Below, one piece after another: positions 1 through 64,000 of a DNA stretch of 64,000 nucleotides; positions within the stretch are counted from its first letter, which is position 1, and each line of letters opens with the position of its first letter. The notes below the pieces were generated by a model. That model saw nothing but the letters and a program-made list of their open reading frames with translations, did no database searches and had not been told where the DNA came from. Source of the DNA: Minisyncoccia bacterium (lineage in GTDB: Bacteria; Patescibacteriota; Minisyncoccia; Phycocordibacterales; UBA6065). The DNA is taken from assembly GCA_044233485.1 (NCBI GenBank), contig JBIIJY010000001.1, positions 16,701 to 80,700 on the forward strand. Direction: 5' to 3'. The position numbers were made by a program, and so were the translations under genes.

Positions 1-557
1 TTATACACCACCATCTTTTTCCCTTCTTGTTTTGAGAAAAAGTCTCGCCACATACCCGCTGCTGGCGAGTGCATCAGGCTCAGTAGTTGCTCTTCCTTGA
101 GCGTCAGATCAAACCGCGCATTATCAAAAATCTGTTTAAGAAAATAGCGGTATGGCGCAAGAAGTTTTGAGTTCAAAAATACCGCTTGCGTCTCGGGACT
201 AATCTTTCCCATCGCTAGAGTAAAAAAGACGATCTTGTTGGCAGACTTTTGCAATCGCTGTTCGAGAAACGTCGCACGCTCTTGAGCTACTGTGTCAGCT
301 GAGTTGATCTCGAAGGCGAGCTGGAAATAAAAAACTGGCTTCCAGGTACCGGCCACTTTGGTCAGCGCCTCCCAATCACGTATTGCTTCATAGAGACTTG
401 TTTCAGAAGCAGTAAAATCTACGCCTTCATATTTTGACGCAAAATCGGTGTAGGTCTTTTCGAGAAAAAGGCAGTCGGTCTCTATTTGCGGATCAGTATG
501 TGAGGCATAGAGCAAGGTTAAATCCCACTCTGTTTTATATGGAGAGTTTGTACTCAT
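1..557 (-). CDS. Partial CDS (N-terminal ~185 aa; continues past the left window edge). Possibly an M3-family oligoendopeptidase F-like protein.
   Basis: Hand translation of the minus strand from the ATG at 555-557 gives MSTNSPYKTEWDLTLLYASHTDPQ... with no stop before position 1. It is absent from the ORF track because it runs off the edge. The WDLxxLY N-terminus recalls PepF, but the similarity is weak. Confidence 0.4.
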   Translation of the reverse strand, partial: MSTNSPYKTEWDLTLLYASHTDPQIETDCLFLEKTYTDFASKYEGVDFTASETSLYEAIRDWEALTKVAGTWKPVFYFQLAFEINSADTVAQERATFLEQRLQKSANKIVFFTLAMGKISPETQAVFLNSKLLAPYRYFLKQIFDNARFDLTLKEEQLLSLMHSPAAGMWRDFFSKQEGKKMVVY

Positions 558-585
558 GATGATCTCATACTAGCAGAAAACTCGC

Positions 586-897
586 TTATTCTCTAACCAC
601 CTCACCACCGCTCGCCATCCAAGACGAAAGCCCTCCTTCGAGGTTATAGACCTCGTTAAACCCAAGTCCAGTCAAGTAAAGCGCCGCGACTTTACTTCTC
701 CCTCCGCTCAGACACTGGCAAACTATCTGCGCATCTTTTTTGAGTAAGTTGATTTTTGATTCAAATTCATTAAGTGGAACTGAGAGTGCGCCAGGGATAT
801 GCCCTTCTGTAAATTCAGAACTTGAACGCACATCAACAAGGAGTGTATTTGGATTTTCTTTTATTGTTTTAAACTCGGGTACAGTGATGTTTTTCAT
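586..897 (-). CDS. Single-domain rhodanese-like sulfurtransferase.
   Basis: 103 aa. Active-site loop CQCLSGGRS (Cys-x5-Arg) and a typical rhodanese fold sequence. Confidence 0.85.
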   Translation of the reverse strand: MKNITVPEFKTIKENPNTLLVDVRSSSEFTEGHIPGALSVPLNEFESKINLLKKDAQIVCQCLSGGRSKVAALYLTGLGFNEVYNLEGGLSSWMASGGEVVRE

Positions 898-962
898 TTG
901 ATTTCTGCTTCACTTTTTGTGTTATCTACAAAACGATACTTCTATATTTTCTAGTTAACCTT

Positions 963-1415
963 CTACCCCCAGAGATTAAGGAAGACACCAATATAGTGGA
1001 CAACCACATACAAGAAAAATAAATATCCTGCGATAGCTACGATCAGTGTAATGGAAATGATGTTAAGTATTTCATTTCGTCTTTTCTTTGCCTCATCGAT
1101 AGTACAGATACCTTTTGCTCGTCGAAAATAGTAGATAAGTGCCCCTGCAAGCGACACAAGTCCTGCCCCACGGAAATACCATGCATAGTCTCCGTAGAGA
1201 GTATCTGCCAAGGACGTAGCGAAGCTCGCTGTCGATAATCCAAGCAACACCAGGATCACCGGAGACAAGCAGCACAGTGAGGCGAACATCACCGGCAGAG
1301 AAGACAGCTTCAGGGCATCGCGCAAGAGTGTTTTCTGTGTATTTGTTATCGAGTTTTGAGCTTTTGGTTCCATATGAGTTAGTGTGGTAATTATACCAGA
1401 TGTGTAAATTGTCAC
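963..1415 (-). CDS. MerT-like membrane transport protein.
   Basis: ASLCCLSPVILVLLGLS, with a vicinal Cys pair in the first TM, matches MerT ASACCLGPLVLIALGFS. The following region with a conserved Cys also aligns (GDYAWYFRGAGLVSLAGALIYYFRRAKGIC vs MerT LEPYRPIFIGAALVALFFAWRRIYRP...C). No merA, merP or merR is nearby. Confidence 0.6.
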   Translation of the reverse strand: MTIYTSGIITTLTHMEPKAQNSITNTQKTLLRDALKLSSLPVMFASLCCLSPVILVLLGLSTASFATSLADTLYGDYAWYFRGAGLVSLAGALIYYFRRAKGICTIDEAKKRRNEILNIISITLIVAIAGYLFFLYVVVHYIGVFLNLWG

Positions 1416-1538
1416 GTATCAGCTATTAGGACTAAGAGGATTAAGCAAGTAATACATTTCTGCGAAATGTCGTGCGCGACCCCCCATTGCACGACAATCA
1501 GAACTTTATGAGAGGAGATTAAAACTAGTATACAAAAA

Positions 1539-2075
1539 CTAGGATTTAATTTTTAGAAACACCTTCTCGTATTTTTCAGCAGAAACCTTATCAATGAGTT
1601 CTTTTTTGAATTGCCCAAAACCATTTAAAGTTACTGGGACACTGACTCTTGTATTTTCATTCCTAAGAGACAAACATTTTGCTGTTGCAAAGTAATCAAT
1701 AACTTTTACATCTGACCAATTAATTTTTTTAGAGTTACCTAAGAAATTTGTACTCTTAACCACCGTATCGTTAAATTCTACCCGAGTGTTTTTATAGTAT
1801 AAGACCATATACGAGCCCATCGATCCAAATACCACCAACATAAAAATTGACATTGTAAGGAATTGGCTATCTCTATTATAAACATCTACGTAATACAAAA
1901 CTGGAAAAACAGCCCCGAGCAATATTGAAAGTAAACCAATGTAACCAAAAACCTTGTCAGCTCTCATCACTTTTCCACCAGAAACATCTAAAGCTGGTTC
2001 ATCGGATTTAGTTATCAGGTATTTTGAAAAGGCAATTACACCTATAGAAATAAGTGCGTATGTAAGGAGATTCAT
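1539..2075 (-). CDS. Hypothetical membrane protein (N-terminal TM segments plus a soluble C-terminal domain).
   Basis: 178-aa ORF with hydrophobic N-terminal helices. No recognisable motif. Confidence 0.45.
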   Translation of the reverse strand: MNLLTYALISIGVIAFSKYLITKSDEPALDVSGGKVMRADKVFGYIGLLSILLGAVFPVLYYVDVYNRDSQFLTMSIFMLVVFGSMGSYMVLYYKNTRVEFNDTVVKSTNFLGNSKKINWSDVKVIDYFATAKCLSLRNENTRVSVPVTLNGFGQFKKELIDKVSAEKYEKVFLKIKS

Positions 2076-2140
2076 GGAACTATATTACCATAATTACATT
2101 CACGGTATTCGTAATTCTGTATTGTAGCGTAACCTGATTC

Positions 2141-2734
2141 TTATAACACCTTGTCAACACTAAAGATATCGCCGACTCTATCTGTAGCTTTGAGAACATC
2201 TATTCTCTTGCGAAGATATTCACTATTAATTGAATACACCTTCATAAAGTTGGCAATATCCTCAAGGTCATTCTTCCCCACATCCTTACCCCTTTGAAGA
2301 ATAGCTTTAATGAGCAAGACGTCCTCGGGAGGTAAAAGCCAGAGTGCCTTATCTTTATGAGTTAACCTTATTCGATTGCTTAAAATATCATCGGTTATGT
2401 GCAAATCATATACCTTCTCGCTAATCGTAATAGTTAGATGACTCGTAAGCTGTATGGAGTGGTCATTTTCAGGATTAGAGTTACGAACATTCTCGGTCTC
2501 AGATTTATACTGAAAAGATTTAATTCCGAGGAGTGTATCTACTTTGTCGTGGTCTTCATTTGCAATATAAATATCCACATCATCTGGGAATCTTTTATTT
2601 CCCAATAAAAACAGACTTCCACTACCGCCAATCATCCATTGGATTTTATTTTTATCGAGTAATGAAAGTGTACTCAATAATTTGGGAAACTTTTCTATAA
2701 ATTGTTCAACTGACTCTCCGTTCATATAGATCAA
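2141..2734 (-). CDS. ANT(2'')-like minimal nucleotidyltransferase (aminoglycoside/lincosamide NTase fold).
   Basis: GGSGSLFLLGNKRFPDDVDIYI matches the G[GS]-x(9-13)-DxD NTase motif. It parallels ANT(2'')-Ia GGGWAIDARLGRVTRKHDDIDL. 197 aa. Confidence 0.5.
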   Translation of the reverse strand: MIYMNGESVEQFIEKFPKLLSTLSLLDKNKIQWMIGGSGSLFLLGNKRFPDDVDIYIANEDHDKVDTLLGIKSFQYKSETENVRNSNPENDHSIQLTSHLTITISEKVYDLHITDDILSNRIRLTHKDKALWLLPPEDVLLIKAILQRGKDVGKNDLEDIANFMKVYSINSEYLRKRIDVLKATDRVGDIFSVDKVL

Positions 2735-2802
2735 GTATATAGTAATACTGAGATTTTTTACTCTATTCTTAAGTCGCTACATAAGTTTTTTAGTGGTGAA
2801 AT

Positions 2803-2849
2803 ATCGGGATTCGGTCACGTATAAATTTCTGCTGAAATTTTATGCGACC
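2803..2849. repeat. 47-bp repeat R1, copy A. It contains a decayed tRNA-Glu 3'-end-like segment followed by GTCAC.
   Basis: atcgggattcggtcacgtataaatttctgctgaaattttaYgcgacc is identical apart from one Y to 3677-3723. It is preceded by gtgaaat rather than gtgaccct. Confidence 0.8.
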
Positions 2850-2930
2850 ACACTGCGCGGCTTTTTGAGCTGGTCAACCACAGATATGAAATCAGAGAGA
2901 AAAGCTGAATCTACAAACGATACTGGTATA

Positions 2931-3473
2931 TTAGTAAAACCAAGGAATAAGACCAACTCTCTTTTTATACTCAGAATATGTAGCCCCGAACTTCCTTTCA
3001 AGGAAATGATCTTCTTTTTTGATTACATGTAATATGAAAAATATAACAGGTGCCATCAAGAATACTAGCCAATAATTTAACTGAAGATAAATACCAACAC
3101 CAGTAAGTATTGCTCCAATGTAGTAAGGATGTCTGGTAAATTTGTAGGGTCCTCCTGTAAATAGAGTATCTCCAGAATCATCACCCATAAATCCCCAGTC
3201 CTTGTTTCTATTTAATCTAGTCCAGAACATGAGAATTAATCCGAATAAGGAAAACATTACACCTAAGTAATAAGTGGGATTAAAGATATTAGTTTCTACT
3301 ATTTCCAACAAAAGTAGTATTGGTACCAAAAAAGATATAAATATCTCAATAAATTTTCTGCCCCAATAGATAAACGAGGTGACCATTCTTCTGTTTCTCT
3401 TTCCTTGGACTAAAGTAAAGCTATTTCGGAAAACAATGAATGCGAAAAGTAATATTAATGTTACTATTTTCAT
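2931..3473 (-). CDS. Isoprenylcysteine carboxyl methyltransferase (ICMT/PEMT) family membrane methyltransferase.
   Basis: C-terminal motif TRHPYYIGAIL...EEDHFLERKFGATYSEYKKRV (RHPxY...EE...FG..Y..Y). Multi-TM, 180 aa. Confidence 0.8.
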   Translation of the reverse strand: MKIVTLILLFAFIVFRNSFTLVQGKRNRRMVTSFIYWGRKFIEIFISFLVPILLLLEIVETNIFNPTYYLGVMFSLFGLILMFWTRLNRNKDWGFMGDDSGDTLFTGGPYKFTRHPYYIGAILTGVGIYLQLNYWLVFLMAPVIFFILHVIKKEDHFLERKFGATYSEYKKRVGLIPWFY

Positions 3474-3521
3474 GGGTTACATTTTATCACTTTTAGACAT
3501 TTTTGATATAATTTACGGATC
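3474..3521 (-). promoter_or_regulatory. Conserved ~45-bp upstream element (promoter/5' leader module), copy 1, directly upstream of the ICMT gene.
   Basis: cattttatcacttttagacatttttgatataatttacggatcaa is near-identical to 6939-6985, which lies upstream of the CDPS operon. On the coding strand it reads ...TAAATTATATCAAAA.G.CTAAAAGTGATAAAATG, with a TGaTAAAAT-like -10. Confidence 0.5.
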
Positions 3522-3616
3522 AAGTGTGAGCCACAATAATTTGTTCGTCGTCACTCACAAATTTTCCAGCCCCGGACTCGACTGTTTTTCTTGCTAGAAA
3601 AACATGTCTCCGTCTT

Positions 3617-3687
3617 CACAAAATTTAAAAAGAGTGAAGCAGTTCACTCTTTTTAGAAACCAAATTTTGTGACCCTATCGGGATTCG
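3617..3687. repeat. Hairpin (terminator-like) plus an exact 21-nt copy of the tRNA-Glu 3' end (att-like remnant), copy 1.
   Basis: cacaaaatttaaaaagagtgaagcagttcactctttttagaaaccaaattttgtgaccc is followed by tatcgggattcg. 3667-3687 equals 11530-11550 of tRNA-Glu. The hairpin stem differs from the copy at 7138-7196 only by compensatory changes. Confidence 0.8.
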
Positions 3688-3744
3688 GTCACGTATAAAT
3701 TTCTGCTGAAATTTTACGCGACCCCGCCTCGCGCCGTCGCGCTC
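3677..3744. repeat. R1 copy B (3677-3723) fused to the 28-bp GC-rich motif R2 (3717-3744).
   Basis: R2 cgcgaccccgcctcgcgccgtcgcgctc is identical to 59214-59241, and a diverged relative lies at 60450-60476. It is followed by the long hairpin gtcacaatagtaaaaagccacgtgtagtggctttttattattgtgac and another ttgtgaccct at 3790-3799. Confidence 0.75.
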
Positions 3745-4014
3745 GGGCCGTCACAATAGTAAAAAGCCACGTGTAGTGGCTTTTTATTATTGTGACCCTA
3801 CTGTCCCTGGAGTGGAACTCCATAGAACAAGAGATTTTACGCTGGAAAAGTATTGTTTCTGTTTATGGTCATTTGATTATGTCTCCAAGTATGGCTTGAA
3901 AAGCTTACTTTTAAGTCTGTGATAGGAAGTTATTTCTACCAGTCTAGTTATAGGACTGTATTAGGTTAAACGGTTGGTGAAAAAATTAAATCTTCAGGCG
4001 ATACTGCTCCTACA

Positions 4015-4891
4015 TCAGGGCTGGCCTTTTTTTGGTTCACGTACTTTCATTTCCTTCGTGGCGAACATCTCGGCGAGTGTTTGATGGGTACTGGTGTCTC
4101 GCTTATCAACCTCGCCAGTTTTAGGGTTGTACATCTCTTTCTTTAACAAATCACTGATGATGTAAGCGGGTATGGATGAGGTAAGGGACGTTCCGTATGT
4201 GTATGTAAGTGCTATACCAGGAGGCACTCTAATGGCACCTCTTTCTATTAAACCTCCATAAAGTAATACTTCCACTTTACCTGTCACAGAATTAAAAATA
4301 GTAGAGCCACTTGAACCGCTTTGCACCATTGCGTCTATGAGTAAGCCGTGGGGATGTGAACAAGGAAAGGGTTGAACCGCACTCACAATACCTCGTTGCA
4401 ATACGGGGTTAATTTGATGTACCCAACCTGGGGCACGAAGTGTTCTGGTTCCCATTGGAAACCCTGCAATAAAAACCTCGTCGCCTTCGTTGAGATTGAA
4501 TGATGTTTCTAGTTAGAACAGGTAATCCTTTTGCTTTCACATAAATAAATCCAACATCAGGCACGTCTGTTCCGTAATGAGCACCCTCGACTGGTTCTTC
4601 TCTCGTTAATGTTCCAACTCCCTCGACTTCAAGAAATACTGATGCCATTCCTTTGCCTGGAAGGTTTTGTAGATACATTACCAGAATTGGCCATTCGTCG
4701 TCTGGTGCTCCCTTGCGTCTTGGTAGTTGCTTAATCACGTTTACAACGTGGTCATTGGTTACTATCAACCCGTCTTCTCGAACAATAAAGCCAGTCCCGA
4801 TAATATCGGGCATATCAGGATTTTGAGAAATTCTCCCGACTATGGCTACGATTGCTGGCTTTAGTTTTTGGTATTGAGAAGTGAATGACAT
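4015..4891 (-). pseudogene. Trypsin-like (S1, HtrA/DegP-like catalytic domain, no PDZ) serine protease interrupted by a frameshift. The two ORFs are 4409..4891 and 4015..4455.
   Basis: The upstream ORF carries the His motif LIVTNDHVV and ...KGLPVLT. The downstream frame, extended upstream past its ATG, reads SFNLNEGDEVFIAGFPMG and contains the Ser motif SGSSGSTIF. The frames meet near 4500-4515 (ctaactagaaac), where each frame hits a stop in the other. Confidence 0.65.
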
Positions 4892-4895
4892 AGTT

Positions 4896-5762
4896 TTATT
4901 TTGTATCGGGTTCTTTCTTGTGCCATGCCATAATCTTTTTCAGTTGCTCCTTCGTAAGCCCGCTATCGAAAGGCTTGAACAGCCTGTCAGCTTCTTGGAA
5001 ACCCTCTTGGTCTTTGAGGTACAAAAATGAGTTCTTAAGGTTCAGTAAAATTTTGATGAGTAAGTCTTTAACAATATGAAAATTATTTACGCAGTAGTGG
5101 TAACCAGCCTGCTCTTCAAAGTCGAAATCTAGCTTAAATACGTCAACGCTTTCAAGTAGTCCAGCATATCCGCTGTGGGTGTAACTAGACATAATCTTGT
5201 AACACTTCCCAAGCATTTCCTTGATAGGCTGTTCCTCGTTCTCGTAAAATTCTGCAAGCTCGGTATTCAAATGTTCGTGATAAAATTCTCTGGCATCTAC
5301 GTTGCCAATGATTTTGCCTTTGAACCACTTATCAAGAAGGGCCTTATTCTTATCGTCCCAGAACAGCATTGCCAAATCTAATGCTTCCGTACCAGAACGT
5401 GATAGCTCCATCGCTTCAAGGTTCCTACCGTGACGACAAACTAGAAGCGTAGTCTTCAAATTACCGAAAGCCCTCGCAAGGAGAAGATAAGCAGCCGCAG
5501 TCTTTGTTTGTTCGGTAATAGATGTGAGATAAGGGAAAATCCTTCGTATCAATTTCTCTACATCAGGAAGGATTGCCTCAATTTCATCGCATAGCTGGTT
5601 TATTTCCGCCACGCTCCTTGCCTTATCGACTGCGGGAGAATCTGGGTTCGCTTGTGCATATAGAAAGCCCTTCTTTTTATTTATATCTGCAACACGGTTT
5701 TTTACGTATTCTTCAGGAGTTTCGTCTTTTTCAAGCTCTTCAGGGAAAGGAGGTTTTGTCAT
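4896..5762 (-). CDS. Hypothetical protein (288 aa), last gene of the CDPS-SET operon.
   Basis: Its start overlaps the SET stop by 4 nt (ATGA). Acidic N-terminus, probably all-alpha. No motif identified by eye. Confidence 0.6.
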   Translation of the reverse strand: MTKPPFPEELEKDETPEEYVKNRVADINKKKGFLYAQANPDSPAVDKARSVAEINQLCDEIEAILPDVEKLIRRIFPYLTSITEQTKTAAAYLLLARAFGNLKTTLLVCRHGRNLEAMELSRSGTEALDLAMLFWDDKNKALLDKWFKGKIIGNVDAREFYHEHLNTELAEFYENEEQPIKEMLGKCYKIMSSYTHSGYAGLLESVDVFKLDFDFEEQAGYHYCVNNFHIVKDLLIKILLNLKNSFLYLKDQEGFQEADRLFKPFDSGLTKEQLKKIMAWHKKEPDTK

Positions 5763-6232
5763 AGGGATGTAGAAAGATAGTCAGAAATATAACCTTTGTA
5801 TTTTTCCTTTATTTCATTAGGAAGCTCTTTATAACAACCGAGCCTGCCTCTGCATATTGCGGAACCGCACTTACAGATACGCTCTTCTTCGGAAAGCTCG
5901 TCGCCATATTCATATCCAATCATTGCATAGTCTATGGCGAGTTCCTCGTCTTTCTTTATATTCCTCATTGCAACAAATAATGTGCGTTCCTTTACTCCCA
6001 GATTTGGGTCACACGAATGGCAAATAAACTGGCAGAGGTTTCCTTCTGGCATGGTAGGATCAATCTTCAAGCTCTCACTGATTGGTATGGTGTAAGCAGT
6101 TGCGTTTTCAACGATTGAACCAAAGGCTACGAACACAACCTCATCCTTTATAAAATCACGTTGGGCAAATAGGCTTTTCCCGTACTTACCTGTGTCCTTT
6201 GAGTAAACGTTGTCTTCGATTTTGTAAGTCAT
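5759..6232 (-). CDS. SET-domain methyltransferase.
   Basis: FICHSCDPN (NHSCxPN), ELAIDY (ELxFDY), and a post-SET Cys cluster CKCGSAICRGRLG. 157 aa. Confidence 0.85.
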   Translation of the reverse strand: MTYKIEDNVYSKDTGKYGKSLFAQRDFIKDEVVFVAFGSIVENATAYTIPISESLKIDPTMPEGNLCQFICHSCDPNLGVKERTLFVAMRNIKKDEELAIDYAMIGYEYGDELSEEERICKCGSAICRGRLGCYKELPNEIKEKYKGYISDYLSTSL

Positions 6233-6236
6233 AAAT

Positions 6237-6926
6237 TTAGCGAACCACGAGGAGAACTTTAGGTTTTGTGTCCATTACTTTGTCACGAACATCGAGGAAT
6301 AATTCTCCTTTCTGTATGCCTTCTACCAGTTCAGGTAGCTTGCCGTCGTAGGGATAGGCGTATGCATCGAATACCAATCCTTTGATTGGTGTACGTCCCA
6401 GGATTTCAGGAAATTCTGCTATGACATACGAACCCAGCTTTACCTTATCTTCGTAAGAGAAGACCCTATTTTCTTTGCTAGTAAAACTATCCACGAGTTC
6501 GATAATCGCACTTTTGAACTCACTATCTGTGTCGTACTTCTTGTTTAGGAAATCTAGCTTCTCTTGGAAGGCAGGGGTAAAAAGTTCGTCCCACTTTGCG
6601 AAGTGTAATTTCGAGAACTGGTCAGAAGTGAGCTTGGATTTTGCCAGAACTTTAACCCCTTCGAGTATTTCGTCTCCAAGTCGCAGGGCAGTCTCTTTCG
6701 CTTTTTCAGGAGACTTGCGGTTGCGCACTTCGATATTGATTGCGTGAATGCCATCGGCCACGTAAATGACCACGAACTCTTTTGTATGTTCAAGTGACCA
6801 CTCAACCAGACCCACAATGTTTTCAGTAGAAAACCACTTGTTTCCCAAGCTTATTCCAACCCCTATATTGTATTGCTTTGCGTAGAGGTCTTTTTCTGTT
6901 CCGCCTCGAACTTTGTATAACCGCAT
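6237..6926 (-). CDS. tRNA-dependent cyclodipeptide synthase (CDPS, AlbC/YvmC family).
   Basis: 229 aa. IGVGISLGNKWFSTEN matches the AlbC catalytic pocket IGISAGNSYFSQKN (GxS..N..F). VVIYVADGIHAINIE matches VVYVDTHIDEM. SYVIAEFPEIL matches NYVLAEAPLF (YxxxE). An aromatic-rich YAYPYD region matches the Y202 region. The SET gene follows 4 nt downstream. Confidence 0.75.
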   Translation of the reverse strand: MRLYKVRGGTEKDLYAKQYNIGVGISLGNKWFSTENIVGLVEWSLEHTKEFVVIYVADGIHAINIEVRNRKSPEKAKETALRLGDEILEGVKVLAKSKLTSDQFSKLHFAKWDELFTPAFQEKLDFLNKKYDTDSEFKSAIIELVDSFTSKENRVFSYEDKVKLGSYVIAEFPEILGRTPIKGLVFDAYAYPYDGKLPELVEGIQKGELFLDVRDKVMDTKPKVLLVVR

Positions 6927-6938
6927 AAAAGTAAAGTC

Positions 6939-6985
6939 ATTTTATCACTTTTAAGCCATTTTGATATAATTTACCTATCAATCAC
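6939..6985 (-). promoter_or_regulatory. Conserved ~45-bp upstream element, copy 2, directly upstream of the CDPS operon.
   Basis: cattttatcacttttaagccattttgatataatttacctatcaa is near-identical to 3477-3521. Confidence 0.5.
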
Positions 6986-7137
6986 CTCCCTGTGTAGTCA
7001 ATGCAGATCCCTCCCAGAGATTTGCATTTTGTGTCACGAGTTACTAAGTGTTCTCGATCGCTTTGCAATCTGCGAGCACTAAGCACTCGCGACCCCAGCT
7101 CGGCACTTTTTCAGCTGAAAAAGTATGCCTGCGCTTT

Positions 7138-7196
7138 CACAAAATTTAAAAAGACTGGAGCAGTCCAGTCTTTTTGGAAACCAAATTTTGTGACCC
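7138..7196. repeat. Hairpin plus a 9-nt tRNA-Glu 3'-end core (ttgtgaccc), copy 2. It forms the left junction of the GC-rich element.
   Basis: cacaaaatttaaaaagactggagcagtccagtctttttggaaaccaaattttgtgaccc. The stem agactgga/tccagtct corresponds to agagtgaa/ttcactct in copy 1, with base pairing preserved. Base composition changes abruptly after 7196. Confidence 0.8.
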
Positions 7197-7480
7197 ACAA
7201 CAGGACATACCTCGAACTTGGGACCGGATTCTCGACACCTTGGCAGCGTTGAACATGAAGGGCCTTCTGCCTGACCTGGCATCCGTTGTGGAACCAGAGC
7301 ATGCCTCTTTGAACGATGGCCTGCCGGATCACTTTGGCACCTAGCCCAAGCGGTTCGCCCCCCTTGCGGCGGATCAGGAAAGCATCAAAATCCGCCGACG
7401 AGATCGAGTGTCTGTTGGACGTGTGTCAGCAGCTCGGTCTCATCGATCACGGCGGTATCGGCGGCACGGGTAGAGCTGTG

Positions 7481-7717
7481 ATGGAACCGTTTGCCGTATT
7501 CGTTGATCAGTTCGATGCGGGACAGGATCGTCTGGGCTGCCGCCAGCGGATCAGCCGGCTGAGCGTCGCGAATCTTCCCGATGAAATCACCGAGCCCTGT
7601 TGTCCCGAGGACGCCCGACCGAATCCGGAACGGGTTCAGACCAAGGCGGCCCTGGAGGAACTGCTGGGCGACGACGAGGACGGTCTGGCCGCCACCTTCG
7701 AGGATTACCGCCTATGA
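7481..7717 (+). CDS. Hypothetical small acidic protein (start uncertain: 7316 or 7481).
   Basis: High GC at third codon positions in this frame from about 7480. The stop overlaps the next ORF's start (ATGA at 7714-7717). Confidence 0.4.
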   Translation: MEPFAVFVDQFDAGQDRLGCRQRISRLSVANLPDEITEPCCPEDARPNPERVQTKAALEELLGDDEDGLAATFEDYRL

Positions 7718-7986
7718 GCGCCCCGAAGTTCGGCCTGGGCCGGTTGGTGGCCACGCCCAATGCGTTGGCCCATGTCTCCCACGCGGAGATCCTGAAGGCC
7801 GTGTCCCGGCATCTGGCCGGCGATTGGGGCGACTGCGGGGCGGAGGATTGGGCAACCAATGACGCCGCCCTGGTGCAGGGCACCCGCCTGCTGTCGGTGT
7901 ATCACGCCGTGGACCGGACGAAGTTCTGGCTCATCACGGAATGGGACCGGTCGGTGACGACCGTGCTCCTGCCCGAAGACTACTGA
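7714..7986 (+). CDS. Hypothetical protein (~90 aa), translationally coupled to the upstream ORF.
   Basis: MSAPKFGLGRLVATPNALAHVSHAEILKAVSRHLAGDWGDCGAEDWATNDAALVQGTRLLSVYHAVDRTKFWLITEWDRSVTTVLLPEDY has protein-like composition. Confidence 0.5.
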   Translation: MSAPKFGLGRLVATPNALAHVSHAEILKAVSRHLAGDWGDCGAEDWATNDAALVQGTRLLSVYHAVDRTKFWLITEWDRSVTTVLLPEDY

Positions 7987-8124
7987 TTTCACGGCCTCCC
8001 ACTTCTGCGGAGGCCGCTTTTCTTCCCGCCGGCCCTTAAACCAAGGGGCCGTCCACGCTCCCGGCGGAGAGACTCACACCCAGAGCTACCTGCATCAACA
8101 GGCGGACGGCCCGAGAGAGACATC

Positions 8125-8631
8125 ATGGAAGAACCCGAGTTGTTCAAGGTCGCAGTGCGACCTCCCAAGAAGAAGAAGCCACCCCAGGAATACAAGGTGG
8201 TGGCGTTGCGGGACTGTCCGCTGCCGGAGTATCTGCTCAAATGCGAGTCCCCGGAGCACGCGGCCGACTACTGGCGGCGGTGCATCAGCACCCTGCCGAG
8301 TTACGATCCCGACAAGGAATCGTTCGTCGTGCTGTTGCTGACCACCCGCAAGCACGTCAAGGGCCACCAGGTGGTGACCACCGGCATCCTCGACCAGGTG
8401 CTGGTCCATGCCCGCGAAGTGTTCCGGCCCGCGATTGTGGCCGCCGCCCATGCGGTGGTCCTCATGCACAACCACCCCGGGGGAGACCCCTCGCCCAGCG
8501 AGGCGGACCTTCGTGTCACGCGTGACCTGATCCGCGCCGGCCAGCTCCTCAAGATCGAGGTGCTGGACCATGTCATCGTCACCCCGTTCCGGCACTGTTC
8601 ACTGCGGACGTTGGGTTACTTTGCAGGCTGA
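8125..8631 (+). CDS. radC: RadC-like JAB/MPN-domain protein.
   Basis: HNHPGGDPSPSEADLRVTRDLIRAGQLLKIEVLDHVIV matches the RadC/JAB motif HNHPSG..PS..D...T..L......I.LLDH.IV. Confidence 0.85.
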   Translation: MEEPELFKVAVRPPKKKKPPQEYKVVALRDCPLPEYLLKCESPEHAADYWRRCISTLPSYDPDKESFVVLLLTTRKHVKGHQVVTTGILDQVLVHAREVFRPAIVAAAHAVVLMHNHPGGDPSPSEADLRVTRDLIRAGQLLKIEVLDHVIVTPFRHCSLRTLGYFAG

Positions 8632-8635
8632 CCAA

Positions 8636-8672
8636 GCCCGCTCCGATGGAGCGGGCTTTTGTTGGCGATGAA
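8636..8672 (+). terminator. Rho-independent terminator after radC.
   Basis: aagcccgctcc-gatg-gagcgggctt followed by ttgttgg. Confidence 0.6.
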
Positions 8673-8831
8673 TTACGCTAAGAAGCTCCCGAGACTGCGA
8701 AACTGGTTCTAGGCGAACCTCGTGGCTTCGTTTCGGGCTACTGGCAAACCGCATGTCCTGTAAGGCGTGAAAGTTGAGAACCAGTCGCCCAGCCGACGCT
8801 GTTTCGGCTGGGCGGCACGCCTCGCGTTGCA

Positions 8832-9125
8832 TCATCCGCCTTTTCGGCGGACTTCTTTGACGACGACGGTCGCAATTTCCATAACAACGGCCCCGTGTTG
8901 TGCCAAAAATCGCACGGCAGGCCGAGCCCATATCGGCGCCAAGACGACCAGCGATCCCGTGACCACGTCGTGCCAACCGCGGTGCCAGCCGAACATCGCA
9001 AGCATGCCCAGGCCGGCGAAGCTGATCGGTATCCAATTGACGCTTTTCGAGATATGTGGTGCAGATTTCTTGCGCCCTTGCCGGCGGCGACGATTTGCGT
9101 TATCGTTATCTTGTTTACGCATAAC
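8832..9125 (-). CDS. Possible small membrane protein (~98 aa). Ambiguous against overlapping plus-strand ORFs.
   Basis: MRKQDNDNANRRRRQGRKKS... followed by a hydrophobic stretch WIPISFAGLGMLAMFGWHRGWHDVVTGSLVVLAPIW. The plus-strand ORFs 8767..9138 and 8895..9146 have poorer composition, but a plus-strand terminator at 9174 argues that something on the plus strand ends there. Confidence 0.3.
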   Translation of the reverse strand, partial: VMRKQDNDNANRRRRQGRKKSAPHISKSVNWIPISFAGLGMLAMFGWHRGWHDVVTGSLVVLAPIWARPAVRFLAQHGAVVMEIATVVVKEVRRKGG

Positions 9126-9173
9126 AGTGTTAGTGTGATTGTTTAATTGTGTAAACACCCGGGTTTTTCCGGG

Positions 9174-9211
9174 TAGGCCGCCTGCTGTAACAGGCGGCCT
9201 TTTTTGTTTGG
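9174..9211 (+). terminator. Rho-independent terminator (second of two tandem hairpins).
   Basis: aggccgcctg-ctgtaa-caggcggcct followed by tttttt. It is preceded by the hairpin acccgggtttttccgggt. Confidence 0.55.
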
Positions 9212-9300
9212 ACCGCACTTGCAGCCCACAGCCGACACTAGCAAGCGACTGCGCGAAGATGTTTGGGGTTTGGGTGGCGCATGGTGATTGGAAATGGTCG

Positions 9301-9624
9301 TTAAGCGGCCTGGCCAGCAATGGTCGCCAGAACCTGACGACGCTGGGTTTGCTGGTGGCCGGTCTGGGCAGCGAGTGCCTTGGCACGGGCCGCCACATCT
9401 CGGGCTACTTCGCCATAGAGACCGCTGAAGAGTTCGCTCGCCGAGCGCTGGTAGATGGCCTCGTAGGCGAGGGCCGCCCTAAGTCCGGGTTCACGGGCGA
9501 AGCGTTCATGCCGCGAGACCTTGGCCCCGCTCTGGGTGCCCAGCAGAAAGGCCACGTCCTCCTGGGAGAGTCCCAGGCGTTTGCGGTTCGAAAGCAGGTA
9601 GTTGGGTAGCAGGGTTGAAGACAT
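9301..9624 (-). CDS. XRE-family helix-turn-helix transcriptional regulator.
   Basis: LGLSQEDVAFLLGTQSGAKVSRHERF is a classic HTH_3 segment. It is transcribed divergently from the small ORF and the recombinase. Confidence 0.75.
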   Translation of the reverse strand: MSSTLLPNYLLSNRKRLGLSQEDVAFLLGTQSGAKVSRHERFAREPGLRAALAYEAIYQRSASELFSGLYGEVARDVAARAKALAAQTGHQQTQRRQVLATIAGQAA

Positions 9625-9872
9625 GGGGGTGGAACTCGCGGGGAGTCCGAGCCTTCACCCTACCGGATCGGTGAAACTATCGTAGGCGGGAACCTTTGCC
9701 GCTGACGGCAAGTGCGAAGGCCAACACCGGACAAATCAGTCCGGTGGAAGGATTAGGATTATACCATGTTATTACCCGTCCGTCAAAGATGCCCCCGAAA
9801 GGCGAAGGTGTCGTCACCGGCAGACATCCCCGTCTTCGGCCGCCAAGATTGAGGCGGTAGAGTGGGTCGCAC

Positions 9873-10106
9873 ATGAAGCCAAACCCCACTCCCACCCTGC
9901 GTGAGCTGTATCCCCACTTCACCGAGCACGAGCTGGCCGAGGCAGAGGATAACGTCGAACGCTATCTGGCGCTCATGCTGCGGATATTTGATCGCCTGGA
10001 GGCCGAGGCTGCCCCGTCGCCCGATCCATTGTCCCCTGACCCGGATGTGATACAATGCTCATTGCCGGATTCAGCCCCGCTTCCCCGGCCTCTCCCACAC
10101 CCATGA
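9873..10106 (+). CDS. Small protein (77 aa) translationally coupled to the serine recombinase. A possible directionality or accessory factor (speculative).
   Basis: Its stop TGA (10104-10106) overlaps the recombinase ATG (10103-10105). Confidence 0.45.
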   Translation: MKPNPTPTLRELYPHFTEHELAEAEDNVERYLALMLRIFDRLEAEAAPSPDPLSPDPDVIQCSLPDSAPLPRPLPHP

Positions 10107-11602
10107 ACGGATACATCGGCTACATCCGTGTCTCCACGGTGAAACAAGGAACCCAAGGAGTCTCGCTGCAGGAACAGCGCGAGGCGATTTTGCGTTACGC
10201 CGAACGCAATCGACTGCCGATTGGCATCTGGCTGGAGGAGATGGAAACCGCGGCCAAGCAGGGTCGTCCCGTGTTCAACCGCGCACTCAAACTGCTTCGT
10301 AGCCGAGGCGCCCGGGGAATCATCCTGCATAAGCTGGACCGGGGAGCGCGCAACCTCCGGGATTGGGCGGCTATCGGCGAGCTTTCTGATCAAGGCGTTG
10401 AGATTCACTTCGTTTCCGAAGGGCTGGATCTCCAGTCCAGGGGTGGCCGACTTTCGGCCGACATTCAGGCGGTCGTGGCCGCCGATTACATCCGCAATTT
10501 GCGTGAGGAGACCCGCAAGGGATTTTACGGACGTCTGAAGCAGGGCCTCTACCCGCTGCAGGCTCCGCTCGGCTATGTCGATCAGGGCCGGGGAAAGGCC
10601 AAGACGATTGACCCCGTGATGGGACCGATCGTCCGGCAGGCGTTCGAGCTTTATGCCAGCACCCACTTCAATCTGGAATCCTTGGGCACGGAATTGCATA
10701 GGCGGGGACTCCGCAACCGCCGCGGGGGACGGGTGACCCGCAATGGACTCTCCACGCTGCTCAACAATCCCTTCTATTTCGGCCTCATCCACCTTCAAAA
10801 GACGGGTGAGACCTTCGCGGGCGTGCATGAACCGCTCATTGGCAAGGTCCTCTTTGACCGCGTGCAGGGAGTTCTCACCGGCAAAACCAACACCCGCAGT
10901 CAGCGGCATCGGTTCCAGTATCGCCGGCTGTTTGCCTGTCAGTCCTGCCGTCATTCACTCGTGGGCGAGCGCCAGAAGGGGCACGTCTATTACCGTTGCC
11001 ACGGCAAATCCTGCCCGCCGTCTTCCGTCCGCGAGGAGGCCATCGGGATGCAGGTGGAAAACCTGCTCCGGAAAATCCGTTTCAATGAACAGGAACAGGC
11101 CTACTTCAAAGCCCGACTCCGCCTGATGAAAACGACGTGGGCCAATCGGCAGGAACAGGAGGCCAGACTTTTGAACATCAAGCTGGGCCAGCTCAGGGAT
11201 CGCCTCAACCGATTAACCGACGCCTACCTGGACCAGGCCCTCGATAAAACCATGTTTGAAGCCCGGAAACAGAGCCTGTTGCTGGAGCAGAGGGAGACCG
11301 AGGCGCAGCTAGCCAACCTGATCCGTCACCACGGCACTTCGCCGGATCGGCTTGAGAAATTCCTCGAACTGGCCGGCGACGCCTGGTTGAGCCACCAGAA
11401 GGCATCGCCCGAGGAACAGCGTGAACTGGTCAGCATCTTCACCTCGAACCGGCAGGTGCAGGGAAAAAAGGTCGAATTGGAGCCGTCGCTTCCGTTTAGG
11501 GAAATAGCGGAACGGTCGACTTCGGATGGTTGTGACCCTATCGGGATTCGAACCCGAGTTACAGGCTTGAAAAGCCCGTGTCCTGACCAGACTAGACGAT
11601 AG
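10103..11602 (+). CDS. Large serine recombinase (resolvase/invertase catalytic domain, recombinase domain, zinc ribbon, coiled coil).
   Basis: MNGYIGYIRVSTVKQ carries the catalytic Ser. Zn ribbon: CQSCRHSLVGERQKGHVYYRCHGKSC. Coiled-coil C-terminus. The ORF nominally reads through tRNA-Glu (11533-11606); the true stop and the role of the last ~25 codons are uncertain. Confidence 0.88.
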   Translation: MNGYIGYIRVSTVKQGTQGVSLQEQREAILRYAERNRLPIGIWLEEMETAAKQGRPVFNRALKLLRSRGARGIILHKLDRGARNLRDWAAIGELSDQGVEIHFVSEGLDLQSRGGRLSADIQAVVAADYIRNLREETRKGFYGRLKQGLYPLQAPLGYVDQGRGKAKTIDPVMGPIVRQAFELYASTHFNLESLGTELHRRGLRNRRGGRVTRNGLSTLLNNPFYFGLIHLQKTGETFAGVHEPLIGKVLFDRVQGVLTGKTNTRSQRHRFQYRRLFACQSCRHSLVGERQKGHVYYRCHGKSCPPSSVREEAIGMQVENLLRKIRFNEQEQAYFKARLRLMKTTWANRQEQEARLLNIKLGQLRDRLNRLTDAYLDQALDKTMFEARKQSLLLEQRETEAQLANLIRHHGTSPDRLEKFLELAGDAWLSHQKASPEEQRELVSIFTSNRQVQGKKVELEPSLPFREIAERSTSDGCDPIGIRTRVTGLKSPCPDQTRR

Positions 11603-11606
11603 GGCC
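11533..11606 (-). tRNA. tRNA-Glu (anticodon TTC).
   Basis: GGCCCTATCGTCTAGTCTGGTCAGGACACGGGCTTTTCAAGCCTGTAACTCGGGTTCGAATCCCGATAGGGTCA. It closely resembles E. coli tRNA-Glu. Anticodon loop TTTTCAA. No CCA is encoded. Confidence 0.85.
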
Positions 11607-11700
11607 AAGGAGTACCTTCAGCAATGACTGACTCGTACTGTCGATAATTTATAACATACTTTTGAAATGATTTCAAAAGTGCTACACTCACTTCTGCACT

Positions 11701-11787
11701 GGAAGCGTGGCTGAGTGGTTGAAAGCACCGCTCTCGAAAAGCGGCATAGGGGTAACCTTATCGGGAGTTCAAATCTCCCCGCTTCCG
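11701..11787 (+). tRNA. tRNA-Ser (anticodon CGA), type II with a long variable arm.
   Basis: GGAAGCGTGGCTGAGTGGTTGAAAGCACCGCTCTCGAAAAGCGG...GGGAGTTCAAATCTCCCCGCTTCCG. The acceptor, D, anticodon (CTCGAAA), variable and T arms all fold. Confidence 0.85.
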
Positions 11788-12045
11788 CAGGATAGGAAGT
11801 GTTGGGGACACTTCCGTGGAGATTTGAAAGGACTTTCCTGAAAGACGAGAAGTTTGTGGCTTCGAGTATTTCGGAAAGTCACCTGCCGATGTAATCGGAA
11901 AATCTCCCCGCTTCCGCAGGATAGGAAGTGTTGGGAACACTTCCGTGGAGATTTGAAAGGACTTTCCTGAAAGACGAGAAGTTTACTGCTTCGAGTATTT
12001 CGGAAAGTCACCTGCCGATGTAGTCGGAAAATCTCCCCGCTTCCG
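11771..12045. repeat. Tandem 129-bp direct repeats (2 full units plus 17 nt), each beginning with the tRNA-Ser 3' end.
   Basis: aaatctccccgcttccg occurs at 11771, 11900 and 12029. The units are near-identical and contain the internal palindrome ggaagtgttggggacacttcc. Confidence 0.85.
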
Positions 12046-12056
12046 CAGGAGATTAT

Positions 12057-15000
12057 TTACTCTAAAAATAGCCCCCAACTCTCGAGCAAGGCCTGTGTTT
12101 GGAATTGCAAGAATTCAAGGAGTGCCCGCTCAGTATTTTGACCGAACGTAGAAGTTTCTCTTCCTGGAGAGCCCGGACCAGTCTCGACGATCTCGAACCC
12201 GCTACGGTTAAGGAAGATTTGAAGATCTCGTACTCCGCTTGTGGCTGTGTTCAAGTTACCTACAGCCTCTTCACTTGCTGGGGTACTCACAGGCAATTGA
12301 ACACTCTGTACTACCGGAGCTTGAGGTGAAGCAGGAACCACAGGTATAGGCAGGGTCGTGGCGATCCGTGCCAGTCGACGTCCTGCATTTCCAGTACTTG
12401 AAGCCGGTTGAGGCGCTTGAGTGGCCACTTCTTCTACAGGCTGCGGACGCAACTGGATAGTCAGAACACGTAGTTCAACCCCACGCACACCGTCATCGGC
12501 TGGAAAAAATAATTTGTTTCCGAGAAGTTTTGCCTCGGACATCTCAGGACTTGAATCCGAACTCCCCGGATAGATATCGTCAACTAGGACAGTACCTTCA
12601 GTAGTACCGTCGCTTTTCCAGAGCTCGATACCATTCACGCCATCGGTCGCATTGAAATAGATTGTACCATCGATATCGACCAGACCACTCGGTTCACTAC
12701 TTCCTGTTTGATGTATATCCTTCACCATCACCGTTCCTTCTTCGGTGCCGTCGGATTTCCAGAGTTCGAATCCATTCACACCATCGATTGCCCTAAAATA
12801 CAAGTTATTATTGTAATTTAAAAAATATTGCGGCGAGGATGCATCTGAGTTTGCTGGAGCGATATTTTTCACCATGACCGTTCCCTCAGTGGTGCCGTCG
12901 GATTTCCAGAGTTCTAGATCATTCGCGAAACCATCAAACCCTGAAAAAAATAACGTGCCGTTGACAGTCAGCGCAAAATGCTCGAAACCAACATTCCCTG
13001 GCGGGTAGGTATCCTTCACAAGCACGGTGCCCAGAGTAGTACCGTCAGTCTTCCAGAGTTGAGTGAGCGAATTAAAGAAGTAGATGACATTCTCACCGAC
13101 TGTAAAGTTACTTAATTCTGCTGAATCAATATCTGTGACCACTATCGTCCCGTCCGTAGTGCCATCAGTTTTCCAGAGTTGTCTCCCATGCGTACCGTCA
13201 TTTGCAGTGAAATAAAGTGCATTTTTCCAAATGAAAAAACTAGTGGGGTCTGAGTAACCACCGTCTGGATTTATATCTTTTACCAGTACCGTTCCACCTT
13301 CAGTGCCATCAGTTTTCCAGAGTTCAGTTCCATATACATTGTCAGGGTCCGTAGCGCCAAAATAAACCACTCCATTGTAGGAGGCAATCTCTGTTGGAGT
13401 AGGGGCATCGATAATTTTTTGCGTTCCTTCACTTGTCCCATCGCTTTTCCAGAGTTCTCCATTACCATCAACATCAAAAGCAAAGAAATATAGTTGATTT
13501 CCGTTAACTGTGAGTACAGAGGGATCTGAACCAGAAAGCCCCGGGACAATATCTTTAACCATCACCGTCCCCTCGGTGGTGCCGTCACTTTTCCAGAGCT
13601 CGATACCATGAACCCCGTCATCGGCAATAAAATAGAAATTTTCTTTAAAGAGAATACTGCCCCCTGGATATGAACTGACAGTATTTGTATTCAAGTCTTC
13701 AATTAGCACCGTCCCCCCTTGCGTACCGTCACTTTTCCAGAGTTCATAGCCACGAACCCCATCATCGGCAGTAAAATACAACGCACCACCGCTCACAAGA
13801 AAACCTTGAGGGTTTGAATATCCAGGCTCAGCCCTATCTTCAGTATTTATATCTTTCACCATTACTGTTCCCACATCTGTCCCATCACTTTTCCAAAGTT
13901 CAAACCCATTAACACCATCGTCTGCTGAAAAATATAATGTACCAGCCGCACCAACCATGCGTCCGCCTGAAAGCCCATCGGTTTCGTCTCCACTGATATC
14001 CTTCACCATCACTGTTCCTTCTTCGGTACCATCACTTTTCCAGAGTTCAAACCCATTCACTCCGTCATTCCCTCCAAAGTAAAGCGTGCCGCCAATATCA
14101 ACTAGTGCAGATGGTAAATTCGTCTCTCCTTCAGTCGTATCAACATCCTTCACCATTACCGTTCCTTCTTCGGTACCATCACTTTTCCAGAGTTCATAAT
14201 CCTCATCAGTTGAAGCCGCCACAAAAAACAGGGTGCCACCTGAAACTACCAAACTATTGACCCCAGAACTACTATTTCCGGGATTTATATCTTTCACAAC
14301 CACCGTACCTAGTGTAGTACCGTCGGTCTTCATGAGCTCATACCCAGCGGCATTAGTACTCGCGCCGAAATATAAAACACCGTCGAATTCTGCAGCTGCG
14401 AAACCTTCAGATATCCCATCTCCACCTGTATAAAGGTCTTTTACGAGCACGGTGCCCAGAGTAGTACCGTCGGTCTTGTACAGCTCGTATCCAGTCCCGT
14501 CATTATAGCCTCTAAAATACAAATTTCCGCCAGCGTTAATGAATTGAGTAGTTACCGAGCCTGCTGGTCCCGGGCGAATATCCTTCACCATCACCGTTCC
14601 TTCTTCCGTGCCGTCACTTTTCCAGAGTTCAGATCCCGTAACGTCATTGTCCGATGCCGCGGAAAAGAATATCTCTCCATTTAGAATACCTACCTCACGA
14701 CCATCAAGCTGGAGAACCCCTTCTCCGGCTCCAGGATTGATATCCTTCACTATCACCGTCCCCTCCTCGGTACCGTCACTTTTCCAGAGTTCAGTACCGA
14801 GATTTGTCAAAGCAGAAAAAAAGAACACGTCCCCGACGACGTACAAATCACCGATCTGCGCATTCGCAACTCCAGCAGCAAACTGTTTTACAAGCATCGT
14901 ACCCTCAGAAGTTCCATCACTCTTCCAAATTTGATTATTATTCCGGACAAAATAAGTTGATCCGAGAAACTCGATTAATTCAGAAGAGATGCCGGCTGAG

Positions 15001-15146
15001 TCCGTATCGGTATTTATATCTTTCAAGAGCACTGAAGAGGCGCGCGCAGACTGCGCGGTTACCAGACTCGCAAAGATAACTAGCAAGAGTGCTGTCTTGA
15101 CGACGAAATTCACTTTTCTAGTATAGCAGAAAGTACCACTCGTCAA
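12057..15146 (-). CDS. Large secreted cell-surface protein: about 17 ELWxxDGT-type repeats (likely beta-propeller) plus a C-terminal peptidoglycan-binding (PG_binding_1-like) domain.
   Basis: Signal peptide. Repeated ELWKSDGTEEGTVMVKDI... units. The C-terminus, RDLQIFLNRSGF...GPGSPGRETSTFGQNTERALLEFLQFQ, resembles PG-binding domain 1. Confidence 0.85.
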   Translation of the reverse strand: MTSGTFCYTRKVNFVVKTALLLVIFASLVTAQSARASSVLLKDINTDTDSAGISSELIEFLGSTYFVRNNNQIWKSDGTSEGTMLVKQFAAGVANAQIGDLYVVGDVFFFSALTNLGTELWKSDGTEEGTVIVKDINPGAGEGVLQLDGREVGILNGEIFFSAASDNDVTGSELWKSDGTEEGTVMVKDIRPGPAGSVTTQFINAGGNLYFRGYNDGTGYELYKTDGTTLGTVLVKDLYTGGDGISEGFAAAEFDGVLYFGASTNAAGYELMKTDGTTLGTVVVKDINPGNSSSGVNSLVVSGGTLFFVAASTDEDYELWKSDGTEEGTVMVKDVDTTEGETNLPSALVDIGGTLYFGGNDGVNGFELWKSDGTEEGTVMVKDISGDETDGLSGGRMVGAAGTLYFSADDGVNGFELWKSDGTDVGTVMVKDINTEDRAEPGYSNPQGFLVSGGALYFTADDGVRGYELWKSDGTQGGTVLIEDLNTNTVSSYPGGSILFKENFYFIADDGVHGIELWKSDGTTEGTVMVKDIVPGLSGSDPSVLTVNGNQLYFFAFDVDGNGELWKSDGTSEGTQKIIDAPTPTEIASYNGVVYFGATDPDNVYGTELWKTDGTEGGTVLVKDINPDGGYSDPTSFFIWKNALYFTANDGTHGRQLWKTDGTTDGTIVVTDIDSAELSNFTVGENVIYFFNSLTQLWKTDGTTLGTVLVKDTYPPGNVGFEHFALTVNGTLFFSGFDGFANDLELWKSDGTTEGTVMVKNIAPANSDASSPQYFLNYNNNLYFRAIDGVNGFELWKSDGTEEGTVMVKDIHQTGSSEPSGLVDIDGTIYFNATDGVNGIELWKSDGTTEGTVLVDDIYPGSSDSSPEMSEAKLLGNKLFFPADDGVRGVELRVLTIQLRPQPVEEVATQAPQPASSTGNAGRRLARIATTLPIPVVPASPQAPVVQSVQLPVSTPASEEAVGNLNTATSGVRDLQIFLNRSGFEIVETGPGSPGRETSTFGQNTERALLEFLQFQTQALLESWGLFLE

Positions 15147-15165
15147 TGTTTTTGATATATACTAT

Positions 15166-16074
15166 TTGTATATGAAACCTTCGTATTTCTACTCTCTCGT
15201 CGGCGTGTTTCTCACACTCATCTGTATTGTCTTTGCCTTTTTTACCGTTAATTCATATTCCTCTCAATCTGAGCTCGCTTTTCAAGTGAATAGCCTCAAC
15301 ACCAGACTCGCCTCCACAACCGCGCTTGCCAGTGACCTCAATTCTCTTTCGGAAAAACTCACCGCCGAACAGGTACGCGTCTCGAAACTTGAGGACTCAC
15401 TGAAGGAATCACAAAAAAAACTTACCAGCATCGAGAAAAACTTCGGCAAAGTAACCGACTCACTGAGTGAGCTCGAGAAGATAGCGAAAGCCGACCCCAA
15501 GCTCCTCCAGAAGTATTCGAAAGTATATTTCCTCAACGAGCACTATGAGCCCGCTCGACTCTCGGAGATAGATTCTGTCTATACAGTAAATACCAATCGC
15601 TCTGAGACAATTCACGCCAGTGTCTGGCCGTACCTGCGGACGATGCTCCAAAACGCCGAAGATGCCCGCGTACCACTTCGTATCGCTTCTGCGTATCGCT
15701 CATTTAATACTCAGGCATCTTTAAAGACAAACTACTCCGTCACGTATGGCGCTGGTACCGCCAATCAGTTTTCGGCTGACCAGGGCTATTCTGAGCATCA
15801 GCTCGGCACCACCGTAGACTTTTCAACTCCCGAGCTTGGAACAAATTTCACAAATTTTGAAAGGACTTCAGCCTTTGCTTGGCTCAAAGAAAATGCCTAC
15901 AAGTACGGCTTCATATTGTCATACCCTCCGAATAATCAATACTATGTCTACGAGCCATGGCACTGGCGATTCGTCGGCAAGGATCTCGCCGAACATCTCC
16001 ATACGACCAATATGCAATTTTATGAACTCGAGCAGCGAAAAATCGATGAATTCCTCCCACGTATGTTTGACTAG
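15166..16074 (+). CDS. VanY-like D-alanyl-D-alanine carboxypeptidase (peptidase M15B) with an N-terminal TM and coiled coil.
   Basis: SAYRSFNTQ, YSEHQLGTTVDFS and EPWHWRFVG match M15 zinc-peptidase motifs. Confidence 0.85.
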   Translation: MYMKPSYFYSLVGVFLTLICIVFAFFTVNSYSSQSELAFQVNSLNTRLASTTALASDLNSLSEKLTAEQVRVSKLEDSLKESQKKLTSIEKNFGKVTDSLSELEKIAKADPKLLQKYSKVYFLNEHYEPARLSEIDSVYTVNTNRSETIHASVWPYLRTMLQNAEDARVPLRIASAYRSFNTQASLKTNYSVTYGAGTANQFSADQGYSEHQLGTTVDFSTPELGTNFTNFERTSAFAWLKENAYKYGFILSYPPNNQYYVYEPWHWRFVGKDLAEHLHTTNMQFYELEQRKIDEFLPRMFD

Positions 16075-16168
16075 TCGACCGATCTCTCTGTTTGACTTAT
16101 TATAAAAGATAAGTTATAATAGTCTTTGGAGTTCAGGAGCAAAACCCACCTGAACGCAGGACTTCACA

Positions 16169-16681
16169 ATGAGCTCATCATCAAATACTCCTAAGACCTC
16201 TCACTTTTTCACGTATTTTTTCACGTATTTAATTGTTTCGCTTCTTATAGCGGCGGTAATGTTTGGTTTGTTCGGATTTTCTTTATCCTTCTTGGCCGAC
16301 TACATCAAGAAATCAGCTGAAAACCCACCTCATGTGGAGCTCGAACCGACCATCGTAACCAATCTTGTTCCAAAAACCGGCTTCGGAAGTGAGCTTCACG
16401 GAAATATCAGCTACGTGACCCGTAAAGGATTCAACGGGGGAATCGCCCCACTTTTTGATCCGGGTTCATCCGACCTGGGCGAGCAGTGGGATCTGATCAA
16501 AAAAGTAGTTGCCAATGTCCCCGACCCCACTATGCTTCCCCCGATAACGATCCAGGTAGTCTCTCGGGAGTTTGTCCTAGTGGGTACCAATATGGTGCCC
16601 TACCACGGACAAGCAGGCTTCAGGACAACACTTCCAGCGGGAATCATTGTCACCTACCCTCCAGGCAGTCAGTTTCGTTAG
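16169..16681 (+). CDS. Hypothetical membrane-anchored protein, a paralog of the ORF at 18583..18963.
   Basis: GIAPLFDPGSSDLGEQWDLIKKV... aligns with GTLAPLYDPDSTDPQKNWTVIEQIL in the other ORF. Confidence 0.5.
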   Translation: MSSSSNTPKTSHFFTYFFTYLIVSLLIAAVMFGLFGFSLSFLADYIKKSAENPPHVELEPTIVTNLVPKTGFGSELHGNISYVTRKGFNGGIAPLFDPGSSDLGEQWDLIKKVVANVPDPTMLPPITIQVVSREFVLVGTNMVPYHGQAGFRTTLPAGIIVTYPPGSQFR

Positions 16682-16695
16682 TCTGCACACGTTCC

Positions 16696-16732
16696 ATCGC
16701 GGGGCGGCCAAAGGTCGCCCCGCTTTTTTTAT
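16696..16732. terminator. Bidirectional rho-independent terminator.
   Basis: gcggggcggcc-aaag-gtcgccccgc followed by ttttttt. Confidence 0.6.
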
Positions 16733-16736
16733 TTTC

Positions 16737-18479
16737 TTAATTGCCTAACACTTTCGCTTTAGTCAGATCTCCAAAATACCCTATCGCAGGATAAATTCCT
16801 TTGCTCTTTTGATACTGTATGAGTGCAGCTCGGGTTTTTTCGCCAAAAAATTCTGTCTCACTACCCGGCGAGCCGGCGCCAGTAGCTGAGATGACGAATC
16901 CTTGTGAGTTTAAAAATGTTTGTAAAGTCTTAACATCACTTCCTCGAGCACCTAGAGAAAGATGGCGACTAAATGAATTCATACTGATCGGTGTCACCAC
17001 TGTGACTACTGGTACCTGCGGCATCACCACTTGAGATGGTGTTTGAACGCTTGGACGAGGACTTGCCTGACGCCGACTCGCCGATCCAGAAGAAGGACGA
17101 GGACACACGCTTGTCGTGAATGTAACCTCATCACTGTAAGCTATTCCGACTTCGTTTTGAGCAAATGAAGCACTGTGGTATGTGGTACCGCAGTTCAGAT
17201 CAGTGAGTACTGTACTGAAATCCCCTCCAGAGAAACTTCCGAGAGTCGAGCTGGTTGCCGTATAGATGTTTGTCAGACCGTACACAAACCCTCGCGCTGT
17301 GACTGTAGTGCTTCCTGTATGAGTAATACTTCCAGCAAGTTGTGCACTTGAGCCGGTAATCGAACCCGCTGCAGACTGAGTGACCGTCGGTAGACTGATC
17401 GTCTCCAAAGTAAACGTACGATCATCACTATACCCTATCCCTTCTGTACTACTTGCATACGCCCTAAAGTGATAGGTCGCCCCCGGTGTGAGACCATTCA
17501 CGAGTCCCATAAAAGCACCTGTACTGAAAGTTCCTGCCTCAGTAGTCGTTGCCCCGTACGCAGTGGTAAGCCCGTACACAAACCCTCGCACAGTCGGCGA
17601 AACAGCTCCCGTAGCTGTTATCTCGCCCGGCAAAGTTGCAGTACTTGTTGAAAACGAACTCACCTGACTTGTCGTCAGTTCTGGAATAGAGACACCAGTA
17701 TAAAGCTCCCTGACGTTTGTCTCACTGAGTACTCGAGTGTAAAAACGGGTATCATCAAAGCTTCCATCAAACGGATCTCCTGTCCGATCATCTCCGACAA
17801 CCATCGGCGCATTCGAAACCGAAGATCCTTGCAAGTGAAAATTACCACTATTAGCTGTGAATGACTGTAGCTGACCATCAACATATATCTTTGTTCCTTC
17901 CACTGTATGCGTACCATCATACGTTAAAACAACATGATGCCACCCAGGTGTTACGTACGCAGGAGTATCGGCGGTACAACCAAAAAGAAATGTTGGACCA
18001 GCTCCGATAACGATAAACCCAAGTGTTGCAAACGTCGCCGGACACCCACCACCACCGATCACTCCGAATCCAAGCACAACACCAGGCCCAGAACCACTCT
18101 GAAGGTTTCCAAAAAATGAATCTGGAGCTGTTTGAGAGTTTGTCTTGTACCAAGTCGAGTAACTAAACGGTTCCGTCTTTTCAAAATCAAATGTCGAGAG
18201 ACTGTTGGTAATTTCTATATAATCATTCACACCATCAAATGTCACCGCGTCGCCGTAGACACCAGCAGTCGTCGAAGTCGCACTCCCACTAAGTTTTAGA
18301 AAGCCAGTGTGCCCATTGCCGGAACTATCAACAACATTCTGTGCTCCGCCAAGTCCGTCATACGTCCAATGCAAGAGCAGATCCTGACTGGTATCTGCCC
18401 AGAGCGACACTGGAAAAAGGATACAGGCAAACCCCACCAAGAAGCATATACGAAAGTGTTTTATAACATACTGATACAT
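16737..18479 (-). CDS. Secreted LamG-like (concanavalin/LamG_3) domain protein with two ~95-aa repeat domains and a C-terminal peptidoglycan-binding domain.
   Basis: LLHWTYDG...GNGHTG...WHHVVLTYDG...IYVDG is LamG_3-like. The C-terminus, VKTLQTFLNSQGFVISATGAGSPGSETEFFGEKTRAALIQYQKSKG, resembles PG_binding_1. Confidence 0.8.
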   Translation of the reverse strand: MYQYVIKHFRICFLVGFACILFPVSLWADTSQDLLLHWTYDGLGGAQNVVDSSGNGHTGFLKLSGSATSTTAGVYGDAVTFDGVNDYIEITNSLSTFDFEKTEPFSYSTWYKTNSQTAPDSFFGNLQSGSGPGVVLGFGVIGGGGCPATFATLGFIVIGAGPTFLFGCTADTPAYVTPGWHHVVLTYDGTHTVEGTKIYVDGQLQSFTANSGNFHLQGSSVSNAPMVVGDDRTGDPFDGSFDDTRFYTRVLSETNVRELYTGVSIPELTTSQVSSFSTSTATLPGEITATGAVSPTVRGFVYGLTTAYGATTTEAGTFSTGAFMGLVNGLTPGATYHFRAYASSTEGIGYSDDRTFTLETISLPTVTQSAAGSITGSSAQLAGSITHTGSTTVTARGFVYGLTNIYTATSSTLGSFSGGDFSTVLTDLNCGTTYHSASFAQNEVGIAYSDEVTFTTSVCPRPSSGSASRRQASPRPSVQTPSQVVMPQVPVVTVVTPISMNSFSRHLSLGARGSDVKTLQTFLNSQGFVISATGAGSPGSETEFFGEKTRAALIQYQKSKGIYPAIGYFGDLTKAKVLGN

Positions 18480-18582
18480 GTATAGTATCGTATCACGATA
18501 TATCCGTAGACAAGTGAAACCTTGGTTAGAGTAGCTTGATTTCTACTATTTTCTATGCTATAATAAAAAACAAGAAAGGACA

Positions 18583-18963
18583 TTGATGATGAAATTCCAA
18601 TGGCTCGGTATCGCTACTCTTCTCGGGTTGCTGTATCTCTGTCAGAATATCAAGCCTCGTACCCACGAACGCATTCCCGATGGATGCCTCGTGCGCTCGA
18701 GCAACTCAAAAGGCGTGATACGAGTGTACCGTCCTTACCCAGACGGTACTCTCGCTCCACTTTATGATCCAGATTCGACTGACCCGCAGAAGAACTGGAC
18801 AGTCATTGAGCAGATCCTGAAACAACTGTCTGCGGAGGCACCCTTCCGCTCAACTGAGATCGTGACTCATCCATTCTACCTCTTGGAGGGCAGATGGATC
18901 ATGTCGCTAGATGCGCAAGGCACTCCCTTGCCAGCTGAAGTGCTGGCAATCGTTGAACACTGA
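18583..18963 (+). CDS. Hypothetical secreted protein (signal peptide), a paralog of 16169..16681.
   Basis: N-terminal signal peptide. Shares an APL[YF]DP...W motif with the other small ORF. Confidence 0.5.
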   Translation: MMMKFQWLGIATLLGLLYLCQNIKPRTHERIPDGCLVRSSNSKGVIRVYRPYPDGTLAPLYDPDSTDPQKNWTVIEQILKQLSAEAPFRSTEIVTHPFYLLEGRWIMSLDAQGTPLPAEVLAIVEH

Positions 18964-19008
18964 TTTTCAAAAAAAGGCGCGACCTCCGGTCGCGCCTTTC
19001 CTTATTCC

Positions 19009-20301
19009 CTACCGAATCTTCCACTCCGGATCTTGCCGAACAAGCAGGAGGTCTTTCCGCTCTGGCTCGAGCATTATTTCCTCTACTATCTTTTCCATAC
19101 GCACGCCCTGTGAGCCTTTTACCAAAATAATATCTCCTGGCTCAAGCATATTCTGCAAAAACTTTCCGGCCTCGAGTGACTCGTCAAACTGCAATACTCG
19201 CGCTTCATCATACCCTTGATTCATCGCTGACTCCGCGATACCACGAGCCCGAATACCGACGGTAATTATCTTTTCAGCAAACGTCGCACAGAGGATACCG
19301 ATGCGAGCGTGTTCGTCGGCTGAAAATTTACCGAGCTCAAGCATATCGCCAAGCACAACAATCTTTCTACCCTTAGCTCGAAGCTCTTTAAGCGTCTTGA
19401 GCGCAAGCTCAACAGCAACCGGTGCAGCATTGTACGAGTCGTCGATGATCAGCGAATTTTTAATGCCCGGAAGTATCCGCATACGACCACGAGGGAGTTC
19501 ATGCGTATCAAAGGCTCTGACGAGAGACTCTTTATCAATACCAAGATACTCACCGATAGCAAGCGCCGCCGCTATAGGGAAAGCGTGCTGAAGACCGAGA
19601 ATTCCTTTGAGTTTGATGTCGTAATTTTCTTTTTTATAGGCACACGATATATCCATACCTACCGGCAAGAGCTCTTCGTTGTAATCAGTCGCTACTCGCC
19701 GAATCACCACATCATTTCCACCAAGCTCACCAAACGAAATCGTCTGCGCGGAAGTCTTTTCTTTCAATTTCAAAATGTCCTCATCATCACCACCGATGAC
19801 CAGTAACCCTGAAGGCTTAAGAGCCGTAATGACATGAGTTTTCTCTGCAACCACCGCTTCGCGAGTTCCGAAATATTCAACATGCACAGGAACCTTTGCA
19901 ATTTTCGTCAAAACAGAAATATCTGGCGTCAGCCACGACATCAGCCAAGCAAGATCCCCTGGTCGATCTGCCCCGACTTCGAGCACGAGCCATTCCGGAT
20001 AGGTCGATTCAAAATAGACAAGCCAGAGACCTTTAATAAAATTGATTATCCATTTGAATGGATTGTTCCAGCCAGTCGAAAGCCCAAGAATCGTGAGCGG
20101 CACTCCAGTCTCACTGTTGAAACTTTTTTGGCTCTTGCGTACATAAAACTTTTGTGACAGCACACTATAGATAGCATCTTTGGTCGAGGTTTTGCCCACA
20201 TTACCAGTAACCGCAATGATGCGCGGTTTATAACGAGCGAGCACCTTCTTGGCTTGCCAGGTCAGAATTCGAACTACAATTTGTTTGAAATACGGTTTCA
20301 T
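19009..20301 (-). CDS. murF: UDP-N-acetylmuramoyl-tripeptide--D-alanyl-D-alanine ligase.
   Basis: Mur ligase P-loop GNVGKTSTKD. Three-domain Mur ligase architecture within the dcw cluster. Confidence 0.9.
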   Translation of the reverse strand: MKPYFKQIVVRILTWQAKKVLARYKPRIIAVTGNVGKTSTKDAIYSVLSQKFYVRKSQKSFNSETGVPLTILGLSTGWNNPFKWIINFIKGLWLVYFESTYPEWLVLEVGADRPGDLAWLMSWLTPDISVLTKIAKVPVHVEYFGTREAVVAEKTHVITALKPSGLLVIGGDDEDILKLKEKTSAQTISFGELGGNDVVIRRVATDYNEELLPVGMDISCAYKKENYDIKLKGILGLQHAFPIAAALAIGEYLGIDKESLVRAFDTHELPRGRMRILPGIKNSLIIDDSYNAAPVAVELALKTLKELRAKGRKIVVLGDMLELGKFSADEHARIGILCATFAEKIITVGIRARGIAESAMNQGYDEARVLQFDESLEAGKFLQNMLEPGDIILVKGSQGVRMEKIVEEIMLEPERKDLLLVRQDPEWKIR

Positions 20302-21998
20302 CGGTCGGGTGTAACATTATAATAACTTCCAAGGAAATCAACCAGATCAGAAAATGGTATGGTCAGCGAGTGTGACGCGAAATCTACTCCCTTCGGATCG
20401 TACGCATACAGGAGAATTATAAAGCGTGGTCGAGTTGCTGGGAAGTAGCCAAAGAAGGTATGTACATATCTATCGGTGTAGTAACCACCATCAGTACTCG
20501 CCAACACCGCCGTACCTGTCTTTGCCGCCACAGTATAATGTTCTTTCTTGATTTTCCCACCTAAAAGAGCAGTATCTACGGTCGTCGTCAATACCTGCGA
20601 GATGCGGGATGATGTTTCCGGCGTCCAAATCTGCTTCCCTTTTTCTGGTGTAATATCACGGGAAATTCCAGTAATGTACTCAATCCGCTTTACAACGTGA
20701 GGTGTTGGCAAAAATCCACCATTCCCCAGCGCGGAAAGAGCACGGATCGTCGCAATCGGCGTCAGGGCAATACCGTGACCGTACGAAGCGGTTGCGTACT
20801 CAATATCACGAGGACTTTTCAAGTTGGAAACTTTTCCGAGCACTTCACCAGGAAGGTCGATACCCGTCTTTTCACCGAGTCCAAGATCAAACAGATACTG
20901 AGCAAATTTCTCTTTTCCGACTTTCTGCATCATGAAAGCTGCTCCCGTGTTAAGTGACTGATCCATCACCGTCTGCATAGTCGTCACCCCTCGAACCTTT
21001 CGATCATAGTTTCGAATCGTCGATTTATCGAGTGTCAGGAATCCTTCGTCGGTATAAGTCGTCTCCGGTGTTATCTTGTTCTCGTTCAAAGCAATCGCCA
21101 TGGTTATCGCCTTCATGATCGAGCCCATCTCCATCACACTCTCGACATTTGGATTTTGAAAAGCGGCGATATTGGCATCAGAGCGATTGTTCGGATCAAA
21201 TGAAGGATTCCCAGCCATAGCCAAAATCTCACCGGTGTACGGATCCATGATTATTCCACCAGAGAAACGCGGGGTATATTTTTTTGTAATTCCTTCAAGC
21301 TCTTCTTCGAGTCGTGCCTGCACGCCCGGCTCAATCGTCATAACAATATCCCCTTCATCATGTGAGGCCGTGATTGTTGTTCGTATTTTCCCGAACAGTT
21401 CAGCAAAAAAATTCACATACAGCGTTGAATCTGTACGAGCAAGTACTCGCTCATAGTAGCGCTCGAGGCCATATCGACCAGTCATCGTCTTTCCATCATC
21501 GCCAAAACCAATGAAACCGAGAACTTGTGAGGCGATTTTCTCTGCGGGGAATACTCGCCAGCGTTCTTTGGTGAAGATCACTCCGACAAGCTTTCGCTCC
21601 ATGAGCGGTAGCACTTTCGATTCAGGGATTCTTCGTAGCACTTCTTCATAAGGGTCGTCTTTTTTACGTGCCATTTTCAAAAAGCTTTCTTTATCAAGTT
21701 CCGGAAGTGCCTCGTGAAGCTCAGAGTATAATTTTTCTGGGTCAGTAATGAGTCGCGGGTTAAGTGCCAGTGTATATCCGCTTGAAAGACTCGCTGCTGC
21801 TATCTTCTGACCTTCTTTATCTTCAAAATAAATAGTTCCGCGCTCGAAAATCGCTCCAGTAGGACGCACGTACTGGCGATTTGCCCGATCGGTGTACTCA
21901 TCGTGACGAATGATCTGAAGGTAGTACAGTCGCACCCCATACAACGAAAAAACTCCAACAAAGAGGAGAACAATAATGCGGATTCTTTGTGAAGGCAT
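20298..21998 (-). CDS. ftsI: Penicillin-binding protein (FtsI-type transpeptidase).
   Basis: N-terminal TM. SIMK (SxxK), SxN and KTGTA motifs. Lies in the dcw cluster. Confidence 0.88.
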   Translation of the reverse strand: MPSQRIRIIVLLFVGVFSLYGVRLYYLQIIRHDEYTDRANRQYVRPTGAIFERGTIYFEDKEGQKIAAASLSSGYTLALNPRLITDPEKLYSELHEALPELDKESFLKMARKKDDPYEEVLRRIPESKVLPLMERKLVGVIFTKERWRVFPAEKIASQVLGFIGFGDDGKTMTGRYGLERYYERVLARTDSTLYVNFFAELFGKIRTTITASHDEGDIVMTIEPGVQARLEEELEGITKKYTPRFSGGIIMDPYTGEILAMAGNPSFDPNNRSDANIAAFQNPNVESVMEMGSIMKAITMAIALNENKITPETTYTDEGFLTLDKSTIRNYDRKVRGVTTMQTVMDQSLNTGAAFMMQKVGKEKFAQYLFDLGLGEKTGIDLPGEVLGKVSNLKSPRDIEYATASYGHGIALTPIATIRALSALGNGGFLPTPHVVKRIEYITGISRDITPEKGKQIWTPETSSRISQVLTTTVDTALLGGKIKKEHYTVAAKTGTAVLASTDGGYYTDRYVHTFFGYFPATRPRFIILLYAYDPKGVDFASHSLTIPFSDLVDFLGSYYNVTPDR

Positions 21999-21999
21999 G

Positions 22000-22308
22000 T
22001 TATCTACCGACTTGAACGTTTTTCAAACTTGAAAGTGACTCGTACACTGGTGTTTGTACACGCGCAAGACCGATAGACTCTATTTTAGACAAACTGAACG
22101 ACGATGTCATCTTGATAAATGAGACTTCATACTCAGCGACAGTACTCTTGAGCTCCATGATCTCTCGAAGAGTTGATTTATATGAAACAACATTACGTAC
22201 AGTAAGGTTGACGAGGTATGCATAGGTGCACAAGAGGACAACCAAGAGTCCTGTGGCAGTGAACATAAATGGTTTCGATCCGAAAAATTCAAGTGTTGTT
22301 TTATGCAT
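22000..22308 (-). CDS. ftsL: FtsL-like cell-division protein.
   Basis: 102-aa single-TM protein between rsmH and ftsI. Confidence 0.55.
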   Translation of the reverse strand: MHKTTLEFFGSKPFMFTATGLLVVLLCTYAYLVNLTVRNVVSYKSTLREIMELKSTVAEYEVSFIKMTSSFSLSKIESIGLARVQTPVYESLSSLKNVQVGR

Positions 22309-22313
22309 GGAAG

Positions 22314-23207
22314 TTATTTTTTAATAAGTATTCGAAGCTTGGCACTACGAGAACGAGGGTTATGTTTGATTTCGAGAGTGTTGGGAGTGATTGGTTTCTT
22401 GGTGACTGACTCAGCCAGACCAGCGTGAAGCGCCTCAAGGAAGGCGTACTTCACATACCGATCTTCAATACTATGGAACGAAATAATCGCGAGACGGCCT
22501 CCAGGTTTCAAGAGTGAAATAGCCTTGGGAAGTACCTGTTTGAGCGAGTTGATTTCGTCATTAACGGCGATTCGGAGCGCTTGAAACGTACGAGTAGCGG
22601 GATGAATTCGCCCGTATCGATACACTGCCGGAACACTTGATTCGATCACATGAACGAGATCAAAAGTTGTGTCGATGGTTTTAGTCTCGCGTCGAGCGCA
22701 GATAGCACGCGCAATCCTTCGGGCGAAGCGCTCTTCTCCAAAACCAGATAGAATATCAACGATAGAATCCTCTCCCCACTCGTTGACGATATTCCAGGCA
22801 GTGAGTTTTTCTTCCCCGCCTTCAAGCCGAAACGACATGACGAGCGGCTCATCGTATTTGAACGAAAAACCCCGTCCAGATGCTTCAAACTGATTCGAAG
22901 ACCATCCAAGATCAAGCAACATGCCATCCATGCCAGTGAGGCCGCATTTCGCCAAGTGAACATCAATATCTCTGAAGTTCCCGAGGACGGTCTGAATCGC
23001 GTAGTTTTTGGTAGCGAAAAGCTTTTCTGTTCGTGCGAGAGCATCGGAGTCAAGGTCGATTCCGATTTGCCGGACCGCATTACCTGTCCGCTCTGCTATT
23101 TCAAAACTGTGACCGCCGCCGTTGAGGGTTCCATCGACGAAGACATCTCCTGGTTTAAGAGCGAGGCCATCGATGCATTCTTCAAGAAGGACGCTGGTGT
23201 GTGCCAT
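22314..23207 (-). CDS. rsmH: 16S rRNA (cytosine1402-N4)-methyltransferase RsmH/MraW.
   Basis: The N-terminus MAHTSVLLEECIDGLALKPGDVFVDGTLNGGGHS is typical of MraW. Confidence 0.9.
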   Translation of the reverse strand: MAHTSVLLEECIDGLALKPGDVFVDGTLNGGGHSFEIAERTGNAVRQIGIDLDSDALARTEKLFATKNYAIQTVLGNFRDIDVHLAKCGLTGMDGMLLDLGWSSNQFEASGRGFSFKYDEPLVMSFRLEGGEEKLTAWNIVNEWGEDSIVDILSGFGEERFARRIARAICARRETKTIDTTFDLVHVIESSVPAVYRYGRIHPATRTFQALRIAVNDEINSLKQVLPKAISLLKPGGRLAIISFHSIEDRYVKYAFLEALHAGLAESVTKKPITPNTLEIKHNPRSRSAKLRILIKK

Positions 23208-23211
23208 AGGA

Positions 23212-23646
23212 TTAGAGTATTCCTACCCCAGAAAGTCGTTCAGCCAGACTATCCGCCTGCTTTGAAAGCGACTTCTGAAGTGCTTCCCACGCGTCACTCG
23301 CCCAGATCTCTACTCGATTTGAGACACCGATAACAACAGCTGTTTCGTGTATTCCAGAACGTTCTACCAAATGACTTGGCACGAGAATACGACCAGCTCC
23401 ATCAACTTCTACTTCACTCGCCCCTCCAAGGAGGTATCGATTGAAGCTTCGAGAATCGGACGAAAGGAAAGAAGCTTCGGATAGATTCTGTGTGATTTTA
23501 TTCCACTGCGTGGTAGAAAAAACGAAAAGACATCCATCTAGCCCTGGAGTAACCACGACTCTCTTTCCGAGCTCAGTACGAAACTTCGCCGGCAATGAAA
23601 GTCGATTCTTTTGATCGATTGTGTGTCGGTACTCGCCGATTAACAT
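23212..23646 (-). CDS. mraZ: Transcriptional regulator MraZ.
   Basis: GEYRHTIDQKNRLSLPAKFR is typical of MraZ. The start was chosen at the internal Met (the track ORF extends to 23718). Confidence 0.85.
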   Translation of the reverse strand: MLIGEYRHTIDQKNRLSLPAKFRTELGKRVVVTPGLDGCLFVFSTTQWNKITQNLSEASFLSSDSRSFNRYLLGGASEVEVDGAGRILVPSHLVERSGIHETAVVIGVSNRVEIWASDAWEALQKSLSKQADSLAERLSGVGIL

Positions 23647-23828
23647 AGTATTGTTTGAAACCAAAGTACTTATATATCTGGAAAGATTTCGGTTTTCAGA
23701 TATCCCACAATTTCCCACCTAGATGTAATTATATTCCACTTGCTCCCACTTGAATAGTTTCTACCTGTGGATAGAACGTAAAACGCGGGGCGACCTCTGG
23801 TCGCCCCGCGTTTTATCCCCCGCCACAA

Positions 23829-24541
23829 CTATACTCTCTGATCAGTAACCAAAATTACATCTCGCAACTCAGTGATCACACCCGCCGGAAGCGCATTCGT
23901 CCCCCCACTACTTGCAAGGACACGCTCAAGCGCCTCGCGCTTTGCCTCACCTGTACAGAAAACCAGCGCATGAGTAATGTATTTTTTCATAAACGAGAAC
24001 GTAATCGAGATTCGTTCTGGAAACTGATTCTTCGTCCCAGCGTTCATTTTGCCGACAAGCTGTGCACTATTATATTCTCGAGTAAATGCCTCATCACTCA
24101 ACACTTCAGGAATAATTCCCGCAATATGGCCGTCTGGACCAATACCGAGAACAGCGATCACCACCCCTTCAGGGAACTGACGTATCCATAGATGAAGTCC
24201 TCGTTCAAAGCGCGCCCGGAACTCTTCAAACGATTCTCCTGGTAACGGCTCAGATGAAATAGCCCACGTATCACATGCAGTCGCCTCATGATAGAAATCA
24301 GTAGTCTGCAGATGAGCAAAGTTGTTATTTTCCAAATCATGAACATAGCGATCGTCGGTACAAGCCAGTGTCACATGTGTACCAAGAACCTCAGGATCTA
24401 TGAAGTTGTATACCTGGAATGAAGACCCTCCCGCCAAAAGGAGCAACACGTCTCGACCTTCATACTGCTTGAGTAGTGCCGAGAGCTCTGTCGCGGCAAT
24501 CTGAATCGGCAAAATAGTAAGTTGTTTTTTGATCATAAATA
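23829..24541 (-). CDS. NagB/Pgl-family protein (glucosamine-6-phosphate deaminase or 6-phosphogluconolactonase).
   Basis: LLLAGGSS and GIGPDGHIAGIIPE motifs. A terminator hairpin at 24577-24610 falls inside the longer track ORF, so the start was set at Met 24541. Confidence 0.7.
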
Positions 24542-24756
24542 CAAGCTTGAGCTTATCAAGCTTTAAGGAAAAGAAAAGGCACCCGCGTGTAAACACGCGG
24601 GTGCCGACTACGCCCTCCACCACCACTCGGTGGCTTCAAGCCCTCTGTGGGCTGGGTAGCGTCATCACAGAGGAAAGCTGCGAAATATCTACTATGCACA
24701 ATAACATGAATCTACAGACTGTCAAACGACTTTTGTGAGTAGGAAACTCCTCAGAG

Positions 24757-26727
24757 GTGCGATATAGTGAGACCATTATGTCTTCCCCAACAGCGCAATT
24801 CCCCGTCGGTACCGTATTTGAAACAACCATCAAAGTAAACACTAAAGGAGTCGGCATGATTTTCCTCGAAGGTACTGACGAGAAAATCGAAATCGATCCA
24901 ATCAATATGCGAAAAGCCTTCCCAAACGACACGGTGGAGGTGAAAATTATCCCTGGTCTACGCTATGGAAATAGACAAGCAGAGGTAGTGCGTATCATCA
25001 AACGTAACAAAGAAGTATTTGTCGGTTCATCAATCCGTTTTGATGGACGGATGTTCATTGTGCCTGATGACCGCCGTATCTATACAAAATTCCTTCTGCT
25101 CGACCCCGCTCTCAAGGACTTCTCAACTGACTACAAAGTGCTTTTCGAAATGATTGACTGGCCGGCGACAAGTCAATACCCGATTGCTCGCATCAAAGAA
25201 GTAATCGGTAAAAAAGGACTTCACGAGACCGAGATCAAAGCAATTGTCCTTGGTCAAGGTTTTGAAATGGAACACCCAGGTGAAGTAATCCAGGAAGCGG
25301 ATAATCTCAAAAGGACCCAGTGGCCAATTCCAGCAAAGGAACTCTCTTACCGTCGCGACTTTAGAAAAGTCACGACATTTACGATTGATCCAATAGACGC
25401 TAAAGACTTCGATGACGCCATTTCTTTTGAAGATCTTGGCGGTGGAATTTTCGAGGTCGGAGTTCACATTGCTGACGTCTCTCACTACGTGCGAGAAAAA
25501 ACTGCCCTCGACCGCGAAGCCGTCAAACGAGGATTTTCAGTCTATCTCGTCGACCGGACCATTCCCATGCTCCCTGAAGTCCTCTCAAATGAGCTCTGCT
25601 CACTCAACCCCGACGAAGACCGTCTCACCTTCTCTGCCGTCTTCCGTATCGATATGAACGGCGTTATTCATGACCGCTGGTTTGGAAAGACCGTCATTCA
25701 CTCACACAAGCGCTTTACCTATGAGAACGCGCAAGAAGTACTCGATGCTAAAGCTGGCACGTTCTACCGAGAACTTGATACGCTCAACAAAATCGCCTAT
25801 AAACTCCGTGAAGAAAAATTCCGTAAGGGTGCTATCGATTTTGAGCAAGATGAGATTAAGTTCAAGCTCGATGCCAACAAAAAACCAATCGGTATTTATG
25901 TAAAAAAACGTGGCGACACTCATAAGCTCGTCGAGGAATTCATGCTTCTCGCTAACCGTGAAGTGGCTGAATACATGTTCAAAGTACTCAAAGAACATGG
26001 CGGTAAATTCCCGTTTGTGTATCGTATTCACGACATCCCCGACATTGATCGTATGGAAGAATTCCAAATCCTTGTCAAAGCCCTTGGCTACGAGCTTCCA
26101 CTCGGCAAAAAAGGTGTGGCTGTAAAAGACCTTCAAAATCTTCTCAAAGCAGTTGAAGGTACACCAGAAGAAAATCTCATCAAAACCGCCGCTGTGCGAT
26201 CAATGGCAAAAGCAATTTACAGTACGACAAATAAGGGACATTTCGGCCTTGCGTTTGATTACTACACTCACTTCACCTCACCGATCCGACGTTATGCCGA
26301 CCTTCTCGTACATCGACTCTTGTTTGAGACACTGAACAAAGAACCGATCCCTCAGGATCAGTGGTCACTCTATGAGCGTCTCTGTGAGACTGTCAGTCAG
26401 CGTGAAGTCGAAGCCTCACAAGCCGAACGAGCAAGCATCAAGTACAAGCAAGTGGAATATCTCGAGGCCAAGGTCGGTCAGACATTTGAAGGAACAATTT
26501 CAGGAGTTACTGAATGGGGTCTTTATATCGAAGAGAAAGAGAGTCGTGCCGAGGGTATGATTCGCCTCAAAGACATGACTGGCGACACCTACACCCTTAA
26601 TCCGAAAACCTTCACGATCACTGGCGAGCGAAGTGGTAAAAAACTACGCCTCGGTGACAGTGTTCGTATGCGCCTCAAGCGGGCTGATGTTGAAAACCGT
26701 ATGATCGACTGGGAAATCATTTTCTAG
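24757..26727 (+). CDS. rnr: Ribonuclease R (RNB family exoribonuclease, VacB).
   Basis: Cold-shock/OB N-terminus. The RNB domain carries DFDDAIS. C-terminal S1 domain. Confidence 0.9.
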   Translation: MRYSETIMSSPTAQFPVGTVFETTIKVNTKGVGMIFLEGTDEKIEIDPINMRKAFPNDTVEVKIIPGLRYGNRQAEVVRIIKRNKEVFVGSSIRFDGRMFIVPDDRRIYTKFLLLDPALKDFSTDYKVLFEMIDWPATSQYPIARIKEVIGKKGLHETEIKAIVLGQGFEMEHPGEVIQEADNLKRTQWPIPAKELSYRRDFRKVTTFTIDPIDAKDFDDAISFEDLGGGIFEVGVHIADVSHYVREKTALDREAVKRGFSVYLVDRTIPMLPEVLSNELCSLNPDEDRLTFSAVFRIDMNGVIHDRWFGKTVIHSHKRFTYENAQEVLDAKAGTFYRELDTLNKIAYKLREEKFRKGAIDFEQDEIKFKLDANKKPIGIYVKKRGDTHKLVEEFMLLANREVAEYMFKVLKEHGGKFPFVYRIHDIPDIDRMEEFQILVKALGYELPLGKKGVAVKDLQNLLKAVEGTPEENLIKTAAVRSMAKAIYSTTNKGHFGLAFDYYTHFTSPIRRYADLLVHRLLFETLNKEPIPQDQWSLYERLCETVSQREVEASQAERASIKYKQVEYLEAKVGQTFEGTISGVTEWGLYIEEKESRAEGMIRLKDMTGDTYTLNPKTFTITGERSGKKLRLGDSVRMRLKRADVENRMIDWEIIF

Positions 26728-26824
26728 CTCCAAACACTCCATGTTAGATGGTTGACATATAGAGTAAATATTGGTATAATTATAAATACGGTGAAAATCA
26801 ATTCATCGAGAAAGGAAAAGCACT

Positions 26825-27439
26825 TTGAAGACTCATGAATTCAGCGCCCTACTCTCGGTGGCTTTTGTTGTCACTGGGACGATCTGGGCAGTAATCCAAA
26901 TCCTGCAGGGTAACATAAGGCTTATCTTTGCATCGTGGGTAATCAGTGGGACAGCGATCATCTTGTCTGCGATCACCTACTGGACGTCGAGTAACCACTC
27001 TTTACTAGGTGGTGCGCTCAATATCAGTAGCATACTGACCATTTGGAGCATACTCATCGCGACTTACTACGTCAGCTCTAAAAGCAACTCGTCGTTATCG
27101 TTTAGTCCCTTCCAAAAGAACTGCCTTATCGCTTCTGCAGGAATTACAGTCGTTTGGCTAATCTTCAAGTTCTGGCTCAAAAAAACGGGTTTCATCCCGA
27201 ATATCTTGACCCAATTACTGATGATCATTGCTTACACTGTAAACATTCAAAAAGTTTGGCGAGCAGAGGCACATAGTGAATCAACATTTCTCTGGTGGTG
27301 CGTATTCATTGCGAGTTTCATCGCTCTCTATACCGCACACGCTCAACGAGATGTTCTCTCGTGGATCTATGCCATCCGTTCAACAGGTATGTGTGGTCTA
27401 CTACTTTACGCACTACACCGTATCGAATCACGAAAGTGA
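26825..27439 (+). CDS. Hypothetical polytopic membrane protein.
   Basis: 204 aa with about 6 hydrophobic helices. Confidence 0.5.
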   Translation: MKTHEFSALLSVAFVVTGTIWAVIQILQGNIRLIFASWVISGTAIILSAITYWTSSNHSLLGGALNISSILTIWSILIATYYVSSKSNSSLSFSPFQKNCLIASAGITVVWLIFKFWLKKTGFIPNILTQLLMIIAYTVNIQKVWRAEAHSESTFLWWCVFIASFIALYTAHAQRDVLSWIYAIRSTGMCGLLLYALHRIESRK

Positions 27440-27479
27440 ATTCCTACTCAGAACCTCCCCTTGTTTGCGGGAGGTTTTC

Positions 27480-29750
27480 TTATTTTGCAAAAATAGAACC
27501 TTGATCAAACGATATCGAGAGGAGACGAGAATGACCCTCCTGACTCATCGTGACGCCATAGATGATCCCCGCTCGTGACATCGTCTCACGGTTGTGGGTG
27601 ATTACAATAAGCTGTGAGTACTTTGCCAGACTTTCAATCATATCGCCGTACTTGCGACTATTCGCCTCATCGAGTGCCGCATCTGTCTCATCGAGAATAA
27701 TAAACGGTGGTGGATTTACTTGAGAAATCGCAAAGAGGAGCGCGATTGACGTGAGGGCTCGTTCACCACCAGAGAGCATGTGCAGTCCTTTTATTTTTTT
27801 ACGTGGAAGACTTACCTCGATCTCGACCCCTTCAAACACTTCCACTGGCGCCTCAGCGTCAACCACCTCATCACCGTTCAAATCATACACCGGACGAGCA
27901 CGTCGCTCTTCTCGTGAGACAGCCAGCTTTCCTTCCCCACCACCAAACATTAGTTTGAAAAAAGCACCAAACTGCTCATTGATCTTTCCGAGTCCTTCTT
28001 TAAAGGCGCCGGTTAATTTTTCTTCGAGGTCTGCAATCAATGTCTCGAGTGATTCTTTTGCCACTCGAAGATCCGTGAGCTCTTTTGTCAAAAATTCATC
28101 TCGCTCACTCGTCTCTTTATATTCTCGCTCCACCTCGACACCACCCCCAGCTCCCATATCTTCTATTTTTAGTTTTTTACGCTCTACCTGTCGTCGACGT
28201 TCAATCTGAACCCGGCGATCTTCTGTGGCGATAGTCTCGAGTGGGACGGGAACACCCGCCTCGTCAGAGAGAACCAGCGTCTCATACTCATAGACCTGTC
28301 GACCGACAAGCACTCGTCCTTCCTCAACTTCACGTTTAAAGGAAGCCTCTTCCTCGAGAAGCATACCCTTGCGAGCTGCCAGCGCACTCTGTGCCTGTGC
28401 TGCTTCACGCTGAAGTGAAGTCAAGGTGATCATCTCTTTTTCTGCATCACGCTTAGAATCTTTGTCGGCTTCGATCTCAAGTGTTACTTTCTGATACTGT
28501 CCTTCGGCTTCGGAGAGCACTTTTTCAAGCTCTGAGATTTTGGCGACAAGATCTACTTCGCAAGTCTCAAGTTTGGCGATCTCGCTTATAAGCTCGGCAG
28601 TGGCCTGTGGTGTCGCATGGCTACTATATTCTTCAACGATTCGTGATACTTCTTCGACGAGTTCTGTGACACCACGACGGAGATCATCGAGGGACTCAGA
28701 CCTGAGAAGCTCCCGCTGACGCTCACTCATGAGCACAACACTACGTTTTACGCGAGAGAGCGGTATCGGTACGTCTTTAGCCAATTCCTGCTCTTGTCGT
28801 TCCTTAAGGCGCTTTACACTTTTTATCTCACCCTGAATACGACCGAGCTCTACCTGCACTTGAGAGATATGAGAACGTGCGTCTCTGACTTTCTGCTGGG
28901 CACTCGAGAGCGCCTCGCTAAGTGCGTCTTTACCATTTGAGACAGCAATGAGTGATTGTGCTTGTGAGAGTCGCGCTTCAAGCTCGGCACTGCGAGTCTT
29001 GGCAAAAGACTCTTCCGTCTCAAGATTCGTGCGACTGTGCGCCAGATAGACTCGTTCGCGAGCCAGGTACGCCACGAGCTCTTTGCACAATTCTTCTTTG
29101 AGACTTCGCGCCTCGTGAATTCGCTCAACTTGTTTCTTGAGGAATTTTAAATGTGGTGCAAGTTCTCGTCGCTGGCTTTCCACTTGCTTCATATTCTCTT
29201 CTGTCTTGGCGAGTTTTCGCTCACTCTCTTCTTTCTTGTACTGATAGACTTTAAGACCGAGAGCATCCTCGACCATTTCTCGACGCTCTTTCGTACTCGC
29301 CGACAAGATACGATCAGCCTCACCCTGAGAGATGATATGGTGACCCGAAGCGCCAATACGTGCCTGTGCAAGCAGTTCAGCAACGTCCTTGAGGCGCACG
29401 CTCGAACCATTGATAAAATACTCATTCACCCCATCTCGATGAACAACACGTTCAATAGTCACTTCCGGAAAATCGATTTGAAACAATTTACGGGAATTAT
29501 CAAATGTCAGGCGAACATTAGCTCGGTTCAGCCGACTCCCACCACTGCCACCGTTATAGATGAGATCCTCACCTTTCTTCCCACGCATCGACTTCATCGA
29601 CTGCTCACCCAAGACAAAACGAAACGCTTCGGCAACATTGGACTTTCCAGATCCGTTTGGGCCTACCACACCAGAGATCTGCGAGGTAAATGAAAGCTCG
29701 GCTTTTTTGCCGAATGATTTGAACCCATTGATTTCGAGACTTTTGAGCAC
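27480..29750 (-). CDS. smc: SMC-family chromosome segregation ATPase (short form, 756 aa).
   Basis: N-terminal Walker A GPNGSGKSN. Long coiled coils. C-terminal ABC signature LSGGERALTSIALLFAI and Walker B FIILDETDAALD. Confidence 0.8.
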   Translation of the reverse strand: MLKSLEINGFKSFGKKAELSFTSQISGVVGPNGSGKSNVAEAFRFVLGEQSMKSMRGKKGEDLIYNGGSGGSRLNRANVRLTFDNSRKLFQIDFPEVTIERVVHRDGVNEYFINGSSVRLKDVAELLAQARIGASGHHIISQGEADRILSASTKERREMVEDALGLKVYQYKKEESERKLAKTEENMKQVESQRRELAPHLKFLKKQVERIHEARSLKEELCKELVAYLARERVYLAHSRTNLETEESFAKTRSAELEARLSQAQSLIAVSNGKDALSEALSSAQQKVRDARSHISQVQVELGRIQGEIKSVKRLKERQEQELAKDVPIPLSRVKRSVVLMSERQRELLRSESLDDLRRGVTELVEEVSRIVEEYSSHATPQATAELISEIAKLETCEVDLVAKISELEKVLSEAEGQYQKVTLEIEADKDSKRDAEKEMITLTSLQREAAQAQSALAARKGMLLEEEASFKREVEEGRVLVGRQVYEYETLVLSDEAGVPVPLETIATEDRRVQIERRRQVERKKLKIEDMGAGGGVEVEREYKETSERDEFLTKELTDLRVAKESLETLIADLEEKLTGAFKEGLGKINEQFGAFFKLMFGGGEGKLAVSREERRARPVYDLNGDEVVDAEAPVEVFEGVEIEVSLPRKKIKGLHMLSGGERALTSIALLFAISQVNPPPFIILDETDAALDEANSRKYGDMIESLAKYSQLIVITHNRETMSRAGIIYGVTMSQEGHSRLLSISFDQGSIFAK

Positions 29751-29821
29751 CCTTCTATTTTAGTACACTTTTGGCCAAATCAAAAAGCCGGATGCGCGTG
29801 TTTCGCGCATCCGGCCCGTAT

Positions 29822-30178
29822 TTACCAATCTCTTGGAAATCGTCCAGTGTAGTCTGCTCCAGGTTGGAGCGCTTTGACTTCCTGGATCTTTTCCAACAGA
29901 TCGTCGTCTGCCATCCCGTCAACCGGGACAGTGACTCCTCGGAATATCCTTGCAATCACATCTGGATCGAAAGTAACGAGAAAGCCCTGCGACTCTCTTG
30001 TTACCTCCGCGTATGTGACTTCCGTTATAGACACCTTGTATCCTTCACCATCTTTTGTGATGGCAACCACAGACCACCGATTCACATCAGTAGGGTTGAG
30101 GCTGTAGAGTTTCAAGGCGCTCGGAATCCCGGTGATAACTGCGATGCTTACCTGCGTAACATCAAAAGTTCTCATCAT
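29822..30178 (-). CDS. Hypothetical protein (118 aa).
   Basis: ORF between smc and rnc. No motif recognised. Confidence 0.4.
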   Translation of the reverse strand: MMRTFDVTQVSIAVITGIPSALKLYSLNPTDVNRWSVVAITKDGEGYKVSITEVTYAEVTRESQGFLVTFDPDVIARIFRGVTVPVDGMADDDLLEKIQEVKALQPGADYTGRFPRDW

Positions 30179-30286
30179 TCATAATTATATCATATATACA
30201 GTATATGTCAATATACATCCTGGTTGTTCTGGTAGCCTGAAAAAGCACCGTTTACGGTGCTTTTTCAGGCTAGTAGGTAAGCAGAC

Positions 30287-30982
30287 TTAGCGTATTTTCC
30301 AACCCTTCACTTCCATACCTTTTCGGGCGGCCATCTGCTCTGCCTCTTGTTTTGACTGACCTTCCCCTTCTGCCACTTTTTCTTCACCGATATAGACCCC
30401 CATCACAAACCGTTTATCATGATCTGGACCGACTTCTCGGACAAGCTTGTAACTTGGAGTGATCCCTCGCTCTTCTTGGGCTCGTTCCTGGAAGAAGCTC
30501 TTGGCGTCCACCATCGCATTTGCTTTGATGATGTCGGGAAGTGTCGGAGTGACGTAGGTGAGGATAAACTTCTGCGCCGCATCATATCCTTGGTCGAGAA
30601 AGATCGCCCCCGTGAGCGCCTCGAAAGTATTTGCCAAAATATGTCCACGAGCTCGGCCAGTATCTTTACGTTCACCACGAGACAGGAGTAAATGCTCATC
30701 TAGACCGAGCGTATCAGCGATTTTTCCGAGATTGACGGTATTGACCAGTGCCGAACGAAGGACAGTCATTTCCCCTTCTGGTTTATGAGGATACGTACGG
30801 TAAAGGAAATCAGTGACAATAAGCTCGAGCACCGCGTCACCGAGGTACTCCAAACGCTCATTATGAGTCGTTCCACGACCACGATTCTCGTTCAGGTACG
30901 AACGATGCGTAAACGCAGTTTCAAGGAGGGACTCGTTTTTAAATTGTATTGAAATTTTTTTCTGAAACGTAGCGAGTGACAT
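30287..30982 (-). CDS. rnc: Ribonuclease III.
   Basis: RNase III signature ERLEYLGDAVLELIV plus a C-terminal dsRBD. Confidence 0.9.
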   Translation of the reverse strand: MSLATFQKKISIQFKNESLLETAFTHRSYLNENRGRGTTHNERLEYLGDAVLELIVTDFLYRTYPHKPEGEMTVLRSALVNTVNLGKIADTLGLDEHLLLSRGERKDTGRARGHILANTFEALTGAIFLDQGYDAAQKFILTYVTPTLPDIIKANAMVDAKSFFQERAQEERGITPSYKLVREVGPDHDKRFVMGVYIGEEKVAEGEGQSKQEAEQMAARKGMEVKGWKIR

Positions 30983-30991
30983 ACGCGAGAG

Positions 30992-31891
30992 TTATTTGCC
31001 TGCCAAGTAGAGAGAGACCGCCTGGGAAACGATTGGGACAATGTCTGGATAAAAATTGAGATCACCTACATCTTCTACCTTAAACCACTGTGCTTTATCA
31101 AGACCGCCAGAGGTAGCCAAAACTAGCGGCTTGTACGGCGCAGTCGCATAGCAAAATGTGACCTGCTTTCGTATTTTTCCTTTTTCAGGATCAGTAGCAA
31201 TGTACTCATTTTTTCCAAGCTCAGTACCAGCCTCTATCGGTACGCCGATTTCTTCTGACACGACACGATTTACTCCGATGACGAGGTTTTCGTCGGGAAG
31301 TAGGTGTCCTTTAGGTAGAGTCCAGTGACCAAACACATCATGCACAAGAGCAATATAAGCCTGATCACTCTCTGTCGCAACCACGACGGCGCCACCCAGA
31401 GCCTCAATAGGCATCTTTTCGTACGGAATCGTAAACTTATTTTTCGGTTGTGGTTTTGCATCTTTGTCAGGTTCACCCATTTCTTTAAATACGGTACCCA
31501 GTACCCCATTGATAAACTTTCCACTATTCTCTCCTCCAAAAGTCTTTGCTAGTTCAATTGATTCATTGATAGCTACCTTTGAAGGCACTTCCCCCTTGTC
31601 AGCGAAAATAAGCTCAAAGAGCCCGATACGCAAAACGTTTCGGTCTACAGCAGAGATCTTATCAAGTGGCCACTCTGGCGCAGCTTTGACGATAATTGCA
31701 TCAATCTCTTTTTGTTTAGAGATGATTCCTTTGAGGAGTTTATTAACGAAATTGAGATCGGTCAGACCAGGCGCATATTCTTCACAATCTCGAACAGCAA
31801 TAGCAAGTGCTTCTTCTTCAGTGCAGCCACGAAAATCCCATTCGAAGAGTACCTGAAGAACGAGTGAGCGGGCTAAGTGTCTGTTTGCCAT
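30992..31891 (-). CDS. nusB: NusB antitermination factor fused to a C-terminal NUDIX hydrolase domain.
   Basis: NusB N-terminus RSLVLQVLFEWDF. The C-terminal half has a Nudix box GHLLPDENLVIGVNRVVSEEIGV (GX5EX7REUXEEXGU). Confidence 0.75.
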   Translation of the reverse strand: MANRHLARSLVLQVLFEWDFRGCTEEEALAIAVRDCEEYAPGLTDLNFVNKLLKGIISKQKEIDAIIVKAAPEWPLDKISAVDRNVLRIGLFELIFADKGEVPSKVAINESIELAKTFGGENSGKFINGVLGTVFKEMGEPDKDAKPQPKNKFTIPYEKMPIEALGGAVVVATESDQAYIALVHDVFGHWTLPKGHLLPDENLVIGVNRVVSEEIGVPIEAGTELGKNEYIATDPEKGKIRKQVTFCYATAPYKPLVLATSGGLDKAQWFKVEDVGDLNFYPDIVPIVSQAVSLYLAGK

Positions 31892-31930
31892 TGGTGTTTG
31901 TGTAAAGTGCGTCCGGATCGAGAGAGGAGA

Positions 31931-32152
31931 CTATTTTGTCTCTTTCGGCGCGGACTTCTTTGATTTTCGCGCTACTGCCTCTACTTTGTCAATAATAGTT
32001 ATCCCCCGATACATACCAGTATCAAGTGACACTCGATGTCGGAGATGTGGAACACCTCCGTCTTTTGGAGTGGTGAGCGCTCGCGCTTCAAGAGCGTGAT
32101 GAGCTCGTCGTTGGTCGCGCTGTGAGCGCGTATGTCGCATTCGTACTACCAT
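31931..32152 (-). CDS. rpmF: 50S ribosomal protein bL32.
   Basis: RHTRSQRDQRRAHHAL...KDGGVPHLRHRVSLDTGMYRGI matches L32 (SRSRRDMRRSHDAL...HLRHH...YRG). The start was set at the internal Met. Confidence 0.7.
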   Translation of the reverse strand: MVVRMRHTRSQRDQRRAHHALEARALTTPKDGGVPHLRHRVSLDTGMYRGITIIDKVEAVARKSKKSAPKETK

Positions 32153-32424
32153 AATGTGTACTATAGTACTACAGTTTAGTCTAAAAGGCAACAAAGGGCG
32201 GGCAACTTTTGGTCGCCCGCCCTGATTCCCTGCATTTCACCAACCACTACCCGCTGCGCGCGGATGCTTCTTCGCATACCGACTCTTCCCGGTCGGATTC
32301 TTCATCCGTGTAGCTCGCGTAGCTGCCTGGGCGCTACGCTGGGCTCGCCGACGCCTTTCCCTGCACAATTTCGTAGGTACTTGATATCACCTCCTTTCCG
32401 TTCGATTTGTAATTATAGTATCGC

Positions 32425-33030
32425 TTAAACAAGTTCTGTCAATTTTCGCAAAAAACTTTTTCGATGAATCGGTGTAGTCCCCAGACTACCGATCGCCTTT
32501 CGATGCTCGAGGGTGCCATAACCACAGTTACGCGCGAAGCCGTAGCCAGGATACTTCGACTCAATCTTTTTCATATACGCATCACGAGTCTCTTTGGCAC
32601 AGATAGAGGCAAGGCCGATAGTAAAATGTGCACTGTCACCTCGAATGATAGTTGTCTGATTGGTGAATTCCCCTGGCGCTCGCAAGCCCCCGTCAAGGAG
32701 TATCTTCACTGAAGTCGGAAGATTGTTTCGCTCTGTAATCACCTTGAGAGCTTTCGTTAGTGCTTTGTCGATTGCTGGCACTATCCCTTTTGTATCAATA
32801 TACGTCGAAGCAATAGAAACGACTTCAAAGTCAATTCCCAGGCTTGCTTTCTCCTGCTTAAGAAAGCGGTATATCTCCGCTCGCTTTTTCGCACTCAACT
32901 GTTTTGAATCAAAATTACCAACAAAAAATTTTCGTGCCTGCTCCGGGACGAGTAGTGCACATACAGTTACTGGCCCAGCCAGTGGCCCCCGCCCGACTTC
33001 ATCAATACCAATACAAAATCGTTGCTTCAC
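32425..33030 (-). CDS. rnhB: Ribonuclease HII.
   Basis: The N-terminus IGIDEVGRGPLAGPV is typical of RNase HII. Confidence 0.9.
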   Translation of the reverse strand: MKQRFCIGIDEVGRGPLAGPVTVCALLVPEQARKFFVGNFDSKQLSAKKRAEIYRFLKQEKASLGIDFEVVSIASTYIDTKGIVPAIDKALTKALKVITERNNLPTSVKILLDGGLRAPGEFTNQTTIIRGDSAHFTIGLASICAKETRDAYMKKIESKYPGYGFARNCGYGTLEHRKAIGSLGTTPIHRKSFLRKLTELV

Positions 33031-33034
33031 CCGA

Positions 33035-33535
33035 CTAGTCTACCAAAAAAGTGATTACAGGGAGTCCTGTCATATTCGTACATTCATTATATGTAGCAAA
33101 GCCTGCCATGTCAGAAGCATAGCCAATAACTACCGGGCGGCCTGCACAGTTACTACCAGTTACACTCCACCAAGTGAGAAAGACCGCATTGGCTGAGTAC
33201 CCATACCAACGATACGTGCCTGGAGGAACGTTTGAAGTGTATCCGAGAGGGTCATTGGGCATTGTCGGCATCCAGTTTGCCACAAATGTACCAACCGCAC
33301 CCCACGCACTAGAATCTACCCAAGAAACTGTCGGCAATGTACCCGTCTCCGACTGCGCTGCACGAATCGCGTCGCGAATCTGTCGAAGCTCCATAGTACG
33401 GCGTGCGATGCGAGCCTTGGTGCGAGTGGTGTTGAGCGTTGAAAGCACCACACTCGAGAGCATGCCAATGATCGAGATCACAACGAGGAGTTCGATGAGG
33501 GTGAAGGCTTTGGGATTTTTCCTAAATAGCGTCAT
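33035..33535 (-). CDS. Type IV pilin-like protein (prepilin N-terminal methylation motif).
   Basis: KAFTLIELLVVISIIGMLSSVVL is a class III signal/prepilin motif. Confidence 0.8.
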   Translation of the reverse strand: MTLFRKNPKAFTLIELLVVISIIGMLSSVVLSTLNTTRTKARIARRTMELRQIRDAIRAAQSETGTLPTVSWVDSSAWGAVGTFVANWMPTMPNDPLGYTSNVPPGTYRWYGYSANAVFLTWWSVTGSNCAGRPVVIGYASDMAGFATYNECTNMTGLPVITFLVD

Positions 33536-33552
33536 GTCGACTTAGTGATTAG

Positions 33553-34050
33553 TTATAAGATACAGTCTGTATCAGTAAATGTGCCACCAACACTAAAATC
33601 AACCCCACGAGTAGTCTGTTCTCGTGCCACTCCATTTGAATCTACACAAAACCACGTACCAGTACCCCGAAGCTGCACCACCATAGCCCAGCGCCCGGTC
33701 GGCGCAACCGCGCATGAAACGCTCGTCAAATTATTAAAACAGTTTGCTAAAGCACTCGAGATACACATACTCTGATTTGCGGTCTGGGTTCCGTTTGTGT
33801 GTGCATTGCGATACATCTCACCAGTATTTGTCCCGGCGGTACATAAAGTATCGTAGGTGCCAGTAGTATCGAAGAGCAGGGCAGCGGCTGTACGCACCTG
33901 ACTGAGCTGGTTTTTAACAGTCGAGTTTCGCGCTTTATCACGAGCACTATTTAAACTCGAGAGCACCACACTTGAGAGCATACCAATAATCGAGATCACG
34001 ACGAGGAGTTCGATGAGGGTAAACGCGCGTAGATTTCTATGTTCACTCAT
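33553..34050 (-). CDS. Type IV pilin-like protein (second tandem copy).
   Basis: LRAFTLIELLVVISIIGMLSSVVL. The start was set at the internal Met. Confidence 0.8.
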   Translation of the reverse strand: MSEHRNLRAFTLIELLVVISIIGMLSSVVLSSLNSARDKARNSTVKNQLSQVRTAAALLFDTTGTYDTLCTAGTNTGEMYRNAHTNGTQTANQSMCISSALANCFNNLTSVSCAVAPTGRWAMVVQLRGTGTWFCVDSNGVAREQTTRGVDFSVGGTFTDTDCIL

Positions 34051-34158
34051 TATGCACCAAGTATAGACCATACATGTGGATTAGTTACACACAGGTGTCT
34101 GTGGATACCGTAAAAAGCCACTCGCCCAGACGGTGTGATTTAGGTACAATAGACTCAC

Positions 34159-37100
34159 TTGTCTATCATGTCGTTCACCCATCTTCACGTCCATTCTCAC
34201 TATTCACTCTTGCAAGCCCTGCCCAAGATCAGTGATCTCGTCGAACACGCAAAAACTCTGGGTTGTAGTGCCCTTGCTCTGACGGACAATGGCAACCTCT
34301 ACGGAGCTATCGATTTTTACAAAGAGTGTAAGGGTGCTGGTATCAAAGCAATTATTGGCTGTGATCTCTATATCGCCGCTCGAACTCGTTTTGATAAGCA
34401 GTCCGGAGTGGACTCTCGAGGACGGACTCGCATTCTCGTCCTTGCTCGCAATCTCGAGGGGTACAAAACCTTGATGCGACTCGTGACTGATTCATACCTC
34501 GAGGGCTTTTACTACAAACCGCGAGTCGATCACGACCTCCTCAGTAAGCACCACGAAGGGCTTATTGCCATCGCTCCAACTTTCTCAAGCGACATCGCTC
34601 AAGCGCTGAAAAATGGCGACAAGGCCAAAGCTCTCGAACTAGTCACCTTCTACAAAAATCTCTACGGAGCAACAAACTTTTATATTGAAATAGTTCGCCA
34701 CAAAGACAATCCAGAGCATGTTGAGATATCAGAAAAGATGCTCGCCCTTGCCCGGGAGACACAGACACCGATTCTCGCCTGCCACGATGTCTTTTACTTG
34801 CTTCCAGAAGATAAAGCCGCTCGAAACACCCTGATGATGGTGCAAACTTCCGGCGACCCGAGTGAACGCTTTGGCAACGATCCAAACGATTATTCATTTG
34901 TCCCTCCGGAAGAAATGAAGAAGCGCTTTGCAGATATTCCTGACGCGTATGAAAATGTAGAGAAACTCGTGGAAGAAATCAACCTCGATGTTCCCCTTGG
35001 AAAATGGGTATTTCCAGATATCAAAATCCCCGAAGGAACCACCTACGACGGCGAGCTCAAGCGTATTGTTTATGAAGGGTTTCCTCGACGCGGTGTTCCC
35101 CAATCAGAAGAGATAGTAAAGCGAGTCGAGTATGAACTCTCGGTGATTAAGCAAAAAGGGTATGCTCCCTACTTCCTCGTAGTGGCTGACTTGCTTCGCT
35201 ATGCTCGAGAAAATGGAATCCTTTCAAACATTCGAGGATCTGTCTCTGGCTCGATGGTGACATACCTCTCTGGCATTACCAATATCGACCCACTCGAATA
35301 TCAAATTCCTTTCGAACGATTCTTGAACCCTGAGCGACCTTCAGCGCCTGATATCGATATGGACTACGCTGATAACCGGCGAGATGAAATGTTTGAGTAC
35401 ATCAAGGGTAAGTACGGTGCCGATCGTATCGCACAGATTGGTACGTTTGGAACGATGATGGCCCGTGGATCCGTACGAGACACATCTCGGGCTCTCGGTT
35501 TTTCATACGAAATCGGTGACCAGATCGCCAAGCTCATCCCAATGGGTAAGCAAGGTTTCCCAATGACCATTGACCTCGCTCTCGAAGAAGTTCCTGAGCT
35601 CAAGAAACTCTACGATGAAGACGAAGACGTAAAGACGATTATCGACATGGCGCGAAAGATTGAAGGGTGTGCTCGACACATTTCGGTGCACGCTGCCGGT
35701 ACGGTGATCGCGCCGAGCGCTCTGACCGACTTCACTCCGATTCAGTACGATACCAAAGAAGGTAACAAGATTATTACTCAGTACGATATGTACTCAGTCG
35801 AAGACGCCGGCCTTTTGAAATTCGACTTTCTCGGACTCACCAACCTCTCAATCATCAAGTCGGCGATTGACCTTGTTCGTAGACACTATGGAATCGAGAT
35901 CGATATCGACAAAGTAGCCGTAAACGACAAAAAAACGTTCGAGATGCTTGCCCGCGGAGAGACAGTCGACACCTTCCAGCTGAACGGTGACGGCATGACT
36001 CGTTTCCTTATGGAATTGAAGCCGACAACCATTCACGACATCAATGCGATGGTCGCTCTCTATCGTCCAGGCCCGATCCAGTTTATTCCTGAGTATATTG
36101 CTCGTAAGCATGGTAAATCTCCTATCCTCTACCTCGACCCTGCTCTCGAGCCTATCCTTGAAAAGACGTACGGAATCCTTGTCTATCAAGACGACCTTCT
36201 CATGATGGCGCACAAACTCGCTGGCTACTCATGGGGTGAAGTTGATAAATTCCGAAAGGCCGTTGGTAAGAAAATCCCTGAGGAGATGGCACTCCAGAAA
36301 GAAAAGTTTATCCAAGGGTGTGTAAAATATTCTGGCTGGGAACTTTCGAAAGCCCAGGAGATTTGGAAATGGATTGAACCATTTGCTTCATACGGTTTCA
36401 ACAAAGCTCACTCAGTGTCGTATGGTCGTGTTGCCTACATCACCGCCTATCTGAAGGCAAACTACCCGGTTGAATACATGACCGCAACACTCAACGCGGA
36501 GACCGGCGAGATCGAGAAAGTCGGTGTAACCGTCGCCGAGTGTAAGCGCATGGGACTTTTAGTACTGCCTCCTGATATCAATTCGAGCTTCGAAAACTTC
36601 ACCGCCATCAAAGGCGTTGACGGTACGCCGGACACGATTCGCTTCGGACTAACGACAATCAAAAACTTCGGTGAAGGTATCGCTAAGGCCATCATTACTG
36701 AACGACAAAAAAACGGTACCTTCACCTCACTGGCAAACTTTCTCGAACGAGTTCTCGACAGAAATCTTAATAAAAAATCTCTCGAGGCGTTGATCATGGC
36801 CGGCGCACTCGACGCCTTTGGAGAGCGTGGCACAATGCTTGCCAACATCGAACGCCTCCTCGCGTTCAACAAAGAGCATTCAAAGAATACTGGGGCAATG
36901 GATTCACTCTTTGGAGGACTTGAGCAACACTCGAGCGAGCAGTACCTCAAACTTGAACCGACTCCTCCGACACCGCCAGCGATTCGCCTCGCCTGGGAAA
37001 AAGAACTTCTCGGACTCTATGTCTCAGGACATCCACTCGACCCATGGAAGAAACGCATCGAGGAAAAGAAGTCGAGTATCGCTACTACTCTTACGACGGC

Positions 37101-37359
37101 AAAAAATAAACAACCCGTTCTCATTGCTGGCATCATCGAAGAGGTCAAAGAGATTCAGACAAAAAATAAAGAGCTCATGGCTTTCGTGAAGCTCGCTGAT
37201 TTTACCGGTAGCATCGAAACGGTTGTCTTCCCGAAAACGTATCCAACCCTCAAAGAGATCTTAAAACAAGATGCCGTAGTGGCAATCAAAGGGACACTTT
37301 CGAAACGTGACGATGAATGGAGTATTTTGGTCGATGGCGCAAAAAAGCTTGAATCCTAG
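34159..37359 (+). CDS. dnaE: DNA polymerase III alpha subunit.
   Basis: PHP domain HLHVHSHYSLLQ. Polymerase core, then HhH and OB domains. 1066 aa. Confidence 0.95.
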   Translation: MSIMSFTHLHVHSHYSLLQALPKISDLVEHAKTLGCSALALTDNGNLYGAIDFYKECKGAGIKAIIGCDLYIAARTRFDKQSGVDSRGRTRILVLARNLEGYKTLMRLVTDSYLEGFYYKPRVDHDLLSKHHEGLIAIAPTFSSDIAQALKNGDKAKALELVTFYKNLYGATNFYIEIVRHKDNPEHVEISEKMLALARETQTPILACHDVFYLLPEDKAARNTLMMVQTSGDPSERFGNDPNDYSFVPPEEMKKRFADIPDAYENVEKLVEEINLDVPLGKWVFPDIKIPEGTTYDGELKRIVYEGFPRRGVPQSEEIVKRVEYELSVIKQKGYAPYFLVVADLLRYARENGILSNIRGSVSGSMVTYLSGITNIDPLEYQIPFERFLNPERPSAPDIDMDYADNRRDEMFEYIKGKYGADRIAQIGTFGTMMARGSVRDTSRALGFSYEIGDQIAKLIPMGKQGFPMTIDLALEEVPELKKLYDEDEDVKTIIDMARKIEGCARHISVHAAGTVIAPSALTDFTPIQYDTKEGNKIITQYDMYSVEDAGLLKFDFLGLTNLSIIKSAIDLVRRHYGIEIDIDKVAVNDKKTFEMLARGETVDTFQLNGDGMTRFLMELKPTTIHDINAMVALYRPGPIQFIPEYIARKHGKSPILYLDPALEPILEKTYGILVYQDDLLMMAHKLAGYSWGEVDKFRKAVGKKIPEEMALQKEKFIQGCVKYSGWELSKAQEIWKWIEPFASYGFNKAHSVSYGRVAYITAYLKANYPVEYMTATLNAETGEIEKVGVTVAECKRMGLLVLPPDINSSFENFTAIKGVDGTPDTIRFGLTTIKNFGEGIAKAIITERQKNGTFTSLANFLERVLDRNLNKKSLEALIMAGALDAFGERGTMLANIERLLAFNKEHSKNTGAMDSLFGGLEQHSSEQYLKLEPTPPTPPAIRLAWEKELLGLYVSGHPLDPWKKRIEEKKSSIATTLTTAKNKQPVLIAGIIEEVKEIQTKNKELMAFVKLADFTGSIETVVFPKTYPTLKEILKQDAVVAIKGTLSKRDDEWSILVDGAKKLES

Positions 37360-37373
37360 CTCTTCGCGAGGGC

Positions 37374-37401
37374 TTGACTAATCTGTATATAGTAGTATAA
37401 T
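37374..37401 (+). promoter_or_regulatory. Sigma70-like promoter (TTGACT, 16-nt spacer, TATAAT) driving a short non-coding transcript.
   Basis: ggcTTGACTaatctgtatatagtagTATAATtat. Confidence 0.5.
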
Positions 37402-37407
37402 TATATA

Positions 37408-37536
37408 TGAGAGGTGAGTCGGTTGTGTACCAGTCTCCGTGTGTCTGGAATACAATCTATTCACCCGCTGCCTCCGTGTGGAGAACAGTGTAAAAATCTC
37501 GACGGGTCGCCCACCTTGTGCGATCCGTTTTTTTTA
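37408..37536 (+). ncRNA. Candidate small RNA (~130 nt) of unknown family.
   Basis: Bounded by a consensus promoter and a rho-independent terminator (acgggtcgc-ccaccttgt-gcgatccgt followed by tttttttt). No ORF. Confidence 0.3.
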
Positions 37537-37633
37537 TATTTTAAACTCTATAACACCACCATCTTCTCCCAACAGAAAACCCACCTCTCAAGCATGGATT
37601 TTCCGTGTTTGAGATGGTGGGTGGACGAATGAC

Positions 37634-37852
37634 TTACGCCGACACTCTTTCATGAGCGCGTTGAGATTCTTCCTGTTCATCGGAAAGAAAATCTTCGCAC
37701 TCTTTTTCGGTGCCGACAAAGACATCCATATCGAGGCCATACATACACACAACGACGTGTGAAGATGCGGGGCCATCGGTGTTAGGGTTTTGCCTGACTT
37801 CGAGATCTGAAATGCTCCAGACTTGAGTTGCTACTACTCCAGTTTTTGTCAT
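37634..37852 (-). CDS. Hypothetical small acidic protein (72 aa).
   Basis: ORF followed on the minus strand by a terminator hairpin at about 37570-37615. Composition is the only support. Confidence 0.3.
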   Translation of the reverse strand: MTKTGVVATQVWSISDLEVRQNPNTDGPASSHVVVCMYGLDMDVFVGTEKECEDFLSDEQEESQRAHERVSA

Positions 37853-37934
37853 AACAAAGGACTCCTTAATGTTTGGGTCGATTTATACTGTTCAACTACT
37901 ATTATATCAATATAATAGTACTATGTCAAGTATC

Positions 37935-39035
37935 CTAGATCTTAAACTCCATCACATCTCCATCTTTCACAATATACTCTTTCCCTTCGGTACGGAGGAG
38001 GCCTTTTTCGCGAGCAGTGGCAAATGAGCCCGACTCGAGGAGCTTGTCCCACTCGATTACTTCAGCACGGACAAATTTCTCTTTGAAGTCTGTATGGATC
38101 GCCGTTCCCGCTTCTGGCGCTGTCCATCCACGACCAATCGTCCACGCGCGAGTCTCTTTTTCTCCCGTCGTGAAGTACGTAATCAGGTCAAGAATCTCGT
38201 ACCCTTTACGGATCAGTGTGTTGATACCAGAGTCGCCTGTAAATCCGAGTGAACTGCGCATCTCGTCTCGCTCAGTTCCCTCAAAAGCTGAAAGTTCTTG
38301 CTCAATTCCCGCATCCACCACAACGTAATCTGCGCCGATTTCTTTGATAAATGTAATGAGTTTTGTGTAGCGCTCGTCACCAGTCTCGTCGAGATTCACT
38401 CCGCCGGTCTTTTTGTTGAGCACATAGAGGAATTTTTTTGCCGTAAGGAGGTGTAGTGACTTCAAGAATGGCTTCTCAAATTCATCTGGTGTGACCGTAC
38501 CCGCAAGTTTACCTGCCAAGAGCGCTGTCTCGAGTCGCTTCAAAAGCCCTTCTTCGATCACCGCTTCTTTTTTACCCGCCTTTACTTCACGACCAATATT
38601 TGAGAGTCGTTTTGAAACTGTCTGAAGGTCAGCGAGCACAAGCTCGAGATTGATGACCTCGATATCTTTAATCGGGTCTATTTTGCCATCCACATGAATG
38701 ATGTTGTCGTCCTCGAAAATACGGACGACCTCAGCGATCGCATCGGTCTCACGAATATTTGAGAGGAACTGGTTTCCAAGTCCCTCCCCCTCTGAGGCAC
38801 CTTTCACCAGCCCAGCAATGTCGACGAACTCTACCGCTGCGGGGACGACTTTTTGAGTTTTAGAAAACTCTGCAAGCTTGGTGAGGCGATCATCAGGAAC
38901 AGCGACCACTCCCACTGAAGGATCAATCGTAGCGAAGGGATAGTTGGCGACAAGCACACTCTTGCGGGTAAGCGCATTAAAGAGTGTCGATTTACCGACA
39001 TTAGGGAGACCGACGATTCCAATTTTTAGTGACAT
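37935..39035 (-). CDS. ychF: Ribosome-binding ATPase YchF (Obg-family GTPase fold plus TGS domain).
   Basis: [19 protein letters not shown]-loop. C-terminal TGS-like [13 protein letters not shown]. Confidence 0.9.
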
Positions 39036-39104
39036 GACTAGACAACACTAGCAGAAAAATGTCGTTTTTGAAAGATAACTCCCGGCCATGGTACGCTACA
39101 GAGG

Positions 39105-39293
39105 ATGAGCTCTTCACTACGGTCATGGCTTTGTGCCGTGCAGATTCTGGGTATGCTCACACTTTGCGTTGTCTACTTCCTTCTCTTCATGGGCGGCACA
39201 GTCTTGTATACGCTTATTGCTTGGGGACGATTTAAGATTACCGGGGTTCAAAGCAAACCTCTCTTTCAGGTCTTGTTTCGCATGGTCTCCTGA
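39105..39293 (+). CDS. Possible small hydrophobic protein (62 aa, 2 TM).
   Basis: ORF followed by a plus-strand terminator at 39307-39345 (gcgctgcgac-cctcta-gtcgcagcgc followed by ttttt). The RBS is poor. Confidence 0.3.
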   Translation: MSSSLRSWLCAVQILGMLTLCVVYFLLFMGGTVLYTLIAWGRFKITGVQSKPLFQVLFRMVS

Positions 39294-39370
39294 CCCAACG
39301 ACGAGATACACCAAAGCGCTGCGACCCTCTAGTCGCAGCGCTTTTTCCATTACTACCCCTCACCCACACC

Positions 39371-39964
39371 CTAGCGCCCAGCCATTCCGAAACGACGAGC
39401 TTTTTCAATCCAACTCTTTTTGCGCGCCTCACCAGACCACTTCACACTACCAAACTTTGTCACTCGGCTTTTGACTCCAGAAAATCCCAGAATCGCATCA
39501 GCAAGAATCCGCGAGGTATCACCATACAAGAACCACAAGAAAAATGGATGAGTATCCGAGGTAATAAAAATCCGTGCCGAACGACCCTTCAGACGCGCAA
39601 TCCACGTAAACTTTCGCTTGAGGAAACTTCCCTCCTTGTGGAAATTGTAGGCAAAACCTGGAATCCAGAGACGATCAAAAAGACCTTTGACGAGTGCCGG
39701 CATTGATGACCACCAGGTAGGATATGAGATCACAATATGTTCTGCCCAATTAAAACTTTCTTTCAAAGCAACGAGGTCTGGCTCGAGAGCCTGTATCTCT
39801 CGGTAGGCCTTGCGCAAGATCGGGTCAAATGAGAGCTCACCGATATTGACTCGACGCACCTCATGGCCCGCTTCGCGCGCCCCTGCTTCATAGGCATCGA
39901 GCAGTGCGCCATTGAGCGAATCCTTGAGTGGATGCCCGAGGAGAATAAGTATTTTTTTTGACAT
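39371..39964 (-). CDS. Flavodoxin-like fold NAD(P)H-dependent oxidoreductase (NAD(P)H:quinone dehydrogenase / FMN reductase family).
   Basis: KKILILLGHPLKDSLNGALLDAY...HIVISYPTWWSSMPALVKGLFDRL matches the Flavodoxin_2 family. Confidence 0.8.
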   Translation of the reverse strand: MSKKILILLGHPLKDSLNGALLDAYEAGAREAGHEVRRVNIGELSFDPILRKAYREIQALEPDLVALKESFNWAEHIVISYPTWWSSMPALVKGLFDRLWIPGFAYNFHKEGSFLKRKFTWIARLKGRSARIFITSDTHPFFLWFLYGDTSRILADAILGFSGVKSRVTKFGSVKWSGEARKKSWIEKARRFGMAGR

Positions 39965-39969
39965 GAAGA

Positions 39970-40218
39970 TTATGAGCGTTTGAGGGCTTCGAGCTCACTT
40001 TTGTACTTGCGCATTACTTCCATCGAAACCGCCATCTGATTTTTGCCAGCTTTTACACCAGCTTCGATCTCTTTTGAGATTTTTGTAAAGAGTTCAGGAT
40101 TCTTCTCAATCATCTCGAGAAGCATCTCTTTCTGCTCGTCTGGAATATTCATTCCACTTTTCTTGAGCTGGTGGTCGATCATCTTTCGCATCAGTGCATT
40201 TTTGAGGTTTCCAAACAT
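39970..40218 (-). CDS. Hypothetical small helical protein (82 aa).
   Basis: ORF directly downstream of the LexA-box gene. No motif. Confidence 0.4.
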   Translation of the reverse strand: MFGNLKNALMRKMIDHQLKKSGMNIPDEQKEMLLEMIEKNPELFTKISKEIEAGVKAGKNQMAVSMEVMRKYKSELEALKRS

Positions 40219-40292
40219 GGTAGTTAACGATTATGAATATAGCACTAGTATACGAAGGGATAGGACTCAAAACAACTAGACAGGCAGTTCAC

Positions 40293-40499
40293 CTATCGGG
40301 CGAACCGTGAGGCCAACTTACCAAAGAAACCTGACGTAAATGGAGACTCTACTGAAATACTCTGGAGCTGTTTAAGTAAAAATCGGTGGCGCAGAGACTC
40401 TCGCTTGTATGACAAGCCTTTAAGTATTCGCAGGTCAATCTCACGGTTGAGTCTTTCGATTTCTTTGTTTAATTCGCGAGCGAGGGTGTGTTTACTCAT
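40293..40499 (-). CDS. Small protein (68 aa) of unknown function with a LexA box in its promoter. A putative SOS-induced gene.
   Basis: The promoter copies the lexA promoter architecture (-35 TTGTAC, LexA box, -10 TACACT), 36 bp upstream of the ATG. Confidence 0.45.
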   Translation of the reverse strand: MSKHTLARELNKEIERLNREIDLRILKGLSYKRESLRHRFLLKQLQSISVESPFTSGFFGKLASRFAR

Positions 40500-40534
40500 G
40501 ATGATTGTGTGTTACTGGTATGGATACAGTGTAG

Positions 40535-40550
40535 GTGAACGTTCGTTCAC
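40535..40550. promoter_or_regulatory. LexA (Cheo-type GAAC-N4-GTTC) operator.
   Basis: GTGAACGTTCGTTCAC lies between the -35 and -10. The extended flank, including gtgtggataag, is shared with 56301-56316. Confidence 0.6.
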
Positions 40551-40634
40551 GTACAAGTATTCGCTGTGGATAAGTAATAAAAAACCGCCCGCGACATCGC
40601 GCGGGCGGCACATTGCAAATTCCGATGACACCAC

Positions 40635-41093
40635 CTACTGATACCGTGACACTAAATTACCACGGACAAATCCCTCCACATCTACCATTGCATCCACACT
40701 CCTGGAATCGAACACCCTAACATTCACCGCTTCTTCTTCTCGGATGCCACAGTGCTGAATTTCTTCAGTAGTTCCAACGAAGGCGATAGAATCCTTTGGG
40801 TCAGCTTTTGAGCTAATGTCCCTCAGATTCCCCGAAGAGAAGAGCACATAGACACCCCACTTCGAGCGGAGCTTGTGGGCGAGTTTAACCCACGCATCCC
40901 TGTCTTGAACTTGGTTACTGACATGGAGTCGCAACCTTGGCATACTCAAGACTGCATGAGCGACTCTATCAGCAAGATCAGGTATCACGTGCCACATACG
41001 AGGGCCCATATGAGCACAGGTCAAAGCGTGTATTCGTTCAAACTTAGAAACGAAGGCTGACTTGATAATTGCGATTGGACTAGAAGCATCCAC
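40635..41093 (-). CDS. Hypothetical protein (152 aa).
   Basis: ORF with protein-like composition. No confident motif. Confidence 0.45.
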   Translation of the reverse strand: MDASSPIAIIKSAFVSKFERIHALTCAHMGPRMWHVIPDLADRVAHAVLSMPRLRLHVSNQVQDRDAWVKLAHKLRSKWGVYVLFSSGNLRDISSKADPKDSIAFVGTTEEIQHCGIREEEAVNVRVFDSRSVDAMVDVEGFVRGNLVSRYQ

Positions 41094-41220
41094 GGGTATT
41101 TTGGTCTTTCACATGCCGGATCAGACTCCACTTCTACAGGCGCACACTCATGCACCCAGACGAAATGAATACAATCCAGCTTCATATATAATTATACACT
41201 ATTTACAAAAATAGTCAATA

Positions 41221-42447
41221 CTACCCCTTCTTTTGTACCGCTTGCTCATAGGTACCAAGAGGTACTTCTCGTTCCCATTTTTTGACCGAATCAATCACCT
41301 TCCAACTTGCCAAGATCTCGGCTTTTGAAACTGCAGATGAGAAGTCTCCCTTGGACGCGGCGTGGTACATCTGGGCATATTCAGAGACAGCGGGCTTTGG
41401 GGTTGCCAGTGGAATCGTGACAATCTCTCCGTCGCCAAAAGTAATGACGCATTCCGAGACCGCCTCAGCAAAACCCTTTCCTGATTCAAGAACAAATTCA
41501 GTTCCGGCAAAACGCTTGAGCGCACTATGGAGGTGTAATTTAAAATAGGTCTCAGTATCACTTCCCGTTCCGTCAAAGTTTGTACACTCGTAGCCCGCGT
41601 ACTGAGAACGCGTATAGGCTGTCTTAATAGTCTTTTGAGTCAGTGGAATGAGCGATTCGAGAAAAGCTTCTCGACGCTTTTTGATATCTCGGGGGGTTTT
41701 GATGAACTGTGCACCAAACTGTGCACCGAGCTCAAGCAAATGATTTTGCCCAACGTCCTTAAGTGCACCAGCCGGGTTGTAAAATGTACACCGATTCCCC
41801 ACCACTGAATTCTCAAGTAATTTCAGATGAACTCGCACTGGCGTGCGTGTGTCAGGAATATACTGGGCAAGCGTCTGAGCACCTGGCTTAAAGAGATAGT
41901 GATCGACAAGAAAGAGTTGCTTCTCATCAAGAAAGCGCTCAAGCTTTAGAAACAATCTCTTACTCGTAATGAGATCGTCGCCGAATGGCTTTTCAAATAA
42001 CAGACAACAGCTCTCCGCTACTGTCGCGAGACCAGAGCTGAGTTCACGCCGAAGACCCTCGATGATTTCATCATATGAGCTGACTGGTAGAGCAATATGA
42101 AACAGTACCCGCTTTAAAGCTTTCTGATTTAAAAGAATCGTCTTTGAAAGTTCACTGAAGGTGTCGGGCTTTTCGAGTGGACCACGAACAAAGCGCCATG
42201 CATCGAGGTAGGCCTTCTCAGCCGTAGCTCCGATAAGCTCTCGTATATATTCCCGAGCCTGCTCATCACTCCAGTCTCGTCGGTGCACGCCAACAAAAAC
42301 CGGACTCTCGAGGGTTTTGGCGACGAAGTTCTCGTGAAGAGCTTTGATGAGCTTTTTTTGAGCAAGGTCACCGGTGAAGCCAAATAAGACGATTGTTGTC
42401 GACATGGGAGTAGGACTGTCAGTATATGATAATTTTTCCGAATACAA
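41221..42447 (-). CDS. zwf: Glucose-6-phosphate 1-dehydrogenase (short form).
   Basis: N-terminal NADP-binding motif FGFTGDLAQKKLIKAL (GxxGDLA). The LVDHYLFK segment resembles RIDHYLGK. Confidence 0.75.
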   Translation of the reverse strand: MYSEKLSYTDSPTPMSTTIVLFGFTGDLAQKKLIKALHENFVAKTLESPVFVGVHRRDWSDEQAREYIRELIGATAEKAYLDAWRFVRGPLEKPDTFSELSKTILLNQKALKRVLFHIALPVSSYDEIIEGLRRELSSGLATVAESCCLLFEKPFGDDLITSKRLFLKLERFLDEKQLFLVDHYLFKPGAQTLAQYIPDTRTPVRVHLKLLENSVVGNRCTFYNPAGALKDVGQNHLLELGAQFGAQFIKTPRDIKKRREAFLESLIPLTQKTIKTAYTRSQYAGYECTNFDGTGSDTETYFKLHLHSALKRFAGTEFVLESGKGFAEAVSECVITFGDGEIVTIPLATPKPAVSEYAQMYHAASKGDFSSAVSKAEILASWKVIDSVKKWEREVPLGTYEQAVQKKG

Positions 42448-42485
42448 AAAGCCGGCGCGACTGTAGGTCGCGCCGGTATAAAAAC

Positions 42486-43115
42486 TTACCTCACAAGTTG
42501 GAATTCGAGCAATTCTCCACGACTAGCCGCATGGAATAAATCACCTCGATGCACCAGAATGCCTACAGTATCCAGAAAACTAATCGTCCTGTTTATGAAG
42601 GCATCATGCCTTTCCAAAGCGTTTAAGCTTTCCCTCATTCCAGGAATTCTCCAATCGCCCGACTTTTTAAGAACTTCAATCTCCTGCTGGAGCCTCAAGC
42701 TTTCGTGAACCGCTATAGAGATACGGAGGACGACACTCCTTTCGTCTGGATCATCTCCAGCAATCTCACACATCTTTGACCAAGCTGAGTTAAACTCTTC
42801 AATCTTTGTTGAGGAGTTTTTTTCCTTATTGAAGAGCCAAAGAAGCAAGCATAGCCCACCGAACATGGTAACCACGATCGCAATCATCACGTTGCCAACA
42901 ACCATATAACGAACTTCACTACTGACTTCTGAAAAATACGAGTAGTGGACAACACTAGCAACAGAGAGTGAGAGTAACAAGTAGAATGCTTGATAGCACA
43001 TGCGGATCGCACGTTTCCACCGAGCAACTTCCCGCTCAATGGTCTCGAAGTTGATACCCGCAGACTTCGAGTAGACCGTTCGAAACCAATTTATGTTTGA
43101 TCTTGACCAATTCAC
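42486..43115 (-). CDS. Hypothetical membrane protein.
   Basis: 209 aa with two central hydrophobic helices. Confidence 0.45.
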   Translation of the reverse strand: MNWSRSNINWFRTVYSKSAGINFETIEREVARWKRAIRMCYQAFYLLLSLSVASVVHYSYFSEVSSEVRYMVVGNVMIAIVVTMFGGLCLLLWLFNKEKNSSTKIEEFNSAWSKMCEIAGDDPDERSVVLRISIAVHESLRLQQEIEVLKKSGDWRIPGMRESLNALERHDAFINRTISFLDTVGILVHRGDLFHAASRGELLEFQLVR

Positions 43116-43259
43116 GTTACTATCCTCTTTTTCAAATCAGGGGGTTTCAGCCCATTCTCAAAGACTTTCGGTCAAAGAGAATACTTCCTGCCATTTGAGA
43201 CATGTCGAGGTGCTCATATCTATGTATAGTATACTACACAAAAAGTAGTGTGTCAAACA

Positions 43260-44726
43260 CTACTTATGCTCACCTTTTGGGCGCATCAGAGGAAACAAGA
43301 CAATCTCACGTGCCGGACGGTCAGCGAGCATTGCAAAGAGTCGGTCACCATACGCAAAGCCAAATGTTGGCGGCATACCATGCTCGAGCATCTCGACGAA
43401 TTCCCATTCTGGCATCATCGCCTCACTGTCTCCTCCTTCGAGAAGTTTTTGCTGGGTCAAGAATCGTTCACGCTGATCAACTGGATCATTGAGCTCCGAG
43501 AAGCCATTGGTACACTCTGCTCCGGCGAGGATGAGCTGCACTCGCTCAGTCAGGAGTGGATTGTCTTGTTTTGCTTTTGAAAGTGGAGAGACGAGTTTTG
43601 GTACATCGACAAGCCAGACTGGGCCCGAGATTTGCTTTCGACAGTATTTCCAAAGCGTGTCGGTGAGGCGCTCACGATTCGTACCTTCGTATTTGACCCC
43701 AAGCTCAGTGAGCTTTGCCTCCATTGCCTCTGTGGTGGCCGTGAGCACGTCGATGCCAGTCTTTTCGAGTACAGTGTCGACATAGCCGATACGTGGCCAA
43801 GTACCTGCGAGTGAGAAGGTATGTCCACGAGTTGAAAAGTCGAGTGTGCCGAAAGTCTCCTGTGCCACAGTCTTGATCATTGCTTCAGTAAACGTAATAC
43901 CTTCGAGATAATCCATATAGGCACAGTAGAACTCGAGATTGGTGAACTCTTGTAGGTGCTCAGGACTTGAACCTTCATTTCGAAAGACTCGACCGATTTC
44001 AAATGTTCGAGGAAATCCTCCTGCCATCAGTCTCTTTTGCCATAGCTCTCCGACTGAAATACGCAAAAATACATCGAGATCATAGTCATTGTGATGAGTC
44101 TTGAACGGTGTCGCTTCCGCACCACCCGTTGTGAGCTCAAGCATCGGTGTCTCGACTTCGAGGAAACCAGCATCTTTCAAAATCCGTCGAGTTACTTCCC
44201 AGAACTTCGCTTTTTTGTAGAACAAATCTCGAACCTCAAAGTCAGTGAGCGTCTCGAGATATCGCTTTCGGTAGCGCTCTTCAACATCGACAAGGCCTGC
44301 CCATTTGTCTGGCAGTGGCGCGAGCGACTTCGTCGCCATTTGCCACTTCAAGGCCAGAATACTTGCCTGTCCTCGTTCAGTCGTAAAGGCTGTACCAGTC
44401 ACCGAGATGAAATCACCAATATCAACCGTCTCTCCAAAGAGGTTGAAATTTACCTCTTCCATCTGATCCTTCTTCAAGACTGCCTGAAATTTTTCGGTTC
44501 CGTCATACAAAACCACAAAAAGTATTGCTCCTTGGCCACGGATAGCGAGCACTCGACCAGCTACGGCAAATTGCTTTCCGCTTGTCGCGAGCTCAGCGTG
44601 AGTACGTGCGACTTGAGCGAGTGAAAAGTCACGGGGGACGCGGGCTGGATACGCCTCCATCCCTGCACGCTTGAGCACTTCAAGTTTATCGAGTCGGGCT
44701 TTTTTGAGTTCTTCGAGTGAGGCCAT
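43260..44726 (-). CDS. lysS: Lysyl-tRNA synthetase (class II).
   Basis: N-terminal OB fold. Class II motif 2 FEIGRVFRNEGSSPEHLQEFTNLEFYCAY. Confidence 0.9.
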   Translation of the reverse strand: MASLEELKKARLDKLEVLKRAGMEAYPARVPRDFSLAQVARTHAELATSGKQFAVAGRVLAIRGQGAILFVVLYDGTEKFQAVLKKDQMEEVNFNLFGETVDIGDFISVTGTAFTTERGQASILALKWQMATKSLAPLPDKWAGLVDVEERYRKRYLETLTDFEVRDLFYKKAKFWEVTRRILKDAGFLEVETPMLELTTGGAEATPFKTHHNDYDLDVFLRISVGELWQKRLMAGGFPRTFEIGRVFRNEGSSPEHLQEFTNLEFYCAYMDYLEGITFTEAMIKTVAQETFGTLDFSTRGHTFSLAGTWPRIGYVDTVLEKTGIDVLTATTEAMEAKLTELGVKYEGTNRERLTDTLWKYCRKQISGPVWLVDVPKLVSPLSKAKQDNPLLTERVQLILAGAECTNGFSELNDPVDQRERFLTQQKLLEGGDSEAMMPEWEFVEMLEHGMPPTFGFAYGDRLFAMLADRPAREIVLFPLMRPKGEHK

Positions 44727-44827
44727 GGTGATATGTATTATGAGATATGTCTATTGTATATGTATGTGTAGTAAAACGAAAGCGAGGCACCGGAGGTGCC
44801 TCGCTTTCAAAAAATAGCGCGTGACAC

Positions 44828-45295
44828 CTATTCAATACTGACAAGCTTATATGAAGTCTTACCAGCTGGAGTTTTGACTTCCACTGAATCCCCCTTCTTT
44901 TTACCCATAAGCGCTGCACCGATCGGTGAGTGATTTGAAAGCTGACCCTTGGTCATATCCGCTTCATCTGATCCGACGATTTTAAATTTCCGAGTTGCAG
45001 ACTCGCCAACTTTTTGAATGACAATAGTTGAACCCATACCCACAGAGTCTGTGTGTCGGTCTTTGACGATCTGAGCGTTCTTGAGCATTGACTCAAGTTT
45101 TGCAATACGCTCTTCCACGACTGCCTGCTGTTCACGGGCTTCTTGATATTCAGCATTCTCAGATAAGTCTCCGAGTGATTTAGCATACTGGAGTTTTTCT
45201 GCAATCTTCTTACGCTCTTCATGCTTGAGTTTCTCAAGTTCAAGAGTCAATTCATTAAACTTTTCTTGGGTAAGGAAATGCGCTTCGTCTGCCAT
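44828..45295 (-). CDS. greA: Transcription elongation factor GreA.
   Basis: Coiled-coil N-terminus with GDLSENAEY. C-terminal FKBP-like domain. Confidence 0.9.
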   Translation of the reverse strand: MADEAHFLTQEKFNELTLELEKLKHEERKKIAEKLQYAKSLGDLSENAEYQEAREQQAVVEERIAKLESMLKNAQIVKDRHTDSVGMGSTIVIQKVGESATRKFKIVGSDEADMTKGQLSNHSPIGAALMGKKKGDSVEVKTPAGKTSYKLVSIE

Positions 45296-45323
45296 ATGTT
45301 TATATTAGTAGGTGTATTATACC

Positions 45324-46391
45324 TTATTTTTTCTTTTTACTCAATAGATTCGTGAGCGTCCGTCTGAGCGAATCTCGTAGCGTGAACTGCAGTCGTCGGA
45401 GAAGAAAGATAGCGTAGTGCGGGTACCGGAGGACAATATCACCCGCGTGAGTGTGATAGAGCGCATATCCGCCAAATTTTTTCTTGAAATAGGTCAATGA
45501 TTCGTACTTTGAGCCGGGAGTCTCGTCGATCGCTCCGAAATTATACGCCGTGAGCCCGCGCCGATGACTTTCCTCGATAGCATTCCAGTGTGCAGCATAG
45601 GGTGGGTTTGCCTTGCGCTCACTTGAGTCAGAGCCACCAAAGACAAAATGTGCAACAGTACCAAAGATAAAATACAAATGTATGGTGTGCAGCGCCCCGT
45701 TGATGCGAGCCACTGAAAGGAATCCATTTCCAGGCAGAGTCTTGAAGATCGACTGATAATATTCTCGCGGGTGCAGGAGGAATCCGTTTCGCGCACCGGT
45801 TTCCGACATCAGACGATAGAAATCCTCAAAATACACCTCAAACTGATCGGTGATGATTTCGCTTTCTACACCATGACGGAGCGCGTTGCGTATCCCATAG
45901 CGAGTCTTCTCGTGAAGTGACTTAAAAATTTCTTCAGTTGACTTTGAGAGTGGAAGTAGCCACTCCGTTCGTGGTTGAAAGGCCGCCGAGAGGTACGTGA
46001 AAGCAGGCGGCACCAGAGTACCTGCTACTTGTTCTTGTTTTGATTCACCCGTGAGGTACGTACTGTCGATACGCGTAAAAAAGAGTCCAAGCGACTGTGC
46101 GCGACCGCGGAGGAACTTCACCACCTCACTCATATCAAGCGAAGAATCAAAAATCACTGGACCATAAGGTATGTACCCGTAGTTCCACTTCATAAACGGA
46201 AATACGATCAGTGCGCACACCGCCATGAGCGCTCCCTGCTCATTTGTCACACGATACACCTCTACCCTGCGACCTTGAGCCACCTGCCATGACAAGTAAA
46301 TATTACTTTGTAGAAATGGGAAAAGAGGTCGATCTTTGTACTCAGAGAGAGTCTCCAGTGGAATCTGTGTGAACTGATAGATAGTGCTCAT
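45324..46391 (-). CDS. FemAB-family peptidoglycan peptide-bridge aminoacyltransferase (aminoacyl-tRNA dependent).
   Basis: Size and the C-terminal region YNFGAIDETPGSKYESLTYFKKKFGG fit FemABX. It is adjacent to pbp2. Confidence 0.65.
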   Translation of the reverse strand: MSTIYQFTQIPLETLSEYKDRPLFPFLQSNIYLSWQVAQGRRVEVYRVTNEQGALMAVCALIVFPFMKWNYGYIPYGPVIFDSSLDMSEVVKFLRGRAQSLGLFFTRIDSTYLTGESKQEQVAGTLVPPAFTYLSAAFQPRTEWLLPLSKSTEEIFKSLHEKTRYGIRNALRHGVESEIITDQFEVYFEDFYRLMSETGARNGFLLHPREYYQSIFKTLPGNGFLSVARINGALHTIHLYFIFGTVAHFVFGGSDSSERKANPPYAAHWNAIEESHRRGLTAYNFGAIDETPGSKYESLTYFKKKFGGYALYHTHAGDIVLRYPHYAIFLLRRLQFTLRDSLRRTLTNLLSKKKK

Positions 46392-46396
46392 TGCTA

Positions 46397-48160
46397 TTAT
46401 TCTATCTCAACTCTGATTGGTTCGGTAATTGACGGAAGGATAATTGGCTTTGATGAAGTACTCTGAACTGGTACCACTTCAGTTTTGGGCTTAAGACCAA
46501 AATATGCCGGTCGATTCTCGTGGATCCATCGCACTGCCTGAATCATCACCGATACTGCTCCTCGATGGGTCGAGTCGGGCCCGCGTTCCATCATCACTAC
46601 GTAGGCATACTGTGGATTATCGTACGGGAAGTATCCTTCAATCCAGGTATTTACGAATCCTTTACGCACACCGACCTCAGCTGTACCCGTCTTACCGGCA
46701 ATTTTTACATATGGAACATTGAGTGATTTGGCTGAACCATCGGTGATTGTCATGCGCATACCCTCTCGAACAACTTGAAGGTATGCGGGAGTAAGGCCGA
46801 GATTTATATCAGCGCTTGTGTCGGTATCTCCGTAGATAAGTGTCGGGGCAACGAGCGTGCCACCATTGGCAATGGCACCAACTGCTCGTACTACTTGTAG
46901 CGGACTCACTTGAAAGCCGTACTGACCGATCGAAGTGAAATACGTATCACCAAGGCGCCACGGGTCATTGTTGAAATTTTTTGCCTTCCACGCCGGATCT
47001 GGCACCGTCCCACTCACCCCAGCGAAAAAACCTCCAGGAGCAACCGGACTACCGAAGCCAAATAGACGAAACGTCTGTGCAAGTTTGGTAATACCTAGAC
47101 CTTTCTGGTCTTCAAAACCTCCACCAATTTCATAAAAATAAACGTTAGATGAAACCGCTATCGCTCGTCGCATGTCTACCCAACCGTGCGCCTTCCAGTC
47201 GTTAAACACCGAAACTTGTCCGGGATTGTAAATGTTTGGTATTGAAATAGATCCAGTACTCAAAATAGCTTTCTCAGGCTTGATTATCTTCTCCACAAGT
47301 GCACCGTATGCGACGTAGGGCTTCATGATCGAACCAGGAGTAAATGCACCGTCAATAGCACGATTCAAGAAAGGCTTCAGCGGATCTGTGATGTATGAGC
47401 CAGTCGACGACGCGCGTCCCATCAAGACATTGGGATTGTATTCTGGGTAATTTGTCAGTGCGACTATCTCGCCAGTATGAATATTCATCAACACTGCCGA
47501 TCCTGAACGATACCCCACTTCAGTAGCGATTGAACGTATCGAGGTGTGGAGCATCGATGTTAGTTCTGCATCGAGAGAAAGTGTGAGTGTTTTTCCGTCT
47601 TGCGGGGGCTCGAGCCGTGACTCAGAGAGCTCTACGCCACGCGCATTCACTTCAACCACTTTTAACCCATCTCGCCCGGTGAGGAGCTGATTATATTCTT
47701 TTTCCACACCGTCGACACCCTCATACAGACTACGAAAATAATTACCCGCACTGTCTTTTGCCGGATAACGGACGAAACCAAGCACATGAGCTACGCCAGG
47801 GAGAGTTGTATATTCGCGACCGGCAAATTCCTCATCAGGAAGTGGGACGTTCCAAGCGAGACGAGTACCAAATCGATCAGTGATGATTCCTCGCTCGGCA
47901 AATACTTTTGTATGTTCGAGACGATTGTTTTCGCTACGCTCACGAAACTCTTCGCCACGATTGATCTGTAGATACCACAGCCGTATCACAAATACTGCCA
48001 CCAGCATACTCACTGCAAAAATAAGAGCACGGTATGAGAATTTCGATAGCGGCATATCGAAACGACCCTCGAGTTGATGCTCGTTTAAATTAGCGAGGTT
48101 TTTGGAATCAATTAACACCTCATCGGGGAATAAATCGACTTCGCGAGCACGTTTCTTCAT
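46397..48160 (-). CDS. mrdA: Penicillin-binding protein 2 (elongasome transpeptidase).
   Basis: N-terminal TM. GSIMKPY (SxxK), SSN and KTGTAE motifs. Downstream of mreBCD. Confidence 0.88.
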   Translation of the reverse strand: MKKRAREVDLFPDEVLIDSKNLANLNEHQLEGRFDMPLSKFSYRALIFAVSMLVAVFVIRLWYLQINRGEEFRERSENNRLEHTKVFAERGIITDRFGTRLAWNVPLPDEEFAGREYTTLPGVAHVLGFVRYPAKDSAGNYFRSLYEGVDGVEKEYNQLLTGRDGLKVVEVNARGVELSESRLEPPQDGKTLTLSLDAELTSMLHTSIRSIATEVGYRSGSAVLMNIHTGEIVALTNYPEYNPNVLMGRASSTGSYITDPLKPFLNRAIDGAFTPGSIMKPYVAYGALVEKIIKPEKAILSTGSISIPNIYNPGQVSVFNDWKAHGWVDMRRAIAVSSNVYFYEIGGGFEDQKGLGITKLAQTFRLFGFGSPVAPGGFFAGVSGTVPDPAWKAKNFNNDPWRLGDTYFTSIGQYGFQVSPLQVVRAVGAIANGGTLVAPTLIYGDTDTSADINLGLTPAYLQVVREGMRMTITDGSAKSLNVPYVKIAGKTGTAEVGVRKGFVNTWIEGYFPYDNPQYAYVVMMERGPDSTHRGAVSVMIQAVRWIHENRPAYFGLKPKTEVVPVQSTSSKPIILPSITEPIRVEIE

Positions 48161-48164
48161 ATCA

Positions 48165-48563
48165 CTAGTATCTCAAGTCTGCCTTTCGCAACACAAAGGA
48201 TTGTATCGAGAGTGCCACCACAAACAACACTGCCGCACTCAAGGTGAATATCCATCGCTCAAAGAAAGGATATGTTGCGGGTAGATAGAGCGAATCAAGT
48301 ATAAGCGAGATTATAAAAATCTCCACGTAGTAAGGGTGACGCATCAGGGCATAGAGGGCGCCACAGATGACTACCCACCACGGCAAGATAAACAAGGCTA
48401 TACAGAGGACGACGGTAGTGAGAACACGTTTAGCGACGAGTAGCATGAGTGGTCGTAGAATTACGTGTCGAAACGACGTCAACAAACGAAAGCTCAAGTA
48501 TGTTCTGATCTGGACGAACAGTGTAAGTAAAGACAGGATCAGTTGCTCGGCCACGCTTATCAA
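48165..48563 (-). CDS. mreD: Rod shape-determining protein MreD (start uncertain; the track ORF overlaps mreC by about 130 nt).
   Basis: Small polytopic membrane protein between mreC and pbp2. Confidence 0.5.
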   Translation of the reverse strand: MISVAEQLILSLLTLFVQIRTYLSFRLLTSFRHVILRPLMLLVAKRVLTTVVLCIALFILPWWVVICGALYALMRHPYYVEIFIISLILDSLYLPATYPFFERWIFTLSAAVLFVVALSIQSFVLRKADLRY

Positions 48564-49260
48564 CTATCGTGCCAAACACCGCACCCTGATTGTCCGGACT
48601 ACGCACTGAGTCTCCGACTGAAAACTCAAGATCACGAGAGAGTTCGAACTCGACATTGCCCGCACCAACTCCCCGCAACTCTACTTGTATGTTACGACTA
48701 CCGATGAGTCCCGTATGCTTCATTCGTGTCGATGAATACAATACTGCCTGCGAAGTCTCTTCACTAACACTACTTATCTCACCGAAAACGAATTTTGAAT
48801 ACATAAGAACGTCGCCCACAGACACACCGGCGCGACTTCCTTGGTCGAGAATAATTGTCTCGACTGGCGAGAGTGGTGGTCGGGCAAGTATACGGGCCGT
48901 GACGGCATGTTTAGAGCCATCTCGAGCGCCGAGTAGTCGCTTAAGCTCTTCATTCTCATCAAAAATGATATCGACGAACTGCATATCAACCGTTCGCTTC
49001 TCCATCTCTTCTTTAAGACGTCTATTCTCCACGAGTAATTCCTGCTTGCTTTGGAGAAGAGCAAAAGCACCACCAAAGAGAAACGAGCTTTCAGCTTTGT
49101 ATTTAAACCCATTCCCCATCACAACAGTAATTACCGACTTGGTGAATGAACCGGCGGCAATGAGAATCGCGAGTACAGAAAAAGTAGCGAGAACAATCCA
49201 AAGCGCTCGAGGCTTACTACGTCGTACATGCTGATTTTTAATTTGAAAATTCCTCATCAC
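48430..49260 (-). CDS. mreC: Rod shape-determining protein MreC.
   Basis: N-terminal TM, coiled coil, then beta domains. Follows mreB. Confidence 0.7.
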   Translation of the reverse strand: MMRNFQIKNQHVRRSKPRALWIVLATFSVLAILIAAGSFTKSVITVVMGNGFKYKAESSFLFGGAFALLQSKQELLVENRRLKEEMEKRTVDMQFVDIIFDENEELKRLLGARDGSKHAVTARILARPPLSPVETIILDQGSRAGVSVGDVLMYSKFVFGEISSVSEETSQAVLYSSTRMKHTGLIGSRNIQVELRGVGAGNVEFELSRDLEFSVGDSVRSPDNQGAVFGTIVDKRGRATDPVFTYTVRPDQNILELSFVDVVSTRNSTTTHATRR

Positions 49261-50302
49261 TAGGGATTAAGACATCCTGATAACTTGAGAGATTTTCGAT
49301 AATCACCCCCGTGCCACGCACGACCGCCGTCAGCGGATCTTCAGGAATATGCACCGGAACCTTTGTATAGTCTGAAATAATTTTATCAAGACCTTCAATG
49401 AGAGCGCCGCCGCCGATCAGGTACATACCTCGATGCATCACATCACCGAGAATTTCCGGCGGAGTTGTCTCGAGTATTTCTTTCACTGCCTCAATAAGCA
49501 TATTGAGTGCAGGGATAATCGCCTCTCGAATATCACTATCGGTAATCACTACCTCTCGGGGTAAGCCCGTGACCAGATCGCGACCCTTGATTTGCGCTTC
49601 GACTGGTTTGTCTTTTGGAATCACCTTTCCAACTTCTATTTTGAGCCGTTCTGCCGTCTTCAAGCCGATTAAGATTTTAAATTCATTTCGAACGTACGAG
49701 ATAATGTCCGCATTGAGACGGTCACCGGCAATTTTCAGACTCTTCGAGCGGACGATGCCACCAAGCGAGATAACCGCAATGTCAGTCGTCCCCCCACCAA
49801 TATCTACGACCATCGAACCAAGTGGATCATGTACGGGGAGGTTGATTCCAATCGCCCCGGCCATCGGCTGCTCGACGATATATACTTCTCGCGCACCAGC
49901 ACTTCGAGCTGCATCCCGAACAGCACGCGTCTCGACGTTGGTTACCTGACTGGGCACACCGATCACGACTCGCGGGCCAAAGAAACGTTTACGTCCATCA
50001 TTCTCAGCTTTATTCAAAAGATACGCCACCATTTCCTCAGCCACTTCAAAATCAGAGATCACACCATCGACAAGCGGACGGACGACTTCGATATGAGCTG
50101 GTGAGCGTCCGAGCATGTCTTTGGCACTATTACCGACCGCTACCACTCGACCGGTCTTGGTATTGATCGCTACCACTGAAGGCTCATTGATGACGATTCC
50201 TCGACCCTTTACATAGACCAGTGTATTTGCAGTACCAAGATCAATACCAATATCATGGCTGAATTTTTCATACACCCGAGCAATATATTCACTGATCTTC
50301 AT
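49238..50302 (-). CDS. mreB: Rod shape-determining protein MreB (actin homolog).
   Basis: GIDLGTANTLVYV and the DIGGGTTD ATPase motifs. Confidence 0.95.
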   Translation of the reverse strand: MKISEYIARVYEKFSHDIGIDLGTANTLVYVKGRGIVINEPSVVAINTKTGRVVAVGNSAKDMLGRSPAHIEVVRPLVDGVISDFEVAEEMVAYLLNKAENDGRKRFFGPRVVIGVPSQVTNVETRAVRDAARSAGAREVYIVEQPMAGAIGINLPVHDPLGSMVVDIGGGTTDIAVISLGGIVRSKSLKIAGDRLNADIISYVRNEFKILIGLKTAERLKIEVGKVIPKDKPVEAQIKGRDLVTGLPREVVITDSDIREAIIPALNMLIEAVKEILETTPPEILGDVMHRGMYLIGGGALIEGLDKIISDYTKVPVHIPEDPLTAVVRGTGVIIENLSSYQDVLIPSDEEFSN

Positions 50303-50306
50303 GTAT

Positions 50307-51554
50307 TTATCCGAGTTTAGTGTAGACCGATTCTAGAGTGCAGATCACTGCGTCGTTGCCCGTGCGAGCTTTGTACTCCACTCCACCAGCGGCGAGTGAT
50401 TTTTCACTCACGACGACTCGGTGCGGAATGCCGATCATGTCTGCTTCGGCAAACTTCTCTCCTGGGCGCATATCACGATCATCTACCAGCACCTCAAAAC
50501 CTCGTGACTCAAGATCTTTGACGAGAGCTGAGGTAGCTGTCTGTACTGGTTCTGAATCTGAAAGACGAATCACATGCACATCAAATGGCGCAACCTCTGC
50601 TGGCCACACCAGACCTTTCTCATCCGCCAAAAGTTCCACAATCGTTCCCATCACTCGAGCTGGGCCAATACCATAACTTCCCATCACGACAGGTACTGAT
50701 TCGCCTTTTTCATTTTTATACATGAGGCCGAGCGCTTCAGAAAAACGCGTACCGAGTGAGAAAATGTTTCCGACCTCAACGGCTTTTTCTTCACGCAGTT
50801 CAGATTCCTGCACACCAAGATCAGTCAACACTTCTGGAGTGAGTACTTCTTTATTGATCGCGATCTTTTTCCCTTCATGGACATAGACAATGTCCTCTCC
50901 AGCACTGGTGAGCGCCTGAAACTCATGAGAATACTTTGCAAAACTTCCACCAGAGGCAAAGGTAACATACGTCTTATGACCGATTCCGAGGCGATCAAAT
51001 ATTTTTACATAGGCATCGCGCATCTTATCATAGAGCACCTGATGCTCAGCAGTATCTTTGGCGAACGAATAGAGATCCTTCATGATGAACTCACGACTGC
51101 GCATAATACCACTCTTGGCTCGAACTTCATTACGGAACTTTGTCTGAAACTGATACACGAGACGCGGAAGATCCTTATATGACGAAACATATTCTTTGAG
51201 AAGCGGTGTGATTGCCTCTTCGTGAGTAAAACCGAGGCCGAGCTCTGAACCACTGGCAAGCTTTGTCTTGAACCAGTTATCCACCACCTCGTCTGACCAA
51301 CGATTTGTTTTCTGCCAATGTTCAGGATTTTGTAAAGCGGTGAGCAATAACTCCGAGCCACCGACCGCATTCATTTCTTCGCGGATGATTCCAATTATCT
51401 TTGAAAGTACTTTAAGTCCCAGGGGTAGAAACTCATACACACCAGCGAGATGCTTATGTACAAACCCCGCTCGGATCAAGAGCTGTGCGTTCTTTGAGAC
51501 CTCGTCCGCTGGCGCTTCTTTTCGAACTTTAGTGAAGATGGTGCTCTGGAGCAT
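50307..51554 (-). CDS. proS: Prolyl-tRNA synthetase (short form, 415 aa).
   Basis: The N-terminus VRKEAPADEVSKNAQLLIRAGFVHKHLAGVYEFLPLGLKVLSKI parallels E. coli ProRS. Class II core. Confidence 0.8.
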   Translation of the reverse strand: MLQSTIFTKVRKEAPADEVSKNAQLLIRAGFVHKHLAGVYEFLPLGLKVLSKIIGIIREEMNAVGGSELLLTALQNPEHWQKTNRWSDEVVDNWFKTKLASGSELGLGFTHEEAITPLLKEYVSSYKDLPRLVYQFQTKFRNEVRAKSGIMRSREFIMKDLYSFAKDTAEHQVLYDKMRDAYVKIFDRLGIGHKTYVTFASGGSFAKYSHEFQALTSAGEDIVYVHEGKKIAINKEVLTPEVLTDLGVQESELREEKAVEVGNIFSLGTRFSEALGLMYKNEKGESVPVVMGSYGIGPARVMGTIVELLADEKGLVWPAEVAPFDVHVIRLSDSEPVQTATSALVKDLESRGFEVLVDDRDMRPGEKFAEADMIGIPHRVVVSEKSLAAGGVEYKARTGNDAVICTLESVYTKLG

Positions 51555-51642
51555 TGAAATATAGTTATACAGCTAGTGTACATGAGAACTCTATGTCTGT
51601 TAACTTTACGTACAGGCTAAGTCGCAGGCCTGTAGCAGGTAC

Positions 51643-51670
51643 TTGCTTTTTACTGCGGGCGTGGTATAAT
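51643..51670 (+). promoter_or_regulatory. Promoter with an extended -10 (TTGCTT, 16 nt, TGgTATAAT).
   Basis: acTTGCTTtttactgcgggcgTGgTATAATagtg. Confidence 0.5.
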
Positions 51671-51676
51671 AGTGAA

Positions 51677-51893
51677 TGGATGAACCACCCTGCAGGAGGG
51701 GAGACCGCCGAGAGCGGATCCATCCGGACCGGTCAGGTCCGGCTTGCTGACGGGCTCGTCGTATCCGCCCTGGATATGATGAACCCCGAAAAACTCGCAG
51801 CCCTAATATTTGAAGGGCTATTCCCGGGATAACCAGGGAACTATCGAGGCGCCGGCCGTGCAATGCACGTGCCGGCGCTCTTTCATTATTTTG
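51677..51893 (+). ncRNA. Candidate structured small RNA (~215 nt) of unknown family.
   Basis: Starts at an extended -10 promoter and ends at a plus-strand terminator (gcgccggccgtgcaatgcacgtgccggcgc followed by tctttcattattttg). GC-rich internal hairpins. No plausible ORF that starts after the promoter. Confidence 0.35.
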
Positions 51894-51932
51894 TAGATTT
51901 AAAAAGCGGCGCCCGAAGGGCGCCGCTTTTTC

Positions 51933-53039
51933 TTACCGTACCACTTTAAGAATATCTTTGATTGTAATCACCAGCATCAAAAGCATGAGAAGTCCAAAGC
52001 CAACGATATTTATCCAGTTAATAATCACTGGTTTTATCGATCGACGGATAAGACCCTCCACTGCCACTACGAGCACTCGCCCACCATCAAGCGCCGGGAA
52101 CGGCACCATGTTAAGCACAGCAAGATTGATAGAAATAATCGCTACGAAACCAAACAATTCTGAAAGCCCAGTACTTGCCGCGTCTTTCACGAGTCGTGCA
52201 ATCCCCACTGGTCCAGAAATATTTGAGAAATCACCGTCGCCTTTGAAAGCCTGCATCGCGAAGCCAGCCAACCCTTCAACCGTGCGCACTATACCATAGA
52301 AGGTAGTCTTCACAGCTTCGATCGGAGCTTTATAAAACGGCAGACGGATTCGTGCCACCTCAGTAAGCTCTACACCGATAACAAATCGTTCTCCGACGAG
52401 TTCAGGCGAAGCTGAGACAAAGACATTCTCCTTATTTCGCAACATTTCAAAACCGACCGGACTGCCCTGTGACCCCTGAATCGAGAGACGTACCTGCTCT
52501 GAAGCAGTCGGCGCCTCGACATAGAGTTTACTTGTACTTGCATTAAAGACCTTGAGCACCGCATCTCCTGGTTTTATTCCTGCTCTATGAGCTGGAGTTC
52601 CTGAGGCCACCGCAACAATCACGACTCGAGAGTTCGTAGCATATGGCATTAGATGTGCCTCGGGAACGCGATCAAAACCGATCATGTAACTCACCGTGAA
52701 GAGCATCCAGGCAAAAATCACATTAAATGTAACACCAGCAACGAGTACCGCCACTTGTATCCAGCGACTCTTTGCACCGATAGACCGACTCGCATCAGCA
52801 TCACCACTGGTATTCTCCTCAGGATTCTCGCCATGTATCTTTACATATCCGCCAACTGGGATGAGTCCAATTGAATAGGTAGTCTCCCCTACTTTTTTTG
52901 AATAGATACGCGGAGGAAAACCGACAGCGAACTCATCGACTCGGATTCCAGACTTCTTTGCGACCAAGAAGTGTCCAAGTTCGTGAACAAAGACGAGAAC
53001 CGAGATAACGACAATAAAGAGGAGGATGATGGAGATCAT
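51933..53039 (-). CDS. rseP: RIP zinc metalloprotease RseP (site-2 protease family, M50).
   Basis: HELGHFLVAKK (HExxH), a PDZ domain, and the LNMVPFPALDGGR motif. Confidence 0.9.
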   Translation of the reverse strand: MISIILLFIVVISVLVFVHELGHFLVAKKSGIRVDEFAVGFPPRIYSKKVGETTYSIGLIPVGGYVKIHGENPEENTSGDADASRSIGAKSRWIQVAVLVAGVTFNVIFAWMLFTVSYMIGFDRVPEAHLMPYATNSRVVIVAVASGTPAHRAGIKPGDAVLKVFNASTSKLYVEAPTASEQVRLSIQGSQGSPVGFEMLRNKENVFVSASPELVGERFVIGVELTEVARIRLPFYKAPIEAVKTTFYGIVRTVEGLAGFAMQAFKGDGDFSNISGPVGIARLVKDAASTGLSELFGFVAIISINLAVLNMVPFPALDGGRVLVVAVEGLIRRSIKPVIINWINIVGFGLLMLLMLVITIKDILKVVR

Positions 53040-53045
53040 GGTTGA

Positions 53046-53591
53046 TTATGAGCGAATTTCTTTTTCTTTTTTTGCAAACAATTCATCAAGGGCTTTTGTC
53101 GCTTCATCAACATACTTCTGGAGGTCTTTCTCACTTCGCTTAACATCGTCTTCACTGACACCGCCAGCTTTTTTCTGCTTTTCAAGATCCTTCACGACGT
53201 CACCTCGTGTTTGGCGAACCTGAATTTTTGCCTGTTCGAGCTTCTCTTTAGCGAGTTTTACATACTGTTCACGTCGCTCACCAGTGAGCTCAGGGAAAAT
53301 CACTCGCAAACCTTTGTCGTCAGTGACCACTGAGAGGCCGAGATTTGAGCCAATAATGGCACGCTCTACTTCTTTCGCCACTGACATATCCCACGGAGAA
53401 ATACGAAGCGTCCGAGCTTCTTCAATGGTAATACTCCCGACTTGATTGAGAGGAACCATATCTCCATACGAAGATACTTTAACTCCATCGAGAATAGCAG
53501 GGTTTGCTCGGCCGGTTCGGATTCCACCAAATTCAGCCACGAGCCACTCCTGCGATTTCTTTAGTTTTTCTTTAACAGTATTTGGATTCAT
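53046..53591 (-). CDS. frr: Ribosome recycling factor.
   Basis: 181 aa. RRF N-terminus and coiled-coil C-terminus. Confidence 0.9.
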   Translation of the reverse strand: MNPNTVKEKLKKSQEWLVAEFGGIRTGRANPAILDGVKVSSYGDMVPLNQVGSITIEEARTLRISPWDMSVAKEVERAIIGSNLGLSVVTDDKGLRVIFPELTGERREQYVKLAKEKLEQAKIQVRQTRGDVVKDLEKQKKAGGVSEDDVKRSEKDLQKYVDEATKALDELFAKKEKEIRS

Positions 53592-53610
53592 AGGCTTATA
53601 TCATAGCATA

Positions 53611-54267
53611 TTAGTCATCTTTTCGAAGGACTTGCTTCATGACTGGTAGTACATGGTCGGAGACAATTTTACGATAACCATCGGCGTTCGGATGGATCTG
53701 ATCGGCGATCTTAAGACTAGAATTGAGAGCTACCCCTTCAAGAAAGTACTCGATGAAAGGCACGTCGTACTCCTCAGCCAATCTCGGATAGAGTTCGTTA
53801 AAGGCAGGACGATCCGCACTCCCAAGCTTGATCGAACGCATACCTCCAAGTACCACTAGCACTTTTTCTGCTTGAAGGCGCTCAATGAGTGTTCGCATAT
53901 TGGCTTCAGTCTGCCCGACCGGTACATTTCTGAGCATATCGTTACCTCCCAGAACAAGAATCACGACTTCTGGTTTTTCATCAATGACTTCATCGAGGCG
54001 CTTGAGAGCGTCGGCGGTAGTGTCACCACTCACCCCTTTGTTCACAAGTGTATAGCGATACCCTCGTGTGCGGAGCTCCTCTGTGAGGAGTGCAGGATAG
54101 CTCTCACTTTCACTCACACCGTAGCCAGCAGTCAAACTATCCCCAAAAGCCACCACGACTCCCGTTCGGCGATGAGGATTTGGCGAGTAGCGAGAAGATC
54201 CAACAAAGTGCCAGAGTATTCCGGCAACAAGTACAGCACTACACACCCAGATTATTTTCTCTTTCAT
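53611..54267 (-). CDS. SGNH/GDSL-family hydrolase (arylesterase/lysophospholipase-like), secreted.
   Basis: VVAFGDSLTAGYG (block I Ser), GGNDM (block III) and DQIHPNADGY (block V). Confidence 0.85.
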   Translation of the reverse strand: MKEKIIWVCSAVLVAGILWHFVGSSRYSPNPHRRTGVVVAFGDSLTAGYGVSESESYPALLTEELRTRGYRYTLVNKGVSGDTTADALKRLDEVIDEKPEVVILVLGGNDMLRNVPVGQTEANMRTLIERLQAEKVLVVLGGMRSIKLGSADRPAFNELYPRLAEEYDVPFIEYFLEGVALNSSLKIADQIHPNADGYRKIVSDHVLPVMKQVLRKDD

Positions 54268-54284
54268 ACAGATATCAGTGTACC

Positions 54285-55541
54285 CTAAAATACATTTCCC
54301 ATGCAGGGCAGAGACAGCGGACGAGTCTTGCTGTACGAGGACACTTCACCGCCCTTCTTATTTTGCACCACGAGACTAGCCAGACTTGAAGCCATGACCA
54401 CACTGTAGGCACCAAAACGATGATCTAGAGTATCTGTGATTTGGTGAACTTGATCATGCACCTCTGCCTTTTTAGAATAGCCAAATAAATCCTGTCCAAA
54501 CCCAGTGGAGACTAAATCGCTGCAAGTGATACCTGTCGCTTTCACTGTTACTGCCTGAGTACACAGAGAAGTAAAAGCGCGTCTCACGATCTGAAGTATT
54601 GGTTCTGGTGAACATGTCGGAACAATGCATTTCCAGGCGCGAGTGATAAAACGACCTTCTTTTGTTTTAAGAAAAATTGAAAACTGTCGGGTAACAAGTT
54701 TTTGCTTGCGCAATGTTTTACAAGCATTCTCAATATTTTTTGAAAGCTCGGCATAGATATACGACTCTTCCGAACTTGTAAACCCAAACGAGCGAGTGTT
54801 TGAAATAGATTTCTGCGGTTCATATTCCGATGAAAACAGTAAAACTGATTCTCCTCTCAGCTCGTGCCAAATCTCACAGAATGGTTTAGAGAGAGCCTGG
54901 TACACCCATTCTCGACTACGACTTACGAAATCCTGTGCGGTACTGATCCCGTACCCGCGTAATTTTTGTGAAGTCTCTCCGCCGATTCCCCACACACTAC
55001 CGATATCCAGACACGAGAGTACACCCGCACTCTTCTCGAGAGGTAGATAGGTAAAACCATTCGGCTTGCGTTGCTTTGAAGCGACCTTCGCTAAAACTTT
55101 TGAGCACGAAATACCACATGTCACCGTAATCCCGAGTTCACGATGAATATCGTTTTGTATATTACGTGCACAAGTGAGCACAGAATCTACAGAAGTAAAC
55201 CGAGAATCGAACCAAGCAAAACACTCATCAATACTATAACGCTCAATGTACGGAGTATATCGTTCGACGATACGAAACATCCGTTCAGAAAATAATTCAT
55301 ACAAGTGAAAGTTGGAGGGGAGGATAATCACCTGCGGAAACAACTTCCTAATCTGGAAAGACGGCATCGCTCGCACCACCCCGAGTCTTTTGGCTTCATA
55401 GCTCATCGCGCAGGCGATACCTCGATCACCACCGACCACGACCGGCTTACCGACGAGTTCACGCCGTAGAGCTACTTCCACACTGGCGAAAAACGCATCT
55501 CCGTCGAGATGGAGAATCCATGGAGAGAATGTATTCTTCAT
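54285..55541 (-). CDS. dinB: Y-family DNA polymerase (DinB / Pol IV-like).
   Basis: ILHLDGDAFFASVEV and the following palm motifs. It lies downstream of lexA. Confidence 0.85.
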   Translation of the reverse strand: MKNTFSPWILHLDGDAFFASVEVALRRELVGKPVVVGGDRGIACAMSYEAKRLGVVRAMPSFQIRKLFPQVIILPSNFHLYELFSERMFRIVERYTPYIERYSIDECFAWFDSRFTSVDSVLTCARNIQNDIHRELGITVTCGISCSKVLAKVASKQRKPNGFTYLPLEKSAGVLSCLDIGSVWGIGGETSQKLRGYGISTAQDFVSRSREWVYQALSKPFCEIWHELRGESVLLFSSEYEPQKSISNTRSFGFTSSEESYIYAELSKNIENACKTLRKQKLVTRQFSIFLKTKEGRFITRAWKCIVPTCSPEPILQIVRRAFTSLCTQAVTVKATGITCSDLVSTGFGQDLFGYSKKAEVHDQVHQITDTLDHRFGAYSVVMASSLASLVVQNKKGGEVSSYSKTRPLSLPCMGNVF

Positions 55542-55716
55542 ACTGAAGTTCTAGAGATACAAAGTAAAAGAGAAAAAGCGATTGGTGACTTTCCACTCCC
55601 TAACTACTTTTGTGCACGATGAGATGCAGAGTCGGAAATTTCGACGATACTCTGGGTATAGGAACCCGCTATCACGACCGACGAATTCATTGAGACGTTT
55701 TTTGTGTACAAACATA

Positions 55717-56286
55717 TTATTTGGAGTATTTACGTATCACCGCTTTTACTACCGCCACGACCTTGAGCTCTCCTTCTGGGTAGATATCATCATAGTCTTC
55801 ATTGGCTGCCTCGAGATAGACTCGTCCGCTTGGATCTTTGCGGTAATACTTCATCGTGTATTCACCATCGACATCAGCGATCACTATCTCTCCAAGCCGA
55901 GGTGCACGGCCTCGCTCGACGATCACCATGTCTCCTTCCACGATACCTGCATCTTTCATCGAGAGACCTTTTACTTTGAGCATGTAGGTAGCTTCAGGTT
56001 TTTCGACAAGCCACTCATCAAGGCTCATCGTATCATCGAGAGTTTCTTCTGCTGGCGAAGGAAACCCAGCTTCCACAAGACCAAGCATCTTCAAATTTCC
56101 AAAACTTTTCGGGACGAGCCGTCCGAGAGAGTCTTTAGCTACGAGCCCTTCTTCAAGCATTTTTTGCACGAGTCGGAAGACCGCATTTTTAGACTTGAGC
56201 CCGAGAAGCTCGCCGATCTCAGAGTAGCTCGGCATACGCTTTGACTCACGATAGAAAGCAAATATTTTTTGAAAGCGATCATTCAT
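55717..56286 (-). CDS. lexA: LexA repressor (winged HTH plus S24 peptidase).
   Basis: N-terminal wHTH. C-terminal GLSMKDAGIVEGDMVIVER with the Ser, and KYYRKD with the Lys, of the catalytic dyad. The start was set at the Met 15 bp downstream of its own LexA box. Confidence 0.85.
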   Translation of the reverse strand: MNDRFQKIFAFYRESKRMPSYSEIGELLGLKSKNAVFRLVQKMLEEGLVAKDSLGRLVPKSFGNLKMLGLVEAGFPSPAEETLDDTMSLDEWLVEKPEATYMLKVKGLSMKDAGIVEGDMVIVERGRAPRLGEIVIADVDGEYTMKYYRKDPSGRVYLEAANEDYDDIYPEGELKVVAVVKAVIRKYSK

Positions 56287-56300
56287 AGTTTTGAGTATAG

Positions 56301-56316
56301 GTGAACAATCGTTCAC
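56301..56316. promoter_or_regulatory. LexA operator (autoregulation) within the lexA promoter.
   Basis: GTGAACAATCGTTCAC lies between the -35 TTGTAG and the -10 TATACT. Confidence 0.65.
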
Positions 56317-56404
56317 CTACAAGAGCTGAGTGTGGATAAGCTCAGGAACTTCTTATATAAAAAGCCCGGAATCAAAATTCCGGGCTCTGTAAAACGTGTG
56401 GGGT

Positions 56405-58288
56405 TTATTCCCCACCATGAGCATCCCACATACGTTTAAACTGTGGGCATGAATTCAAGAGTTCTGGAAGTGTTCCAGAAGCAATGACTTGTCCTGATTC
56501 GAAGACAAATATGTGATCAAAGAGTGGCAAGAGGTGGAGCTTGTGCAAAGCTGATATCACCAACCTTCCCTCGAAAGCTCTGAAGAAGCTCTCATAGATC
56601 TGCCTCTCAGTAAATGAATCCAAACCACTCGTCGGTTCATCGATAGCAACAATTTGTTTATCGGCGGACTCGAGCAACCCCCGCGCAAGCGCGAGACGCT
56701 GACCCTGACCACCAGACAAATTAACACCTTTTTCAGTTGCAAGTGAATCGAGACCTTTCGGAAGAAGTGGAATGACTGAATCGAATCGTGAGATTCGGAG
56801 TGCCTCGGCAAGTTGCGCCTCAGTGTATTGGGCTCCGAGAGTGATATTGTGTAAAATGGTCGCTTGAAATATTTCCGGATTTTGAGGCACAAGTGCCACA
56901 GAATCACAAAAGTCTTCAAATCCATTCTGACAGCGAACACCATCGACCCACACTTCACCAGTCTTCGGCTTAAAGAGTCCCCGAATCAGCTTAAGAAGTG
57001 TTGTCTTACCACTGCCGCTTTCACCAACAAACGCAACCCGACTACCCCTTGTAAGAGACATCGAGATATCTGTTAGCGGTGCGGAGCGCGAGTCCGGATA
57101 GGCAAACCCGAGTGATTTGATCTCGATAGTTTGCCACCCGTGCGGAAGTTCGCCAGTATCGTAACTACGCTGAGCGAAATTCTCTGCAACATGTTCTGCA
57201 TTTTGAGCACGCACTCTCCATTTAACAATATTCGAGTAGAAACTAGTGAAACGGAAGAATACCTCGTTAACTCGCTTCAGATACGACATAAGTAAATACA
57301 CCGTTCCGATGAGCACTGGTGCATTGCTGTTCGAGAGAGTCCAGAAATAGTGCCCAAGCACCGACGCCGTCATCAGTGCACAGCACATACTAGTCAGGAA
57401 CCATTTGGTTTCGCTAAGTCTGTTTGTGCGAAAGGTCAGAGCTTGTTGATCTCTCATTTTGCTGACAATAGAACTCAGGACGAGTTTTTCAATCCGCAAA
57501 ATTACCACCGTAGTGATATTTGAAAGTGCATCGAAGACTGCCTGCGATACCTTATTCTCACCCCGCGAAATTTCGGCATAATTCTTTACCAGAATCGTGT
57601 CGATTTTGATCGTTATCAGAACTGAGATGACCAGAAACACAAGCGCGAGTGCTCCAGCTGTTAGACTGAAGAATGCCAAGACCGCGCAACAGATGATCAG
57701 ATTTGCGAAAGTATACAGCAACTCATATGTCTCTTCAGAGAACAGATAGAGAGCGCTAGTTCCCTTCTCAATTCGATCAATCGTATCACCAGAATGATTA
57801 TCATTGTGCCACTGCATCGGTAGATGCATGACGCCGTTTAGGAAAAATCGGCGATAATTCATACGGAGTAAAAACGCATTATTCATTTCCATCACTCGTG
57901 CTGGCCCATGAAGCGACCAGAACACAAACGTGCAAGCAAGTGATGCGACCAAATACAGAAAGAGTCTTGGAAGGTTAGCTTCCGTCACCCCTTCTTGTTG
58001 AACCGTATCCATAATTCTCGCTATGACCAACGGTTCTAGTGAGAGCGGGACAAGACTTGCGAGGGCGAACATACACCAGAAGAGAATCACTGTCTTTCGA
58101 TTACCCTCTGAGTATCTCCACATTTTGCCGAAGAGATAGTGAATCGGATTTTTTCTTTTTTGTTTCATGTAACTTCCTTTCCTGCTTGAAGTGTTTACCA
58201 AAGAGCAAAATAAAACGCCACACATGTGGCGTTTTAAATACTGAACGAGTAGTTTAGCACTTACAACGACACACGAACGACAGATCAC
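56405..58288 (-). CDS. ABC exporter: fused transmembrane and ATP-binding domains.
   Basis: Six TM helices. Walker A GESGSGKTT, signature LSGGQGQRLALARGLL and Walker B IVAIDEPTSGLD. The true start is likely the internal Met near 58168. Confidence 0.85.
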   Translation of the reverse strand: MICRSCVVVSAKLLVQYLKRHMCGVLFCSLVNTSSRKGSYMKQKRKNPIHYLFGKMWRYSEGNRKTVILFWCMFALASLVPLSLEPLVIARIMDTVQQEGVTEANLPRLFLYLVASLACTFVFWSLHGPARVMEMNNAFLLRMNYRRFFLNGVMHLPMQWHNDNHSGDTIDRIEKGTSALYLFSEETYELLYTFANLIICCAVLAFFSLTAGALALVFLVISVLITIKIDTILVKNYAEISRGENKVSQAVFDALSNITTVVILRIEKLVLSSIVSKMRDQQALTFRTNRLSETKWFLTSMCCALMTASVLGHYFWTLSNSNAPVLIGTVYLLMSYLKRVNEVFFRFTSFYSNIVKWRVRAQNAEHVAENFAQRSYDTGELPHGWQTIEIKSLGFAYPDSRSAPLTDISMSLTRGSRVAFVGESGSGKTTLLKLIRGLFKPKTGEVWVDGVRCQNGFEDFCDSVALVPQNPEIFQATILHNITLGAQYTEAQLAEALRISRFDSVIPLLPKGLDSLATEKGVNLSGGQGQRLALARGLLESADKQIVAIDEPTSGLDSFTERQIYESFFRAFEGRLVISALHKLHLLPLFDHIFVFESGQVIASGTLPELLNSCPQFKRMWDAHGGE

Positions 58289-58559
58289 TCCATGAATAGT
58301 GGAGTTCGTTTGGAGCGGTATTAAGTTTTGACATGTGATATGTCATATAATTCATATAATACACCATATAGCGGTATATGTCAAAGTTTTGATTTCAGTA
58401 TTCTTCACCGGGAGTGAGTGGTGGACTTCAGTTTTATTTTTCTGAACCAGCCTGTGAAGGAGATGAAATATTTAAGAGAAATTTTGAAATAATAAAACCC
58501 AGACCGAATTGTCTGGGTTTGAAGAATTTATCGAACGCCCTTCAAAGCGTCACTAGCTG

Positions 58560-59084
58560 TTAGTAGACACCTCTAGCGTGATCCTCAACAAGTATTTTCA
58601 CGAAGCGTTTATTTTGGCATTCATACGTCTCACGCTCGATCTTAGGACTGGATGAGCAATAGAAAGCAAAACGCCCGAGCTTCTTACCTGTTACACTCAA
58701 ACTCAAGAAACCGAGTCCGGAGTGGACGGTGTAACCGGAAGCCTCACCTTCATCAAGAACTTTTTCTTTTAGCCCATCCGCTTCAACGAGGATGAACTTG
58801 TTCTTACCAAGACTAGGTGCGCCACCTAGCTCGTCCTGCGTGTAGTGATACACGAAGAACTTTGTGCTGGGCGGTATTTCGGAAGCACTTTTCCGAAGTT
58901 CGATCGGTGGTGTCACTTCACAACCAAGTATTTTTACGATTTTTGCAATTGGTAGACGGTTTGTCTCGCGATTGCACATGTTAATGAGCGGTAGTCTATA
59001 CATACTTTCTTTACTCCTTCTGTATGTACTTGCATAGTTGCAAGCAACTGTCGCTGCTTTTGAAGCAGGTACAGCATAAAACAA
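58560..59084 (-). CDS. Hypothetical protein.
   Basis: 174-aa ORF, followed on the minus strand by a terminator at 58496-58522. No motif. Confidence 0.4.
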   Translation of the reverse strand: MFYAVPASKAATVACNYASTYRRSKESMYRLPLINMCNRETNRLPIAKIVKILGCEVTPPIELRKSASEIPPSTKFFVYHYTQDELGGAPSLGKNKFILVEADGLKEKVLDEGEASGYTVHSGLGFLSLSVTGKKLGRFAFYCSSSPKIERETYECQNKRFVKILVEDHARGVY

Positions 59085-59213
59085 AGAGATTATCTTTACT
59101 TTATGCTGTACCCATTTTCGACTATCTCAATTTATTATATCACTTGTAATCTATTTGTCAACTATTGTGGAATGTACAGGCCTCGGTCACAGGTCTCGCA
59201 CTGCTGTGCTCGC

Positions 59214-59262
59214 CCGCGACCCCGCCTCGCGCCGTCGCGCTCCGGCTTTCGAGTCCTGTAAT
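59214..59262. repeat. R2 GC-rich 28-bp motif (exact copy) followed by an inverted 13-nt tRNA-Ala T-arm fragment.
   Basis: cgcgaccccgcctcgcgccgtcgcgctc (59214-59241) equals 3717-3744. ttcgagtcctgta at 59249-59261 equals the tRNA-Ala T-arm in the opposite orientation. Confidence 0.7.
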
Positions 59263-59313
59263 ACCCAGCCAGCAAGAAAAAACACCCGCGCATGCGGATG
59301 TTTTTTCTTGCTG

Positions 59314-59386
59314 TGGACCCTACAGGACTCGAACCTGCCACCCCCGCTTTGCAAAAGCGGTGCTCTACCAGATGAGCTAAGGGCCC
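59314..59386 (-). tRNA. tRNA-Ala (anticodon TGC).
   Basis: GGGCCCTTAGCTCATCTGGTAGAGCACCGCTTTTGCAAAGCGGGGGTGGCAGGTTCGAGTCCTGTAGGGTCCA. It is followed by a long hairpin terminator (gcaagaaaaaacatccgc / gcgggtgttttttcttgc). Confidence 0.85.
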
Positions 59387-59471
59387 AAAAACCTACGATG
59401 TAAATAGTACTATTTTTGGTAAAAAGTGCAAGGTGGGTTGACGCGCAAGCTACAGGTACTACAATAAATCT

Positions 59472-59837
59472 ATGCATCGTGTACACACGCTCATCGCTAC
59501 TGTACTCCTTCTCTGCGTTACAATCACAGCTGGCTTTGGTTTTATCTCTCTCTTCCATTCAGGCCATCACGCAGACACCTCCCTCTCGTGCCCGTTCTCA
59601 AACCACGTCGAACGTACCTGTAGCAACACAATACTCGGACACTTTGAAGCTTGGTCACATACGTTCCTTCTTATATTTGCCCTCACCCTCGTCTTCATAC
59701 CATTACGACGTCTTGTACTAGCACGGACCCTCTCTATTTCATATAGCCCACCACAAAGACCAATCCAAGCAGATACCGTCCCTTCTCCACTACAGTGGGC
59801 ATTCTCCCGAGGCATACTCAATACCAAGGCCTACTAG
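59472..59837 (+). CDS. Small membrane protein with His/Cys-rich loops (possible metal binding).
   Basis: TM helices plus HSGHHADTSLSCPFSNH. Adjacent to the DUF305 protein. Confidence 0.4.
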   Translation: MHRVHTLIATVLLLCVTITAGFGFISLFHSGHHADTSLSCPFSNHVERTCSNTILGHFEAWSHTFLLIFALTLVFIPLRRLVLARTLSISYSPPQRPIQADTVPSPLQWAFSRGILNTKAY

Positions 59838-59887
59838 TCACTCTACTGGGTTTTCTCTTATCTTGATCAAATAAACGTTTAATTTTA

Positions 59888-60301
59888 TTGACTACTAACA
59901 TAACATTCATGGACAAAAAAAATATTCTTATTGCAGTCGGAGGAGTCGTTGCAGGCATAGTCATTGGCGCACTTCTTGTACGGAGTGGTGCTTGCCCGAT
60001 GATGAACAAACTCAGCGGACACGGAGGTAAAAACTGCACGATGATGGGGCAAGGTCACGGAAACATGTCTCACATGATGAGTGACATGGTAGAGGGACTT
60101 GAAGGAAAGCGTGGTGATGCTTTTGATGCCGCTTTCCTGGATGAGATGGTTATTCATCATGAAGGAGCAGTAGCGATGGCTGAAGAAGTGCTCGAACACT
60201 CAAAGCGACCAGAGCTCTTGAAACTCGCTGATGAAATTATCTCGGCACAGACAAAAGAAATCGAGATGATGAAAGCGTGGAAGGCACGGTGGTTTAAGTA
60301 A
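59888..60301 (+). CDS. DUF305-family protein with a Met/His-rich region (putative copper homeostasis).
   Basis: MMGQGHGNMSHMMSDM, a Met/His copper-binding-like stretch. The DUF305 core reads DAAFLDEMVIHHEGAVAMAEEVL...AQTKEIEMMKAW. Confidence 0.65.
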   Translation: MTTNITFMDKKNILIAVGGVVAGIVIGALLVRSGACPMMNKLSGHGGKNCTMMGQGHGNMSHMMSDMVEGLEGKRGDAFDAAFLDEMVIHHEGAVAMAEEVLEHSKRPELLKLADEIISAQTKEIEMMKAWKARWFK

Positions 60302-60357
60302 CTACAATCCGTCGCTTCCAACAAAAACCACCCATACGGGTGGTTTTTAATTGTCTA

Positions 60358-60423
60358 GATCCCCCACGCAGAGCAAAGCAGTTTGCTCTGCTCCACCTCA
60401 CGATGTGTCGGCGGGTGGGATCG
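60358..60423. repeat. 66-bp direct repeat, copy 1: hairpin plus the last 18 nt of tRNA-Met, then GTCAC.
   Basis: Identical to 60502-60567, which is the intact tRNA-Met 3' end plus its downstream hairpin gcagagcaaagcagtttgctctgc. The two copies diverge immediately after gggatcg (gtcac in copy 1, aacca in copy 2). Confidence 0.8.
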
Positions 60424-60549
60424 GTCACAACTCTTTTACTTCGTAAAAGGTCGCTACCCCGCCTCGTCTGTCTCGCATAGCTCGACATGACTCTGGCCTT
60501 CGATCCCCCACGCAGAGCAAAGCAGTTTGCTCTGCTCCACCTCACGATG

Positions 60550-60623
60550 TGTCGGCGGGTGGGATCGAACCACCGACCTTGGGCTTATGAGTCCCACGCT
60601 CTAGCCAACTGAGCTACGCCGAC
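60550..60623 (-). tRNA. tRNA-Met (anticodon CAT); initiator vs elongator vs Ile2 not resolved.
   Basis: GTCGGCGTAGCTCAGTTGGCTAGAGCGTGGGACTCATAAGCCCAAGGTCGGTGGTTCGATCCCACCCGCCGACA. Anticodon loop CTCATAA. GGG/CCC in the anticodon stem. Confidence 0.8.
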
Positions 60624-60657
60624 ATCTACTTTCTGTATCTATTCTGCCAACTATACC

Positions 60658-60909
60658 CTATTTCTGTCGTTTTTCAATAGATCCGGAAGGTAGTTTCTGT
60701 GGAGATTTATCCACAAATGTCTGAGTGAAGGCACACCACGGACACGTGAGGCGAGTTCGTGGAGTCATGTGTATGTCGGCGATCGTCCACCACTTTGAAC
60801 ACGAGACACACAAAAAGTGTACCAAGATTTCTCTTGAGTACACCCCTGTAGTTTTTCGTGTGGATTGTTTACCGGGCTTCATCAAGCGTTTCGAGCGGAA
60901 TGCGTTCAT
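60658..60909 (-). CDS. Possible small zinc-ribbon protein (CxxC...CxxC).
   Basis: CVSCSKWW...CPWC. Overlaps the next ORF's start by about 40 nt. Weak. Confidence 0.3.
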   Translation of the reverse strand: MNAFRSKRLMKPGKQSTRKTTGVYSREILVHFLCVSCSKWWTIADIHMTPRTRLTCPWCAFTQTFVDKSPQKLPSGSIEKRQK

Positions 60910-61912
60910 CTGCAGGAGATTCCTGATTTTGCATCATATCAATCCGAATTTGTCGCTGATAGTCTTCTACCATCATCTGTTGTCTGCGTTGTGCCTCAAG
61001 TCCCTTCATACGTGCAGTATTAAGTGAAGCAAGGACTATACTTCCCAGTAGTACTGGCATAATGAGGACTGAAAGAAACGAAAGATAGTACCACTTCTTC
61101 TGGTGAGTGAGCGTGGTCTCTATTGCAGTTTCAAGATTACCACCGAGTTCAAACTTCTTTGCACCCACAAGAGCTTGATACCACGTATAGACGTAAACAA
61201 GAACTATCACGGTAACCATACTAGAGACAAGCGCCACAAAACCAGCAGCAAGATATGGAATTCCCAAGCTGCCTGCGACAATTCCTAGCCCTATCGCCAC
61301 CAGAAAGAAACAAATAACCATAATCACACCAAGACCGAGAAAGTGACCAAAGGTTACCCAAAACTTACCACGGAGGAGTGTCATGGCTGTCGCAATCGCT
61401 CGCATACCTTTTCGACCAGAGACAATATAGTCAGTGAGGGCGAGATACATTACTGCGCTCAAGAGCAGACCAGGGATAATAAAGAGTACTGAGCCAGCGA
61501 ACGAAAGCGCTGTACCGATAATTGATATCCAGATAAGTGAGAAGATGCCTTTTGTAAGAGTGAGGGCCTCATCAGTGGCGGTTGTCTGTAAGCCACTTTC
61601 GCGTTTATGTATATAGGCCACAAGTGCATACCCGAGAACAAACTGAACAACCGTCGCAATGATTGTACCTGCAAGAAGATTGAAGAGAAGGAGGGTTGAG
61701 AGGTGATCTGACTCTGAAGACGACTTCAACATGTCTGCCATTATTGACTGACCAAGAGAAGCCAGGGCAATCACGACAAGCACTCCAACAATCTCATAAA
61801 AATATTTCTTAAATAAACTAAGGGTGCTGCTCACATGCTGACCGAATGTAGGATATATTCCCACTAACTGTGCTCCAGCTGGCACAGTGTTTGGTGTTAT
61901 ATTATTTTCCAT
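60869..61912 (-). CDS. Hypothetical polytopic membrane protein with a C-terminal coiled-coil tail.
   Basis: 347 aa with about 7 hydrophobic helices. Confidence 0.55.
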   Translation of the reverse strand: MENNITPNTVPAGAQLVGIYPTFGQHVSSTLSLFKKYFYEIVGVLVVIALASLGQSIMADMLKSSSESDHLSTLLLFNLLAGTIIATVVQFVLGYALVAYIHKRESGLQTTATDEALTLTKGIFSLIWISIIGTALSFAGSVLFIIPGLLLSAVMYLALTDYIVSGRKGMRAIATAMTLLRGKFWVTFGHFLGLGVIMVICFFLVAIGLGIVAGSLGIPYLAAGFVALVSSMVTVIVLVYVYTWYQALVGAKKFELGGNLETAIETTLTHQKKWYYLSFLSVLIMPVLLGSIVLASLNTARMKGLEAQRRQQMMVEDYQRQIRIDMMQNQESPADERIPLETLDEAR

Positions 61913-62870
61913 GTGCCAATTGTAGCACGTGTTCGACGAACTCCGGAAGTGAAGAGCCTACTGAGCGAAGAGCTTTTGGGAGGAGTGATTCACCCGTGAG
62001 ACCAGGGAGTGTATTAACTTCGAGAAAGTAGATTCCTCTACGCGGAGTGACGATAAAATCCGAACACGAGTAGTGATCAAGACCGAGTATAGTGTGTACC
62101 TCACGAGCAGCCGATTCAAGTTCCACCACCTCGTCACGAGAAAAGTTACCTGGAAATATCTCATCACTCGCCCCTTCGTACTTCGCCTCATAATCAAAAA
62201 ATCGCTTGTGTGCATGAGGGATAATTTCTCCTGGCGGAAGTGAATACAGTGACTGCCCACGAAAATCTTCCACAACCCCCACCGTTGCTTCCTTCCCTTT
62301 GATGTATTCCTCGACCAGCACCTGATCACTCACCTCAAAAGCACGAGTGAGCGCCCGGTCTAGTTCATCTACAGAGTGAACAATAGATATTCCTACCGAT
62401 GAACCCAGCGAGACTGGTTTGATGATTGCTGGATGAGGAAATGTGCGGTATAGATCGATCACAAAATCCCGCGTGTGCTCATTTTTGTGTACGAGTCGAT
62501 GCAGGGCAAACTTCACTTTTGCTCCGAAACGCTTCAAGACATCTTTCGTATGTGCTTTGTGCATCGCAAGAGCTGAAGGAACTTTACCAGAACCCGTATA
62601 CGGAATCGCATGATGGTCAAGAACATGTTGCACCTGTCCATCTTCACCATACTCACCATGAAGAGCATTAAAAGCGACATCAATCTTGCGATGAAGCATA
62701 TCTGGCGTGACTACCATCCCATCGATACGCCATACACCGTCTTTCCCGATAAAGACATCAACGGGAATGTATTTTTCTTGATTGAGCGACTTCAAAACAT
62801 GCTCGCCACTTTTGAGCGAGACTTCGTATTCAGAAGATGGACCACCACGCAAGACTCCTACTCGTATCAT
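61902..62870 (-). CDS. ddl: D-alanine--D-alanine ligase.
   Basis: N-terminus IRVGVLRGGPSSEYEVSL. ATP-grasp C-terminus EVNTLPGLT. Confidence 0.9.
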   Translation of the reverse strand: MIRVGVLRGGPSSEYEVSLKSGEHVLKSLNQEKYIPVDVFIGKDGVWRIDGMVVTPDMLHRKIDVAFNALHGEYGEDGQVQHVLDHHAIPYTGSGKVPSALAMHKAHTKDVLKRFGAKVKFALHRLVHKNEHTRDFVIDLYRTFPHPAIIKPVSLGSSVGISIVHSVDELDRALTRAFEVSDQVLVEEYIKGKEATVGVVEDFRGQSLYSLPPGEIIPHAHKRFFDYEAKYEGASDEIFPGNFSRDEVVELESAAREVHTILGLDHYSCSDFIVTPRRGIYFLEVNTLPGLTGESLLPKALRSVGSSLPEFVEHVLQLAHGK

Positions 62871-62915
62871 GAGTCTAATTCTATCCTAAATATTGCACCT
62901 CGGGTGACTACCTGT

Positions 62916-64000
62916 TTATGAACGCTTCGCGCGAGGTGTAAGAAAGGTGTTGGCTCGAGTTTTACGATGATACTTTACCGCAAAACGATGAGCTTCACTG
63001 TTGACGAGGACTATTTCTTTTTCATACACTTTGATAAATTCCTGATTCCCTAGGAGCTTCTCAGGTTTGTGTTTATCATTCTTCGTCACTGCCACTACTT
63101 CAATATCAAAATGAGTCTCGGCAAGCAGCTTCAATATACTCGAACGCTGCGGCTCCCCACCATCAACGACAATACAATTCGGGAACGGCCATTCTGGATG
63201 CTCAAGTCGTCGAGAGACGATTTCTCGGGTGTTGGCAATATCATCATTACCTTTTCCGCTTTTGATCTTGAACATACGGTACTGGTTTTTCGAGACCACT
63301 CCATCCTCGATCACCGTCATCACACCGACTGTTCCTCGTCCGGCTGTATGGGCAATGTCATACGCTTCAATACGCAGACGAGCCGCTGGTGCAGAAGGCG
63401 TCAGTGTACGCTTAACTTCTGATTCACTTCGAATGAGCATTGAGTCTCGGATATGAGTGAGTGCAAAAATAGTTTTTTTGATTTCGTGTGCCTCCTCAAA
63501 GTGAAGCTCTTTGGCATATGCGTTCATTTCTCGAGTCAGGTCCTGGATTAGTTCACCTTTCTTGCCCTGAAAAAACAAAACAATGTGTCGTATATTTTGC
63601 GCATACACCTCTTTGGTAATCGCCCCTACACAGACACCCGGACAAAGTCCGATTTGTGCATTAAAACATTTTTTCGGTTTCGTCTGTTTTGTAGCGTCTG
63701 GCACTTCGCAACGATCACGATATGGAAATATCTTTCGGATTATCTTTAACCCTTCACGAATCGCTGGGCCATGCACAAACGGGCCAAAAGAATACTTACG
63801 TGGCAGGGTGAAGTCTCCATTTTCAAGATCTTTCTCACGAACAAGGACAATGCGTGGAAACACCTCATCGGTAATCACAACATAGTCAAAACTCGTATCG
63901 TCTTTCTCCTTGGTATTGTAATAGGGTGAATACGTCTTAATGGCATTGGCTTCAAGAACAATCGCATCCAGCACTGAATCTGCCTGCACCCACGAGAGCT
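62916..64000 (-). CDS. uvrC: Excinuclease ABC subunit C (partial: the N-terminal GIY-YIG part lies beyond the right window edge; no C-terminal HhH domain is apparent).
   Basis: ...YNTKEKDD is the region after GIY-YIG. The RIEAYDIAHTAGRGTVGVMTV block, IVVDGGEPQ (cf. DGGKGQ) and EAHRFAVKYHRKTR are all UvrC-like. Confidence 0.8.
   Translation of the reverse strand, partial: LSWVQADSVLDAIVLEANAIKTYSPYYNTKEKDDTSFDYVVITDEVFPRIVLVREKDLENGDFTLPRKYSFGPFVHGPAIREGLKIIRKIFPYRDRCEVPDATKQTKPKKCFNAQIGLCPGVCVGAITKEVYAQNIRHIVLFFQGKKGELIQDLTREMNAYAKELHFEEAHEIKKTIFALTHIRDSMLIRSESEVKRTLTPSAPAARLRIEAYDIAHTAGRGTVGVMTVIEDGVVSKNQYRMFKIKSGKGNDDIANTREIVSRRLEHPEWPFPNCIVVDGGEPQRSSILKLLAETHFDIEVVAVTKNDKHKPEKLLGNQEFIKVYEKEIVLVNSEAHRFAVKYHRKTRANTFLTPRAKRS

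Follow-up and report, generated by a model that had tools for sequence, protein, structure and literature searches.

GTCAC Junctions Downstream of tRNA Genes Belong to a Widespread Structured Module, a Candidate Non-coding Integrative Mini-element

Why should displaced 3′ fragments of different tRNA genes break off at the same T-loop position and run into the same five nucleotides, GTCAC? The question is raised by the tRNA-Met(CAT) gene (60549–60623, minus strand; identified by ARAGORN and by the Rfam tRNA model at 65.8 bits) in the 64-kb stretch of DNA analyzed here, which we refer to as the window. A sequence-only reading of the window had attributed the shared flank at tRNA-Met and tRNA-Glu to one family of tRNA-targeting elements. 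The answer that we consider best, at a probability of roughly 0.6, is that the GTCAC junctions belong to widespread non-coding, non-autonomous integrative mini-elements that target the 3′ part of tRNA, and sometimes tmRNA, genes.

The tRNA-Met Repeat and Other Copies in the Window

The duplicated 66-bp unit reported downstream of tRNA-Met is an exact direct repeat, with 100% identity between 60358–60423 and 60502–60567 (144 bp from start to start), although the spacing between its copies, given previously as 76 bp, measures 78 bp (60424–60501). Each copy consists of a 47-bp downstream flank and the final 19 nt of the tRNA (GTGTCGGCGGGTGGGATCG). Copy 1 passes from GGGATCG into GTCAC, whereas copy 2, which belongs to the intact gene, continues into AACCA; at tRNA-Glu, the intact gene reads GGGATTCG followed by AACCC, whereas the remnant junction reads GGGATTCG followed by GTCACG. 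Both pairs of junctions are as first described. The tRNA portion of copy 2 (60549–60567, minus strand) extends from T-loop position 56 to the 3′ end and is identical to 60405–60423 at 19 of 19 positions, which satisfies the Islander-type criterion of an intact tRNA at one end and a displaced 3′ fragment at the other. We infer that these last 19 nt of the intact gene are supplied by the element. That the repeat might be an assembly artefact had been raised as a possible objection; it is real, as 2101 bp at this locus are matched at 100% identity by a JGI contig (sample 3300042914), and a contig from a second sample, 3300059473, is concordant in the gene coordinates that flank the intergenic region of tRNA-Met on either side.

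On the minus strand, the tRNA end is followed by a spacer, T1 (60512–60548), containing the hairpin GCAGAGCAAACTGCTTTGCTCTGC, whose type (AAGCAG loop) is also found at five loci elsewhere in the family. Next comes the arm (60501–60511; sense strand GTGGGGGATCG), which forms the 5′ strand of helix P1 and is complementary to positions 56–65 in the T-loop and T-stem of tRNA-Met. The core (60424–60500), given here in plus-strand order, comprises GTCAC (the 3′ strand of helix P2a), the P2 hairpin, the GC box GCTACCCCGCCTCG, the P3 hairpin, and CTCTGGCCTT. Repeat copy 1 completes the unit with the displaced tRNA-Met 3′ fragment (60405–60423) and with a second T1 and 10 nt of arm (60358–60404).

A covariance model built from other genomes and run on the window matches this element at 60404–60519 (55.7 bits, E = 4e-15). 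Folded alone, the element adopts the family shape: the sense RNA reaches −48 kcal/mol (z = −3.97), a value equaled by none of 200 shuffled sequences, compared with z = −1.72 for the antisense RNA and z = −1.41 for the sense strand as DNA. The 66-bp duplication is long for the family, in which three other loci show duplications of 50–102 bp. Of the two possibilities previously left open for this locus, a scar or a miniature element, the latter is favored, because the 144-bp unit lies inside the family range of 106–220 bp and the family fold is retained; we therefore regard the tRNA-Met copy as an ordinary, slightly divergent family member with an unusually long duplication. Two other readings of the 78-bp spacer were rejected. 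Neither ARAGORN nor Rfam calls anything there that would make it a pseudo-tRNA or a degenerate tandem duplication of the tRNA 5′ half, and a suggestive TGTCG match to the acceptor stem lies inside hairpin P3.

In total, five copies in the window are recognized by the covariance model. All are on the minus strand and lie downstream of tRNA-Ala, tRNA-Met, and tRNA-Glu, with three of them at tRNA-Glu. The canonical member, at tRNA-Ala (59166–59268; 97.3 bits, E = 5e-28), has a decayed tRNA-Ala remnant, TGGAATGTACAGGCCTCG (59168–59185), directly before GTCAC, followed by the core (59186–59249), the arm (59250–59262), a terminator-like T1 (59263–59313), and tRNA-Ala itself (59313–59386). The intact tRNA-Glu(TTC) gene (11532–11606, minus strand) anchors an array of elements and islands that reaches left to at least position 2794. 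Within this array, copy b (3668–3765; 75.7 bits, E = 2e-21) has a remnant GTGACCCTATCGGGATTCG up to 3687, a core at 3688–3750, a degenerate arm, and a terminator with a 9-nt tRNA-Glu end fragment at 3751–3801. The degenerate copy a (2794–2906; 34.1 bits, E = 2e-8) has a 12-nt remnant, TATCGGGATTCG, at 2802–2813. In both copies, TATCGGGATTCG is followed by GTCACG (2802–2819 and 3676–3693), and their P2 hairpins differ at one position. The fifth, divergent member (7026–7145; 27.5 bits, E = 2e-6) uses sequence resembling the tRNA-Glu trailer in its closing helix (ATTTTGT/ACAAAAT), and a weak sixth match, which would be a fourth at tRNA-Glu, lies at 3514–3630. Copy b and the divergent member bracket a 3.3-kb low-GC cargo region; the tRNA-Glu locus stacks cyclodipeptide synthase, SET-domain protein, and methyltransferase cargo between modules. 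The four tRNAs are the only Rfam matches at threshold in the window, and a mini-element lies downstream of every tRNA gene, with copies located at tRNA-Ala, -Met, and -Glu.

GTCAC alone would be weak evidence for a family, because it is an ordinary 5-mer in the window (54 copies, rank 597 of 1024). The objection that the flank might occur at random frequency holds for the 5-mer itself and fails for the module that contains it. Of the five occurrences of TCGGTCAC in the window, four are at these junctions, and only 0.07 occurrences of GGGATYCGGTCAC are expected. The 11-mer ACCCCGCCTCG, located 27–28 nt beyond the junction, occurs three times, always inside a module (the tRNA-Ala copy being the third), a count reached in none of 100 shuffles. 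When four window copies are aligned, common blocks extend well past GTCAC in a shared order: a hairpin of about 25 nt in which the sequence differs and pairing is kept, the GC box GCGACCCCGCCTCG, a second hairpin, CTCCGGCTTT, and an inverted copy of the T-loop and T-stem. The T-loop breakpoint and flank common to tRNA-Met and tRNA-Glu are therefore confirmed, with the qualification that the shared part is a structured module of 65–100 nt and not 5 bp.

Fold and Distribution of the Module

Read in the direction of the tRNA, a unit consists of a tRNA copy from position 56 to the 3′ end, the T1 spacer, which is often like an intrinsic terminator, an arm of 8–10 nt complementary to tRNA positions 56–65, the core, and the displaced tRNA fragment. 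The core runs through AAAGCC, GGA, the variable hairpin P3, GA, GGC, GG, and the long hairpin P2, which has an invariant G·U pair, a bulged A, and a GUGAC end; the displaced original tRNA 3′ fragment follows directly after GUGAC. The GTCAC of the junctions is the antisense reading of this invariant strand of helix P2a.

A gap-free seed alignment of 37 same-length copies, read in the tRNA direction, has 32 invariant positions, including the bulged A (A75), and supports a three-way junction on the tRNA-sense strand that includes a helix between the arm and the T-loop/T-stem. In the model, P1 is formed by the 8–10-nt arm and the tRNA segment CGAnUCC..., and AAA links it to P3a (GCC/GGC), which is separated from the variable hairpin P3b by a GGA/GA internal loop. 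GG(G) joins to P2a (GUCGC/GUGAC), the helix that holds the invariant G·U pair, and the rest of P2 comprises three covarying pairs, the bulged A, seven covarying pairs, and an AGCA loop.

Standard pairs account for 93.7% of cells in the seed (n = 37; 77.8% when shuffled) and 92.5% in 128 model hits, and pairing with the 3′ partners slid by 1–3 columns amounts to 33–44% and 33–42%, respectively. Changes on both sides of a pair are found in 172 cells of the seed (shuffled, 52) and in 767 cells of the 128 hits; 16 of the 30 pairs covary in the seed and 27 in the hits. The G·U pair in helix P2a is present in 37/37 seed sequences and in 119/122 of the larger set, in which the neighboring pair is GU in 62, GC in 35, and AU in 13 copies. 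On the opposite strand, G·U pairs would become A·C mismatches, which identifies the tRNA-sense strand as the one that folds. A search of all 4227 Rfam families, which include tRNA-like RNAs, tmRNA, and self-cleaving ribozymes, gave no family for the module at threshold, and an E ≤ 10 scan of 59000–60700 returned only noise over the tRNA-Ala and tRNA-Met modules. Hammerhead, hairpin, HDV, twister, and other ribozyme cores were also ruled out, with no Rfam match and with their motifs absent by eye.

A pattern scan (TCGGTCAC-N(20–30)-GCKACCCCGCCTCG) of one genome per species gave at least 119 loci, and among the loci listed nearly all are from Patescibacteria or Elusimicrobia: about 43 are labeled Saccharibacteria, about 45 other Patescibacteria (including Paceibacterota, Kaiserbacteria, Berkelbacteria, WWE3, and Gracilibacteria), and 12 Elusimicrobia, with a few other labels and four obvious chance matches in GC-rich genomes. 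The window itself is from a Paceibacterota genome, as indicated by homologues of its D-Ala-D-Ala ligase, and a 681-kb JGI contig matches it at 100% identity over the 2.1 kb that were compared. The covariance model found 128 copies in the 100 loci searched, again nearly all in Patescibacteria and Elusimicrobia. Position and orientation relative to tRNAs are fixed: 95 of 127 tabulated hits lie downstream of a same-strand tRNA, at a median of 46 nt after its 3′ end, and 15 isotypes are represented. With the module present at tRNA-Met, -Glu, and -Ala in the window and at these isotypes elsewhere, the proposal of a single tRNA-targeting family with a conserved element-side arm is borne out. Of the remaining hits, 3 come after a tRNA on the opposite strand, and 29 lack any tRNA within 450 nt; the latter include contig ends, arrays, and, at two loci, copies after apparent tmRNA 3′ ends. 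At one further locus, a tandem pair follows topA and duplicates sequence at the 3′ end of that gene.

In recognizable remnants, identity to the intact gene starts at position 56 and continues, mostly for 19–20 nt, to the tRNA 3′ end. A repeat is present in 56 cases in other genomes (commonest length, 19–20 nt), duplicated lengths across the family are 17–25 nt and up to 102 nt, and repeat-to-repeat units are mostly 106–220 bp. Tandem units are observed at four loci, in one of which (L007) two identical 191-bp units give identity over 222 nt. Cargo-carrying versions are observed in the window (3802–7025) and at locus L016 (2.4 kb).

Insertion, Turnover, and Rival Explanations

Which of the two tRNA ends is native bears on what the element carries. 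A hairpin with a T-run within 70 nt is found in 41% of T1 spacers after occupied tRNAs, compared with 23% of unoccupied-tRNA flanks, 21% of flanks after remnants, and 8% of random 70-mers. Given the 41% in T1 versus 21% and 23%, the remnant and its flank resemble a native tRNA end, and the element seems to carry in a tRNA end along with a terminator of its own. Because T1 sequences differ between elements with nearly identical cores, it cannot be excluded that the tRNA is native together with its terminator and that the insertion comprises only the arm, the core, and the copied tRNA fragment, a model that is less likely in view of the terminator statistics. Among copies whose remnant departs from the intact tRNA, the intact tRNA is the better pairing partner for the arm in 14, the remnant is in 4, and 9 are ties, a preference which argues that the arm is kept complementary to the functional tRNA segment of the element while the remnant decays.

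Core similarity groups neither by genome (bursts) nor by tRNA type (homing), with means of 0.64–0.66. Cores up to 95% identical are found at different tRNA species in different genomes, from which we conclude that the tRNA partners of cores are exchanged within a short time. If these are mini-elements, it is left unexplained how both the arm and the tRNA copy would be re-derived upon a move to a new tRNA species. In a relative (DUF305 protein 92% identical, DNA about 78%), we observe a different mini-element at the orthologous tRNA-Ala: its remnant starts from the same T-loop position, its arm is followed by AAGACC, and it has a three-way junction and a different spacer; the covariance model gives no match to it. 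At tRNA-Met, strain comparison is limited to a 97%-identical relative, whose contig stops before the locus, and the DUF305 relative, whose contigs end at the repeat, and a 27-mer scan of metagenome contigs gave no comparable locus.

As integrative mini-elements, the copies would behave as follows. An excised copy, probably circular, would recombine with a matching tRNA gene inside the segment from position 56 to the end, and integration would install the element's own tRNA end and terminator and displace the old end outward, in the manner of islands that target tRNA genes. The recombinase, an enzyme as yet unidentified, would act in trans, and the folded core and arm–tRNA helix may be what the machinery recognizes, as single-stranded DNA or RNA; by analogy with integron attC sites or the CTX-phage attP, the arm–tRNA helix would mimic a duplex target. 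Against this interpretation, no recombinase, excised form, or empty site has been observed; searches of viral, phage, and plasmid collections, close strains, and metagenome contigs recovered neither of the latter two. The G·U-rich covariation and the greater fold stability as RNA than as DNA (z = −3.97 versus −1.41) also favor an RNA role, for which a DNA-recombination picture has no need.

These same two properties make an RNA role a serious alternative. The module could be a gene for a structured non-coding RNA of use to the host, or an RNA acting in cis, downstream of the tRNA and transcribed in the tRNA direction, in which the tRNA fragment is functional (for example, in a T-arm-mimic helix) and the repeats are by-products of how such genes arise; in a sub-variant, a self-cleaving ribozyme would process the transcript at the GUGAC|C junction. 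The strong covariation, the 32 invariant positions with the invariant G·U pair, bulged A, and tandem G-A motifs, and the conservation of the core across phyla are all consistent with such a role, as is the weak folding of the antisense RNA (z = −1.72). We nevertheless consider it unlikely, as terminator-like hairpins stand between tRNA and module in 41% of cases and no conserved promoter is found upstream, the decay of remnants is not compensated whereas the arm follows the intact tRNA, and no Rfam family matches. Tandem arrays, copies after tmRNA and topA, and the presence of a different element at the same site in a relative likewise point away from such an RNA gene.

More doubtful still is that the junctions are ordinary scars of classical tyrosine-integrase islands or prophages, whose double-stranded attP arm would be the module and whose deletion remnants, like the cis-mobilizable elements left by ICEs, would be the miniature copies. 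Williams reportedly described, in 2002, islands and prophages in tRNA and tmRNA genes placed there by tyrosine integrases, including a class with T-loop crossover. The displaced fragment from the T-loop and the regenerated tRNA are the classical integrase signature (Islander, PMC4383910), and the cargo-carrying versions in the window and at L016 would fit larger parents. The likeness to such islands extends to the target, which is the 3′ portion of a gene for tRNA or tmRNA that element sequence regenerates, to the T-loop fragment that marks the far end, and to the tandem arrays at one tRNA (Islander, PMC4383910). In contrast to the islands, which measure kilobases and contain an integrase gene, the mini-elements are 110–220 bp long with no integrase gene, and have an arm complementary to a tRNA segment; their element-side arm is a three-way junction that covaries and is shared across phyla. 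Size varies little among most copies, which are minis of 106–220 bp, and hairpin-preserving compensatory changes are unexpected for protein-binding sites on duplex DNA.

Neither an integrase beside the copies examined nor a parent element was found. The elements have no ORF, and no recombinase was found in or beside any of the copies examined. A Pfam scan of the cargo ORFs of the window revealed no tyrosine integrase, and the best 25 of the 61 Pfam families matched by window ORFs include no integrase. The matches of cargo and neighboring ORFs near tRNA-Glu include cyclodipeptide synthase, SET domain, PEMT-like methyltransferase, and nucleotidyltransferase, with a trypsin-like domain and DUF5677 below the cutoff. 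ORFs beside orphan copies resemble housekeeping genes by eye, without a database search (for example, TopA, FtsH, GroEL, ClpB, DprA, and MurF), and none recurs across unrelated loci. The module has no match in 2.9 million viral contigs, 50,697 phage records, or 72,556 plasmid records; a phage or plasmid origin was set aside after these viral-contig scans and BLAST searches of phage and plasmid records. In the wording of the sequence-only reading, which spoke of an attP with a conserved arm, the conserved arm stands, and the attP and the integrase that it implies have not been demonstrated.

CIMEs of Streptococcus ICEs are non-autonomous, att-flanked, kilobase-sized deletion derivatives of identifiable ICEs. 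The mini-elements are similar in that they are flanked by att-like direct repeats, recombination genes are absent, and mobilization in trans is presumed; they differ from CIMEs in that no parent element was found and the conserved fold is their main content.

A single-strand transposon miniature (IS200/IS605-like, PATE- or REPIN-like), inserted 3′ of the T-loop GGTT and with hairpin ends read by an HUH transposase in trans, is very improbable. It would account for the imperfect hairpins with a G·T mismatch and a bulged base beside the end, for the insertion point fixed right after the T-loop TT, and for the folding of the gene-sense strand; however, the IS200/IS605 family makes no target duplication, whereas 17–25 nt and up to 102 nt are duplicated here, the tRNA is restored by an element-borne copy, and no TnpA or TnpB was seen nearby. 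With MITEs, REPINs, and PATEs more broadly, the mini-elements have in common that they are short, non-coding, structured, multi-copy, and in need of an enzyme in trans, but their site specificity for tRNA 3′ ends is strict, they restore the gene that they target, no terminal inverted repeats belong to them, and the duplication that they make is long and defined by the target. Finally, a 5-mer shared by chance or a repeat created by assembly is refuted, common as GTCAC is in the window, by model E-values of 4e-15 to 5e-28, by the module in at least about 115 other genomes, and by the agreement of two independent assemblies at tRNA-Met.

Folded Recombination Sites, Novelty, and a Separate Island

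The architecture of the mini-elements is reminiscent of the attC sites of integrons and of the attP(+) hairpin of CTX phage that is used by XerCD, which are folded single-stranded recombination sites. As in those systems, covariation maintains the structure, bases that are unpaired or bulged persist, folding is confined to one specific strand, a duplex target could be mimicked by a helix (arm and tRNA segment), and small cassettes, non-coding or with cargo, stack at one anchor. The module satisfies the attC-type criterion of an imperfect hairpin on one strand, with 27/30 covarying pairs and an extrahelical bulged A that is invariant in the seed. It differs from attC and the CTX attP in several respects: the attC boxes R″/R′ (RYYYAAC/GTTRRRY) are absent from the module consensus, as is any R/L-box consensus; the core is highly conserved in sequence and not only in structure; the anchor is a tRNA gene and not an intI–attI platform; 19–20 nt are duplicated; and no involvement of IntI or Xer has been demonstrated.

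Whether the module represents a new class of mobile nucleic acid, in which the three-way junction (RNA or single-stranded DNA) is a catalytic or recombinase-recruiting scaffold and the variable arm a guide that pairs with the T-loop and T-stem of the target tRNA, is a tentative proposal that goes well beyond the mini-elements themselves. If it were true, one core could hop between all tRNA species, integron-like stacking of non-coding and cargo cassettes at tRNA genes could occur without a linked integrase, and the arm could serve as the guide of a compact, reprogrammable site-specific insertion device.

Integrative elements that target tRNA genes are already known as a kind, and a regenerated target with a displaced fragment is the pattern described for integrase islands (Islander, PMC4383910). 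What is new, within the sources that could be searched, is that the form is miniature and protein-less, that the three-way junction spans phyla, and that the arm is complementary to the target; a full-text search that included the motif sequence, with subscription-only papers outside its scope, found no description of the module. Patescibacteria make up a large share of bacterial diversity and have tiny genomes, for which reason an abundant, conserved non-coding element among them needs explanation. If the elements are mobile, they would provide gene cassettes with a route of movement at tRNA genes to which no integrase is linked; if the fold is that of an RNA, this RNA, with its 32 invariant positions, would be a candidate for a new ribozyme or a new RNA that binds protein. 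In practical terms, short-read assemblies may break at tRNA genes because of the repeats, which can also mislead software for island finding.

The window also contains an island at tRNA-Glu that is separate from the GTCAC family. This 4.3-kb island (7197–11531; 60% GC) lies in the acceptor-stem strand of tRNA-Glu, contains no covariance-model match, and encodes a large serine recombinase (ORF 10055–11602) with Resolvase, Recombinase, and zinc-ribbon domains (PF00239, PF07508, and PF13408). These domains and a very short junction duplication, the 7-nt GTGACCC, meet the criteria for a large serine recombinase island. The enzyme was considered as a mobilizer of the mini-elements and rejected: a homologue is present at one locus (L094) among the roughly 120 listed, and the islands in the window and at L094 are both separate acceptor-stem insertions with duplications of their own, GTGACCC and GCGG, respectively.

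Mini-elements at tRNA-Ser and at a related tRNA-Ala

Downstream of tRNA-Ser(CGA), the window carries two tandem units of 129 bp (11771–12050) that are 96% identical to each other, and a copy of the tRNA's final 22 nt stands at the end of each unit. The arm of the unit, GTGGAGATTTG, is followed by AAAGG. These tRNA-Ser(CGA) units are not matched by R1, the covariance model of the main family of protein-less mini-elements. In the minimum-energy fold, the tRNA fragment lies in the terminal helix and closes a three-way junction with one long and one short hairpin. The units look like a second family with the architecture of the main one.

The orthologous tRNA-Ala of a relative (contig L123, 1262–1445) carries a mini-element different from that at tRNA-Ala in the window. 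It comprises a remnant, GTGGATACAGGAATCTCG, an AT-rich core, and an arm, CAGGACTCG, followed by AAGACC, together with an inverted 3′ part of tRNA-Ala and a hairpin that breaks into it. This element may represent a third family.

Unusual members of the main family in other genomes

At locus L060 (2630–3381), tandem units of 330 bp each combine a module with a truncated, inverted tRNA-Glu that adjoins it, forming the palindrome CGATTCCCTCGGGAATCG. The sequence of this junction suggests that T-loop sites in opposite orientation may have recombined. Targets other than tRNA genes are also seen: two tandem copies follow topA at locus L077 (4389–4692), where sequence at the topA 3′ end is duplicated, and copies at L048 (4365–4471) and L053 (1155–1415) lie behind 3′ ends that look like those of tmRNA (...GGGTTCGATTCCC..CATCTCCACA).

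Cargo and a serine recombinase island at tRNA-Glu

Downstream of tRNA-Glu in the window, low-GC (35–44%) cargo genes lie between consecutive modules (2794–7145). They encode a PEMT-like methyltransferase (2931–3473), ORFs with weak matches to a trypsin-like domain (4409–4891) and DUF5677 (4896–5762), a SET-domain protein (5759–6232), and a cyclodipeptide synthase (6237–6926). No integrase is found among this cargo, the layout of which resembles a cassette array.

The acceptor-stem strand of tRNA-Glu is the insertion site of a 4.3-kb island (7197–11531), which has a GC content of ~60% versus ~47% in the surrounding genome and duplicates GTGACCC (7190–7196 and 11533–11539). The island encodes a large serine recombinase (10055–11602), the gene for which overlaps at its 3′ end the 3′ end of tRNA-Glu on the opposite strand. 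The same arrangement is present at tRNA-Ser in locus L094 of another genome.

Contig ends and other repeats

Three independent short-read contigs terminate near the region of the 66-bp tRNA-Met repeat (60358–60423 and 60502–60567), L002 within tRNA-Met and L123 and L124 ~40 nt beyond the DUF305 stop codon, at the DUF305 terminator. These ends are consistent with the repeat breaking assemblies.

Elsewhere in the window, a minus-strand ORF of 1029 aa (12057–15146) consists of ~16 repeat units in tandem, each roughly 48 aa long, with a period of 141–162 nt and TTTTCCAGAG conserved on the plus strand. Two GC-rich hairpin sequences of 31 nt (16698–16728 and 23780–23810; CGCGGGGCGGCCAAAGGTCGCCCCGCTTTTT), 7 kb apart in inverted orientation and 90% complementary, look like related terminators.
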